Source: an uncultured Spirochaetia bacterium (GTDB taxonomy: Bacteria > Oederibacteriota > PGYV01 > CAYTNY01). From it: 54,025 nt of DNA. The notes beneath the pieces are model-generated. The model ran no database searches and was not told the DNA's origin. It worked only from the letters and a program-made list of their open reading frames with translations. The stretch's first letter is position 1. Each line of letters begins with the position of its first letter. The position numbers and the translations under genes are program-made. Positions 1-54,025 of this stretch are shown piece after piece. The stretch is taken from the NCBI GenBank assembly GCA_964439215.1, contig CAYTNY010000003.1:1-54025 (forward strand), written 5' to 3'.

Positions 1-426
1 TTGGCGGGAATGCCGCCTGTACCTGAAGAGCCCGGACTGCAGAAGTCTAAACCGGAAACATCTGAAACACCTAAGCCGGAAAAACTAAAACTTGCGGATC
101 CGCTTGGTATGTTTGGAGATAATAATTTTACGGAAAAAAATCCTTCGCCGCCGCCGGCAGGCAGAAGTTTTAAAATACAATCAAATGCAGCAGGTTCAAA
201 TGAAGCAGGATCAAAATCTGAATCGGATACGGATAAAAATAAAGAAGTTGATACAGTATCTGAACTTCTTTCATTTGGTTCAGACAGGGATTCCGGTGAA
301 AAGAAAGATCTTCCCGGAAGCAATTTAAACGTATCCGGAGATCTTCTTGATAAGAAAAAATCTGAACCCGGTGAACTGCCGCCTCTGCCTGATCTGGAAG
401 ACGATAAAGGGACGGATATACTTTAA
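1..426 (+). CDS. Probable C-terminal part of a hypothetical protein with a Pro/acidic low-complexity tail (likely truncated by window edge)
   Basis: Open frame from base 1 to TAA at 424-426; disordered P/E/S/D/K-rich sequence; 8 nt gap to next gene. Confidence 0.6.
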   Translation: MAGMPPVPEEPGLQKSKPETSETPKPEKLKLADPLGMFGDNNFTEKNPSPPPAGRSFKIQSNAAGSNEAGSKSESDTDKNKEVDTVSELLSFGSDRDSGEKKDLPGSNLNVSGDLLDKKKSEPGELPPLPDLEDDKGTDIL

Positions 427-434
427 AGTCAAAG

Positions 435-1838
435 GTGAAAATTTTGAAAAAATTTATTGCGGCGTTGATATTGTCTTTTTTCAGTGCTGTCTGCATGGCG
501 GAAACAAAGGTTCCTTCAGAAATAAATACCAAAGAAATATGGACGGCAAAAAACGGACCGTATTTAATAGAAAATGAGGTAACAATCGGTTCACAGGGGT
601 TTGTTGCGGTCCGGCCCGGCACGGTTATAAAATTTAAAGAAAATGCCCGGTTAACAGTAAAAGGCGCTTTTCATTCCAAAGGTTCACCGAAAAATCCCGT
701 GAGACTGCTTCCTTATGACGGAAGCAGTTTTTATGAAGGAATAAAAATAGAAGGCAAATATAAAAATATCATGGAATTTACCGTCGTGATCCGGGGAGGG
801 ATAATTGTTGAAGGGGGGAATCTGATACTTAAAAGCAATTATATATTAAATTCAACCGGGGTGCAGATCTATCATTTTGCGAATGTTATTATGACTGATA
901 ATTATATGTATAACAATACATACGGTATTTATGCGGAAGGACAAAAAATACAGATGCAGATAAAAAGAAATACTTTTAACAGGAACAGATTTGCTGTTTA
1001 TCTGCAGGATCTTAAGGATATTCAGATAAATATTTCACTTAATAATTTTATAAGAAATCAGGTAAATATAACCAATTATACAGCGAATAACATTAAAGCG
1101 GAAGAAAATTTCTGGGGAACGGTTAATGAAAAAAGGATCGGTTCATATTTATTTGACAAACGTAACAATAAAAAACTTGGTATAATAGATTTTATGCCTT
1201 TTAAAAGAGCCAAACTGAAATTATATACACCGCCGCCTTCTTTTGTAAGGCTTGTTAAATATTATATCAATCTCAAAAGGCCGGATCAAATTGAACCGCA
1301 GATCGTAATTGGTTTTGGAGCGGATGGTTTTATTCCTTTTGCTCCTGAAAATATTTCATCTGAAATATCTTTTGGAGCGGGTTTTGACGCTGAACTGGGC
1401 CTGAATTTAGGACATTATGCGCTTGGGGTGGAAGGTAAAATGATTTCAGCGGAAAACAGCGGCAATGATGAATATGATATGAGTATGAACATAAATAAAC
1501 TTATGCTGAATTTTTATTATTATCTTGGATGGAAGAAAAATGTTTTTTTTATACCGTATTTTAAAGCCGGAAACGGAATAGCGCTTATAACAAGAGAATA
1601 CCGGGCGCAGGAAAATATTTTTAACGATAATACATCAAATACAAGAAAAATAAATGAATTTTCCTATACAGCGGGCGCAGGCGCGGGTTTTGAGATTTAT
1701 CCCAGGCCCTATTTTTCGGTCCGAACAGAAGCGGTTTATAATGTAATGTTTACAGACAGTGGAATGCTGCAGTCCGCACAGGCCGTAATAACCGGAAATG
1801 TTCATTTTAATATTCCCTTTTTTATAGGTGAAAGGTGA
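435..1838 (+). CDS. Secreted protein: right-handed beta-helix repeats plus C-terminal outer-membrane beta-barrel-like domain
   Basis: Signal peptide (MKILKKFIAALILSFFSAVCMA); W-T-x-x-x-G-P-Y..PGTVIKF motif, Asn-rich repeats and A-x-x-N-F-W-G; C-terminal alternating beta strands (PYFKAGNG, YTAGAGAGFE). Confidence 0.6.
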   Translation: MKILKKFIAALILSFFSAVCMAETKVPSEINTKEIWTAKNGPYLIENEVTIGSQGFVAVRPGTVIKFKENARLTVKGAFHSKGSPKNPVRLLPYDGSSFYEGIKIEGKYKNIMEFTVVIRGGIIVEGGNLILKSNYILNSTGVQIYHFANVIMTDNYMYNNTYGIYAEGQKIQMQIKRNTFNRNRFAVYLQDLKDIQINISLNNFIRNQVNITNYTANNIKAEENFWGTVNEKRIGSYLFDKRNNKKLGIIDFMPFKRAKLKLYTPPPSFVRLVKYYINLKRPDQIEPQIVIGFGADGFIPFAPENISSEISFGAGFDAELGLNLGHYALGVEGKMISAENSGNDEYDMSMNINKLMLNFYYYLGWKKNVFFIPYFKAGNGIALITREYRAQENIFNDNTSNTRKINEFSYTAGAGAGFEIYPRPYFSVRTEAVYNVMFTDSGMLQSAQAVITGNVHFNIPFFIGER

Positions 1839-1848
1839 GGATAAGCAA

Positions 1849-2129
1849 ATGGAACAGATCAAAAATATTGTTGATAATTTTATAAAAAAAACAGGAATAG
1901 ACGCGGAAGCAGAAGCGGATTTTATATTTGAAAACTGGGAAAAAATAGCCGGAAAAGAGTTTAAAAAAGGCACAAAACCCTTTAAATACAGCCATAATAA
2001 GCTGTTTATTTATGCGGATAATAGTGTTATACTGTCTGAAATACGCTATAAAAAAAAAGATATAATAAATAATATTAATGCGGTATTTAAAGAAGAAAAA
2101 GTAAAGGATATAATTTTCAGGATAAAAAA

Positions 2130-2133
<4 letters not shown>
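1849..2133 (+). CDS. dciA: DciA/DUF721 family protein
   Basis: W-E-K-I-A-G..T-K-P..L-F-I-Y-A-D-N-S..E-I-R-Y-K-K-K-D-I-I-N-N-I-N pattern; usual position upstream of gyrB; ATG 1849 follows GAGGA. Confidence 0.75.
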
Positions 2134-4963
<2,830 letters not shown>

Positions 4964-5002
4964 CAAACATTGTCTGCGAAACGGCATTTTTAGGAGAATG
5001 TT

Positions 5003-5665
5003 ATGACTCAAAAAGAAATAGTGGATTTTTTACAGAAAAGCTATCTTTTTTCGGAAGTTTCAAAAAAAGGGCTTCTGATGATTGTTAAATATGTCAGGGA
5101 AAATCATTATAAAAAAGGGGAAATTATTTTTAACGAAGGGGATACCGGAGATTCGCTTCATATTATTACCGGCGGGAAAGTAAAAATAATCAAGTATTCA
5201 AAAGAAGGAAAAACAAAAACACTTGCGGTTTTAAAGGAAAAAGACAGTTTTGGTGAAATGGCGGTTCTTACAAAAGAGGCGCGCTCTGCTACCGTGGAAG
5301 TTCTTGAAAAAGCGGAAACTTTAAGCATAACAAAATCTGATTTTGAATATATAATCAGAAAAGAACCGGTAATATCTCTTCAGATAATAAAAACCCTGTC
5401 TGAACGCCTTGCTAAAGCGGACAGAGAAATAAAAATACTGGCGCTTGGCGATGCTAAAACAAAAGTAGCGTATGTAATAAGGGATTTTGAAAAAGATTTT
5501 GAAAAGGCAAGGTTCACGCATCAGGAAATTGCGGAGCTTGCGGGCCTGACAAGAGAAACAACAACAAGAGTTTTAAAACAAATGGAAAAAGACGGAATAA
5601 TAGGCGTTGAAAAAAGAAAAATAAAAATAATAAATATGAATTATTTAAAGAAACTCTGCATGTAG
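5003..5665 (+). CDS. Crp/Fnr family transcriptional regulator (cNMP-binding)
   Basis: FGEMAVL..RSAT phosphate-binding cassette; HTH THQEIAELAGLTRETTTRVL. Confidence 0.93.
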   Translation: MTQKEIVDFLQKSYLFSEVSKKGLLMIVKYVRENHYKKGEIIFNEGDTGDSLHIITGGKVKIIKYSKEGKTKTLAVLKEKDSFGEMAVLTKEARSATVEVLEKAETLSITKSDFEYIIRKEPVISLQIIKTLSERLAKADREIKILALGDAKTKVAYVIRDFEKDFEKARFTHQEIAELAGLTRETTTRVLKQMEKDGIIGVEKRKIKIINMNYLKKLCM

Positions 5666-5685
5666 GCACGCTTAAAGGAGATATC

Positions 5686-6336
5686 ATGGAATTTAAAGCC
5701 GCAATATTTGATGTTGATGGTGTTATAGTGGACACCGCGCATATTCATCATAAATCCTGGAGAGAAGTTCTGAAAAAATACGGCGTAAATTTTACATTTG
5801 AAGATTTTAAATCCACTATTGACGGAATGCCGAGGCCAAAAGGCGCAAAAAAAATACTTCCTTTATTTAAACCAAAAGATATTGACAGAATATGCAGGGA
5901 AAAACAGGAATATTTTGATATTTTTCTTTCAAAAGACAGAGTAAAGGTTTTTAAAAGTACGGTAAATATGATAAAAAAGCTGAAAAAATACGGTATCAAA
6001 ACAGCTATGGCATCATCAAGCAAAAATGCCGAAAAAATCCTGAAAAAAGAAGGCATATACAGTCTTTTTGACGCGGATGCGCGCGGCGCATATGTAAAAA
6101 AAGGCAAACCTTACCCTGATATTTTTCTTAAAGCGGCAAAAATGCTGAAAGTAAAACCTTATGAATGTGTTGTTTTTGAAGATGCCCAGTCAGGTGTTAC
6201 TGCCGCGAAAAAAGCAGGGATGAAATGTGTGGGTATATCCCGCACCGGAGAATTAAAAGACACGGATATAACAATAGGCGATATGCGGAGTATGAATATA
6301 TTGAAGCTGCAGCAGCTTTTTAAAGGGGGAAGATGA
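5686..6336 (+). CDS. HAD-family phosphatase, beta-phosphoglucomutase-like
   Basis: FDVDGVIVDTA, ASSSKNA, GKPYPDIF, FEDAQSG motifs. Confidence 0.88.
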   Translation: MEFKAAIFDVDGVIVDTAHIHHKSWREVLKKYGVNFTFEDFKSTIDGMPRPKGAKKILPLFKPKDIDRICREKQEYFDIFLSKDRVKVFKSTVNMIKKLKKYGIKTAMASSSKNAEKILKKEGIYSLFDADARGAYVKKGKPYPDIFLKAAKMLKVKPYECVVFEDAQSGVTAAKKAGMKCVGISRTGELKDTDITIGDMRSMNILKLQQLFKGGR

Positions 6337-7403
6337 TGAAAAGAAAAAAAAGAAACCCTTTAAAATGGATGGGATTTTTAAGCGCGGCAGCGGGTATTTT
6401 AATCGCCTTTAGTTTTATGCCTGTTTATGAATTTACTCTTTATATGGTCAGGGAATACCTTAATGCGGGGCCCTATTCCGAAATAACGGTAAAAGTTATG
6501 CTTGGAATTTTTTATTTTGCGGTTTTGATTTATATGTCTTCAATGATAATGCTTAATGAATTTACCCGGAATTTTTATAATGATCTTCTTAAGGAATTCA
6601 GAAAAAAAGAGCTCCTGCCCGGCGGATATAAGATACTGAAGGGATCCAAAATAAAAAAAAGATATACGGGCATAATGGACGTAATGGATATATTTATAAA
6701 AAAATTTTTTGAAGTAAAAAAAGAAAAAGAAAAATTCTCAAAGATTATAGCAACACATCTTGATCCTTCATTAAGAAGAGAATTGGAGGACCGGGGTATA
6801 AATGAAATATATATAGGAAGCAGAAAAAAAACAGCAGCAATATTTTTTTCCGATATCAGGGGATTTACAAGTTTTACGGAAACAAATAAACCCGAAAATG
6901 TGGAAAAAGTACTCAACGATTATTTTACATTTACCACAGATATTATAAATAAAAACTGCGGAAGGGTTAATAAATACATAGGCGATGCGGTATTGGCGGT
7001 TTTTGAAGGAGCGGCAAAATATAAAGAAAGCAATGAATCGGATAAAGCCGTTATAGCATCTCTTGATATACAGACGCAGTGGGGGATGTATATCAAGAAA
7101 TGGAAGGAAACAATTGATCCGGATATAAAAATAGGACTCGGCATAGGTATCGCATGGGGGGAAATAATAACAGGCAATATGGGTTCGGAAGAAAGAATAG
7201 AATATACGGTAATAGGCGACGCGGTTAATTTTGCAAGCAGATTATGTTCAAAAGCACTGGACGGGCAGATAATAATACCTGACAGTGTTTATTTTAAAGT
7301 AAAAGAGTTTGTGGATGTTGAACCGCTGCCGCCTGTTGAAGTTAAAGGCAAGCAGGGAGTTTTTGACATATATCACGTAAAAACAAGAAGAATGCTGGCT
7401 TAA
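6333..7403 (+). CDS. Membrane-anchored class III adenylate cyclase
   Basis: Two N-terminal TM segments; FSDIRGFT, KYIGDAV (ATP-selecting Lys), YTVIGDAVNFASRL, VKGK. Confidence 0.92.
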   Translation: MMKRKKRNPLKWMGFLSAAAGILIAFSFMPVYEFTLYMVREYLNAGPYSEITVKVMLGIFYFAVLIYMSSMIMLNEFTRNFYNDLLKEFRKKELLPGGYKILKGSKIKKRYTGIMDVMDIFIKKFFEVKKEKEKFSKIIATHLDPSLRRELEDRGINEIYIGSRKKTAAIFFSDIRGFTSFTETNKPENVEKVLNDYFTFTTDIINKNCGRVNKYIGDAVLAVFEGAAKYKESNESDKAVIASLDIQTQWGMYIKKWKETIDPDIKIGLGIGIAWGEIITGNMGSEERIEYTVIGDAVNFASRLCSKALDGQIIIPDSVYFKVKEFVDVEPLPPVEVKGKQGVFDIYHVKTRRMLA

Positions 7404-7435
7404 TTAATCCGGAATTTACGGGCACGGAGGCATAA

Positions 7436-8119
7436 ATGAATAAAACAGCATACAGAACCATACAGATCATTGCGGTTGTACTTTTTATTTTATGGAGCGG
7501 GTGGTCCATTGGCGCGTTAAATGCAAAATATGAATATAAGGTTGAAAAAAAAGAAATACCTTTTGATATTAAAATACAAACCAGTGATTATATCCGGAAA
7601 GGCTGGACCGTATGGCTGGAAGATGGGAAAAAAGGATATAAAAATCAGGTAAAAGAGATATTATATATAGGGAGTATTCCCATAAAACAGAACCTTTTTT
7701 ATGAAACAGAAGCTATTGTACACCCTAAAAAAGGCTTTGTTTTACAGGGAACTTCAGAGAAAAATTATCCGATAACAGTGCCTGAAAATACTTATGTTCA
7801 TTATATACACGATATGGAAGCTACGGCTTATGATCCTTCACCTGAATCAAATTCACCGCAATGGGCGGGCATTACATCTCTGGGATGGCGGACAAGATAC
7901 GGAATAGCGGCTGTTGATCCGCGGATAATATCAATGAGGTCCCTTATCTTTGTTGAAGGCTACGGGTTTGCATGGACCGGTGATATAGGAGGGGATATTA
8001 AAGGCCGAAGAATAGACCTATGCTATAATACCACTCAGGAAGCTTTAAATTGGGGAAGAAGAAAAGTTAAAGTCTATGTTCTGGGAAAAAGGCCCTTAAG
8101 TTATTACAGGAAAAAATAA
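7436..8119 (+). CDS. 3D-domain (MltA-like/YabE-like) protein with probable G5-like region
   Basis: ATAY..AAVDPRII..VEGYG..GDIGGDIKGRRIDL; N-terminal TM/signal. Confidence 0.85.
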   Translation: MNKTAYRTIQIIAVVLFILWSGWSIGALNAKYEYKVEKKEIPFDIKIQTSDYIRKGWTVWLEDGKKGYKNQVKEILYIGSIPIKQNLFYETEAIVHPKKGFVLQGTSEKNYPITVPENTYVHYIHDMEATAYDPSPESNSPQWAGITSLGWRTRYGIAAVDPRIISMRSLIFVEGYGFAWTGDIGGDIKGRRIDLCYNTTQEALNWGRRKVKVYVLGKRPLSYYRKK

Positions 8120-8133
8120 AAAAGGCCGGGTTT

Positions 8134-9972
8134 ATGAAAAAAATTATAACAAGTTTTTTTATGGTGCTGTTGCCGGGGGCTGCTTTAGCGGTATGGATAT
8201 ATTTTGCCGCACAGAATACAGTAAGTGAAACCGGAACAAAAAGCAAAATTTTTGTAATAGCAGTTTTTTTATTTTTATATGCAGCAGTATGGTTTTTGAT
8301 GTCGCATATATATTCCCGGGTAATGAAAACACCTCTGAAAATTCAGTTAAAAGAAAATTCTCTGTTATTCTGCATACCGCCGGCTGTTTCTTTATTAATA
8401 ATTCCTTTATATTTAAGATATTATGAACAGATTAAGGCATATAATTTTGAAGTTCTGGGGAATATATACCTGCCGCTTAAATATTATATTCTTGTAAATA
8501 CCGCGGGATATTTTTCTCTGACAATAATAGGTGCTGTTATTACAGTTATAGGCATCATTCTTTTTATTAAGTTTCACATGTATTTAATCCCCCGCATAAA
8601 AAAAACGGATTTAAAGAAGGCCGGAGGACATATATTTTTATCAGTATTTATTTTATATTCCGCGGTTTCTTTATATAATACACTTATATATCCGCCCACC
8701 GGAGATGAACCGCACCATCTGCTTATAATGAAAAGTCTGACAAAAGACGGGGATGTAAATCTGGAAAATGATCTGAAAACCGAAAAAAGTTATTCTGAAT
8801 TTTATCCCGCGGAAATGCCCTGCAGGGACAGCCATAATAATCCCGGAAAAGACGGAAAAGGTATTTATTCCAAGCACGGAATAGGGCTGCCTGTTGTTAT
8901 AATTCCTTCTTATGTATTAGGCGGCAGATATGGAGTTCAGTTATTTATGGCAGCCATAAGCGCATTATGTGTATGGGCGTTTTTTGCAATGGCGGTCAGC
9001 ACGGGAATTTCCGGAAAAATATCAGCCGCGGCTGCTGCACTGGCGGCTCTGACAGTACCTGTATTTGTTAATTCATCTTTAGTGCTTACTGAAATGCCGG
9101 CTGCTTTTTTTATGTGCATAGCAGTTATGTTTATTTTCAATAACAGGAACAATGAGTTTATGAATGAAAAAACCATGAAATTTATTATCTTTACAGGCAT
9201 TGCCTTTTTTCCATGGCTCCATATAAAATTTATTTTTCTTGCTGCAGCCATTTATGCCGCATATTACATAAAAAAAGCAATACATGGAAAAATAAATTTT
9301 AAAGAAGAAATATTTTATAATTCCATAATAATTATTTCTGCGTCTGTTTTTATATATGTAAAATATGCAATATACGGAAAATTTGCGGCTGCAGCGGTAA
9401 CCGATGCCGCTGTAAGCAGTGATTATTATTTTATTTTCAGTCTGAAAAATATGATACATTCTTTTTTTGCAATATTATATGACAGAAATTTTGGAATTAT
9501 ACTATATAATCCGGCCATGATATTTTCTTTATGGGGAATAATGTTTGCGGCAGGCAGAAAAAATTATAAAATGCTTATACCGCTGTTTATTGCAGTGCCA
9601 TACAGTATGCTTTATTTATTCTGGAACGACTGGACCGGCTCCATGACACCGGGCAGGCAGTATGTACCGGTTATTTTTCTGTTTTTTCTGTATACTGCCT
9701 ATCTGATGGAAAATACGGAGATCCATAAAAAAGTATGGTTTAAAGCTGTTTCCGGCGTGTCTGTTTTATCGGCGTTTATACTTATGGCGGTGCCGGCGCT
9801 GCGTTATACCAGCGCCAAAGAAAAAATATTTTCTGTTTTAGAGAAATATGCGGGGGAATTATTGTTTATTTTTCCCGATTTTCATGATATCATTGTCACT
9901 AATTACATTAAAGCGTTAATATATACGGTTTTAATTATAAGTTGCTATTTTTATGCAGTGAAAAAAAGGTGA
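8134..9972 (+). CDS. Polytopic membrane protein, putative GT-C fold glycosyltransferase
   Basis: More than 12 hydrophobic segments; PTGDEPHHL acidic loop motif; paralog at 47178-48869; next to a GT2 gene. Confidence 0.6.
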   Translation: MKKIITSFFMVLLPGAALAVWIYFAAQNTVSETGTKSKIFVIAVFLFLYAAVWFLMSHIYSRVMKTPLKIQLKENSLLFCIPPAVSLLIIPLYLRYYEQIKAYNFEVLGNIYLPLKYYILVNTAGYFSLTIIGAVITVIGIILFIKFHMYLIPRIKKTDLKKAGGHIFLSVFILYSAVSLYNTLIYPPTGDEPHHLLIMKSLTKDGDVNLENDLKTEKSYSEFYPAEMPCRDSHNNPGKDGKGIYSKHGIGLPVVIIPSYVLGGRYGVQLFMAAISALCVWAFFAMAVSTGISGKISAAAAALAALTVPVFVNSSLVLTEMPAAFFMCIAVMFIFNNRNNEFMNEKTMKFIIFTGIAFFPWLHIKFIFLAAAIYAAYYIKKAIHGKINFKEEIFYNSIIIISASVFIYVKYAIYGKFAAAAVTDAAVSSDYYFIFSLKNMIHSFFAILYDRNFGIILYNPAMIFSLWGIMFAAGRKNYKMLIPLFIAVPYSMLYLFWNDWTGSMTPGRQYVPVIFLFFLYTAYLMENTEIHKKVWFKAVSGVSVLSAFILMAVPALRYTSAKEKIFSVLEKYAGELLFIFPDFHDIIVTNYIKALIYTVLIISCYFYAVKKR

Positions 9973-9976
9973 ATTT

Positions 9977-10693
9977 ATGGGAACACCCGAAAAAAAGATA
10001 AAAATTCTTTCAATACTTATACCGGTTTATAATGAAAAGAATACTATAGAAAAAATAATCAATAAAGTTTTAAAAGCAAAAACACCGGGTATAAAAAAAC
10101 AGATTATAATAGTGGATGACTGTTCAACAGACGGAACTGCAGATATATTAAAAAGAATAAAGAAAACACACAGAAGTATAAAAATTATATACAAGAAAAA
10201 AAATGAAGGCAAAGGCTCCGCTGTCAGGGCAGGGATACCTCATTTAAGAGGAGATTTTACTATATGGCAGGATGCGGATCTTGAATATGATCCGAATGAA
10301 TATATGCTGCTTTTAAGGCCTTTGCTCCATGCTGACGCTGATGCTGTTTACGGGTCCAGATTTCTCGGCACTCACAGAGCATTTTTGTTCTGGAATTACG
10401 CCGCAAATAAAATACTTAATTTTATCACGAATATTTTTTATGATTCCATACTTACAGATATGGAAACCTGTTACAAGATGTTTAAAACCGAAGTACTTAA
10501 TGAGATAAACCTGAAATCAAACGGATTTGATATAGAACCTGAATTTACGGCAAAACTGCTTAAAAGAAAAAAAAGAATTTATGAGGTTCCTATAAGTTAT
10601 TACGGAAGAAATTATGATGAAGGCAAAAAAATAAGAGCCAAAGACGGTTTTATAGCACTATGGACGCTTTTTAAATACAGATTCAGCGAATAA
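9977..10693 (+). CDS. GT2 glycosyltransferase, polyprenol-phosphate sugar synthase (DPM1-like)
   Basis: IPVYNE, VDDCSTDGT, GKGSAVR, QDADLEYDP, VYGSRF, TDMETCYK. Confidence 0.9.
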   Translation: MGTPEKKIKILSILIPVYNEKNTIEKIINKVLKAKTPGIKKQIIIVDDCSTDGTADILKRIKKTHRSIKIIYKKKNEGKGSAVRAGIPHLRGDFTIWQDADLEYDPNEYMLLLRPLLHADADAVYGSRFLGTHRAFLFWNYAANKILNFITNIFYDSILTDMETCYKMFKTEVLNEINLKSNGFDIEPEFTAKLLKRKKRIYEVPISYYGRNYDEGKKIRAKDGFIALWTLFKYRFSE

Positions 10694-10703
10694 ATAAAAA
10701 TAA

Positions 10704-10978
10704 GGCCATACCCGGGGCGGGGAGCTAGCGGTGCCCTGTAACCGGCAATCCGCTTTAGCCGGGCTTAAATTTTTTTGAGGGTATTAAGCCGGGGGACTCG
10801 GAGATTTTTTGCGGTGTTGATGTCCGGGTCCGGTGCGCTCTTGGTCCTTGAACCCCGTCAGGTCCGGAAGGAAGCAGCGGTAAGAGAATACTAAAGAGGT
10901 GTTATCGGACAGCCTGTACGGAGCCGTAAAAGTTTTTGGAGCCCGGTTTGATATTCAAGAAAAAATGCGGGTATGGCT
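10704..10978 (+). ncRNA. ffs: Signal recognition particle RNA, large Alu-domain type
   Basis: Helix-8 motif GTCAGGTCCGGAAGGAAGCAGC at 10857-10878; 5' Alu-like GGGGAGCTAGCGGTGCCCTGTAACC; terminal helix GCCATACCCG (10705-14) pairs with CGGGTATGGC (10968-77); upstream of dnaX as in Bacillus. Confidence 0.93.
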
Positions 10979-11035
10979 GCAAAATTTAAACTGCTGCAGT
11001 GCAGCAAAAAATAATAAGTAAAAGAAAGGATCTTA

Positions 11036-12751
11036 ATGTCAAAAGAATATATGGTATTTACAAGAAAACACAGGCCTCAGAATTTTGATGATATAATGGG
11101 TCAGGGCCAGGTTGCCCTGCCTTTAAAACGCGCCATAGAGCAGGGAAGAATAATGCAGGCATATCTGTTTTCCGGGCCGCGCGGTGTGGGGAAAACCACT
11201 ACAGCGAGAGTTTTTGCAAAGGCTGTTAACTGTGAAAACGGGCCCGCGTCCAATCCCTGCAATAAATGCAGTATGTGTACAGAGATTACACAGGGAAATT
11301 CTATGGATGTTATAGAAATAGACGGAGCGTCAAACAGAGGTATTGACAGAATAAGAGAACTGCGTGAACAGGTTAATTTCGGCGCAGCACGCAGCAGATA
11401 TAAAATATATATTATAGATGAAGTTCATATGCTTACAACAGAGGCTTTTAATGCTCTTTTAAAAACACTTGAAGAACCTCCGAAGCATGTTATTTTTATA
11501 TTTGCGACAACAGATCCGCAGAATATACCCCAGACTATTCTTTCAAGATGCCAGCATTTCAGATTTAAACGCGCGGCCATCAAGACCATTACTTCAAATT
11601 TATCAATGATAGCCGCAAAAGAGGATATAAAAGCGGAGGAGGAGGCGCTTTATCTTATAGCGCGCGCCGCTGACGGAGCGTTAAGGGACGGGCAGAGGAT
11701 ATTTGACCAGGCTATAACTTATTCAAAAGGGGAAAACCTTACAGCCGCGGCAGTAAGTGAAATGCTTGGTGAAATTGAAATGGAAAGGCTTTTGCTGCTG
11801 GCGGATGCCATAATAGAAAAAAATCTATCCGGCGCCATAAGAATAACAGAAGCCGTATTTGAAGCGGGATATGATCTGAAAAATTTTGTAAGGGAATTTG
11901 CGGAAGTTTTCAGAAATATTCTTATTATTAAAACAGTAAACGGCAGAGAAGCCGTAAATACAGCGGAAGAAGATTTTGAAAAAATGAAAGCAATAAGCAG
12001 AAAAGCTTCAAAAGAAGAATTTTTATATATACTTGAAAAAATTGTGGAGCTTGAAGTAAAAATAGCAAGAAGTCATATTCCGGATATTGTTATTGAAACA
12101 TTTATAGCAAATTCCGTTCTTGCTCTGGAGGGTGAAATAAAAAACAGCTCTCCCGGGACAAAGAAAAAAGAAATACCGGCGCCCGCGCCGCCTGCGCCGC
12201 CCGCGGAAAAAAAAGAAAATACCGCTCCGCAGCAGCCCGCGGAAGAAAAGAGATCCGTAAACAACACAGAAGCAGGGACCGGACAAAAAGAAAACACTGA
12301 ATTAAGCAGTGACTCAAAAAAGTCAGGAATGCTTGTGGCTGATGAAATTGCCGAAAAAAAAGAGATAAAAACACTCACAAAAGAGATAATAGAAAAAAGA
12401 TGGGATGATGTAAAAGAAAGAGGACAGGCAAATCCTGAGTATGAAGAAATATCAGGAGCACTTGATAATTCAGGAATTGTTTCTTATGATAACGGAATAC
12501 TTATAATAATAGCGGAAAACAGTTTTAAGGCCGAAAGGCTCAGAAAACAGCCGGACAAAGTTTCACGTCTGGTAAAAGAGGAATTTTCAAAAGATATACG
12601 GTGTATAATATATGAAAAAGATGAATATAGAAGAAAATACAAGGTTGAAAAAGATGTTGATCAGGAAGAAGCAATGAATCATAAAGTTGTGCAGGGGCTC
12701 GCGAAAATTTTCGGCGTAACAAAAGTGGAAGTAAAAAAAGAAAAAAAGTGA
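11036..12751 (+). CDS. dnaX: DNA polymerase III subunit gamma/tau
   Basis: RKHRPQNF, GPRGVGKTT, Zn-binding Cys cluster, EIDGASNRG, IDEVHML, SRC; Pro-rich linker. Confidence 0.97.
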   Translation: MSKEYMVFTRKHRPQNFDDIMGQGQVALPLKRAIEQGRIMQAYLFSGPRGVGKTTTARVFAKAVNCENGPASNPCNKCSMCTEITQGNSMDVIEIDGASNRGIDRIRELREQVNFGAARSRYKIYIIDEVHMLTTEAFNALLKTLEEPPKHVIFIFATTDPQNIPQTILSRCQHFRFKRAAIKTITSNLSMIAAKEDIKAEEEALYLIARAADGALRDGQRIFDQAITYSKGENLTAAAVSEMLGEIEMERLLLLADAIIEKNLSGAIRITEAVFEAGYDLKNFVREFAEVFRNILIIKTVNGREAVNTAEEDFEKMKAISRKASKEEFLYILEKIVELEVKIARSHIPDIVIETFIANSVLALEGEIKNSSPGTKKKEIPAPAPPAPPAEKKENTAPQQPAEEKRSVNNTEAGTGQKENTELSSDSKKSGMLVADEIAEKKEIKTLTKEIIEKRWDDVKERGQANPEYEEISGALDNSGIVSYDNGILIIIAENSFKAERLRKQPDKVSRLVKEEFSKDIRCIIYEKDEYRRKYKVEKDVDQEEAMNHKVVQGLAKIFGVTKVEVKKEKK

Positions 12752-12763
12752 AAGGAGAATAAA

Positions 12764-13081
12764 ATGAAAAACATGAACATGAATAAGCTTATGCAGCAGG
12801 CACAGCAGATGCAGCAGAAATTCGCGCAGATGCAGGAGGAACTGAAGGAAAAAACAATAGAAGCATCAGCAGGGGGCGGAGCGGTAACTGTTACGGCAAC
12901 AGGCGCAAAGCAGATAACCGATATAAAAATAGACAAAGAAGCTGTTGATCCGGAAGATCTTGAAATGCTTCAGGATATGATACTTGCCGCGGTAAATGAG
13001 GCGCTGAATAAGGCCCAGGAAATGGTGGATGATGAAACAAAGAAACTGACGGGAGGAATGGGAGTTCCGGGAATGTTCTGA
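12764..13081 (+). CDS. ybaB: YbaB/EbfC nucleoid-associated protein
   Basis: QQAQQMQ..SAGGGAV..DLEMLQDMILAAVNEA; dnaX-ybaB-recR synteny. Confidence 0.95.
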   Translation: MKNMNMNKLMQQAQQMQQKFAQMQEELKEKTIEASAGGGAVTVTATGAKQITDIKIDKEAVDPEDLEMLQDMILAAVNEALNKAQEMVDDETKKLTGGMGVPGMF

Positions 13082-13689
13082 TGTATAAATATCCTTTTAA
13101 ACTTGAAAAACTTGTAAATGAAATTTCAAAACTTCCTTCCGTGGGGCCGAAAATGGCAGAAAGAATGGCTCTTTATATTTTAAAAAAATCACCGGAATTT
13201 CCGGAATCCCTTGCCTGTGCGCTTATGGATGTAAAAGATGTCACATTCTGTGAAATATGTTTTAATGTAAGTGATGCGGAAAGATGTACAATCTGTATGG
13301 ATGAAAACAGGGAAAACACCGCTATATGCATAGTGGAATCCCCCGAAGATATAATAACGGTTGAAAGAACAATGAAATTTAAAGGATACTATCATGTACT
13401 GCATGGCCTTGTAAATCCTCTCGGAAATATACTGCCTGAAAATCTGAAATTATCCGAACTGTCGGAAAGAATAAAAAACGCGGATAACGGATTAAATGAA
13501 ATTATTCTTGCCATAAATCATACGGTGGAAGGGGATGCAACCTGCCTATATGTAAATGATACCGTTAAAGAAACAGGAAAATATCTGAAGGTTTCAAGGC
13601 TTGCAAAAGGGCTCCCCACAGGATCTGATATAAGATATGCGGATGAAATAACGCTTGGACAGGCTATTATTGAAAGAAAAGAAATATAA
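13081..13689 (+). CDS. recR: Recombination mediator RecR
   Basis: LPSVGPKMAER HhH, CEIC..CTIC Zn finger, YHVLHG, TVEGDAT, RLAKGLP. Confidence 0.96.
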   Translation: MYKYPFKLEKLVNEISKLPSVGPKMAERMALYILKKSPEFPESLACALMDVKDVTFCEICFNVSDAERCTICMDENRENTAICIVESPEDIITVERTMKFKGYYHVLHGLVNPLGNILPENLKLSELSERIKNADNGLNEIILAINHTVEGDATCLYVNDTVKETGKYLKVSRLAKGLPTGSDIRYADEITLGQAIIERKEI

Positions 13690-13706
13690 GCGGAAAAGGA
13701 AATAAA

Positions 13707-14912
13707 ATGAAAAAACCCGAAATACTCGCGCCTGCGGGGAATTTTGAAAAAATGAAATTTGCTTTTGAATACGGGGCAGATGCCGTATATGCGGCGGCTG
13801 AAGGTTTTTCTCTCAGAAGTTTTGCGGGCAACTTTAAATATGAGGAAATGGAAAGAGCGGTTGAGTATGCGCACGGCATAGGGAAAAAAATATATGCAGC
13901 CGTAAATATATACCCGCGGAGTTTTGAACTTGAAGCTGCGGCAAAACATCTGGAATTTATCGGCGGAATAAAAGCGGATGGTATTATTGTTTCGGATCTG
14001 GGTATGCTGTCACTTGTGAAAAAACACGCACCAAAAATACCTGTTCATATATCGGTTCAGGCAAATAATGTAAATTATGAACAGATAAGAATGTGGAAAG
14101 AACTTGGTGCTTCCAGGGTAATACTGGCAAGAGAACTGTCTATTGATGAGATAACCGTGATAAGAAAAAAAGTTCCCGAAATAGAACTGGAAATGTTTGT
14201 TCACGGGGCAATTTGTATGTCATATTCCGGCAGATGTCTTCTTTCAAATTATCTGACATTCAGGGACGCAAACAGAGGCGAATGCACACAGCCGTGCAGA
14301 TGGAATTATACACTGGAAGAAAAAAAAAGACCCGGCGAACATATACCTGTTTTTGAAGATGAAAGAGGAACATATATTTTTAATTCAAAAGATCTGCGCC
14401 TCATAGAAAAAATACCGGAACTTGTCAATGCCGGGATAGACAGTTTTAAAATAGAAGGAAGAATGAAAGGCATAAGCTATGCCGCTGTAACATCATATGC
14501 TTATAAAAAAGCACTTAACGATTTTATTGCGGGAAAGTCTTTTGATCCGGTTTTGAAAGAAGAACTTGAAACAATAAGCCACAGAGAATATACCACGGGA
14601 TTTGTTTTTGATGACAAACAGGCCAAACAGGCATATAAATCTTCCGATTATATAAGCACCGCAAGATTTGCGGGATATGTCAAAGAAGCGGGAACTGAAA
14701 ATGAATGCCTTATAGAAGCAAAACATACAATAAGAATAAATGACAGTATGGAAGTTTTTACGCCAAAGGGAAAAATATTCACCGCAGAAGTTCAATCAAT
14801 AAAAAATGAAGAAGGCGAAGAATTTATGCATACCAAAAATCAGCAGCAGTATGTTTTAGTGCTGAAAACAGAAAATAAAATTCCGGAATACAGTATATTA
14901 AGATACCGATAA
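13707..14912 (+). CDS. Peptidase U32 family protein (TrhP/YegQ-like, probable tRNA hydroxylation)
   Basis: PEILAPAG, GADAVY, LARELS, HGAICMSYSGRCLLS, NRGECTQPCR, KIEGR. Confidence 0.9.
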   Translation: MKKPEILAPAGNFEKMKFAFEYGADAVYAAAEGFSLRSFAGNFKYEEMERAVEYAHGIGKKIYAAVNIYPRSFELEAAAKHLEFIGGIKADGIIVSDLGMLSLVKKHAPKIPVHISVQANNVNYEQIRMWKELGASRVILARELSIDEITVIRKKVPEIELEMFVHGAICMSYSGRCLLSNYLTFRDANRGECTQPCRWNYTLEEKKRPGEHIPVFEDERGTYIFNSKDLRLIEKIPELVNAGIDSFKIEGRMKGISYAAVTSYAYKKALNDFIAGKSFDPVLKEELETISHREYTTGFVFDDKQAKQAYKSSDYISTARFAGYVKEAGTENECLIEAKHTIRINDSMEVFTPKGKIFTAEVQSIKNEEGEEFMHTKNQQQYVLVLKTENKIPEYSILRYR

Positions 14913-14957
14913 TAAAAAAAATAAAACTTGTATCCGGTATTTTTTTATAAATTCATC

Positions 14958-14985
14958 TTGAAAAATATATCCCGGAGGTTATAAT
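14958..14985 (+). promoter_or_regulatory. Putative sigma70 promoter for the DUF1844/phosphoesterase genes
   Basis: TTGAAA-16 nt-TATAAT followed by AGGGAG RBS before ATG 15013. Confidence 0.5.
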
Positions 14986-15012
14986 AAAATATATTTATAA
15001 AGGGAGAATAAA

Positions 15013-15411
15013 ATGGAAAAAAAGAAGCCGGAAGACAATATAGATTTTATGAATCTGGTTCTTATGCTTAATCAGAATGCTTTAATATCGCTGGGTGAAG
15101 CGCCGAGATTTGTAAGCGGGTCAAAAAAAGCAAATCTGCCTCATGCCCGCCAGACAATCAATATGATCAAAGCTATTCAGGATAAAACAAGGGGACAGTT
15201 ATCCTCCGCGGAAACAAAGCTTATTTTCAGAATTCTTGGCGAGCTTCAGAAAAAATATGTTGTTGCGTCCGGACTGATGTCCGAAAGCGGCGAACCGCTT
15301 AAACAGAAAAATTCTCAAAATGATAAAGATCCTCTTTCCAAAGGACTGGATAATCTTGACAACAGCCAGCTTGCCAATCTTCTTTCGGAGCTTCAGAAAA
15401 AATCAAAATGA
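15013..15411 (+). CDS. DUF1844 family protein
   Basis: F..LV..L...AL..LG..NLPHARQTI.M...IQDKTRGQL...E..L...L.ELQ..YV pattern. Confidence 0.8.
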   Translation: MEKKKPEDNIDFMNLVLMLNQNALISLGEAPRFVSGSKKANLPHARQTINMIKAIQDKTRGQLSSAETKLIFRILGELQKKYVVASGLMSESGEPLKQKNSQNDKDPLSKGLDNLDNSQLANLLSELQKKSK

Positions 15412-15926
15412 TAAAACTGAATAATATTGAAAAAATCGGGGTGCTGTCGGATACGCATATCAGCGGCAAAGGGGAAGGCCTTCCAAAAGAAATTTTTAAT
15501 ATTTTTAAAAATACTGATATTATTCTGCACGCCGGGGATTTTACGCACCCGGAAGTAATCACCGAACTTGAATCAATATCATCTGTTATAGGCGTAAAAG
15601 GAAATATGGATTCTTTTGATATACGGTATTCCGGCGAGGAGCTTATAAAGATAAATGAAAAATATCTGGCAGCAGTATGCCACGGTGCGGGTAAGCATAT
15701 GACCACAAAAACAAGAATGCATAAAAAATTTTTAAGGGATAAACCGGATATAATAATATACGGGCACACGCATAAAGCTGAAATTGATAATAAAGAAGGG
15801 ATTATTATGTTTAATCCCGGAAGCCCTGCCGCGGGATTTTCCGGTCCAAGTGTTGGTATTATTAATATAACAGATAAAGGTTTAAAACCTGAGATTATAT
15901 TTTTTTCCGAAAAAAATAACAACTGA
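15408..15926 (+). CDS. YfcE/MJ0936-family metallophosphoesterase
   Basis: SDTH, HAGD, VKGNMD, HG, GHTH, FNPGS. Confidence 0.92.
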   Translation: MIKLNNIEKIGVLSDTHISGKGEGLPKEIFNIFKNTDIILHAGDFTHPEVITELESISSVIGVKGNMDSFDIRYSGEELIKINEKYLAAVCHGAGKHMTTKTRMHKKFLRDKPDIIIYGHTHKAEIDNKEGIIMFNPGSPAAGFSGPSVGIINITDKGLKPEIIFFSEKNNN

Positions 15927-15992
15927 AAAAGTGTTTCAATATGCAATAAATCCTCAATATTATACGACTTTAATGTGAAAATTATAATTAAA

Positions 15993-16081
15993 TGTGGATG
16001 AAAAAAATAAAAAACCCTTATAAATAAGGGGTTTTATATATATGTGCAATATGGGGGTAATTGTGGAAAAAATGTGGATAA
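15993..16081. promoter_or_regulatory. Cluster of co-oriented DnaA-box-like 9-mers
   Basis: TGTGGATAA (16073-81, perfect), TGTGGAAAA (16062-70), TGTGGATGA (15993-16001), TGGGGGTAA (16052-60); very AT-rich tract follows. Confidence 0.55.
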
Positions 16082-16292
16082 AAGCAAAAAAATATCTGTA
16101 GTATATTTTATTTAAGTATTAATTTATATTAAAATCAGGCGTTTATTAACCTTTTCTAATTTTTTTTTTCTGGGTAACATATAAATACTTTCATGCTTCG
16201 CCGATATTTATTATATTAAAAAGAAGCAGGCAGAGAATAATTCAGCGGCTGTTTTTATTGATTATTTTTAATAAATTATTCTGTTTTAATTT

Positions 16293-16332
16293 AATAAGCA
16301 AGGGCCCTGTTTAACCAGGGCCCTTACTTATT
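16293..16332 (-). terminator. Hairpin, probable terminator of hsp20
   Basis: AATAAGCAAGGGCCCTG-TTTAAC-CAGGGCCCTTACTTATT inverted repeat just past the hsp20 stop. Confidence 0.7.
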
Positions 16333-16333
16333 A

Positions 16334-16756
16334 TTATTTGATCTTAATTTCTTTTGGTTTTTTGGCTTCTGTTTTCGGGATCGTCAGAGAAAGTTCGCCG
16401 TTCTCATATTTCGCATCAATTTTTTCCGTGTCTATGTCTTTGGGCAGCATAAACCTTCTTTCAAACGAACCATAGGATCTTTCATAATAATGATATTTCC
16501 TTTTTTCATCATCTTTGGTTTCTTCGTGTTTTCTTTCGCCGGTGATCCTTAAAACACCGTCATCAACTTCAATTTTGATGTCTTCCTGTTTCATTCCGGG
16601 AAGGTCGGCTTTTACCATGTAGTTGTCATTGTTTTCAACAATGTCAACTGCGGGGGACAGTTTTGACGATGGAAGGTCATTAGTGAAGAATTCATCGAAA
16701 AAATCCGCAAAAACATCTCTTTTCTGTGGTTCTGTGTTTCTTTTTGCAAGTTTCAT
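16334..16756 (-). CDS. Small heat-shock protein Hsp20/alpha-crystallin
   Basis: PAVDIVE..ADLPG..ERSYGSFERRFMLP..AKYENGEL..IKI; ATG 16756 follows GGAGGTG RBS. Confidence 0.95.
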   Translation of the reverse strand: MKLAKRNTEPQKRDVFADFFDEFFTNDLPSSKLSPAVDIVENNDNYMVKADLPGMKQEDIKIEVDDGVLRITGERKHEETKDDEKRKYHYYERSYGSFERRFMLPKDIDTEKIDAKYENGELSLTIPKTEAKKPKEIKIK

Positions 16757-16806
16757 TGTTCTCACCTCCATAATTTTTTTTACCCGGGCATTTCTAAATT
16801 AAAACA

Positions 16807-16822
16807 TGCATAAATCATGCCG
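16807..16822 (-). promoter_or_regulatory. sigma54 (-24/-12) promoter for hsp20
   Basis: Minus strand CGGCATGATTTATGCA = GG-N10-GC, about 50 nt upstream of the start. Confidence 0.7.
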
Positions 16823-16883
16823 CAGCGGTAATTATGAAAAGTATTAAAAAAAATATTATATACCGGAACATATAAAAATTTAA

Positions 16884-16943
16884 TGTGTTGAAATGTAACA
16901 TTGCTGTTGTAAAATAGAACATAAGAAATACGAAAATGCAACA
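16884..16943. promoter_or_regulatory. Three phased 17-bp sites, putative enhancer-binding-protein UAS
   Basis: TGTGTTGAAATGTAACA (16884), TGTTGTAAAATAGAACA (16905), AATACGAAAATGCAACA (16927); spacing 21 and 22 bp. Confidence 0.6.
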
Positions 16944-16981
16944 ATCGGAGCATAAAGATAAATTCTAAGTGTTTTTTTTTG

Positions 16982-16997
16982 CGGCATACTGATTGCA
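16982..16997 (+). promoter_or_regulatory. sigma54 (-24/-12) promoter for clpB
   Basis: CGGCATACTGATTGCA = GG-N10-GC with TTGCA, about 40 nt upstream of ATG and AGGAGG RBS. Confidence 0.75.
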
Positions 16998-17038
16998 TAT
17001 ATTATATTAACAATACGTTATAAAAAGGAGGCTCTAAA

Positions 17039-19609
17039 ATGGTGCCAATGGAAAAAATGACAATAAAAGCACAGGAAGCAGTTCAGAATGCTCATACACT
17101 TGCGGGTGAATATGGAAACCAGCAGATTACTGAAGAGCACCTGTTGTACAGTATATTAAGCGATGAAGAAGGCGCGGCAAAAAACATACTGCTTAAAACA
17201 GGCGCTGATATTGAACTTTTAAAAGAAAAAACAAAAACAGAACTGGAAAAAGCCGCAAAAGTATCGGGTGTATCACAGATATATATTTCAGATTCACTTA
17301 ATAAAATACTTGAAAATTCTCTGAAAAAAGCCCGGGAGCTTAAAGATGATTTTATAAATACAGAACATTTTATTCTGGCGATTGCAGCGGATAAAAAAAG
17401 TATTCTGGCTGATGCCGGTATTACGGAAAAAAACCTGCTTGCCGCAATGAAAGAAATAAGAGGAGGGCACAGGATAACAGATGCATCGCCGGAGGATAAA
17501 TATCAGTCGCTTAAAAAATACGGACGCGACCTTGTTGAACTGGCAAGTCTGGGAAAACTTGATCCCGTAATAGGAAGGGATGGTGAGATACGCAGGGTAA
17601 TGCAGGTGCTTTCCAGAAGAACAAAAAATAATCCTATTCTGATAGGAGAGGCCGGAGTCGGCAAGACTGCAATTGCAGAAGGCGTTGCCATCAGGATCGT
17701 AAAAGGCGATGTTCCGGAAGGCCTGAAGAATAAAAAGGTTGTGGCCCTCGATATAGGATCGCTGCTCGCCGGTGCTAAATTCAGGGGTGAATTTGAAGAA
17801 CGTCTTAAAGCGGTTGTAAAGGAAGTTGTAAAAGCAGAAGGGAGCATAATACTTTTTATAGATGAAATGCATACGCTTGTAGGGGCAGGAAAAACCGATG
17901 GCGCAATGGATGCGGCGAATATACTTAAACCTGCGCTTGCAAGAGGCGAACTGCGCGCCATAGGCGCCACGACACTGAAGGAATACAGGCTTTATATAGA
18001 AAAGGATCCCGCACTGGAAAGAAGATTTCAGCCGGTAGTGGTGCCGGAACCGTCTGTAGAGGATACTGTTTCAATATTGCGGGGAATCAAAGAAAAATAT
18101 GAGGTTCATCACGGGGTGCGTATAAAAGATGAGGCGCTTATTTCGGCGGCACAGCTGTCGGCTCGTTATATACAGGGAAGGTTTCTGCCGGATAAAGCAA
18201 TAGATCTTGTGGATGAAGCCGCGTCAAAAATTAAAATAGAGATAGAGTCAATGCCGGAAGAGGTTGATTCTCTGGAGAGAAAAATAAAGCAGATTGAGAT
18301 AGAAAAGCAGGGACTTAAAAACGAGGCCCGCACCGCAGAAATTAACGATAAAATATTATCGCTTGAAAAGCAGGCGGCGGACCTGAATGAACAAAAGTCC
18401 GCGGTCGCCGCAAAATGGCAGGAAGAAAAGAAAACTATTGATACGCTCAGAAAACTAAAATCTGAAATCGATGACCTTAAAACACAGGAAGAGCGCCATG
18501 AAAGAGAAGGAGAACTTGAAAAGGCAGCGAAGATAAAATACGGAATTCTTGTGGAAAAGGAAAAAGAACTGGAAAAAATGGAAAAGAACCTTAACTACGG
18601 CGAAAATGAAAAAAGGCTGCTAAAAGAAGAAGTTGAAGAAGAAGATATAGCGGAAGTTATATCAAACTGGACGGGTATTCCGGTGTCAAAAATGCTGGAA
18701 GCGGAAACACAAAAACTGCTTAAAATGGAAGAGCGTCTGGAAAAAAGAGTAGTCGGACAGAAACGCGCCATAGATGCTGTTTCAAATTCTATAAGACGTT
18801 CGCGTGCAGGCGTATCAGATGCAGCAAAACCCATGGGTGTTTTTCTTTTTTTAGGGCCCACAGGGGTAGGCAAAACAGAATTGGCAAAAGCGCTTGCTGA
18901 ATTTTTGTTTGACGATGAACATGCAATGCTGAGATATGATATGTCTGAATATATGGAAAAACATGAAGTATCAAAGCTTGTAGGAGCGCCTCCGGGATAT
19001 GTGGGCTATGAAGAAGGCGGGCAGCTTACGGAGAAAGTAAGGCGCAGGCCTTATTCTGTAATACTTTTTGATGAAATTGAAAAGGCTCATCCGGATGTGT
19101 TTAATATCCTGCTTCAGGTTTTTGATGACGGCAGGCTTACGGATGGACAGGGTAAAACAGTTGATTTTTCCAATACAGTTATAATTCTTACGTCAAATAT
19201 CGCAACATCAGTAATTTCCGCAATGGATGAAAAAGATCCTGATTTTAATGTGAAAGTAAATGCAGAACTGAAAAAATATTTCAGGCCGGAATTTTTAAAC
19301 AGGCTTGATGATGTTATAGTATTTCACAGGCTTTTAAGAGAGCATATAAAAGAAATAGTGGAAATACAGCTGCGCGGACTTAAACAGAGGCTTTCATCCC
19401 GTAAAATAAATATTGAATTGACGGAAAACGCAAAGAGCTTTCTGGCATCAGAAGGCTATGATGAGCAGTTTGGCGCGCGTCCCTTGAAAAGAGCTCTTCA
19501 AAAATATATTGAAAATGAGCTGGCAAGGCGTATTCTGGAGGGCCAGGTAATCCAGGGCAGCAGTATAACAGCTGATGAAAAAGACGGGGAAATAATATTT
19601 AAGACCTGA
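17039..19609 (+). CDS. clpB: ATP-dependent chaperone ClpB
   Basis: Two AAA+ modules (GEAGVGKT, GPTGVGKT), coiled-coil M domain, GARPLKR. Confidence 0.98.
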   Translation: MVPMEKMTIKAQEAVQNAHTLAGEYGNQQITEEHLLYSILSDEEGAAKNILLKTGADIELLKEKTKTELEKAAKVSGVSQIYISDSLNKILENSLKKARELKDDFINTEHFILAIAADKKSILADAGITEKNLLAAMKEIRGGHRITDASPEDKYQSLKKYGRDLVELASLGKLDPVIGRDGEIRRVMQVLSRRTKNNPILIGEAGVGKTAIAEGVAIRIVKGDVPEGLKNKKVVALDIGSLLAGAKFRGEFEERLKAVVKEVVKAEGSIILFIDEMHTLVGAGKTDGAMDAANILKPALARGELRAIGATTLKEYRLYIEKDPALERRFQPVVVPEPSVEDTVSILRGIKEKYEVHHGVRIKDEALISAAQLSARYIQGRFLPDKAIDLVDEAASKIKIEIESMPEEVDSLERKIKQIEIEKQGLKNEARTAEINDKILSLEKQAADLNEQKSAVAAKWQEEKKTIDTLRKLKSEIDDLKTQEERHEREGELEKAAKIKYGILVEKEKELEKMEKNLNYGENEKRLLKEEVEEEDIAEVISNWTGIPVSKMLEAETQKLLKMEERLEKRVVGQKRAIDAVSNSIRRSRAGVSDAAKPMGVFLFLGPTGVGKTELAKALAEFLFDDEHAMLRYDMSEYMEKHEVSKLVGAPPGYVGYEEGGQLTEKVRRRPYSVILFDEIEKAHPDVFNILLQVFDDGRLTDGQGKTVDFSNTVIILTSNIATSVISAMDEKDPDFNVKVNAELKKYFRPEFLNRLDDVIVFHRLLREHIKEIVEIQLRGLKQRLSSRKINIELTENAKSFLASEGYDEQFGARPLKRALQKYIENELARRILEGQVIQGSSITADEKDGEIIFKT

Positions 19610-19717
19610 AAACCGCATAAATTACGCAGTTTATAAAAGGCAGTTCAAAAACTGTTAAAATATTTTAAAAGCAGCAATTATTTTTATATTTTATCTAAGC
19701 CCAAAATTTATTTTTTC

Positions 19718-19745
19718 TTGACATTAAAAAAAAAAGCTATAAAAT
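19718..19745 (+). promoter_or_regulatory. Putative sigma70 promoter
   Basis: TTGACA-16 nt-TAAAAT. Confidence 0.45.
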
Positions 19746-19870
19746 ACTACTGTTTTATATTGTAATTTAACAGCAGGCAAAAATTATTTTTATGATGAAG
19801 AAAAAAATGAAATTACAGCAATGAAACTCTTAAAAAAGGTATTTATACCATAATTTTTTGAAAGAAAAAT

Positions 19871-20080
19871 GCGGACAATACGATCTGTTTAAAAAACCGG
19901 ATTTTAGACCTGTTATAAAAAAAGATGCCGAATAAGGATGGCTTGCGGAGCATATGTTAATGATGTATGTGAAAGAGCCGGAAGGAAGAAAATCATATTT
20001 TGCGGGAGTGTATATTTCAATGTACGGAAAAGCATATACGGCAATGGCAGAGGGCGAAATCATAGGAAGAGATTCCGATC
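19871..20080 (+). pseudogene. Decayed internal fragment of GTP-dependent PEP carboxykinase
   Basis: ADNTICLK/frameshift/KPDFRPVIKKDAE*GWLAEHMLMMYVKEPEGRKSYFAGVYISMYGKAYTAM matches PEPCK GNTIGLKK..EGWLAEHM..GRKxYFxGAYPSxCGKTxTAM; in-frame TAA at 19933-35. Confidence 0.7.
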
Positions 20081-20180
20081 TATCGGTTTCTGTAAGAGAA
20101 TGGGATCATAGTGTTATTATAATGAACGTTTTTATAGAATATGAAACAACCTTAAAAATTACAGTCAGAAAAAGCCGGTT

Positions 20181-21386
20181 ATGTTAAACCGCCGGACCTG
20201 CAGTAAAAAAATCAGAAAGAGTATTTTTATTGAAAAAACAGCGGTTTTTCTTTTCTTTTTTTTATTTATTTCACTTGGAATGTCAAATGCTCCCAAAACC
20301 GAGGAATATTACTGCGGGAAAATACTTGAATATATGAAAAAGAGTGAATATGTAAAAGCCGGTGAACTGATAGAAAAAGGGCTGGATAAACATCCTTCAA
20401 GTTCGGAACTTTATACTCTTTCGGGGGCATTATTTTTAAAAAGAAAAGAGTATGAAAGAGCTCTGGATGATCTTTCAAAGGCGGTAATGCTTGATAAACT
20501 TAATGCAAAAGCCGTAATGTACACCGGCGCGGTCTACCATCATCTTAAGGATAAGCGGGCCGTTTCTTTTCTTGAACAGGCGGTTTCAATGGATAAAAAC
20601 TTAAAAGAAGCATATCCTATGCTGGGAATGGAATATTTAAGAAATGGTGATATAAGAAAAGGTTCTGAAATATTAAACCGGGCCGCAGCGGAGGCATTTG
20701 AAAATGGAGACATGAAAACAGCAGAGAAACTGACAACAGAGGTTCTGCGCAGGGATCCGTCAAACGCGGAGACTTTTATTAATTCAGGCGATATACTGTA
20801 TTTTTATGGTGATAAGGAAAATGCGGCGAAAAGCTGGTATTTTTCCATAAAAAACAATCCTGAAAAACCTGAAGCGTATATACGCCTCGGAAAACTTTAT
20901 CTGGATGAATCAGAATATAAGGCGTGTGTGGATATTATTGAAAAATACACCAATAAATTTCCGGAATGCAGTATACCGGAAGTTTATTATTACAGGGGAA
21001 ACGCGTATTTTTCTCTGGGGGAATATCAGAAAGGCAAAAATATCCTGGAGGAAGGAATAAAAAAAGCGCCGGATTTTGCAGAAAATTACACTCTTTTGGG
21101 GTCTTATTATATAGATAAAGGGGATGTTGAACAGGGTATTACACTGATAAAAGAAGGACTCCGGATAAATCCAAAGGATGCAAAAGCTCTTTTATTTGCA
21201 GCATCATATGAAGCAGGCAGAGAAAAGTATAAGAAAGCTGTCCGGTATATTGAGCAGGCTGAAAAAGCAGATCCGGAATACAGCAGTGTTTACACAATAG
21301 GAGCGGAAATATACAGAAAAGCAGGACGATATATTAAAGCCTGGATGTATGACAGAAAAGCAAAGCAGCTGCGCGGTTTTAAATAA
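20181..21386 (+). CDS. Exported/membrane-anchored TPR-repeat protein
   Basis: N-terminal hydrophobic segment, then tandem ~34-aa TPR repeats (AYxxLGxxY..A...P). Confidence 0.85.
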   Translation: MLNRRTCSKKIRKSIFIEKTAVFLFFFLFISLGMSNAPKTEEYYCGKILEYMKKSEYVKAGELIEKGLDKHPSSSELYTLSGALFLKRKEYERALDDLSKAVMLDKLNAKAVMYTGAVYHHLKDKRAVSFLEQAVSMDKNLKEAYPMLGMEYLRNGDIRKGSEILNRAAAEAFENGDMKTAEKLTTEVLRRDPSNAETFINSGDILYFYGDKENAAKSWYFSIKNNPEKPEAYIRLGKLYLDESEYKACVDIIEKYTNKFPECSIPEVYYYRGNAYFSLGEYQKGKNILEEGIKKAPDFAENYTLLGSYYIDKGDVEQGITLIKEGLRINPKDAKALLFAASYEAGREKYKKAVRYIEQAEKADPEYSSVYTIGAEIYRKAGRYIKAWMYDRKAKQLRGFK

Positions 21387-21387
21387 C

Positions 21388-22476
21388 TTAAGCTTTTGAC
21401 AGCTCTTTTTCCGCCTCGGCGGTCAACTCATCTATAAGTTCCTTTACCGTTACTATTTTATTTACTTTATCAACATTGGATCCGGCAAAGGCAAAACCTT
21501 CATTAAGATCACCCATAGCGGCGTTTGTAAGCGCATCCGCGATGCAATAAGGGGATTCTTTGGGTTTGCATGTTTTCAGGCATAGATAATTGCATTTAAA
21601 ATCAACTTCACCTTTTGCGGCTCTTTTTAGAAAATCATTTTTAATGGCTCTTCCGGGCATACCTACAGGGCTTTTTATAATAATTATATCATCGGCTTTT
21701 GCTTTAATATAAGCCTGTTTAAAAGCATCGTCGGCATCACATTCTTCTGTTGCGACAAAACGCGTGCCGAGCTGGACCCCTGATGCTCCGAGTTTTATGA
21801 ACTTTGCTATATCTTTTCCGTCAAAAATACCGCCTGCGGCTATTACGGGTATTTTTACTCCGGTTTCTTTTTCGTATTTATCCGCAACTTTTAAAACATC
21901 GCCGAGAAGATCTTCAAGTTTTGGCGCCGCTGCATCCGATTTTAAATCATCATAACTGAAACCTATATGTCCGCCCGCTAGCGGCCCCTCAATAACTATT
22001 GCGTCGGGAATGCGGTTATATTTTCTTATCCATGTTTTTGTTATAAGTTCAGCAACCCGCCCTGAAGATACAATAGGAGCTATTTTTGTGTCATAACCTT
22101 TTACAAGCGACGGAAGATTCATGGGAAGGCCCGCGCCTGAAAAAATAATATCAGCGCCGTTTTCACATGATGTATGCACAAAAGCGGCATAACTGCTTAA
22201 GGCAACCAGAATATTAACGGCTATTATGCCTTTTGTCATTGATTTTGCCATTTTTAAATGTGAGGCAAGCTCTGTGACATCCGCCGCCATATGAGCTTCT
22301 ATGTTTTTTCTGTCTTTTATTCTGTCGCTTTTTATTGCAGCGGATATTGTTCCTACTGCTCCGCAGTTTGCGACCGCAGAGGAAAGTTTTTCCATGGATA
22401 TTTTAATACCCATTCCGCCCTGTACTATAGGCGGATAAATATTTAAATTTCCAATTTTTAGTTCCGGTAATTTCAT
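21388..22476 (-). CDS. Nitronate monooxygenase/FabK-FabX-like flavoprotein with Cys cluster
   Basis: PIVQGGMG, SGAGLP, EGPLAGGHIG, AAGGI, VQLGTRF, SPVGMPGRA, CNYLCLKTC..YC. Confidence 0.88.
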   Translation of the reverse strand: MKLPELKIGNLNIYPPIVQGGMGIKISMEKLSSAVANCGAVGTISAAIKSDRIKDRKNIEAHMAADVTELASHLKMAKSMTKGIIAVNILVALSSYAAFVHTSCENGADIIFSGAGLPMNLPSLVKGYDTKIAPIVSSGRVAELITKTWIRKYNRIPDAIVIEGPLAGGHIGFSYDDLKSDAAAPKLEDLLGDVLKVADKYEKETGVKIPVIAAGGIFDGKDIAKFIKLGASGVQLGTRFVATEECDADDAFKQAYIKAKADDIIIIKSPVGMPGRAIKNDFLKRAAKGEVDFKCNYLCLKTCKPKESPYCIADALTNAAMGDLNEGFAFAGSNVDKVNKIVTVKELIDELTAEAEKELSKA

Positions 22477-22576
22477 TCTACACGTCCTCTCATTTTAATT
22501 TATCAGTTATAATTATAACATGTTATTTTCATATATGCCAAAAAATATATAAAAAAAATCATGAAAAAAGGCTGAT

Positions 22577-23383
22577 TCAGAAAACTTTAAATCTTTTTAC
22601 TTTTTCAACCAAAAGGTCCCAGTGGTTTTTGAAGGTCCAATAATTGCCGCCATAAAAAGTTTTATGTTCTTTTATTGCCCGGCGGAAATCTTCTTCGGTT
22701 TTACCCGGGAAAAGCGTATAAGCATCGCCGATACCTTCTTTGGAATGTGAATCAGACCCGCCTGTTACAGACAGTTTCCACAGCTGTTTGTTTACTGATT
22801 GTGCTTTTGAGTCGGTTATTTTGCCTGCTATAGCCGGATTTATCAGTTCAACTGCGTCAAAATAAACATCAGGATCTTTATGGCTCATTATTGATTTAAA
22901 AGCCTGCTGCCCGACTGAAGTTGTAAGCCAGGAAAGAGGATGCGGAACAATTGCAATGCCGCCCTGCGCGTGTATCTCTTTAAGGGTATCAGCAAGGCCC
23001 GTATATCTTTTTATTCTTTTTTTCATAAAAAGCCCTATAAGATGCCCTTTTAATGTTGAAACTTCTTCGCCTATTATAACTTTTATTCTGCAGCCGCTGT
23101 CTTCGGCGTATTTTTTGGCTCTGGCCGCGCCTTTTATCTGATCGTGGTCCGTGATTGCTATCAGATCAAGATCTGTTTCTTTTTCTACATAATCAATAAT
23201 ATCCTCCGGTTTATCTATGGCATCACCGATGGATGTATGTATATGATAATCTATTTTTCCGTAACCATGCAGTGTATTCTGAGGTATAAATTCCATATAT
23301 TCATTTACGACGTGCCCTGCGGGAGGCGGCTGTGTGAAACGGCCTCTTTTTTTATTTTTCTGTACAGTTGTATTTTCAGTCAT
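22577..23383 (-). CDS. PHP-domain metal-dependent phosphoesterase
   Basis: DYHIHT, ITDHD, GEEVST..GHL, PHP, GGSDSH. Confidence 0.9.
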   Translation of the reverse strand: MTENTTVQKNKKRGRFTQPPPAGHVVNEYMEFIPQNTLHGYGKIDYHIHTSIGDAIDKPEDIIDYVEKETDLDLIAITDHDQIKGAARAKKYAEDSGCRIKVIIGEEVSTLKGHLIGLFMKKRIKRYTGLADTLKEIHAQGGIAIVPHPLSWLTTSVGQQAFKSIMSHKDPDVYFDAVELINPAIAGKITDSKAQSVNKQLWKLSVTGGSDSHSKEGIGDAYTLFPGKTEEDFRRAIKEHKTFYGGNYWTFKNHWDLLVEKVKRFKVF

Positions 23384-23437
23384 AATAAACTCCGGTTTAT
23401 TTTTGAATAAAAAAGGAACAAAGATGTTCTTGAAAAA

Positions 23438-24337
23438 TTATTTTTTCCAGAAATCCCTGAACATATACCATTGCTCGGGAAATTTCATAATAAGTTTTTC
23501 CGATTCATTCAGTATTTTTTGCGTTAAAATCTGTATATCATAATTATAGTTCCCTGATGGTTTAAAGTCAATTATTTTCCCCGGATTGCCGTAGAATTTA
23601 TTTTTGTCTCTTACGGCGCATCCGAGCATTACTTCGGCTCCGGTTTTCAGAACAATTGCGGCTGCAGTGCCTGCAACAAAAGTTTTTTTGCCGAAAAACT
23701 CCGCTTCAACGCCTCTTTTATCGGCGCGGGAAACCGGTCTGTCCACAAGAATATTTAAAATCCCGTTTGTATTAAGACAGCGGTATGCGTCTTTCAGGTT
23801 TTTGTTTGGAAGAATGACTTTTATGCCGTATTTTCCGCGTGTTTCCTGTATAAATCTTGAATATCCGCCGCCCAGATCATCTGCAATGGCGCATACATTA
23901 TCATAATGGCCGGATATGGCCAGACCCGCAATGTCCCAGTTGGAAAAATGCAGCGTGCACATAACAAGGCCTTTGCCTTTTGAAAGAGCGGTGTTGATAG
24001 TTTCTTTATTCCGCATTTCAGGAACCATTCCTTTTTTTACCATTTTATTCAGATAAAGAAATTCCGCGTTAAACATACCATAATTTTTAAAATTCTGTTT
24101 CATGACGTTTTTTATTTCTTCGGGGCGTGCGGGTCTTCCGAATTTTTTTGAGAGAATTATATTGTAGTTTTTATATACATTATCCCTTTTTTCTTTCCAC
24201 AGCATAAAAACAATTGATGTTGCGGCTGCGCCGGCCCAATAAAGAAATTTAAGAGGGATAAGCGTTATAAGAAAAACCAAAACTTTCAGCAGATAATACA
24301 TTATTTTTTCACTGATCTGCGGTTGTTTTTTTTCCAT
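23438..24337 (-). CDS. LPLAT acyltransferase, second PatA/LpxL-like copy
   Basis: HFSNWD, LVDR, EFFGK, PEQWYMF..W. Confidence 0.85.
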   Translation of the reverse strand: MEKKQPQISEKIMYYLLKVLVFLITLIPLKFLYWAGAAATSIVFMLWKEKRDNVYKNYNIILSKKFGRPARPEEIKNVMKQNFKNYGMFNAEFLYLNKMVKKGMVPEMRNKETINTALSKGKGLVMCTLHFSNWDIAGLAISGHYDNVCAIADDLGGGYSRFIQETRGKYGIKVILPNKNLKDAYRCLNTNGILNILVDRPVSRADKRGVEAEFFGKKTFVAGTAAAIVLKTGAEVMLGCAVRDKNKFYGNPGKIIDFKPSGNYNYDIQILTQKILNESEKLIMKFPEQWYMFRDFWKK

Positions 24338-25464
24338 ATTTCATGGTAAAACGCTATGTTTTTTTTAGCTATATTTTCCCATGAAAGTCTTTTGGCTTTT
24401 CTTCTTCCGTTTGTTCCCAGTTCCCGCATTATTTCCGGATGCCTTAAAAGAAGTTCAAACATTTCATAAAGATCGTGTACATCACGCGGTTTTGCGAGAA
24501 GTCCGTCCTCAAGATTTGCCACAACATCATTGTAACCGTTTATATTAAAGGCAATTACAGGAAGTCTGGCGGACATGGCTTCTAAAAGCACTATGCCGAA
24601 TGACTCTCCGAAAAGAGCGGTGGAGCTGTATATATGGGATGTTCTGTAATAACACGGCAGGGCGTTTGTTGATACAAAACCCTCAAAATGAATATCCGGA
24701 ATATTGTGTGCTTTACAGTACTGCATAAGTTTTTTGCCGAGTGGGCCCTTGCCTACAATTATCAGGCGTATATTGTTATAATTTTCCCTAAGCTGTTTAA
24801 ATGCTTTTATAAGATATATAAGGCCTTTTCGCTTTTCTATTCTGCCCGTAAAAAGTATATTTATTTTACCATCGTTGTATTTTTCTATTTTCGGGCCCTT
24901 TGAGCAGAAACGGTTTATATCAACGCCGTTCGGTATTATTTCTATGTCAGGGCCGTGAAAATATTTTGTTATGGAGCTTTTTGCGGAAGGGGAAACCGCT
25001 ATTTTACCGTGAAGTTTTCCCCAAAGCGGAGCAATAAAGCCGGAAGAACATTTGTACCAGAGATTGGAGTCGAAATTCGCGTGAAAAGTGGCGATATTAA
25101 CAGAGTCAGAATATTTTATTATATCGTGTGATAAAAAAGGCACAAAAGGCTCCTGCATATGTATTATATCAAATTTATGCTTGGCAAGGGCCTGCTTAAC
25201 TTTTTCACCGCGGCGTATAAGTATTATTCTTCCTGTTGAGCCGTTTACTTTGAAAGGCACTCCGTGTCCAAGCCGGATGACATCTTTTTCATCGCGCGAG
25301 GTTTTGGCTTTGCCGTTTGTGAAACCTCCGGTAATTACTTTTACAAGATAGCCCATATTTTTATATTCTTTTTTCAGATGATAGACATATTCCTGCACAC
25401 CTCCGTAAAGCGGATAGTAGTAAGGTGTTACTATAGCGATTTTATGAAAGGTTTTTTTTCTCAT
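24301..25464 (-). CDS. GT4 glycosyltransferase, PimA-like phosphatidylinositol alpha-mannosyltransferase
   Basis: GGVQEYV, VPFKVNGSTGRI, HMQEPFVP, ATFH, GRIEKRKG, GESFGIVLLEAM parallel PimA motifs (GGVQSHV, PYNGSVAR, HEP, GESFGIVLVEAM). Confidence 0.8.
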   Translation of the reverse strand: MRKKTFHKIAIVTPYYYPLYGGVQEYVYHLKKEYKNMGYLVKVITGGFTNGKAKTSRDEKDVIRLGHGVPFKVNGSTGRIILIRRGEKVKQALAKHKFDIIHMQEPFVPFLSHDIIKYSDSVNIATFHANFDSNLWYKCSSGFIAPLWGKLHGKIAVSPSAKSSITKYFHGPDIEIIPNGVDINRFCSKGPKIEKYNDGKINILFTGRIEKRKGLIYLIKAFKQLRENYNNIRLIIVGKGPLGKKLMQYCKAHNIPDIHFEGFVSTNALPCYYRTSHIYSSTALFGESFGIVLLEAMSARLPVIAFNINGYNDVVANLEDGLLAKPRDVHDLYEMFELLLRHPEIMRELGTNGRRKAKRLSWENIAKKNIAFYHEIWKKNNRRSVKK

Positions 25465-26341
25465 AACTGCCTCTTTCCGTATTTTTATTTTTTTCCGCAA
25501 CCCATATATTCTGAAGCATACACCATTGTTCCGGATGCATTTTCAGCAGTTTCTCCATTTCATAAATCATCTGCCGCGTAAGTTTCAATGTATTTTCCTC
25601 ATTCTTTGCGTGTTTGTCAACATTTAACATTTTTTCCGCAAAAACCGGTTTATACTGCAGATGATTTTCAGATGCCCGGAACATACTTCCTATTATTATT
25701 AAGGAATTTGTCATTAATGCAAGTTTAGCCGGACCTGAGGGGATATAGGCTTTTTTACCGAAAAAATCCATTTTATATCCGTTTTTTTCAAGGTCGCGGT
25801 CAGCAGCAAGTACAAGCAGCTCTCCGTTGTTTAATACTTTTATCATTTTTTTTATGTCAGTAGAGCGTATAATATTAACGCCCCATTCATTTCTTGTTTC
25901 CGTGAACCATCGGAAAAAAGAGGGAGAAAGTTCTTCGACCACCACATTTATTTTTCCCGGAAAATATGAAGACAAAAAAGGCCCGCCGGCGTCCCAGTTG
26001 CCGGCGTGCATTGATATAATTATGACACCTTGTTTTGCGTTTAGGCGCGAGGTTATTTCCGGCTTATAGGAGGCAAATCCGGATCCATCAATATTTTTAA
26101 GAATGGTTTCTTTTTTCTGAAAAAGATCAAAATAGTACCGTGCGTAATTTTTATATACGGTTTTCAGCAAAGAAGCAGAGGGAGCGGTGTTTTTTAAAAC
26201 ATATGCAAGATTTCTGCGTAGAATATGTTTTTTTTTTGAGAAGCGATATAAAAAAAGCGCTGCTGTTTCAAAAAGGAAATATCCCGCTTTACGCGGGATA
26301 TTTCCCAGTATAATTTTTGAAAATTTCAGAAAACCATACAT
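25442..26341 (-). CDS. PatA-like PIM acyltransferase (LPLAT)
   Basis: YARYYFDLF, HAGNWDAGG, ADRDL..G..MDFFG...IPSGPAKLA, PEQWCMLQNIW, all PatA-like. Confidence 0.8.
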   Translation of the reverse strand: MYGFLKFSKIILGNIPRKAGYFLFETAALFLYRFSKKKHILRRNLAYVLKNTAPSASLLKTVYKNYARYYFDLFQKKETILKNIDGSGFASYKPEITSRLNAKQGVIIISMHAGNWDAGGPFLSSYFPGKINVVVEELSPSFFRWFTETRNEWGVNIIRSTDIKKMIKVLNNGELLVLAADRDLEKNGYKMDFFGKKAYIPSGPAKLALMTNSLIIIGSMFRASENHLQYKPVFAEKMLNVDKHAKNEENTLKLTRQMIYEMEKLLKMHPEQWCMLQNIWVAEKNKNTERGSYEKKNLS

Positions 26342-27448
26342 TTATTTTTTCTTTTTTGTTGTTTTCTTTTTTGTTTTTTTAAGCCCCACGAATTTTTCAA
26401 CCATTGATTTGGCTACTGAGTCCCTGAATTGTTTAGGAGGGGTTTTCATAAAATAAGCGGCCGGCCCTTCAAGAATACCGCCGATTTTTCTGTCTTTTGC
26501 TACTTTTGCGCATCTTAAAGCGTCTATTATGACACCCGCGCTGTTCGGGGAGTCCCATACTTCAAGTTTTAGTTCCAGATTCAGAGGAACTTCGCCGAAG
26601 TTTTCGCTTTCTATTCTTATATGGCACCATTTTCTGTCAAGAAGCCAGGGAATATGGTCCGATGGACCCACGTGAACATCCGCTTTATCGTCTATTTCGT
26701 TCTGCATCTGAGAAAGAACCGCATTTGTTTTTGATATTTTCTTGCTGTGCAGTCTTTCTCTTTCAAGCATATTTTTGAAATCCATATTGCCGCCGAAATT
26801 CAACTGATAAGTTTTAAGGATCCTGCAGCCTCTGTCTCCGAATAACTCGGTAAGAACCCTGTGTACGATGGTTGCGCCGACCTGCGATTTTATATCGTCA
26901 CCAATAATCGGAACACCTGCTTTCTTGAATTTTGCCGCCCATTCCTTATTTGAAGCGATAAAAACGGGTATTGCGTTTACAAAGGCGACTTTGGCATCAA
27001 GACATGCCTGTGCGTAATATTTTGTTGCTTCTTCCGAGCCCACGGGCAGATAACTTATAAGAACATCTGCTTTTGATTTCTTAAGTTCTTCCGCAACGTT
27101 TACCGGTATTTGTTTTGATTCAGTAATGACTTCGCTGTAATATTTGCCTATACCGTCCAGCGTAGGGCCGCGTTTTACGGTGATTCCTGTTTTTGTAAGT
27201 TTGGCAAATTCAATGGTGTTGTTGGGATAGCTTTCAAGCGCGTTTTTTGCGTCTTTTCCCACTTTGTTTTTGTCAACATCAAAAGCAGCCACAAGCTCTA
27301 TGTCTTTGATCCTGTAGCCTCCCAGATTTGCGGTCATAAGACCCGGTACAAAAGCACTGTCATTTACGTTTTTGTAAAACTCAAGCCCCTGCATAAGCGA
27401 CCATGCGCAGTTTCCCATACCTGCAATTGCGATTTTTACTTTTCCCAT
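26342..27448 (-). CDS. ino1: Myo-inositol-1(3)-phosphate synthase
   Basis: [53 protein letters not shown]. Confidence 0.96.
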
Positions 27449-27480
27449 CTGAAATTTCCTCCTTGAAAACTATGAATTAT

Positions 27481-28071
27481 TTATGATTTTGCCTGTTCGT
27501 TGACAAGCATAAACCGCTGAATAACAGTTATTATTGAAAGAACAGCAATTATCCACAAGGCAATAATTACATAATTCAGTACAAGCCCCGCTATAATGAC
27601 GGTCATACGTTCAAACCGCGTAAAAATACCGGCGGCACAGTCTATTTTCAGCCCTCCTGCTCTTGCTCTGATGTAACTTACAAGAAAAGAAGAGAACATC
27701 ACTGTATAGCAGAGTATGGTTCCGGTGATGTTTCCGGAATCAGCGTAATAAACAAGAAGTGCAAGATATAAGACTCCTTCTGAAAGACGATCGGTTACAG
27801 AGTCCAGAAAACCGCCGAATTTTGTTTTTTTGTTCATTTGACGGGCCAGAGCACCGTCAAGAAGGTCAAAAAGACTGCCGAAAAGAATTATGAATCCGCC
27901 TGTTAAGAATTCCCCGCTGAATATAAAAAAAGCGCCTGCGGCATTGATGAAAAAGCCCGTCCATGTAATAAAATTAGGCGTTATTCCTGTTTTGTTTAAA
28001 ACAATAATAACAGGCGACAGCGCTTTTTCACTCGCAATTTTAAGAAAATCCCTTATTTTTTTTACAATCAT
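27481..28071 (-). CDS. CDP-alcohol phosphatidyltransferase, PIP-synthase (actinobacterial PgsA/AIP synthase) type
   Basis: TPNFIT, DLLDGALAR..GGFLDSVTDR, VSYIRARA, TRFER; next to ino1; ATG 28071 preferred over the longer ORF. Confidence 0.88.
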   Translation of the reverse strand: MIVKKIRDFLKIASEKALSPVIIVLNKTGITPNFITWTGFFINAAGAFFIFSGEFLTGGFIILFGSLFDLLDGALARQMNKKTKFGGFLDSVTDRLSEGVLYLALLVYYADSGNITGTILCYTVMFSSFLVSYIRARAGGLKIDCAAGIFTRFERMTVIIAGLVLNYVIIALWIIAVLSIITVIQRFMLVNEQAKS

Positions 28072-28239
28072 AATTTTACAAACTCCGTACTTGATAAATG
28101 AATAGTCAATAGATGCATAAAACAAATTTTTTATACCATTTACAGCGGTAAATGTCAACGGGAAAGAATTTTTATGCTTGCTTTTTAAAAACAATGATTA
28201 TAAAGTGTTAACAGTAAAAAAAATGAAGCGGGGTAATAT

Positions 28240-29028
28240 ATGAAAATTGACAGAGCCGGTTATGCGGCTATAGCAGCAAGCAGTATTATATTTTTTCTGT
28301 TTATTATTTTTGTTATTGTGTCAGGCGGCCTTGAAACAACTGAACTGATATTCTGGGGGCTGTTTGCGGTTTTATGCATTGGTGAACTGGTTGTTGTTTT
28401 TCTTTTTAAACTTCCAAAAGACAATAAAATAAGGGACTGGGTCGAACCGGCGTTTGAAGCCATTCTTATCGCCATTGTTATAAGAACATTTATTCTTCAG
28501 GCTTTCAGAATACCCACTTCATCAATGGAAGACACACTTTTGATAGGGGATCATATTCTCGCAAATAAATTTATATACGGAACATATATACCGTGGGAAG
28601 ATACCACAAAAGCAAGATTTAAGGATCCTGAAAGAGGAGACGTTGTAATATTCCGGTATCCTGTAAATGAAAAACTTATGTTTATAAAAAGATGTGTGGG
28701 TCTGCCGGGGGAAGAAATTGAGATCAGGGATAAAAATGTTTATGTAAACGGTAAAAAACTTAAGGAACCGTATAAATATAAAAAAGATTCACTGAGGACC
28801 TTTTCCGCATATGAAAGCCCCAGGGATAATTTCGGGCCGGTGACCGTTCCGGAAGAGCATTTTTTTGTTATGGGAGACAACAGGGATTTTTCCGCGGATT
28901 CAAGATTCTGGGGTTTTCTGCACAGAAAACATCTGAGAGGAAAAGCATGGGTTGTTTACTGGCCTCCTACAAGATGGAAAATTATAAAACATTTTAAGTT
29001 TAACTCTGAACCGGTTCTTCAGCCTTGA
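28240..29028 (+). CDS. lepB: Signal peptidase I
   Basis: IPTSSMEDTL (Ser), IKRCVGLPG (Lys), GDNRDFSADSR. Confidence 0.96.
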   Translation: MKIDRAGYAAIAASSIIFFLFIIFVIVSGGLETTELIFWGLFAVLCIGELVVVFLFKLPKDNKIRDWVEPAFEAILIAIVIRTFILQAFRIPTSSMEDTLLIGDHILANKFIYGTYIPWEDTTKARFKDPERGDVVIFRYPVNEKLMFIKRCVGLPGEEIEIRDKNVYVNGKKLKEPYKYKKDSLRTFSAYESPRDNFGPVTVPEEHFFVMGDNRDFSADSRFWGFLHRKHLRGKAWVVYWPPTRWKIIKHFKFNSEPVLQP

Positions 29029-29029
29029 A

Positions 29030-30139
29030 ATGACAGGTCTTTATGTCCATATCCCGTACTGTATTAATAAATGCCCGTACTGTGATTTTGTGAGTTTTGA
29101 TGACAAGCCTTATTATATAGATGATTATCTCGGGGCTGTTGCGGATGAATTACGGTATTATTGCAATAATTTTGATATCGCTCCTGAAACCCTGTTTATC
29201 GGCGGCGGGACGCCAACGAGTTTAAATCCGGGCAGGCTTGATTTTCTTTTTGCGAATATTTTTTTTTATTCCGCCAAAAAGAATTTCAAAGAAATTACAA
29301 TAGAAGCAAATCCCGATACTCTTACATTTAAAAAAGCAAAGGTTCTTAAAGCAAATACAAACAGAGTGAGCCTGGGGGCTCAGAGTTTTGACGGTGAAAC
29401 ATTAAAAATACTCGGAAGGACCCATACACCCGAAAAAATCAAGGAAGCATTTTCGCTTTTAAAAGAAGCCGGGATTGAAAATATAAATATTGATATTATG
29501 TACGGGATACCGGGGCGTACACCAGAGGATGTTTTAAAAGATATAGAAAAAGCTTCTGAACTGCAGCCGGCCCATATATCTTTTTATATGTTTACATTAT
29601 ATGAGCATACGGAGTTTTACCGCCGCAATCCCGCGCTGCCGGATGATAAGACGGTTGAAAAAATGTATTTTGAAGGGGTGAAACTGCTGGAAAAAAAGGG
29701 ATATAGGCAGTATGAAATTTCAAATTTCGCTGTTCCCGGAAGCGAATGTCTGCATAATCTGAATTACTGGAACAGCGGCAGTTATATAGGGCTGGGTGTG
29801 TCGGCTTCTTCTTATTTTAACGGTGTGCGCCGCACAAATGTAAAAGATATTGATGAATATATAAAAAGAATAAAAGAAAACAAAGATCCGGCCGGATTTT
29901 CGGAAACACCGGATACTGAAACCATGGAAAAAGAGTATATAATGCTGAAACTGCGCACAACAGCCGGTATATTATATGAAAATTTCCGGGAAAGATTTGG
30001 TTTTGATTTTGAAGAAAAATATAGTAGTATAATAAAAAAATACGCCGGAACAGGGCATCTAATGGCGGATAAGAGCGGTGTTTGTATTTCAATGAAAGGG
30101 ATGCCCGTGTCCAACAGTATTATATCGGATTTTTTTTAA
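29030..30139 (+). CDS. hemW: Radical SAM heme chaperone HemW
   Basis: LYVHIPYCINKCPYCDF, GGGTP, YEISNF, HNLNYW. Confidence 0.92.
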   Translation: MTGLYVHIPYCINKCPYCDFVSFDDKPYYIDDYLGAVADELRYYCNNFDIAPETLFIGGGTPTSLNPGRLDFLFANIFFYSAKKNFKEITIEANPDTLTFKKAKVLKANTNRVSLGAQSFDGETLKILGRTHTPEKIKEAFSLLKEAGIENINIDIMYGIPGRTPEDVLKDIEKASELQPAHISFYMFTLYEHTEFYRRNPALPDDKTVEKMYFEGVKLLEKKGYRQYEISNFAVPGSECLHNLNYWNSGSYIGLGVSASSYFNGVRRTNVKDIDEYIKRIKENKDPAGFSETPDTETMEKEYIMLKLRTTAGILYENFRERFGFDFEEKYSSIIKKYAGTGHLMADKSGVCISMKGMPVSNSIISDFF

Positions 30140-30161
30140 ATAAGTTTTAACGGAGGCGCGT

Positions 30162-31418
30162 ATGAATATAAAAGAGTATGTTTATGATACAGGAAAAAAA
30201 GCAAAAGAAGCCTCGCATCTTATGGTGAAAACTTCATCCCTGAAAAAAAACAGGGCTCTGGAAGAGATTGCATCGGCTCTAGAAGCCGGACGCAGCGGGA
30301 TAATCAGTGAAAATAAAAAAGACATTGAAGCAGGGCGGAAAAAAGGTCTTTCAGATGCTTTTATTGACAGGCTCATCCTGAACAATGAGCGTATAGACGG
30401 GATGATAAAGGTCCTTTCGGATGTTAAAGGCCTGAAAGATCCTGTAGGAGAAATAACCGGAATGTCGGTTATTGAAAACGGCCTGAAAGTCGGAAAAATG
30501 AGAATGCCTCTTGGGGTTGTGGGGTTTATATTTGAATCAAGGCCGAATGTATGCATAGAAGCTTCGGCGCTTACGATAAAATCCTCAAATGCTGTAATTT
30601 TAAGAGGGGGTTCGGATGCCGTCAATTCAAACAGAATAATAATTGCCGCGGTAAAGGAAGGTATAAAAAAAGCAGGGATTCCCGAAAACGCGGTTCAGCT
30701 TATAGAAAATACAGACAGGGAAGCCGTGAACTGCCTGCTGAAAATGAAACAGTATGTTGATGTCATAATACCGCGCGGTGGGTATGACCTTATTAAAACC
30801 GTAGAGGAAAAAGCTGTGATACCTGTTATCAGGCACGATGCGGGAATATGTCACACCTATATACACAGGGATGCGGATGTAAAAATGGCGGTTGATATAG
30901 CATATAACGCAAAGACCCAGAGGCCGGGTGTCTGCAACGCAATGGAGACAATGCTTGTGCACAATGATATAGCTCAGAAATTTCTGCCTGCGGCAAAAGA
31001 AGCTTTTGACAGAGCCGGTGTAGAACTGCGCGGCTGTGAAAAAACACGGATGATATTAAATGATATAATTGAGGCCGGCGAAAAAGACTGGGAAACGGAA
31101 TATCTGGATCTCATACTTTCAATAAAGATTGTTGAATCGCTTGATGAAGCTGTGGAACATATAAACAGATACGGGTCGCATCATTCGGATGCTATAGTAA
31201 CGGAAAGTTATGAAGATGGAATGCGTTTTATAAACGAGGTTGATTCAGCGGCCTGCTATATAAACGCGTCAACCAGATTTACCGACGGAAATGTGTTCGG
31301 CCTGGGCGCGGAAATGGGCATTTCAAACCAGAAACTTCATGTAAGGGGCCCCATGGCGCTTGAAGGGCTGACTTCCGAAAAATATATAATACTGGGAAGC
31401 GGGCATATACGTGGATAA
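30162..31418 (+). CDS. proA: Gamma-glutamyl phosphate reductase
   Basis: FESRPNV, PRGG, CNAMET, NASTRFTDG, KLHVRGP. Confidence 0.97.
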   Translation: MNIKEYVYDTGKKAKEASHLMVKTSSLKKNRALEEIASALEAGRSGIISENKKDIEAGRKKGLSDAFIDRLILNNERIDGMIKVLSDVKGLKDPVGEITGMSVIENGLKVGKMRMPLGVVGFIFESRPNVCIEASALTIKSSNAVILRGGSDAVNSNRIIIAAVKEGIKKAGIPENAVQLIENTDREAVNCLLKMKQYVDVIIPRGGYDLIKTVEEKAVIPVIRHDAGICHTYIHRDADVKMAVDIAYNAKTQRPGVCNAMETMLVHNDIAQKFLPAAKEAFDRAGVELRGCEKTRMILNDIIEAGEKDWETEYLDLILSIKIVESLDEAVEHINRYGSHHSDAIVTESYEDGMRFINEVDSAACYINASTRFTDGNVFGLGAEMGISNQKLHVRGPMALEGLTSEKYIILGSGHIRG

Positions 31419-32007
31419 AGTAAAAAAAGCCGCAATTTTCGGAGGAACATTTAATCCGCCTCACATAGGGCATTTTATGCTTGCCAAAGAAGCAATGAAA
31501 AAACACGGACTTGATAAAGTATTTTTTGTGCCGTCGTTTCTTCCGCCTCATAAAAACGGTATTGATGTTATAAAAGCAGCTCACCGGGAAGAAATGGTGA
31601 AAAGGATCATATCCGGAGAACCTTCGTTTTTAATATCAGAATATGAATTAAATAGAAAAACAGTGTCATATACCATAGATACGGTGAGATTTTTTATGAC
31701 GGAGTTTCCGGATACTGAATTTTATTATCTGATGGGTTCGGATGCTTTTTACGGCATCAAAACATGGAAAGAATCAGAAAAACTTATCAGGCTGATGAAA
31801 TTTATTGTTTATAAAAGGCAGGAATTTCCCAAAGAAAAAGTAATTAAAGCAGTGCCCGAAGCAGTATCAATGCTGTGGATGGATAATGAACTTATTAATA
31901 TTTCATCAAGCGATATCAGAAAAAGAATACGCAGCGGCGAAAACATGCAGGAAGAAACAGGGAAGAAAGTCTGGGAATATATAGAGGAAAAAGGGCTTTA
32001 CCGCTGA
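31411..32007 (+). CDS. nadD: Nicotinate-nucleotide adenylyltransferase
   Basis: GGTFNPPHIGH, PPHK, SYTIDT, ISSSDIR. Confidence 0.96.
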   Translation: MDKVKKAAIFGGTFNPPHIGHFMLAKEAMKKHGLDKVFFVPSFLPPHKNGIDVIKAAHREEMVKRIISGEPSFLISEYELNRKTVSYTIDTVRFFMTEFPDTEFYYLMGSDAFYGIKTWKESEKLIRLMKFIVYKRQEFPKEKVIKAVPEAVSMLWMDNELINISSSDIRKRIRSGENMQEETGKKVWEYIEEKGLYR

Positions 32008-32040
32008 AATGTTTTATAAAGCAAAAAAGCAGGAGAATAA

Positions 32041-32790
32041 ATGAAAAGGCTGTTTTATAAAAAAATTATACTGTTGGCTGTTATTATTGTTTTTATTCCA
32101 AATGCAAATGCGCAGGAAACGGTTTTTGACCGGATATTTTTTGAAGGTTTTGCGGATATGGGAAGTATTATGGCGGATAATCCCGCTTCAACAGCAATAA
32201 CTGTATCAGGGATTGCTCTTATTTCTTATGGTATAATGAAAAATGACAAATGGATGCTTGAAAGCATACAGGGGCTTGAAAATGATTTCTGGAAAAATAC
32301 ATTTGAATGCGCAAATTATTTCGGGGACGGGATATTTGTGCTGGCCGCAAATTCTTTTTTCTTTCTCGGCGGTGAAAAAGAAAAAGATACAGCTGAAAAA
32401 GTTATTGAGGCAATAGCCATAGCCGGAACAGTAGCCTATGGCATAAAAATGACAGCCGGAAGGAGCCGGCCGTCTGTTGCGGATAATCCGTATATATATA
32501 ATCTTTTTACGTTTGATGATATGTCCATGCCGTCGGGGCATACGGCGGTTGCTTTTGCCTGGGCATCTGTAGTGGGCGATCAGTATGATATAGGACATAT
32601 AACATATCCGGCCGCGGCGCTTGTCGGCCTGGCAAGGGTTTATAAGAACAAACACTGGCTTTCTGATGTGCTTATAGGGGCGGCAATAGGTACTTTAGCC
32701 GGAAAGACAGCGGCAGAGCGTCCGGAAATAGATATACAGGGTGGTATTTATGAAGGCAACGCAAACCTTATGCTCAGCTGGAAATATTAA
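32041..32790 (+). CDS. PAP2-family phosphatase with signal peptide
   Basis: KMTAGRSRP, PSGH, ARVYKNKHWLSDV. Confidence 0.9.
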   Translation: MKRLFYKKIILLAVIIVFIPNANAQETVFDRIFFEGFADMGSIMADNPASTAITVSGIALISYGIMKNDKWMLESIQGLENDFWKNTFECANYFGDGIFVLAANSFFFLGGEKEKDTAEKVIEAIAIAGTVAYGIKMTAGRSRPSVADNPYIYNLFTFDDMSMPSGHTAVAFAWASVVGDQYDIGHITYPAAALVGLARVYKNKHWLSDVLIGAAIGTLAGKTAAERPEIDIQGGIYEGNANLMLSWKY

Positions 32791-32814
32791 AATTTTTAAG
32801 AACAGGCGGAGAAA

Positions 32815-34221
32815 ATGTATTTCAGTAAAAAAATAAAAAGAAAGAAAAAAATACCTGCCGCAGTAAAAACAGCAATGGCTGTTTTTATTTTTGTACTGGG
32901 TTTATTTCCCGGCGCAGGCGCGGCGGAAAATGAAAAACAGACAGTTTATGACAGGCCCACAACTCTTACATATCCTTCTTTCTGGCATACACCGTTTGGA
33001 ATAAACAGGGGCACGGCATTCTGGCTGAAAGTTTTTCTGGGCAATAAAACTTTTTTTTCAAATCCGCAGGATGTTGATGTAACAAAATTAAAAGTTGATT
33101 ACGGAAAAATAAATGAGGGAAAAGATGACTGGCAGCTTACGGCTTATGGGGTTAATTCCGGAAGATCAGAAATAATTTATAATAAATCAATGCATTCGCT
33201 TGATGTTTTCGGAAAAGAAGGGAGCGGTGACGGAGAATTTATGTTTCCTGTGGGCATTGCCTGCAACGAAGACGGTGATATATATGTGGCGGATACGGGA
33301 AATCACAGGATTGTCAGGCTTTTTAATACGGGAAAAGAAATCCGTTTTATAAGAAATTTGGGAAGCAAAGGAAATAAAAAAGGATGTTTTCTTTCCCCGC
33401 GCTATGTGGATATTGATTCTGCCGGAAATCTGTATGTATCCGATACCGGGAACAACAGAATACAGATTTTTTCAAGGTCAGGCGGATTTATCCGGCATAT
33501 CGGGCCGGATAAAGGCATTTCAAATCCTCAGGGAATATGTGTTGTTGACAGAGGTGAAAGGTATAATGGTTATAAACAGGATTTTATTTATTTAATAGAC
33601 GGAAATAACAATAGAATACAGAAGTTTGATTTTAAAGGAAATCTTGTAAGGGCCGTAAGGATCGAAGAGGTGCTTGGCCGCAGGGTTTACCTTACAACAT
33701 TGGATATGGATTATTACGGAAATATTTATGTTGTTGACAATATGAACTCAAAAATATATAAATTTTCTCCAAATCTGGATTTTATAACGGAATTTGGAAG
33801 TTATGGGACAAAAGAATATCAGTTTGAAAGACCGGCCGGAATAGCTATTTATAAGCATTATGGACAGGTTGTGGTGTCTGACAGGGAATCAGCGCAGTAT
33901 TTCTGGATCGGCAGCGATGTAAAGGATTTTAAAGTGAAAAAAATAGAAACAGATATTATTGATGCGGTGCAGTATGATTTTTTTCTTACGGAGAAAAGTT
34001 ATATTACGATAGAAATAGAAATTGATAAAAATGAAAAGATATATGTATGTAAAAAACTCGCGCTTGAAGCGGGCAGGAATTCAATATCCTGGCAGATACC
34101 TGCTGAATATATACTGCAGTTTATAAAAGGCAAAAAATATAATACAAATATAAGGGTAATGGCAACTTATTCGTCATATCCGCATATAGAAAAAGTTGTT
34201 TCAGGGACAATACATTTTTAA
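32815..34221 (+). CDS. Secreted NHL-repeat beta-propeller protein
   Basis: Repeated F..P.GIA....G.IYVADTGNHRI units; signal peptide. Confidence 0.88.
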   Translation: MYFSKKIKRKKKIPAAVKTAMAVFIFVLGLFPGAGAAENEKQTVYDRPTTLTYPSFWHTPFGINRGTAFWLKVFLGNKTFFSNPQDVDVTKLKVDYGKINEGKDDWQLTAYGVNSGRSEIIYNKSMHSLDVFGKEGSGDGEFMFPVGIACNEDGDIYVADTGNHRIVRLFNTGKEIRFIRNLGSKGNKKGCFLSPRYVDIDSAGNLYVSDTGNNRIQIFSRSGGFIRHIGPDKGISNPQGICVVDRGERYNGYKQDFIYLIDGNNNRIQKFDFKGNLVRAVRIEEVLGRRVYLTTLDMDYYGNIYVVDNMNSKIYKFSPNLDFITEFGSYGTKEYQFERPAGIAIYKHYGQVVVSDRESAQYFWIGSDVKDFKVKKIETDIIDAVQYDFFLTEKSYITIEIEIDKNEKIYVCKKLALEAGRNSISWQIPAEYILQFIKGKKYNTNIRVMATYSSYPHIEKVVSGTIHF

Positions 34222-34282
34222 TTAATTATGGATAAGAATAATTAATTTTAACTATATATTTTTTTAAAAAAGGAGCCGGATT

Positions 34283-34771
34283 ATGAAACGATTAATGTTT
34301 ACTGTGGTTTTTGTGTTTACAGGTATGAATCTTTTTGCTATAGGCATAGGTTACAATAATGAAGGCATTGCACTGCGGCACTGGTGGAACGTAAAAACAT
34401 TTTCAGAGTTTTCTGTATCCTGGGAAGGTAATCCCGGCGTTAAAACCGAAGAATTTTCTGAAAAAAATTATCTTAAATATACGGCAGCGCCTGTATATTA
34501 TAATATGAAAATAACGGAAAATTTAAGATATAACAGCGGTTTATTATTTGCTCAGACCATAAGACAGACGCCGGATTATGATATTTATTCAAGAGAATAT
34601 GAGGTTATACACCGTTTTACGGATCTGGAAGTAAAAATACCTTACATAAATGGTCTTTATGCAGGTTATCGGGCAGGATATAAATATGCCTGGGAAGTGG
34701 ATGCAGCAGGTGATATTATTTCATCCGGATGGTCCGTGGAACAGGGTGTTTTTGCTTTTTTGTTCTTTTAA
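34283..34771 (+). CDS. Hypothetical exported protein, possibly beta-rich outer-membrane protein
   Basis: AGGAG RBS, signal peptide, aromatic-rich strands, terminal Phe. Confidence 0.55.
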   Translation: MKRLMFTVVFVFTGMNLFAIGIGYNNEGIALRHWWNVKTFSEFSVSWEGNPGVKTEEFSEKNYLKYTAAPVYYNMKITENLRYNSGLLFAQTIRQTPDYDIYSREYEVIHRFTDLEVKIPYINGLYAGYRAGYKYAWEVDAAGDIISSGWSVEQGVFAFLFF

Positions 34772-34801
34772 ATAAAAAACAGAAATAAAAGGGAGGCAGT
34801 T

Positions 34802-35092
34802 ATGGAAAAACAGGAAGTTTCGTGGTATCAGGCTTTCAGGGCATGGTGGTATTTTACATGGAGGGCAATGCTGGCAGGTATACTGGGCGGCGGAGCCGCG
34901 GGGTTTGTAATAGGTTTTGTTATGAGGGTAATGGGTGCGTCTATGGAGATTATACAGACAGCCGCGGGTTTTGCGGGAATGGCTATAGGAATATTTGTTT
35001 CAATATTTGTTATAAAGATGCTTTTAAGCACAGAGTTTAAGACATTCAGGATAAGGATTGAAGATAAAAATACTTCAGACATAAAGTCTTAA
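34802..35092 (+). CDS. Small hypothetical 2-TM membrane protein
   Basis: GGGAGG RBS; two Gly-rich hydrophobic helices. Confidence 0.7.
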   Translation: MEKQEVSWYQAFRAWWYFTWRAMLAGILGGGAAGFVIGFVMRVMGASMEIIQTAAGFAGMAIGIFVSIFVIKMLLSTEFKTFRIRIEDKNTSDIKS

Positions 35093-35167
35093 TATAGTTA
35101 ATTAAAAGAGGAAATAATGTTTCATAAAACGAAACAATATAAAAACTATATTTTTTTATAAATTTAA

Positions 35168-35196
35168 TTGACAAACACCTATCCGGTCTGTATAAT
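35168..35196 (+). promoter_or_regulatory. Consensus sigma70 promoter of the rpsU-dnaG-rpoD operon
   Basis: TTGACA-17 nt-TATAAT, perfect. Confidence 0.85.
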
Positions 35197-35251
35197 TGTT
35201 TAAAATACGTCTGAAACTCTCAAAATTTCTCTAAGGAGTGTGATTTTTATT

Positions 35252-35440
35252 ATGGCAGAAATAATGCTGAAAGACAATGAGAGTCTTGATGAAGCAATGA
35301 AACGCTTCAAGAAAAAAGTACAGGATGCAGGTATTCTTCAGGAAATGAAAAAAAGAGAATATTATGATCCTCCGTCTGTGAAAAGAAAACAGAAGATGTG
35401 GGCAGCCAATAAAAAAAGGAAAAAGAAAAAATTAAGGTAA
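35252..35440 (+). CDS. rpsU: 30S ribosomal protein S21
   Basis: ESLDEAMKRFKK..GILQEMKKREYYDPPSVKRK. Confidence 0.95.
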   Translation: MAEIMLKDNESLDEAMKRFKKKVQDAGILQEMKKREYYDPPSVKRKQKMWAANKKRKKKKLR

Positions 35441-35444
35441 TGAA

Positions 35445-35888
35445 ATGAGTCTCCAGGAAAAAATCAACGAAGACCTCAAAACATCCTTAAAAACAAAACA
35501 GCAGGAAAAAACCGCTGCTTTGCGCCAGATAAAAAGTACTGCTAAAAATAAAGAGATCAAGCAGGGAAAACCGCTTTCAGACGAAGAGCTGGAAGCGGTT
35601 ATTTTTTCTTTGGTAAAATCACATAAGGAATCCATCAAAAGTTTTGAAAGCGGGGGGCGGCAGGATCTTGCGGAAAATGAAAAGAAAGAAATGGAAGTAC
35701 TGGAATCTTATCTTCCCAAACAGCTTTCAGACAGAGAAATAGAAGATATAGTGCGGGATGCCGTAGAGAAAACAGGCGCTTCGTCCATGAAAGAAATGGG
35801 TAAAGTAATGGGGTTTGTTATGCCGAAGGTAAAAGGAAAAGCCGACGGCAGTGCGGTAAACGAAGCGGTAAAAAAGATTTTATCCTGA
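35445..35888 (+). CDS. yqeY: GatB/YqeY domain protein
   Basis: GRQDLAENE..YLPKQLS..MGKVMG..GKADG; follows rpsU. Confidence 0.93.
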   Translation: MSLQEKINEDLKTSLKTKQQEKTAALRQIKSTAKNKEIKQGKPLSDEELEAVIFSLVKSHKESIKSFESGGRQDLAENEKKEMEVLESYLPKQLSDREIEDIVRDAVEKTGASSMKEMGKVMGFVMPKVKGKADGSAVNEAVKKILS

Positions 35889-35898
35889 AAGAACATGG

Positions 35899-36525
35899 AT
35901 GAAAAAACTCACAAAAATTTTTTTTGAAACATCAACCGCAGCGGCGGCGAAACAGCTTCTTGGAAAATATATCGTAAGACGATACAAAGGCGAAGTAATA
36001 ACCGCAAAAATCGTTGAAACAGAAGCATATACAGGAACGGACGATCCGGGGAGCCATGCCTGCAGAAAGATCACCCCGCGCAATAAAATAATGTTCGGAC
36101 CCCCGGGCGCCGCATATGTTTATTTTTGTTACGGCAGCCATTATCTTTTTAATATTGTAACGGAAAAAAAAGGAAGGCCGGGAGCTGTTTTAATAAGAGC
36201 CTGTGAACCGGTTGCGGGTATTGGATTAATGCAAAGGTTCAGGGATCAGCCGCTGAAAAATCTGACTAATGGGCCGGGGAAATTGACGCAGGCAATCGGA
36301 ATAGGAAGGATCCATAACGGGATTGATCTTTTGGGAAATGAACTGTATATTGCCGAAGGAAAAAAAGAGGAATTTGCCATAAAAAGCGGGCCGAGAATAG
36401 GAATAAAAAAGGGACTTGAAAAAAACTGGCGTTTCTGGATAAAAAACAGCGCGTATGTTTCTGTAATGGAAAAAAGAGGCAAAAACCGGATTAATACGGG
36501 TAAAAAAGCAAAGGAGTCTGCATAA
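35899..36525 (+). CDS. DNA-3-methyladenine glycosylase (MPG/AAG family)
   Basis: IVETEAY, YVYFCYGSH, AVLIRA, NGPGKL, PRIGI. Confidence 0.93.
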   Translation: MKKLTKIFFETSTAAAAKQLLGKYIVRRYKGEVITAKIVETEAYTGTDDPGSHACRKITPRNKIMFGPPGAAYVYFCYGSHYLFNIVTEKKGRPGAVLIRACEPVAGIGLMQRFRDQPLKNLTNGPGKLTQAIGIGRIHNGIDLLGNELYIAEGKKEEFAIKSGPRIGIKKGLEKNWRFWIKNSAYVSVMEKRGKNRINTGKKAKESA

Positions 36526-37481
36526 TGAAGCTCAAGCAGTTTTATAAAACAGCGGTAGAGTACGGGATAAAGAATGATCCCAGAGGCGTTAAAGAAGTAA
36601 AAGCATATCTGAAAACCGAAAATAAAAAATATGAATATATGCCTCAAAAAGAAAAAATATATTATGATAAAGAAAAACTTACCAATCCGTACGCGGATTC
36701 AAGAATACTGTATGACAACGGAAAAGAGATAAGATCTGTTCTTGTGGGTATAGATATGGAAGTAGGGGAGCTTTTGCTTGCCGACCGTCTGTCGGAAAAA
36801 GGAAAAAAAATTGACGCGGTGATAGCGCATCATCCGGAAGGTATGGCATACGCGAGATTTTATGATGTTATGGATATGCAGGCGGATATATTTAATTCAT
36901 TCGGCGTTGCAATATCCGCATCACAGGGGCTCCTTGAAAAAAGAATGAAGGAAGTCGGTGAAAAAGTTGCTGCATCAAATCATTACAGAACCGCTGACGC
37001 GGCGCGGCTGCTTGACATTCCGCTTTTGAATATGCATACTTTTGCAGACAACTGCGTAGCCTCTTATCTTCAGAAAAAAATAGATCAAAAAAATATTTTT
37101 ACGCTCGGAGATGTAATTAATATGCTTATGCAGGAGCCTGAATATAAAGAAGCGGCAAAAAGAGGAAATCCGCCCGCTGTTCTTGTAGGCGGTAAAAACA
37201 GAAAAGTCAAAAAGGCGATGGTTGATATGACAGGAGGAACATCCGGTCCAAAAGAAATATATGAAAAACTTCTGAATTCCGGGGTGGATACCGTAATTGG
37301 AATGCATTTTTCCCCCGAGCATAAAAAAGAACTGGAAAAAATAAATATGAATGTGGTTCTGGCCGGGCATATATCGTCGGATACGCTGGGTATGAATCTC
37401 ATGCTTGATGAAGTGGAAAGAAAAAACGGAAAACTTAAAATATACGAGACATCCGGGTTTAAACGGTTTGTAAGAAAATGA
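36525..37481 (+). CDS. NIF3/DUF34-like metal-binding protein
   Basis: IAHHPEG, HTFADN, GMH, AGHISSD. Confidence 0.8.
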   Translation: MKLKQFYKTAVEYGIKNDPRGVKEVKAYLKTENKKYEYMPQKEKIYYDKEKLTNPYADSRILYDNGKEIRSVLVGIDMEVGELLLADRLSEKGKKIDAVIAHHPEGMAYARFYDVMDMQADIFNSFGVAISASQGLLEKRMKEVGEKVAASNHYRTADAARLLDIPLLNMHTFADNCVASYLQKKIDQKNIFTLGDVINMLMQEPEYKEAAKRGNPPAVLVGGKNRKVKKAMVDMTGGTSGPKEIYEKLLNSGVDTVIGMHFSPEHKKELEKINMNVVLAGHISSDTLGMNLMLDEVERKNGKLKIYETSGFKRFVRK

Positions 37482-37945
37482 AAATAATTATTGACGGGGA
37501 TTCCGCGCCGTTAAAAGAGGATATAGCTGCATTGGCGGAAAAAAACGGAATAAGAATAATAATAGTAACAAGTATTGCTCATTACACAGAAAAACCCGGT
37601 ATTGGAAAAGCTGAACTCGTGCTGGTTGACAACAGGCCCCAGGAAGCGGATATAAAGATAATGAATCTTGCCGAGAAAAACGATATATGCATAACCGGAG
37701 ATTCAGGGCTTGCTCATATTCTTTCAGGCAAAGGCGTGACAATAGTCGGGCATAAAGGAGATATTTTATCCGGAGCCGATATTGAAATAAATATGGAAAG
37801 GGCCCATATCTTTAAAAAGGCTCTGCGCGGTAAAAAAAGAATGAAAATGAAGGGTCCTGCGGCCAGAACTCTGCAGGATGATGAAAAACTTGTGGAAGTT
37901 ATCGGAGAACTTATTAAAAAAGCAAAATCAGGTGAAATAATTTGA
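37478..37945 (+). CDS. YaiI/YqxD (DUF188) family protein
   Basis: IIDGDSAP, EADIKI, ITGDSGLA; directly before dnaG as in Bacillus. Confidence 0.85.
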   Translation: MKIIIDGDSAPLKEDIAALAEKNGIRIIIVTSIAHYTEKPGIGKAELVLVDNRPQEADIKIMNLAEKNDICITGDSGLAHILSGKGVTIVGHKGDILSGADIEINMERAHIFKKALRGKKRMKMKGPAARTLQDDEKLVEVIGELIKKAKSGEII

Positions 37946-39753
37946 TCTCACCGGAAAAAATAGAAGAAATAAAAAATGCGGTTGATATAGTTGATCTTAT
38001 ATCTGAATATCTGGAGCTGAAAAAAACAGGAAGCAATATGAAAGGGCTGTGTCCTTTTCATCAGGAAAAGACACCATCGTTTGTAGTGAGCCCCGAAAAA
38101 CAGATTTTTAACTGTTTTGGATGCGGAGCAGGCGGCAATGTTTTTTCTTTTCTTCAAAAGCACGAAGGCATGACCTTTGTGGAGAGTGTAAGGTTTCTTG
38201 CGGGAAAAGCAGGTATAGAGCTTAATTATGCGCCTGCTGACAAATCGAAATTTGATGAACGGGAAAAAATACTTGCGGTTAACCGCGATGCGCTTAAGTT
38301 TTTCCGCCGGATGCTTGAAAAAAATACTGCAGCAGAAGAATATGTAAAACAAAGAGGCATAACGCCGGAAACAGCCGAAATATTTAAAATAGGATATGCA
38401 CCCCGCGGAAACGGGCTCTATGGTTTTTTGAAAGAAAAGGGACACAAGGATGATGATATTATAAGGTCCTGGCTGTGCGCGAAGAATGAGAGAGGCGCTT
38501 ATGATATATTCCGGAACAGGCTGATTTTTCCTATTTTGAACGTAAACGGAGAGCCGGTTGCATTCGGTGCGAGAGTCCTGGATGATTCAGTTCCGAAATA
38601 TATAAATACAAAAGAAACGGCTTTATATGTAAAAGGAAGAAATGTTTACAACCTTTATAATGCAAGACGTGAAAAAGACGGTTTTGTGATCATTACAGAA
38701 GGTTATATGGATACTATTGCTTTGTGCAGCAGGGGTATAAAAAATACTGCCGCATCGCTGGGAACGGCAATGACAAATGATCAGGCAAAACTGATAAAAC
38801 GGTTCTTTGAAAAAGCAGTGATTATGTATGATTCCGATGCCGCGGGCATTGCGGGCGCCAAAAGAGCAGGTGCAATATGCTTTGAAAACGGCATTGACTG
38901 CCGTGTCGCGGTTCTTGATGCTGCAAAGGATCCGGATGAATACATAGAAAAATTCGGAGTTAAAAGATTTAAAGACGAGATAAAAAAAGCGCTGCCGTTT
39001 ACGGAGTTTTTTCTGGAAGAACTTAAAAACGCAGGTGATATCAAAAATCCCCATTATAAGGAAAAAGCAGTAAAAGAAGCGGCCGGAGTAATAGGAAAAG
39101 CTCCCGGACTTGTTATTATAAATGATGCAGTGAAAAAAACCGCGGAGATTTTCAGAATTTCAGAGGATGTGGTGCGCAGTTATATGAAGCTTAAAAACGG
39201 CGCTGTTTCGGATCTTCCGGGAGCTATTGATGAGTATAACAGATTTTCGGAAAAAGGAAGAGAACTTGCCGAAAAAATAATACTTAATATAACAATAAGT
39301 TCGCTGAATAAAGATGAAGGTGCGCTGGTTTTAAGGCATATATTCAGCAGGCGGAATCTTATGGAAATAAGTTATGATGATTTTAAAAATCCGCTTTATG
39401 CGGAAATAATAAAGAAAACAGAAACATATTTTCGTGAAAAAACCGGGAATATACTTGAAAAACTGCAGTCAGAATATATTGACAATGAGAAAGTATCCGC
39501 GCTGATCGCGGCGGTTTTGGCTGCGGGTGAGGAAAAATACCGAAAGAAAAATATAGATGAAGAACTGATGGAAGCCGCGGATGATTGTTTTTTCAGGATA
39601 AAAAATGAAAAAACGACCGCTTCGCTTTCACAGCTGCAGCAGGAGATAACACAGGCAGAAAAAAAAGGAGATTTTGAGGAATTAAAAAAACTTATACTGC
39701 AAAAACAGATATTGCAGAAAAAAACGGCTCAGAGAGGAGAAGTAAGTGAGTAA
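37942..39753 (+). CDS. dnaG: DNA primase
   Basis: [15 protein letters not shown] Zn ribbon, [30 protein letters not shown]. Confidence 0.97.
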
Positions 39754-41473
39754 AAACATGAAAAAAATGCCGGCAGTTCAGGAACTTATAAAAAAAGGAA
39801 AAGAAAAGGGTTTTTTAACTTATGAAGAGCTTAATGACAAGCTCCCCGCAGATTTTACGTCAGTGGAAGATATAGATAAAATGCTTAATATTATGGAGGA
39901 AGCTGATATTGAGATAAAAGAAGAAGGGAGTGCGGCAAGGCAGGAAATTAAAGCCGTGGAAAAAACCGAGGAAGTTGATTTTCTGGATAATGAAAGTTTT
40001 TCCGCTGATCCTGTTCAGATGTATCTGCATGAAATGGGAAAAGTTCCTCTTCTTGAAAAAAGAGAAGATGAGGTAAGGATAGCAAAAAAAATAGAAACCG
40101 CGGAAATAAACGTGAAAAACATTATTTTTGATACAAAAATAGGTTTTGATGAAATTAAAAGGCTCAATGAAGATTTAAAAAATGAGAGTGTTCATATATC
40201 GGATATAATTAAAACAAAAATGGACGGAGAACTGCCTCCTTCAGTTGAAAAAAGGCTTATTGACAGGTTCGGAAAATATATAAAGCAGGCGGATAAACTT
40301 GTAAAGGAAATAGACAGAGCCGCCGCAAAACTTAATACCGAAAAACTTTCTGAAAAGAAACGGCAGAATTATGAAAAACAGCTTGAAAGGCTTATAAAAA
40401 AGAAAAGAGACAGCCTGCATATGCTTAAACTGAATAATGATCAGATAAGCATTATCGCAAAAAAAATAACGTCGGTTTCCGCGAGAATAAGCAAAGAAGA
40501 CAGGGAAATAACAGCAGCTGAAAAAAAATACGGTCTGCCTTACAGGGAGTTTAAGAATATATCCCGGAAAAGAAATGAATTTAATAAATTTCTCAAGGCC
40601 AAACGCCTTTCAAAGGAAAAATATAAAGAAATAGTTGAAAAACTGAATACAACCGCGTCAGACATACAAAAAGAAGAAAAACTTATAGGGATGAAAAAAG
40701 AAGAGATAAAAAGTATTGCCTATAGAATTAGGAAGAACATACTGGAAGCAAGAATAACAAGAAAAGAACTTGTGGTCGCAAATTTAAGGCTGGTTGTCAG
40801 TATTGCTAAAAAATATATTAACAAAGGCCTGTCTTTTCTTGATCTTATTCAGGAAGGAAACATCGGCCTTATGCGCGCCGTTGAAAGATTTGAATACCGC
40901 AGAGGATATAAATTTTCCACATATGCTACGTGGTGGATCAGACAGGCAATAACAAGAGCGATAGCCGATCAGGCAAGAACCATAAGAATTCCCGTGCATA
41001 TGATAGAGACAATTAATAAACTCAATAAAGTAGCCAGACAGTATGTGCAGCAGTTCGGCAGAGAACCCAAACCTGAAGAAATAGCAAAAAAGATGGGTAT
41101 GAGTGCGGATAAAGTCAGAAGTGTTCTGAAAATATCACAGCATCCGATATCACTGGAAACACCTATCGGGGAGGAAAAAGATTCTCATCTGGGGGATTTT
41201 ATTGAGGATAAAGATGCCATATCGCCCGCGTCAGCCGCGGTAAATGTACTTTTAAAAGAACAGATAGAAAAGGTTTTATATACCCTGAAAGAAAGGGAAG
41301 CTGAGGTTTTAAGGCTGCGCTTTGGAATAGGAGACGGCGTGCCGCATACTCTTGAAGAGGTTGGAAAGATATTTAAAGTTACAAGGGAAAGGGTAAGGCA
41401 GATAGAGGCAAAAGCACTGAGAAAACTCAGGCATCCTGCCAGGGCAAAAAATTTAAAAGGTTTTATGGACTGA
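39746..41473 (+). CDS. rpoD: Primary sigma factor RpoD with region 1.1 and a large non-conserved region
   Basis: [50 protein letters not shown]. Confidence 0.98.
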
Positions 41474-41501
41474 GCGGAGCGTTTTTTGTGAGGGAGTTTT
41501 T

Positions 41502-42551
41502 GTGAAAACAAGCAGAGACAGAATCAAAATAGGAGTGCTCAAAGCTGATAATATAGGGGACGCGGTTTTAGCGTCCCCTTTTTTTTACGGGCTCAGGCGG
41601 CATTATAAAAACGCGGAAATAACAGGCATACTGTCTCCTGCCGGCGAGCAGGTTCTCGGAGGGCTTGGGGTGATGGACAACATTGAAATTATAGAGCCGA
41701 AATGGCTGTCGTATAAAAAAACTTTCCGCATAAAAAGGATTCTTTCTGCTTTTAAAGTTATAAGGGCCATAAACAGGAATAAATTTGATATTCTAATAGG
41801 CATGCGGTATCAGGACAGGTTGACTTCCTTTATACTCTCGCTTTCAAACGCAAAAGAGAAGATAGGATACAATACCGGAGGCATGGGATTCGGGATAACC
41901 GGAAAAATGCCTCCCCCTGAAAAAGGAATCCATGAATCCCGGAAAAATATGATGCTGCTTTATAAAGTCTGCGGAAAAATGCATAAGGGGAAATTCGGAT
42001 TCAGTATTGACGCGGCTGCTGAAGAAAATGTAAAAAAGGTGCTTGCAAAAGGAAAAATAAAAAAATTTACTGTAATTCATCCTGTGTCCGGGCATGCTTC
42101 CAAGGACTGGGGTATCGGGAATTATAAAATACTGTCAAAAATACTGGCGCGCAGAGGAAAAGTCATAATAATCGGAGGAAAAAATGATCCTCGTATAAGG
42201 GAGTTTAAAGGCAGAAATATTGTGAATTTAGCGGGGATGCTTACCATAAGAGAACTTGGGGCGCTTATAAGAAAGGCGGAATTTGTAATCGGAAATGATT
42301 CCGCGGCTGTTCATATAGCCGGCGTTTTGGACATAAAATCGCTGACTCTGTTTTCAGGTGCGGCTGACCCGAAAGAATGGGCGCCGGCGGGAAAGAATTC
42401 TTTTGTCATGTACAAAAAAGTCTCCTGCAGCGGCTGCGGCCTGCTTGAATGCGATAAAAAACACGAATGCATGGATTTTGACCCGGAAGATGTTATAAAG
42501 ACCATAAGAAATATAAGAGCAGGAAGGCAGAGAAAGAAGATGATAGAGTAA
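41502..42551 (+). CDS. GT9 heptosyltransferase-like glycosyltransferase
   Basis: IGDAVLASP, KDW, GNDSAAVHIA, C-terminal CxxC..C..C. Confidence 0.88.
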   Translation: MKTSRDRIKIGVLKADNIGDAVLASPFFYGLRRHYKNAEITGILSPAGEQVLGGLGVMDNIEIIEPKWLSYKKTFRIKRILSAFKVIRAINRNKFDILIGMRYQDRLTSFILSLSNAKEKIGYNTGGMGFGITGKMPPPEKGIHESRKNMMLLYKVCGKMHKGKFGFSIDAAAEENVKKVLAKGKIKKFTVIHPVSGHASKDWGIGNYKILSKILARRGKVIIIGGKNDPRIREFKGRNIVNLAGMLTIRELGALIRKAEFVIGNDSAAVHIAGVLDIKSLTLFSGAADPKEWAPAGKNSFVMYKKVSCSGCGLLECDKKHECMDFDPEDVIKTIRNIRAGRQRKKMIE

Positions 42552-42731
42552 AGGGTGCTTGGGATATAGATTAAGTAAAAAACATATAAAATTTGTTTAT
42601 GTTTTGATTTTTGTTTCCCGGTTTATTAATTTTTTTATCTCTGGTGTTGTTTTTTAGGGGATAAATTCATTCTTATTTTATTCTTTGCTTTATGCTAAAA
42701 TACTTTAACTTATTTATTATCAGGGAGTGTT

Positions 42732-43616
42732 ATGTCTAAGACGGCTTTGAAACAAAAAGCAATTTATGACGGAGAAAATAAAGAATATGTACCTGTATAT
42801 GCCAACAGGAAAGAGTGGAAGACAGCTGTTCAATCATATATTGCGCGCGCTGAAAATAAAATGCTGGGTACTTCTTTAAAAGCTGTTCGTAATATTAAAG
42901 AAATAGAAAAACTTTCCCTGAAAAAAGGGGAAAAAGTTCTTGATGCGGGATGCGGGGGCGGCATACTTATAAACCAGCTGCGCGCTGCTTACGCTATAAA
43001 AGGATACGGAGTTGATATTTCTTCTTTGGCTGTAAGGAGGGCAAAAGAAAGCGGCTATAAAGACATAATATACCGGAACGCAGAGCTTGAACAACTTCCG
43101 TTTAGATCCGGTGTTTTTGATGTTATAGTTTCTTTTGACGTGCTGGAGCATATTGAAAATAAGGAAAAGGTTTTAAAGGAATTTTTCAGGGTTTTAAAGC
43201 CCGGCGGCAGGATGCTTTTGTATGTGATATCAAAAAGAGACCTTTTTACCTGGCACTGGTTTTTAAGAATAATTACATTCAAAAGAGCGGGAAATGACAC
43301 CGAAGGCGGACATTTCAGGGAGCTTTTTGCGGATCCGCGGGAAATAAAAAAAATAATCAGCAGAAATCACGCCGCAGAATGCAGAATATCCTATTTTCAT
43401 TCTTTTTTTACGTTGCTAATAGATGAAGTCTTGTTTAAAATAGTGAATAAAAGGAAAAAAGGCACGAACCGCCGCGCGGCGGCCCGCGTTCCGGATTCAA
43501 AAAAAAGTTTTATTTATAAAATTCTTTATTTTATGCATCCTGTTTTTGAATTGGCGGATTTTCCCTGGAAAGCAGCGGGGCTGAGCAATGGTTTTTTTAT
43601 AAAGATAAAAAAATAA
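42732..43616 (+). CDS. Class I SAM-dependent methyltransferase
   Basis: VLDAGCGGG, LPF...FD, VLEH, RVLKPGG. Confidence 0.9.
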   Translation: MSKTALKQKAIYDGENKEYVPVYANRKEWKTAVQSYIARAENKMLGTSLKAVRNIKEIEKLSLKKGEKVLDAGCGGGILINQLRAAYAIKGYGVDISSLAVRRAKESGYKDIIYRNAELEQLPFRSGVFDVIVSFDVLEHIENKEKVLKEFFRVLKPGGRMLLYVISKRDLFTWHWFLRIITFKRAGNDTEGGHFRELFADPREIKKIISRNHAAECRISYFHSFFTLLIDEVLFKIVNKRKKGTNRRAAARVPDSKKSFIYKILYFMHPVFELADFPWKAAGLSNGFFIKIKK

Positions 43617-43635
43617 GATATCCGAAAGGAAGCAA

Positions 43636-44400
43636 ATGGAACAGGAAAATAAAAGACAGCAGTGGGAGCAAACGCAGCTGCAGTGGTCAGACAGGGATTT
43701 TCTGGAAAACAAAGCAAATGCACTTATGAAAAAAAGATGGAAAAGGCTTGAATTAACAGCTGCTTCCATGATAGAAAAAGAAGATGTAAAAAACAATGAA
43801 CTTGTGAAAGTTCTTGATATAGGCGCCGGAAGAGGCGAGTTTTACAGATGCATAAAGGATATTGTACGGCAGTATACCGGTGTTGAGCCTTCCGCGGAAA
43901 TGCTTGAAAATGAAATATTTGAAGATGATTTTATAATGCTTAAGGGCAGCGGCGAAACCATGGAATTCAGGGAAGAATTCAATATATGTATTATAAAAGA
44001 AGTTCTTGATCATTGCTATGATCCTGTAAAAGTTATTGAGAACAGCCGGCAGGCGCTGAAACCCGGCGGGCTTATTATAATAAGCCTGACAAACAGCAGT
44101 GCTTATTATAAATTACTATTTAAAAAAAAGGCGAAACAGCTTGAAAAAGAACACAGGGATCATCTTTTTAATTTTAATCCCGAAGAAATAAAAAAAATTT
44201 TATCGGATGCGGGATTTGAAGAAATAATGATAAAATCTGTTAATTATCTCAGAATGCCTTATTTTGCGGAGGAAATTACAGGCAAGTTCCCCGAAAAAAC
44301 GGTATTTGCGCTGCTTGATATTACAGATGCGGCGGGCAGAATGTTCATGAACGGAAAAGGCGGCAGTTTTATTGTGTCGGGCAGAAAACCGGAAAAATAA
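43636..44400 (+). CDS. Class I SAM-dependent methyltransferase
   Basis: VLDIGAGRG, VLDH, LKPGG, HLFNF. Confidence 0.9.
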   Translation: MEQENKRQQWEQTQLQWSDRDFLENKANALMKKRWKRLELTAASMIEKEDVKNNELVKVLDIGAGRGEFYRCIKDIVRQYTGVEPSAEMLENEIFEDDFIMLKGSGETMEFREEFNICIIKEVLDHCYDPVKVIENSRQALKPGGLIIISLTNSSAYYKLLFKKKAKQLEKEHRDHLFNFNPEEIKKILSDAGFEEIMIKSVNYLRMPYFAEEITGKFPEKTVFALLDITDAAGRMFMNGKGGSFIVSGRKPEK

Positions 44401-44425
44401 AAACTGAAAAAACGGAGCAACGAAA

Positions 44426-45574
44426 ATGATTATAGGAATAGACGGAAGAATAATATACAAGCGCGGTGTGGGGAGATATATAGCAAATCTTATAAAACGT
44501 CTTTTGGAAACTGACAAAAAAAACCGCTATATAATTTATCTTGATAAAAATTCCTCGCTGAATGAAATTATAAGGGCTAAAAACGTAAAGTTCAGAAGAC
44601 TTTTTACCTCAAATGCTTTTTATTATGAGCAGTTTCTTCTTCCTTTGGCCGCCGCAGGGGATAAGGTTGATGTTCTTCATGGAACAGACAATACACTGCC
44701 GTGTCTGTTTCCGATGAAATGCAGAAAGGCTGTTACAATACATGATGCAATGCATATACGCCCGCTAAAAAAAGTTATTGCAAAACCCACCATAAAACAA
44801 AGAATGACGGATATATACAATAAAATATTTATTCCTATGTCAGCAAGAAAAGCGGATGCTGTGATAACGGTCTCGGATTATTCAAAAAGCGATATTGTTA
44901 AATATATAGGGGTTAATGAGGATAAAGTGTTCAGCATAAAGGAAGGCATTGATCCTAAATATAAAATTGTATCGTCGGAAAAAAAGATAAACCGGGTAAA
45001 AGAAAAATACGGAATAACAAAAAAGTATATTTTTATGAGCGCCGCATCTGACACCAGAAAAAACACAATAAGGTCGCTGGAAGCTTTTAATATATTCAAC
45101 AATCTTACGGAATATTCCTATCAGCTTGTAATTACATCAATCGGCGGCAAAGAAATGGCCACAACAAATGTCATGAAAAAGATCAGGGAACTTAACCTGG
45201 AAAAATATATTGTCATAACTGGATATGTATCCGATGACGACATGATCCTGCTTTATAACGGTGCGTTTATGTTTCTTTTTCCGTCTATCTGGGAAGGTTT
45301 CGGGCTCCAGATACTGGAAGCATTTGCATGCGGGACCCCTGTTGTAACATCCGATAATACATCGCTAAAAGAAATCGCAGGCAGCGCCGCGGAATTCATA
45401 GATCCTTTTTCGGTTGAAGATATAGTTGGAGGTATGATGGCAATACATAAGAGTGCGGCTAAGAGAAAGTCGCTTGTAAAAAAAGGAGCTGAAAGGGTAT
45501 CCGGATTTTCCTGGAAAACAACGGCTCAACAGACTCTCCGGGTATATGAGGAGATCACAGGCAGGGAAAAATGA
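44426..45574 (+). CDS. GT4 glycosyltransferase (MtfB/WbaZ-like)
   Basis: IGIDGR, GVGRY, TIHD, RKN, EGFGLQILEAFACG. Confidence 0.92.
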   Translation: MIIGIDGRIIYKRGVGRYIANLIKRLLETDKKNRYIIYLDKNSSLNEIIRAKNVKFRRLFTSNAFYYEQFLLPLAAAGDKVDVLHGTDNTLPCLFPMKCRKAVTIHDAMHIRPLKKVIAKPTIKQRMTDIYNKIFIPMSARKADAVITVSDYSKSDIVKYIGVNEDKVFSIKEGIDPKYKIVSSEKKINRVKEKYGITKKYIFMSAASDTRKNTIRSLEAFNIFNNLTEYSYQLVITSIGGKEMATTNVMKKIRELNLEKYIVITGYVSDDDMILLYNGAFMFLFPSIWEGFGLQILEAFACGTPVVTSDNTSLKEIAGSAAEFIDPFSVEDIVGGMMAIHKSAAKRKSLVKKGAERVSGFSWKTTAQQTLRVYEEITGREK

Positions 45575-47181
45575 AACCTTATTCTTCGGGGAAAAAACCG
45601 CCGGTTTATTATATATTTTTATTTTTTCTGGGCGGTATAATTTTAAGAGGGGCGGGTCTGGCGTCCCAAAGTGTATGGATAGATGAATTCTGCACCGCTA
45701 AATTTGCGGGAAGGGATTCTGTTTTTTTTGTTTTCTGGGAAATCTACGCAAGGGATATGCATCCTCCAACATGGTATCTACTTAATCATTTTATGGGCAA
45801 ATTGTTTGGTTTTTCCGAACTTACAATAAGAATTCTTCCTTTTATATTCAGTATTGTCTGTATGGCGGTTTTTTACAGGCTGACAAGGGTATTTTTTTCC
45901 GAAAAAATAAGTCTTGCGGCGTTCTTTCTTTTTGCATTTAATCCTTATCAGATATATTATGCCCAGGAAGCAAGAATGTACACAATGTTCTTAATGACAT
46001 CTTTATTTATAATGTATTATTTTCTGATGTCATTGAAATATAATACGTTTCTAAAAGGTGCGTTTACTTTCTGGGCGGTTGCAGGTATTTATACGCACAG
46101 TTATACGGTTTTTATAATACTTATACTTAATGGGGTCCTGTTTTTGAAATACAGGGAAGAAATAAGAATAAAAGAATGGATGAAGTCTATGGCGGTAATT
46201 CTGCTGTCTGCCCTGCCTCTGTTTCCTTTGTTTTTAAAAGGCGCCGCGGGGGATCAATATTCTCACAACGTAGGCATGCTGTTTGCTCCGGTTTATACAC
46301 TGAAAAATTTTATTTTTGGAATAACAATGCCTTTTAACTGGATAAGTTTGACCGCTTTAATCGGGGTTCTTTATTTTATTATGCTTGGTATATTTACATA
46401 CGGAAAAAATATCCGAAAAGCAGTAAATGTAACCGCCATAACAGCAGGCGTATTTATGTTTTTTCCCTGGATTATATCCATTTTAAATAAACCGGTTTAT
46501 TCTGACAGGACTTTTATACTTGTATCTGCAATAGTTATTCTTCTTTTAGGGGCCGGTATATCGTATCTGTCAAAGCCCGCGGCAGCCGGGGTGCTTTTGA
46601 TAATAAGCTGTTTTTATGCGGTATCGCTTTATAATTATTATTTTAATCCGGAGTATCAAAAAACAGATTATGCCGTTCAGTTTGAATTTATAAAAGATAA
46701 TTTTAAGGAAGGGGATATTATAGTGCATTCCCACGTAAATTCATATGCCGCGTATGAATTTTACAACAGTTTAAAATATAAAACAGAATTTGAAAACAGG
46801 CTGCTGAATGAAATACCGGAATTCCGCGGAAGCGGCATGAGAATGAAGATAAGGGAAATCTGGAGAACTTTCAGGGAAAAAATATTAAAAGAAAAACTGA
46901 ATCTGGATATCTATGCAGGTTATGACAGAAATGCACTTCCCGGGGCAGAGGCGGAAAAAATAATGAAAAACTATGACCGTGTGTGGTTTGTGCGGGATAA
47001 TAAAAAAGGTATAAAACAGGTATGGCTGCCGCTTGGAAATGTCTGGAACTCTTCATATGAAGAAATAGGGCTGCCCGAACCTGTTGATATAAAAACAATA
47101 AAGTGGGTTAAAAAATATTTTAAAACCGCCGAAGAATACGGATATTTAGGAAATAAAGTATATCTGCTGGAAAGAAAATGA
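45571..47181 (+). CDS. GT-C (PMT/ArnT-like) membrane glycosyltransferase
   Basis: SVWIDE, HPPTWY, YAQEARMY; multiple TMs. Confidence 0.85.
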   Translation: MKPYSSGKKPPVYYIFLFFLGGIILRGAGLASQSVWIDEFCTAKFAGRDSVFFVFWEIYARDMHPPTWYLLNHFMGKLFGFSELTIRILPFIFSIVCMAVFYRLTRVFFSEKISLAAFFLFAFNPYQIYYAQEARMYTMFLMTSLFIMYYFLMSLKYNTFLKGAFTFWAVAGIYTHSYTVFIILILNGVLFLKYREEIRIKEWMKSMAVILLSALPLFPLFLKGAAGDQYSHNVGMLFAPVYTLKNFIFGITMPFNWISLTALIGVLYFIMLGIFTYGKNIRKAVNVTAITAGVFMFFPWIISILNKPVYSDRTFILVSAIVILLLGAGISYLSKPAAAGVLLIISCFYAVSLYNYYFNPEYQKTDYAVQFEFIKDNFKEGDIIVHSHVNSYAAYEFYNSLKYKTEFENRLLNEIPEFRGSGMRMKIREIWRTFREKILKEKLNLDIYAGYDRNALPGAEAEKIMKNYDRVWFVRDNKKGIKQVWLPLGNVWNSSYEEIGLPEPVDIKTIKWVKKYFKTAEEYGYLGNKVYLLERK

Positions 47182-48869
47182 AGCATATATGTTTCATTTC
47201 AGGATACTGCATATATTTTTTAACTTTTTTGTTTTCCGGTGAAAAATTGATCTATCCGCTGTATACAGCGCCGTTTGTAATATACGCGGTTTTAGCCGGT
47301 TTTTCACTGATGCATTCAAGGATAATGCGCTCGGATTTTTTAAAATCAATGCGCTTTTTTGAACCGGCGCTGTATATTTTTATTCTTCTTATAGGAACGC
47401 CGTTTTTTTTAAATGCAAGTCTGCCGGAGCCCCATAATTTTGCATTGAGAAAACTGGAATTATTTCTGGGAATGATATATGCTTGTTTTATTGCTGTTTT
47501 AATAATACGAACAGTAAGAAGTTTTTTAAAGGAAAAAATTTTTGAAACCGAAGACCTGAGCCGCGTTTTTAAGATGATCGTTGTTTTTTTTGCGGCAGTA
47601 TATATATCCATGTCAATGTGGTTTAATTACGCAAATCAGCCGACGGGTGATGAGCCGATATATCTTATGGTCTCGCACAGTATTTTATATGATTTTGATC
47701 TTGATCTTAAAAACAATTATGAACATAAAGATTATTCCCGTTTTTATAAGAAAGAACTTGAATCTCATGAACTGTCAATAAACGGCAGGATTATATCTTA
47801 TCACCCTGTCTGGTTCTCTGTTATTATAGCGCCGTTTTATCTGATATTGTTAAGATTGGGGGTTACATTATTTATTAATATTGCCGCGGCTTTTTTGTGC
47901 GGGTTTATATTTCTTTTTCTTGAAAAAAGCGGAATAAAAAGAAAAAACAGTATAGTTACAGCGGGAATAACCGGTTTATCAATGCCTGTTTTCATGTATT
48001 TTAATCAGATTACAACAGAAGTAATAAGCGCAGTGCTTATTACCGGTGCATTGACGCAGATCATATATTATAAAAAAAGATGGCTCCCGGGCGGATTTGC
48101 TTGTTTTATGGTTTTTTTAATGCATCTGAGAAATATCCCCGTTATTGCAGCCATAATTATAATTGCCTTTATAGAATACAGAAAAGAAATAATTACTTTT
48201 GTGAAATACGCTGCGCTGCAGGCCGGCGGTGCGGTGATACTTTTTCTCGGAAATTATTTTATTTATGGTGTTTTGGTTCCCAGGCAGTCAAAAGAGGAAA
48301 TACCTGTGGACCGGGCGTTTACTTTTAATTCAGACGGTTTTTTGGGGCTTTTTCTGGATCAGGAATTTGGAATTTTATTTTACACCCCGGTTTTTTCAGT
48401 GATCTTTGCAGGATTATTTTTTATGCATAGCCGTGATAAAAAACTTTTTTATTATATGCTTTTGATATTTTTGCCTGTATATATTATGTCCGCCATGTGG
48501 TTTGAATGGCGGGGCGGCGGCGGGTCATCACCGCGTTTTTTTGTGCCGGTGATACTGTTTTTTTCGGTATCTGCGGCGTTTGCTGTTGATAAATTAAAAT
48601 CCATAAGGGCAAGGAATGTCTTTTACACACTTGCGGGGGCAGGCCTGGCAGTCTCGTTTGTAATATCACTTGTGCCGTGGTTCAGATGGAATAAAGGGAA
48701 GGGGGAAAACTGGATACTCGGGTTTATATCAAAATTTATAAATGTTGATATAACAGTTTTATTTCCGGCATTATGGGGCGGGGGATCTTCTGCAGCTGTT
48801 ATAATATGGATATTTATGCTGATTTTTGTAAATATATATATGATCTCGGCGGACAGGCACCGGATTTAA
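47178..48869 (+). CDS. Polytopic membrane protein, putative GT-C glycosyltransferase
   Basis: PTGDEPIYL..S...D.D.DL.NN, paralogous to 8134-9972; GG..PRF motif. Confidence 0.65.
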   Translation: MKHICFISGYCIYFLTFLFSGEKLIYPLYTAPFVIYAVLAGFSLMHSRIMRSDFLKSMRFFEPALYIFILLIGTPFFLNASLPEPHNFALRKLELFLGMIYACFIAVLIIRTVRSFLKEKIFETEDLSRVFKMIVVFFAAVYISMSMWFNYANQPTGDEPIYLMVSHSILYDFDLDLKNNYEHKDYSRFYKKELESHELSINGRIISYHPVWFSVIIAPFYLILLRLGVTLFINIAAAFLCGFIFLFLEKSGIKRKNSIVTAGITGLSMPVFMYFNQITTEVISAVLITGALTQIIYYKKRWLPGGFACFMVFLMHLRNIPVIAAIIIIAFIEYRKEIITFVKYAALQAGGAVILFLGNYFIYGVLVPRQSKEEIPVDRAFTFNSDGFLGLFLDQEFGILFYTPVFSVIFAGLFFMHSRDKKLFYYMLLIFLPVYIMSAMWFEWRGGGGSSPRFFVPVILFFSVSAAFAVDKLKSIRARNVFYTLAGAGLAVSFVISLVPWFRWNKGKGENWILGFISKFINVDITVLFPALWGGGSSAAVIIWIFMLIFVNIYMISADRHRI

Positions 48870-48895
48870 AAATTCCGAAAAGGGCATATGAAATA

Positions 48896-48948
48896 TTGAC
48901 AATAAAAGAAAAGGTTAGTATAATTAAAATAAGTTAGAAGAGTATAAC
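48896..48948 (+). promoter_or_regulatory. Consensus sigma70 promoter plus DtxR/MntR-like operator
   Basis: TTGACA-17-TATAAT (48896-48924); GTTAG-N6-ATAAC near-palindrome at 48933-48948. Confidence 0.7.
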
Positions 48949-48963
48949 AAAGGCGGTATAATT

Positions 48964-49431
48964 ATGAACGGGAAAAATTTAACACCCGCAATGGAAGATT
49001 ATATAGAAACAATATATCTGCTTGAACAAAAGAATAAAGTTGCAAGGGTATCTGAAATCGGCAGGTCAATGAAAGTAAGAAAAGCGAGTGTTGTTTCCGC
49101 GGTTTCAAATCTCCGGAAGCAGGATCTTATAAACCATGAAAAATATGGTTTTATTACTCTGACACAGGCCGGCAGGGAAACCGCAGAAACAGTTTATAAA
49201 AAACATAAAATAATACTGGAATTTCTTGAAAATATTTTAAAAGTTGAGCCGGAAAAAGCTATTGAAGAGGCGTGTAAAATAGAGCATGTACTCAGCGGCA
49301 ATACAGTAGATAAACTCAGTGTTTTTTTAGAGCAGTTTAAAACAGTGGAAAAAAACGAGACTAAAAATGAAAATACTAAAAACAGGAAAGTGAAAAAAAA
49401 TGCAGCCTCAAAAAAGAAAGTTTCTAAGTGA
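48964..49431 (+). CDS. DtxR/MntR family metal-dependent repressor
   Basis: MEDYIETIY, wHTH, KH..LE.FL, EACKIEH. Confidence 0.93.
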   Translation: MNGKNLTPAMEDYIETIYLLEQKNKVARVSEIGRSMKVRKASVVSAVSNLRKQDLINHEKYGFITLTQAGRETAETVYKKHKIILEFLENILKVEPEKAIEEACKIEHVLSGNTVDKLSVFLEQFKTVEKNETKNENTKNRKVKKNAASKKKVSK

Positions 49432-49639
49432 CATAAAAAAGGGAACCGCCGTAAAAGTGGCCGGAGTACACGGCGGAAGATCCATGGTGCACAGACTGAA
49501 TACAATGGGGATAATACCGGGAACCGATATAAAGATCGTACATGAATCAAAGGGCCCCGTAATAATAGAAGCCAGAGGTTCAAGAATAGCGCTTGGGAGG
49601 GGGATGGTATCAAAAATAGAGGTTGAAACAGGGGATTAA
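49400..49639 (+). CDS. feoA: FeoA family protein
   Basis: RLNTMGIIPG..GPVII..SRIALGRG. Confidence 0.88.
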   Translation: MQPQKRKFLSDIKKGTAVKVAGVHGGRSMVHRLNTMGIIPGTDIKIVHESKGPVIIEARGSRIALGRGMVSKIEVETGD

Positions 49640-51153
49640 CCGTTTTTGTTTAAATATCCCGCAATCATTCCGAATATAATTCCGTACTGCGCTCCTCTGG
49701 CAAAAACCGTAAACACATCAAAAAATCCCTGTATAAAAAAGACTCCAAGGCACAGCATAAAAAGGATGCAGATGCTTTTATTTTCCGGAGCGGGGGAACT
49801 CCGCATTTTTTGTATAAGCAGAAAAAACAGGTATAAAAACAGTATAAGTGCAGCCAGATAAACGTGCAGTCCGTATTCAACCGCAATCTGCAGATGCAGA
49901 TTATGCAGGTGATGAAAAGCAGCGCGGTCAATAGAACCGGAATCTATATAGGAAGCAAGTTTGCTGTGATAGTTTCCGGGTCCGATTCCGAAAGGATTTT
50001 CTTTTATGATTTTAAGTCCGAGCGTTATAAAACCAACCCTGTTCATTGCGGATTCCGCGGACGAGGTTCCAGGCGTAACAGAATCGTGTACGCGGTATTT
50101 GAAGGCGTCAAAACCCCGGCCTTCGGAAATTATATTTATCAGAAAAAAGCCGAGAACAGCTGAAGAAATAAGAATTATTATAAACGGTTTTTTGTATGCC
50201 GCGAGCGGGGATTTTTTAATAAAAAGAAGAGGAATAAATGCGGCAAGAAAGATGAAAAAAACAACCCACCCGGCTCTTGAAGAAGGCACCGCAAACATAA
50301 CCGCGGGTATAAGCGCGCTTAAAAAAAGAAGAAATCCCGGAGACCTGCTTCCGCGGGAAAAAAGTATGACACCAATAAGCGAAACGGGGAAAATTATATT
50401 CAGATATGCGGGCAGAGCAGTAACGCCCATACCGCCCGAAGGACGGAAAAGAAAGAAGTTTTCAGCCAAGCGGACAAATGTTAAAAGTTCCCTCGTGTAC
50501 AAAAAATGATACAGGGAAACCGAAAGAAAGGGAATTATGCTTAATGTAAAGCCAAGCGAAAGTATTTTCAGGCAGTTTTCTTTTTTGAAAAACAGGGAAA
50601 CCGCCGCAAAAAACACGACCGGCTCGCATATTCTTATAAGACCTTTTAAAACCGCTTTTTTTTCAGGGACGTATAAAAGAGGAAGAAAAGAAAATATTAT
50701 TATCGCCAGAAAAATAGAAATGCCCGTATATGCACTGTTTTTTTCCGCTCCAAAAACAAGCAAGTGTATAAGCATTCCTGCAGCAATAAAAAGAACCGCT
50801 GTTTCCGCGGAATGAACAGTCAGGCCGGAAGCAATGTCATTTGGCAGGTCAAACATAAAAAGAACAATAAATGAAAATATTCCATATAAAGGATTTACGG
50901 CAGAAAGCAGAAAGACAGCGGGAAGTATAATAACAGCTGATTTAAAACCCAAAAATACAACTGCTGCCCAGAATGCAAACGCAGAAACCGTTAAAAATGC
51001 GATGGTATGCCCTGAAGAAAAAGAAGAAATTTTTTGCAGCAGGCTGTATGTTTTGGAATTCTCTGTTTTTTTAAAAACAGAGAGCAGGCGCAGGTTTATA
51101 AAGCCGGAAATCAAAGCATCGGTTTTTCTGAAAAAGTCAAAAATCGCAGTCAT
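49636..51153 (-). CDS. O-antigen ligase/polymerase-like (Wzy_C) membrane protein
   Basis: SSRAGW, R..ALK..NPFGIGPGN-like loop, HLHNLHLQIAVEYG. Confidence 0.85.
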   Translation of the reverse strand: MTAIFDFFRKTDALISGFINLRLLSVFKKTENSKTYSLLQKISSFSSGHTIAFLTVSAFAFWAAVVFLGFKSAVIILPAVFLLSAVNPLYGIFSFIVLFMFDLPNDIASGLTVHSAETAVLFIAAGMLIHLLVFGAEKNSAYTGISIFLAIIIFSFLPLLYVPEKKAVLKGLIRICEPVVFFAAVSLFFKKENCLKILSLGFTLSIIPFLSVSLYHFLYTRELLTFVRLAENFFLFRPSGGMGVTALPAYLNIIFPVSLIGVILFSRGSRSPGFLLFLSALIPAVMFAVPSSRAGWVVFFIFLAAFIPLLFIKKSPLAAYKKPFIIILISSAVLGFFLINIISEGRGFDAFKYRVHDSVTPGTSSAESAMNRVGFITLGLKIIKENPFGIGPGNYHSKLASYIDSGSIDRAAFHHLHNLHLQIAVEYGLHVYLAALILFLYLFFLLIQKMRSSPAPENKSICILFMLCLGVFFIQGFFDVFTVFARGAQYGIIFGMIAGYLNKNG

Positions 51154-51511
51154 CAATTATTGTTCCTTTCATGGAAAAATCGTCCGTTTTTATTATAATT
51201 ATTTTAGGCGGTGCTATTCGGTGTATGAACCGGTATTCGCCTGAAATTGTAAGCTCGCCGCATAAGCCTTTATCAGTATCTTTTAAGCGGTGGAAGACGG
51301 CAGTTCCGTATTTAAAAGGGTAAGGTACTGATAATTCTGCTTTTGGGGAGAGATTATTGTGATTATCCCGGAAAATAACCGAAATTCTTTTTTCTGAGGT
51401 TTTAAAATAGTATTTGTTTAATTTAAAATAATAAAAAAAAGAAAAAATAACACAAAAACATAAAAGGGCCGCTGTCATGATATCTGTCAAAAAACTTCTG
51501 GATTTTAACAA
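51137..51511 (-). CDS. Hypothetical single-TM protein
   Basis: AGGAG RBS; N-terminal TM; overlaps the start of the downstream ligase-like gene. Confidence 0.55.
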   Translation of the reverse strand: MLKSRSFLTDIMTAALLCFCVIFSFFYYFKLNKYYFKTSEKRISVIFRDNHNNLSPKAELSVPYPFKYGTAVFHRLKDTDKGLCGELTISGEYRFIHRIAPPKIIIIKTDDFSMKGTIIDDCDF

Positions 51512-51593
51512 AAAAAGACTCCTTTTTTTGAAAAAGTTAAGATATAATACCGATAATAAAAATAATTATAAAGGTATTTGAAAAAAAATTCAA

Positions 51594-53060
51594 GTGTCAT
51601 TTAGGAGATTTAAAATCAGTACATCAAAGATACTTTTTAAAAATATATCAGGACAGATGCTTGCGTTGTTTTTGGGAAAAATATTCGGCGCGATTGCCGG
51701 GGTTCTTCTTATACGGTATCTTGGCGCGGAAAAACAGGGGGTCTACTCTTATATTCTATCCATAGTATATATGTTCGGATTTATAACGGATTTCGGTCTT
51801 ACGGCTCTTCTTACCAGGGAAGTAAAAATAAGCGGGGAAAGAGGAGCGAAAATACTTGGGAATTCACTTCTGGTACAGGCGGGGCAGATAGCGGCTTCCA
51901 TTATTTTTATAAACATATACGGTATTTTATTTGAAATGGACGCGGCGGTCAGGTATGATCTTATGCTTGCTTCGGTTGTATTTACGATTATGTATATGGG
52001 GAATCCTTTTTTAGCGGTTTTGGGCAGTTATGAAAAGATGTATTTATCGGGCCTTGTAATGGGAACCGCATCCATACTCAATGCACTGCTTATATTTATT
52101 TCAATTAAACTTGGTTTTGATATTTCAGGAATAATTCTGATGCTGGGCATATCCAATATTTTTTATATAATAATGGCAATGACTGTATGTATGAAATATG
52201 CAATAAAACCGGTTTTTAATATAGAAGGCGCTCTTATTTTAAATATGGTTAAAATGAGCATACCCTTTGCTCTTATAGGGCTTTTTTCCTATGTTTTTAC
52301 AAAAGTCGATATTTTTATGCTCTATAAACTCAAAGGCGCCGAGGATGCGGGTTATTATTCCGCGGTTGTTCGGGTGCTTGATATAATTATAGCTTTTGTG
52401 ATGATGATAATGGGGCCCGTATATCCGCGGCTTGCATACGTAATAAATAAGGAAAGCATTGAAAAAGCTTTAAGAATAATAAATATAACCGTGAAATATA
52501 CGGCTGTTGCGGCTGCGCCGTTTGTCCTTATAATAGCTGTTTTTAATGAAAAGTTTACCGAAATTCTTCTTGGCAGTGATTTTTATGAATCAAAGTATAT
52601 TTTTGCGGTTCTTATCTGGGGGATATTTATAATGGTTTTCAGGGTTATTCCTCAATATGCGCTTAATTCGGCAAAATACACGAAAATACTGACAATTTTA
52701 TTCGGTATAATAATGCTTATAAGCATTGGATTGAATCTGTGGATAATACCGTTATATTCGTATATGGGCGCCGCATTTGTTAACCTGTTCTGCAATATTC
52801 TGATACTGGGCGGAACGCTTTTCTTTACCCGGCAAAAACTGGGAGCCATAAGGTTTGCGGGTTTTACGCTTAAAATAACTGCTGCTCTTGCCTGCGCGGG
52901 TTTGGTTATGTTTCTTATGAAGGATATTATAAATTTTATTCTGCTGAGCCTGGCTGCAGCAGCGGTTTATTCCGGAGTTATATTTATACTGAAGTATTTC
53001 AATGAAGAGGATTTTGGAATTGTAAAAAATCTTTTTTCAAGAAAGAAAAAAGTTAATTAA
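51594..53060 (+). CDS. Wzx-type flippase (MOP family)
   Basis: RYLG...GVYS, DFGL, KVDIFML, AGYYSAV, about 12-14 TMs. Confidence 0.9.
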   Translation: MSFRRFKISTSKILFKNISGQMLALFLGKIFGAIAGVLLIRYLGAEKQGVYSYILSIVYMFGFITDFGLTALLTREVKISGERGAKILGNSLLVQAGQIAASIIFINIYGILFEMDAAVRYDLMLASVVFTIMYMGNPFLAVLGSYEKMYLSGLVMGTASILNALLIFISIKLGFDISGIILMLGISNIFYIIMAMTVCMKYAIKPVFNIEGALILNMVKMSIPFALIGLFSYVFTKVDIFMLYKLKGAEDAGYYSAVVRVLDIIIAFVMMIMGPVYPRLAYVINKESIEKALRIINITVKYTAVAAAPFVLIIAVFNEKFTEILLGSDFYESKYIFAVLIWGIFIMVFRVIPQYALNSAKYTKILTILFGIIMLISIGLNLWIIPLYSYMGAAFVNLFCNILILGGTLFFTRQKLGAIRFAGFTLKITAALACAGLVMFLMKDIINFILLSLAAAAVYSGVIFILKYFNEEDFGIVKNLFSRKKKVN

Positions 53061-54025
53061 AAACCGCGGAACTTTATGAATCCCGCAATTATCCGGAATA
53101 GGCGAAGGTAAGGGATAAAAAGCATCAGAAAGAAAACCTGCAGGAAAGGCTTGAATTCAAATTTCTTTTTTCTGAGCAGCGAGAAGAGCGTAACCGCAAA
53201 AGAAGAAGCATAAAGAAAAAGCCCGGCCAAAAGCCAAAAAGAAGAGTCTGAAACAAAATAAATAACCAGAAAAACGGGTAAAGTATAATAACCCCAGTAA
53301 TACACGGGAAAAAACCATTCTTCCCGCCAGAAAAGTTTTTTAAAAAACAAGCCGGAGTGTTTTTTGAAAAGCAGCGGCTCGAAAAAACCGAACTTTGCGT
53401 TTTTGAAAAGGCTTTTGTAAGAATTTTTCCTTGGCGGATGCAGAACTTTTATTTCAGGTGCAAATTTAAATTTTGCTCCTGCTGTTATGGCGCTGAAAGC
53501 AAGATCAGTGTCTTCTCTGTTTGCCATATTAAAGCGTTCGTCAAACCCGCCGATTTTATGAAACAGTTCTCTTTTATAAAAAATATTGCAGGTTATGTAC
53601 CTTCCTCCGGTTGTATTCTGCGTAATATGCGTAAACAGGGGGAATGGACCCTTATCCGGACAGATCACGGCTCCTTCAAGGACATCGGTTTCCGGATGTT
53701 TTTTAAAATATTTTAAGACCTTTTCAACAAAACCGCCGGGCACGATAATATCGCTGTCAAGAAAACCGAGAATTTCCCCGCAGGCTGCTTTTACGCCTGT
53801 GTTTCTCGCGGCTCCGGGCCCGGCGTTTTTTTGTTTTATGTATTTTAGTTCTTTGTGTTTTTTGGCGAGTTTTTTTACGGTGTTTTCTGTGTTGTCGGTG
53901 GAGCCGTCGTCAACTACTATTATTTCAGCCTGTTTCCTGTCATATTTCTGCGAAAGAAGAGATTCAAGCATTGTTTTAAGATGATGCGCGTGGTTGTAAG
54001 CGGGTATTATTATTGAAAGTTTTTT
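53057..54025 (-). CDS. GT2 glycosyltransferase (5' end beyond the window)
   Basis: Frame open to the edge: SIIIPAYN, VVDDGSTD, GPGAARN, FLDSD, GGFDERF, EDTDL. Confidence 0.9.
   Translation of the reverse strand, partial: KKLSIIIPAYNHAHHLKTMLESLLSQKYDRKQAEIIVVDDGSTDNTENTVKKLAKKHKELKYIKQKNAGPGAARNTGVKAACGEILGFLDSDIIVPGGFVEKVLKYFKKHPETDVLEGAVICPDKGPFPLFTHITQNTTGGRYITCNIFYKRELFHKIGGFDERFNMANREDTDLAFSAITAGAKFKFAPEIKVLHPPRKNSYKSLFKNAKFGFFEPLLFKKHSGLFFKKLFWREEWFFPVYYWGYYTLPVFLVIYFVSDSSFWLLAGLFLYASSFAVTLFSLLRKKKFEFKPFLQVFFLMLFIPYLRLFRIIAGFIKFRGF

Follow-up and report, generated by a model that had tools for sequence, protein, structure and literature searches.

PIMs and the genes for their biosynthesis are treated as a hallmark of the Actinobacteria. 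A group of six adjoining genes in the low-GC bacterium studied here raises the question whether a non-actinobacterial, LPS-making organism may carry a self-contained gene set for a lipid of this type, and which gene product would perform each step. The window, i.e., the whole stretch of DNA that was analyzed, has a length of 54,025 nt.

Organization of the gene cassette

Gene families were assigned by Pfam and NCBIfam profile searches, and NCBIfam scores were judged against the curated equivalog cut-offs. Between positions 22577 and 28071, six minus-strand ORFs were found that belong to the families named in a sequence-only reading of the window, which had rightly described them as co-oriented, tightly packed and partly overlapping (Table 1). 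Consecutive genes are separated by 32 nt (PIPS/ino1) or 54 nt (AT2/PHP), abut each other (ino1/AT1), or overlap by 23 nt (AT1/GT4, assuming the GT4 start at 25464) and by up to 37 nt (GT4/AT2), and the ORF list contains no further gene between them. The likely GT4 start, ATG 25464, was set by alignment with 12 orthologues. No terminator-like site was found on the minus strand inside the cassette by a promoter and terminator scan, whose sites were no more numerous than in shuffled sequence.

The PIPS gene likely starts at ATG 28071, in agreement with the end coordinate given by the sequence-only reading, because its orthologues have lengths of 196–219 aa, a GGAG motif is located 11 nt before this ATG, and a promoter-like site (TTGACA-17 nt-TATAAA) falls within the longer frame that begins at a TTG. 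This site is situated in the divergent intergenic region between the cassette and lepB, 59 nt upstream of ATG 28071, and is missing from the promoter scan, which accepts only −10 hexamers that end in T. A downstream NMO/FabK-like gene (21388–22476) was considered as a cassette member and rejected, as none of the 20 loci of relatives contained it and it is equipped with a promoter-like site of its own.

Table 1. Features of the six-gene cassette and its upstream region.
Feature	Position	Strand	Remarks
PIP-synthase-type CDP-alcohol phosphatidyltransferase (PIPS)	27481..28071	-	196 aa; ORF extends to TTG at 28194
myo-Inositol-3-phosphate synthase (ino1/MIPS)	26342..27448	-	368 aa
AT1, PatA-like acyltransferase	25442..26341	-	299 aa
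PimA-like GT4 glycosyltransferase	24301..25464	-	387 aa from ATG 25464; ORF extends to 25500
AT2, second acyltransferase, PatA/LpxL superfamily	23438..24337	-	299 aa
PHP-family metal-dependent phosphoesterase	22577..23383	-	268 aa; orthologues 232–261 aa
Promoter-like site TTGACA-17 nt-TATAAA	28130..28158	-	consensus match only

Conservation and distribution of the cassette

The six genes occur in identical order in 16 of 20 relatives' loci, and the arrangement of the six families is therefore far beyond chance. Orthologues of GT4 and PHP were detected in the same 21 of the 24 genomes of the host's order, and the two genomes of this order that lack both for a reason other than a cut contig also lack ino1. 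No GT4 orthologue was found in 75 genomes elsewhere in the host phylum; within this phylum, the cassette is confined to one order.

A search of metagenomes for PHP relatives yielded 80 loci, and partner families were counted if encoded on the PHP strand no more than 7 kb away. Of these loci, 45 had one or more partner families, 25 had at least three, and 15 had all four, with two acyltransferases in 14 of the latter; among the 22 loci flanked by 3 kb or more on each side, 8 had no partner gene. The gene order on the metagenome contigs, INO1-AT-AT-PHP-GT4-PIPS, differs from that of the host. Contigs carrying this rearranged cassette have 54–71% GC, and their nearest named proteins are those of Chloroflexota and Dormibacteraeota. 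The cassette is not peculiar to its low-GC host, and the rearranged form is common on Chloroflexota/Dormibacteraeota-type contigs. Extra conserved cassette genes were sought on the high-GC contigs, where only sporadic neighbors were seen: a DAO oxidoreductase at two loci, and PMT_2, PAP2, and an acyl-CoA-synthetase-like gene at one locus each. The cassette is thus conserved as a functional unit, with its six-gene composition kept across the relatives and in two gene orders.

Predicted pathway and formation of PIP

With a probability of roughly 0.7, the six genes form one operon whose products would make an acylated glycosyl-phosphatidylinositol from central metabolites. Ino1 would cyclize glucose-6-phosphate to inositol-3-phosphate, which the CDP-alcohol transferase would combine with CDP-diacylglycerol to phosphatidylinositol phosphate (PIP). 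Removal of the phosphate by the PHP phosphoesterase would convert PIP to PI, the PimA-like GT4 would transfer a hexose, most likely mannose from GDP-mannose, onto the inositol, AT1 would acylate the sugar, and AT2 may attach another acyl chain at a different site, e.g., the inositol. In this scheme we infer the sequence of the reactions, the substrate of PHP, the identity of the sugar, the sites of acylation, and the lipid that results.

Judged by profile scores, the predicted product of the first cassette gene (CDP-OH_P_transf, PF01066; 64.6 bits) matches PIP and archaetidylinositol-P (AIP) synthases best, rather than PgsA, PssA, or DIP synthase. Its best NCBIfam models were archaetidylinositol-P synthase (143.7 bits; cut-off 180) and PIP synthase (142.8 bits; cut-off 170), as compared to 39 bits for pgsA, 35 for pssA, and 53 for DIP synthase (DIPPS), and its top solved relative was PDB 6h53 (E = 7.9e-24). 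A separate true pgsA is located on contig C31 of the host genome (160.9 bits, over the cut-off of 109.1). The ino1 product contains the Inos-1-P_synth domain (PF01658; 119.5 bits), scored 540.8 bits with TIGR03450, under the cut-off of 638, and has an identity of 76–82% across the host's order.

The PHP protein as candidate PIP phosphatase

To our knowledge, the phosphatase that converts PIP to PI is still unassigned for most bacteria that carry a PIP synthase. The PHP gene had only been listed by the sequence-only reading and is the most interesting part of the locus. According to PMC9246714, the bacterial enzyme for this step was unidentified until the discovery of the PgpA-type enzyme of Bacteroides.

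The cassette protein contains the Pfam domains PHP (PF02811) and PHP_C (PF13263), and its metal-binding positions, DxHxH, DHD, E, H, and DxH, do not vary among 22 sequences (D4, H6, H8, D38, H39, D40, E66, H73, H107, D170, and H172 in A3 numbering). An AlphaFold2 model with a mean pLDDT of 92.6 shows the PHP fold, with TM0559 (2anu; E = 3e-11) as top structural match. With both fold and metal ligands present, the protein belongs to the PHP phosphoesterase superfamily. The nearest solved folds are those of uncharacterized PHP proteins and RNase AM, and the identity to solved members is 14–23%. Fold and conserved metal-binding residues are shared with TM0559, RNase AM/TrpH, and histidinol phosphatase, whereas the cassette subfamily is defined by its place in an inositol lipid cassette.

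Because the composition of the cassette is conserved in two gene orders, the PHP protein is regarded, on the grounds of gene association, as a fixed constituent of the cassette and, among the candidates for the PIP phosphatase, as the best one. A search of Corynebacterium glutamicum, a PIM maker, for PHP_C gave no match, and no report of a PHP enzyme with a lipid substrate was found in a literature search.

The strongest competing explanation, considered less likely, is that PI and a glycosyl-PI are made as proposed but that the PIP phosphatase is PgpA or the product of a PAP2 gene (32041–32790) about 4 kb from the cassette, in which case the PHP protein could hydrolyze a nucleotide by-product, remodel headgroups, or act as inositol monophosphatase. 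The host genome does encode a PgpA, the family to which the Bacteroides PIP phosphatase belongs (PMC9246714). Furthermore, the nearest characterized relatives of the PHP protein, RNase AM and a 3',5'-bisphosphate phosphatase, have RNA or nucleotides as substrates, and PHP relatives with 34–39% identity are present in two genomes without ino1 (G024 and G027); in another genome (G030), one PHP relative lies beside phoR/phoB. However, the only PgpA gene of the host is located on another contig, where it is translationally coupled to pgsA by overlapping stop and start codons, and no PgpA, PAP2, HAD, or IMPase gene was found inside the inspected cassettes. The PHP gene, on the other hand, accompanies the remaining five genes in both gene orders, and at two loci (L095 and L099) it adjoins the PIP synthase gene without any GT4 or acyltransferase.

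Glycosyltransferase and sugar donor

The GT4 protein contains the Pfam domains Glycos_transf_1 and Glyco_transf_4. Its likeness to PimA was judged by scores against solved structures and NCBIfam models. In a search of the PDB, the GT4 profile matched PimA (2gej) over the full length (profile positions 7–374) with 190.6 bits (E = 3.5e-55), as compared to 87.5 bits for the next-best chain; with the single sequence the scores were 133.4 and 61 bits, respectively, which bears out the earlier description of this protein as PimA-like. The next-best GT4 of the host (C100) scored 63 bits against PimA. JGI automatic annotation already names the Chloroflexota-type GT4s "phosphatidylinositol alpha-mannosyltransferase," so that the resemblance to PimA as such has already entered the databases.

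Of ten residues reported as critical for PimA (PMC9202250, from which the substrate contacts were also taken), nine are kept (Y9, Q18, N63, R68, H118, R196, E199, R201, and E274), and the tenth, Y62, is V. The phosphate and mannose contacts G15, G16, K202, E274, S275, F276, I278, and E282 are also kept, but S, T, and L take the place of D252, D253, and K256, which are reported to contact guanine/ribose in PimA. Since these three positions and Y62 are changed, the sugar donor may differ from that of PimA, and the sequence-only reading was fair in cautioning that a sugar other than mannose may be transferred. Two host proteins had mannose-1-phosphate guanylyltransferase as best NCBIfam model (266–284 bits; cut-off 440), one of them fused to a phosphomutase, and a search with TIGR01479 gave no match; a supply of GDP-mannose in the host appears plausible. 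In a GT4 tree of 46 rows, the clade of the host's order is sister to the high-GC clade and not nested inside it, so that neither a donor nor a direction of transfer can be named.

Paired acyltransferases

Both acyltransferases belong to Lip_A_acyltrans (PF03279), and neither reaches the equivalog cut-off of 209 for NF005919 (PIM acyltransferase). This model was the best for AT1 (152.1 bits; next model 92), and among solved structures PatA (5f2t; E = 2.6e-19) was far ahead of LpxM (5kn7; E = 5e-4), in accordance with the PatA-like character ascribed to AT1 from its motifs. AT2 scored 111.2 bits with NF006270 (lipid A lauroyl acyltransferase) and 91.3 bits with NF005919, and matched PatA and LpxM with E-values of 7.3e-9 and 4.5e-4, respectively. 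The catalytic H126, D131, and the acceptor residue R164 of PatA are kept in both proteins. At the acceptor position E149, AT1 has E and AT2 has D; H284, likewise an acceptor residue, is replaced by C in AT1 and by Y in AT2. Both proteins carry D in place of E200, the charge relay of H126, and according to the PatA paper this block employs Glu or Asp.

An acyltransferase tree (quick search, LG+G4) was calculated from 75 of 92 rows, comprising only loci with two full-length acyltransferases. The 72 cassette acyltransferases grouped in a single clade (SH-aLRT 99), apart from LpxL and LpxM of E. coli and from the host's own LpxL-like protein (G000:C45), so that in the comparison with LpxL proposed by the sequence-only reading AT1 and AT2 cluster together outside LpxL/LpxM. 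The Goldbacteria-type AT1 and AT2 are sisters (SH-aLRT 98), with AT1 on a long branch. By tblastn labels and NCBIfam score patterns, in contrast, AT1 corresponds to the acyltransferase nearer to PHP in the high-GC cassettes and AT2 to the one nearer to ino1; the tree did not resolve which acyltransferase of one cassette type is orthologous to which of the other.

These results bear on the possibility that GT4 and the acyltransferases act on lipid A/LPS or a glycosyl-diacylglycerol, with ino1 and PIPS as chance neighbors. The presence of lpxC in the genome and of a GT9 gene in the window (41502–42551) confirms an LPS-type envelope of the host, which is non-actinobacterial, as the sequence-only reading had stated. 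Besides the family membership of the acyltransferases and the best model of AT2, the best NCBIfam model of GT4, monoglucosyl-DAG synthase (91 bits vs. a cut-off of 400), and the position of PIPS-INO1 behind an lpxL-lptCAB operon in genome G030 would fit this explanation. It is nevertheless improbable, as GT4 is by far closest to PimA among solved GT4s and keeps the PI-binding residues Q18, N63, and R68 (PMC9202250), five families travel with ino1 and PIPS in distant lineages and two gene orders, the cassette acyltransferases are separate from LpxL/LpxM and lie beside inositol lipid rather than lipid A genes, and NF005919 was the best model for 11 of 12 acyltransferases of the high-GC cassettes. 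A soluble inositol product (mycothiol-like, di-myo-inositol-phosphate-like, or a mannosyl-inositol solute) instead of a membrane glycolipid is very unlikely, for although the routes to mycothiol and inositol solutes begin with ino1 too, TIGR03450 is named after mycothiol ino1, and MshA-type GT4s are among the weaker GT4 matches, the CDP-alcohol transferase scored 143 bits with PIP/AIP synthase models vs. 53 with DIP synthase, MshA-type chains scored 53–73 bits vs. 133–190 for PimA, and two lipid-type acyltransferases would have no role in solute synthesis.

Comparison with known inositol lipid systems

In the mycobacterial operon, pgsA, an acyltransferase gene, and pimA adjoin each other and ino1 (Rv0046c) is located elsewhere (PMC3229680), as the sequence-only reading had stated. 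Like this early PIM operon of the Corynebacterineae (Rv2612c pgsA1, Rv2611c patA, and Rv2610c pimA), the cassette has genes for PIPS, an acyltransferase of the PatA family, and a GT4 of the PimA type side by side. The catalytic His of PatA is present, as are residues that serve PimA in catalysis and PI binding. In contrast to the Corynebacterineae operon, it includes ino1, a second acyltransferase, and a PHP phosphoesterase, lacks thrS, HIT, and Nudix neighbors, has no clear pimB'/pimE continuation linked to it, and resides in an LPS-making, non-actinobacterial host. Its proteins show low identity to those of actinobacteria, and none of the curated NCBIfam cut-offs was reached.

Clustering of MIPS and PIP synthase is shared with BT_1522–BT_1526 of Bacteroides thetaiotaomicron, which also include a dedicated PIP phosphatase (PMC9246714). 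However, the Bacteroides phosphatase BT_1525 is of the PgpA family, as opposed to the PHP-family hydrolase of the cassette, and the Bacteroides product leads to inositol phosphoceramide, whereas the downstream enzymes of the cassette are PimA- and PatA-like; neither a Bacteroides-type PgpA PIP phosphatase nor an IPC synthase is present within the six genes. With LpxL/LpxM, AT1 and AT2 share, apart from PF03279, a His-centered active site, but they differ in clade and in their linkage to inositol lipid genes.

Implications

No paper on the cassette, on its distribution, or on a PIP phosphatase of the PHP type was found in a search that did not extend to the supplementary gene-distribution tables of PMC9246714, which may list PIP-synthase neighborhoods with a bearing on this point. 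The mycobacterial inositol acyltransferase is described as not identified so far (PMC9490103). As a tentative wider proposal, PIM-type lipids may be the product of a portable six-gene module rather than an actinobacterial speciality, present in Goldbacteria-like LPS diderms and widely in Chloroflexota/Dormibacteraeota-type bacteria, in which the PHP protein would be a new lipid phosphatase replacing the Bacteroides PgpA type as PIP phosphatase and a second PatA-family acyltransferase would serve a second, e.g., inositol-directed, acylation. The known range of PIMs would be extended by such a conserved and self-contained cassette, carried both by an LPS-making candidate phylum and by many Chloroflexota-type genomes, and a minimal gene set for direct expression and assay would become available. 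The PHP gene is a concrete and testable candidate for the PIP phosphatase step, and the paired acyltransferases may provide a handle on the multi-site acylation of inositol glycolipids.

Organization and Family Assignment of the Cassette

The ORF listing yielded six ORFs on the minus strand (22577–28194) with no further long ORF between them, and a promoter/terminator scan found no terminator-like site on the cassette strand within the six-gene set. The predicted proteins comprise a CDP-alcohol transferase of the phosphatidylinositol phosphate (PIP) synthase type (PIPS), an inositol-3-phosphate synthase (INO1), two acyltransferases (AT1 and AT2), a GT4 glycosyltransferase and a PHP phosphoesterase. 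Since none of their equivalog scores reached the curated NCBI cut-offs, they are distant relatives and not members of these families by NCBI's rule. Based on the length of its orthologues (196–219 aa), a shorter start was assigned to the first gene (ATG at 28071). This ATG is preceded by GGAG 11 nt upstream and, within the longer TTG frame, by a consensus match to a promoter (TTGACA-17-TATAAA) 59 nt upstream, which supports the cassette end proposed in the sequence-only reading. The GT4 start was also shortened, as the alignment with orthologues begins at the ATG at 25464. With these starts, INO1 and AT1 adjoin with a gap of 0 nt, AT1 and GT4 overlap by 23 nt, and GT4 and AT2 by at most 37 nt. 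The neighboring NMO/FabK-like gene was rejected as a cassette member, being present in none of 20 relatives' loci.

Features of the window and of other loci discussed in the text
Feature	Position	Strand	Assignment and context
Gene 1, PIPS	start 28071	minus	CDP-alcohol phosphatidyltransferase; archaetidylinositol-phosphate synthase 143.7 bits, PIP synthase 142.8, pgsA 39 (Pfam, NCBIfam)
Gene 2, INO1		minus	Inositol-3-phosphate synthase; TIGR03450, 540.8 bits (NCBIfam)
Gene 3, AT1		minus	Lip_A_acyltrans; top model PIM acyltransferase PatA (NF005919) 152.1 bits, second-ranked 92
Gene 4, GT4	start 25464	minus	GT4 glycosyltransferase (Pfam, NCBIfam)
Gene 5, AT2		minus	Second Lip_A_acyltrans; NF006270 111 bits, NF005919 91 bits
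Gene 6, PHP		minus	PHP + PHP_C phosphoesterase (Pfam, NCBIfam)
Oxidoreductase	21388–22476	minus	NMO/FabK-like, FMN; just 3' of PHP; own TTGGCA-18-TATAAT site
Regulator row	5003–7403	plus	After gyrB; Crp-type cNMP-binding regulator, HAD hydrolase, adenylate/guanylate cyclase
PAP2 gene	32041–32790	plus	PAP2-superfamily phosphatase after proA-nadD, ~4 kb from cassette on divergent side
LPS/O-antigen-type cluster	41502–53971		After rpoD; GT9 heptosyltransferase, two methyltransferases, GT4, PMT_2 GT-C protein, unassigned 563-aa ORF, Wzy_C ligase-like gene (minus strand), flippase, GT2
GT4 paralogue (host contig C100, L149)	1469–2719		Top solved match PimB' (Corynebacterium glutamicum), 78.9 bits, restricted to the C-terminal half, second-best 65; neighbors GAF-ANTAR regulator, DUF2225 protein, aminotransferase
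pgsA locus (host contig C31, L146)	149–2588		rimO-pgsA-pgpA; pgsA/pgpA stop/start overlap
PIPS-ino1 of another order (G030:C12, L027)	9136–16461		Co-oriented, directly after kdsD-kdsC-lpxL-lptC-lptA-lptB
Metagenome locus L095	8878–12040		PHP relative directly upstream of BT_1523-like PIP synthase
Metagenome locus L099	2530–4201		As L095
High-GC cassette L062	9821–10954		DAO-family FAD oxidoreductase between GT4 and PIPS
High-GC cassette L066	11021–12154		As L062

Conservation and Rearrangement of the Cassette

The ino1 neighborhoods of 20 related genomes were compared. All six genes occurred in the same order in 16 of them, mostly together with the divergent lepB-hemW-proA flank; the other four were two cut contigs (2 and 4.5 kb) and two loci from other orders, one with ino1 alone and one with ino1 and PIPS. 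GT4 and PHP orthologues were found in the same 21 of the 24 species genomes of the order in the collection. Two genomes without both (G002 and G009; 96 and 89% complete) also lacked ino1, and in a third (G008; 82% complete) PIPS-ino1 lies at the edge of a contig of 4.5 kb. A search of 75 genomes from elsewhere in the phylum gave no GT4 orthologue at E ≤ 1e-45, and ino1 was present in 2 of 7 genomes sampled from outside the order; the glycolipid part thus is specific to one order within the host phylum. No PimA-like GT4 or PHP was found near the PIPS-ino1 pair of G030, a genome from another order.

For PHP relatives at 40–48% identity, the names given by NCBI were those of MAGs of Chloroflexota, Anaerolineae, Dehalococcoidia, and Thermomicrobia. 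Scanning of metagenome contigs with the PHP alignment gave 80 loci, which were then searched with the six window proteins for partner families on the same strand and within 7 kb of PHP: PIPS, ino1 (≥40% identity), GT4 (≥30% identity), and acyltransferase. At least one partner family was found in 45 of the 80 loci, at least three in 25, and all four in 15, of which 14 had two acyltransferases. Many partner-less loci were contigs of 1–3 kb. Twenty-two loci were flanked by 3 kb or more of sequence on each side; 13 of them had at least three partner families and 8 had none; PHP identity was at most 40% in all of these 8, whose PHP proteins probably are paralogues. The usual order in the metagenome cassettes was INO1-AT-AT-PHP-GT4-PIPS, as opposed to PIPS-INO1-AT1-GT4-AT2-PHP in the window, and their contigs had a G + C content of 54–71%, except for one Goldbacteria-like contig. 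The closest named relatives of the high-GC GT4s belong to Chloroflexota classes and Dormibacteraeota, and their automatic JGI name already is “phosphatidylinositol alpha-mannosyltransferase.” The six families stay together despite the rearrangement and in lineages this far apart, which strongly argues for their acting in one pathway. At single metagenome loci, a PMT_2 GT-C protein was encoded after the cassette (L056), and PAP2 and acyl-CoA-synthetase-like genes were located ahead of GT4-PHP (L096).

Glycosyltransferase and Acyltransferases

A profile of 13 GT4 orthologues matched the solved PimA of M. smegmatis over the full length with 190.6 bits (E 3.5e-55), compared with 87.5 bits for the second-best solved chain, 72–73 for MshA-type chains, and 68 for PimB'. 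The single GT4 sequence gave 133.4 versus 61 bits, so that the PimA-like motifs noticed earlier were borne out by both comparisons. The second most similar GT4 of the host (on contig C100) reached only 63 bits with PimA and had PimB' as top match (79 bits), a weak hint that it might be a second mannosyltransferase.

A HMMER alignment was checked against the residue lists in PMC9202250. Nine of the ten residues listed there as critical for PimA are kept in GT4 (Y9, Q18, N63, R68, H118, R196, E199, R201, E274), and Y62 is V; at the R68 position, 10 of the 13 orthologues have R and three have Q. The listed phosphate and mannose contacts G15, G16, K202, E274, S275, F276, I278, and E282 are also kept. 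At the guanine/ribose contacts, S, T, and L replace D252, D253, and K256. By this residue pattern PI is well supported as the predicted acceptor, and the donor may differ from that of PimA in its nucleotide. For two host proteins, one of which is fused to a phosphomutase, the top NCBIfam model is the Rv-type mannose-1-phosphate guanylyltransferase, with 284 and 266 bits against a cut-off of 440; the bifunctional ManC model had no match in the host genome.

Among solved structures, PatA was matched by AT1 with E 2.6e-19 (LpxM, 5e-4) and by AT2 with E 7.3e-9 (LpxM, 4.5e-4). For AT1 this agrees with its best-scoring model, although below cut-off, and with the PatA-like motifs of the sequence-only reading. 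Of the PatA residues tested in PMC4792965, both proteins share H126, D131, and R164. E149 is present in AT1 but replaced by D in AT2, and in place of H284 AT1 has C and AT2 has Y. The charge-relay residue E200 is D in both; according to that study, members of the HtrB/MsbB/PatA group use either Glu or Asp at this block. A maximum-likelihood tree was calculated from 75 rows, namely 72 cassette acyltransferases, E. coli LpxL and LpxM, and an LpxL-like protein of the host (contig C45). In it, all 72 cassette acyltransferases formed one clade (SH-aLRT 99) that excluded the other three. This contradicts a grouping with lipid A LpxL, an outcome that had been considered beforehand. The PatA model scored best for 11 of the 12 acyltransferases from six high-GC cassettes, with the larger margin for the PHP-proximal one, in parallel to AT1 versus AT2 in the window. 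The mycobacterial inositol acyltransferase is described in PMC9490103 as not identified and is speculated there to be periplasmic and unrelated to PatA; if so, AT2 would be its analogue and not its orthologue.

PHP as Candidate PIP Phosphatase

The metal-binding motifs of PHP do not vary among 22 sequences drawn from the two kinds of cassette, and its AlphaFold2 model is confident, with a mean pLDDT of 92.6. The closest solved folds, at 14–23% identity, are those of the uncharacterised PHP phosphoesterases TM0559 and BVU_3505, of RNase AM, and of other PHP enzymes. The model therefore indicates metal-dependent phosphoester hydrolysis but does not give the substrate.

The PIP-synthase route requires a phosphatase that converts PIP to PI. 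PMC9246714 describes this bacterial enzyme as previously unidentified and names the PgpA-family protein BT_1525 as the PIP phosphatase of Bacteroides. PHP is the sole hydrolase in the window cassette and in the inspected metagenome cassettes. PIP could instead be dephosphorylated by PgpA or by the PAP2 gene product. The single host PgpA, however, overlaps the stop codon of the true pgsA and thus forms a synthase/phosphatase pair for PG; the search of the complete host genome yielded just two CDP-alcohol transferases, with no PssA-type match among them. The PAP2 protein, which matched no NCBIfam model, is a possible alternative lipid phosphatase. On two metagenome contigs with neither GT4 nor acyltransferase (L095 and L099), a PHP relative accompanies a PIP synthase; on L095 an ISAs1-family transposase lies between the two. 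Judged from these gene associations, PIP is the most likely substrate of PHP, with a probability of about one in two. Against this role, PHP relatives (34–39% identity) are also found where the genome lacks ino1, and one is located beside phoR/phoB in G030, on a contig other than its PIPS-ino1. Since PHP_C was not detected in Corynebacterium glutamicum, a PHP enzyme would not explain the actinobacterial step from PIP to PI.

Host Envelope and Proposed Pathway

The host genome (2.35 Mb, 99% complete, ~38% G + C) contains lpxC above the curated cut-off. Together with the GT9 heptosyltransferase and O-antigen-type cluster of the window and the separate LpxL-like gene on contig C45, this identifies the host as an LPS producer, in line with the non-actinobacterial host of the sequence-only reading.

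The sequence comparisons show the family assignments and gene linkage of the cassette. In the proposed pathway, Ino1 would convert glucose-6-P to inositol-3-P, which PIPS would join with CDP-DAG to form PIP. PHP would release PI, and GT4 would transfer a hexose from a nucleotide-hexose, probably GDP-mannose, to yield hexosyl-PI. The PatA-like AT1 would then acylate the sugar, and AT2 would perform a second acylation at another position. The order of steps, positions, sugar, and acyl donors are modeled on the mycobacterial pathway as outlined in PMC3229680 and PMC9490103.

Among known systems, the cassette comes closest to the pgsA-acyltransferase-pimA operon of the Corynebacterineae, for which PMC3229680 places ino1 elsewhere in the genome, in agreement with the sequence-only reading for mycobacteria. 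Additional genes in the cassette are ino1, one more acyltransferase, and the PHP hydrolase, and unlike that operon it occurs in non-actinobacterial lineages. Literature searches, with subscription journals mostly outside their coverage, found no description of such a cassette under PIMs or pimA in Chloroflexi/Chloroflexota/Dormibacterota, inositol in Goldbacteria, or PimA/PatA outside the Actinobacteria, and no such phosphatase under PHP-type or other PIP phosphatases. The predicted cassette is compact, widespread, and directly testable, and is thus of real interest for lipid biochemists.
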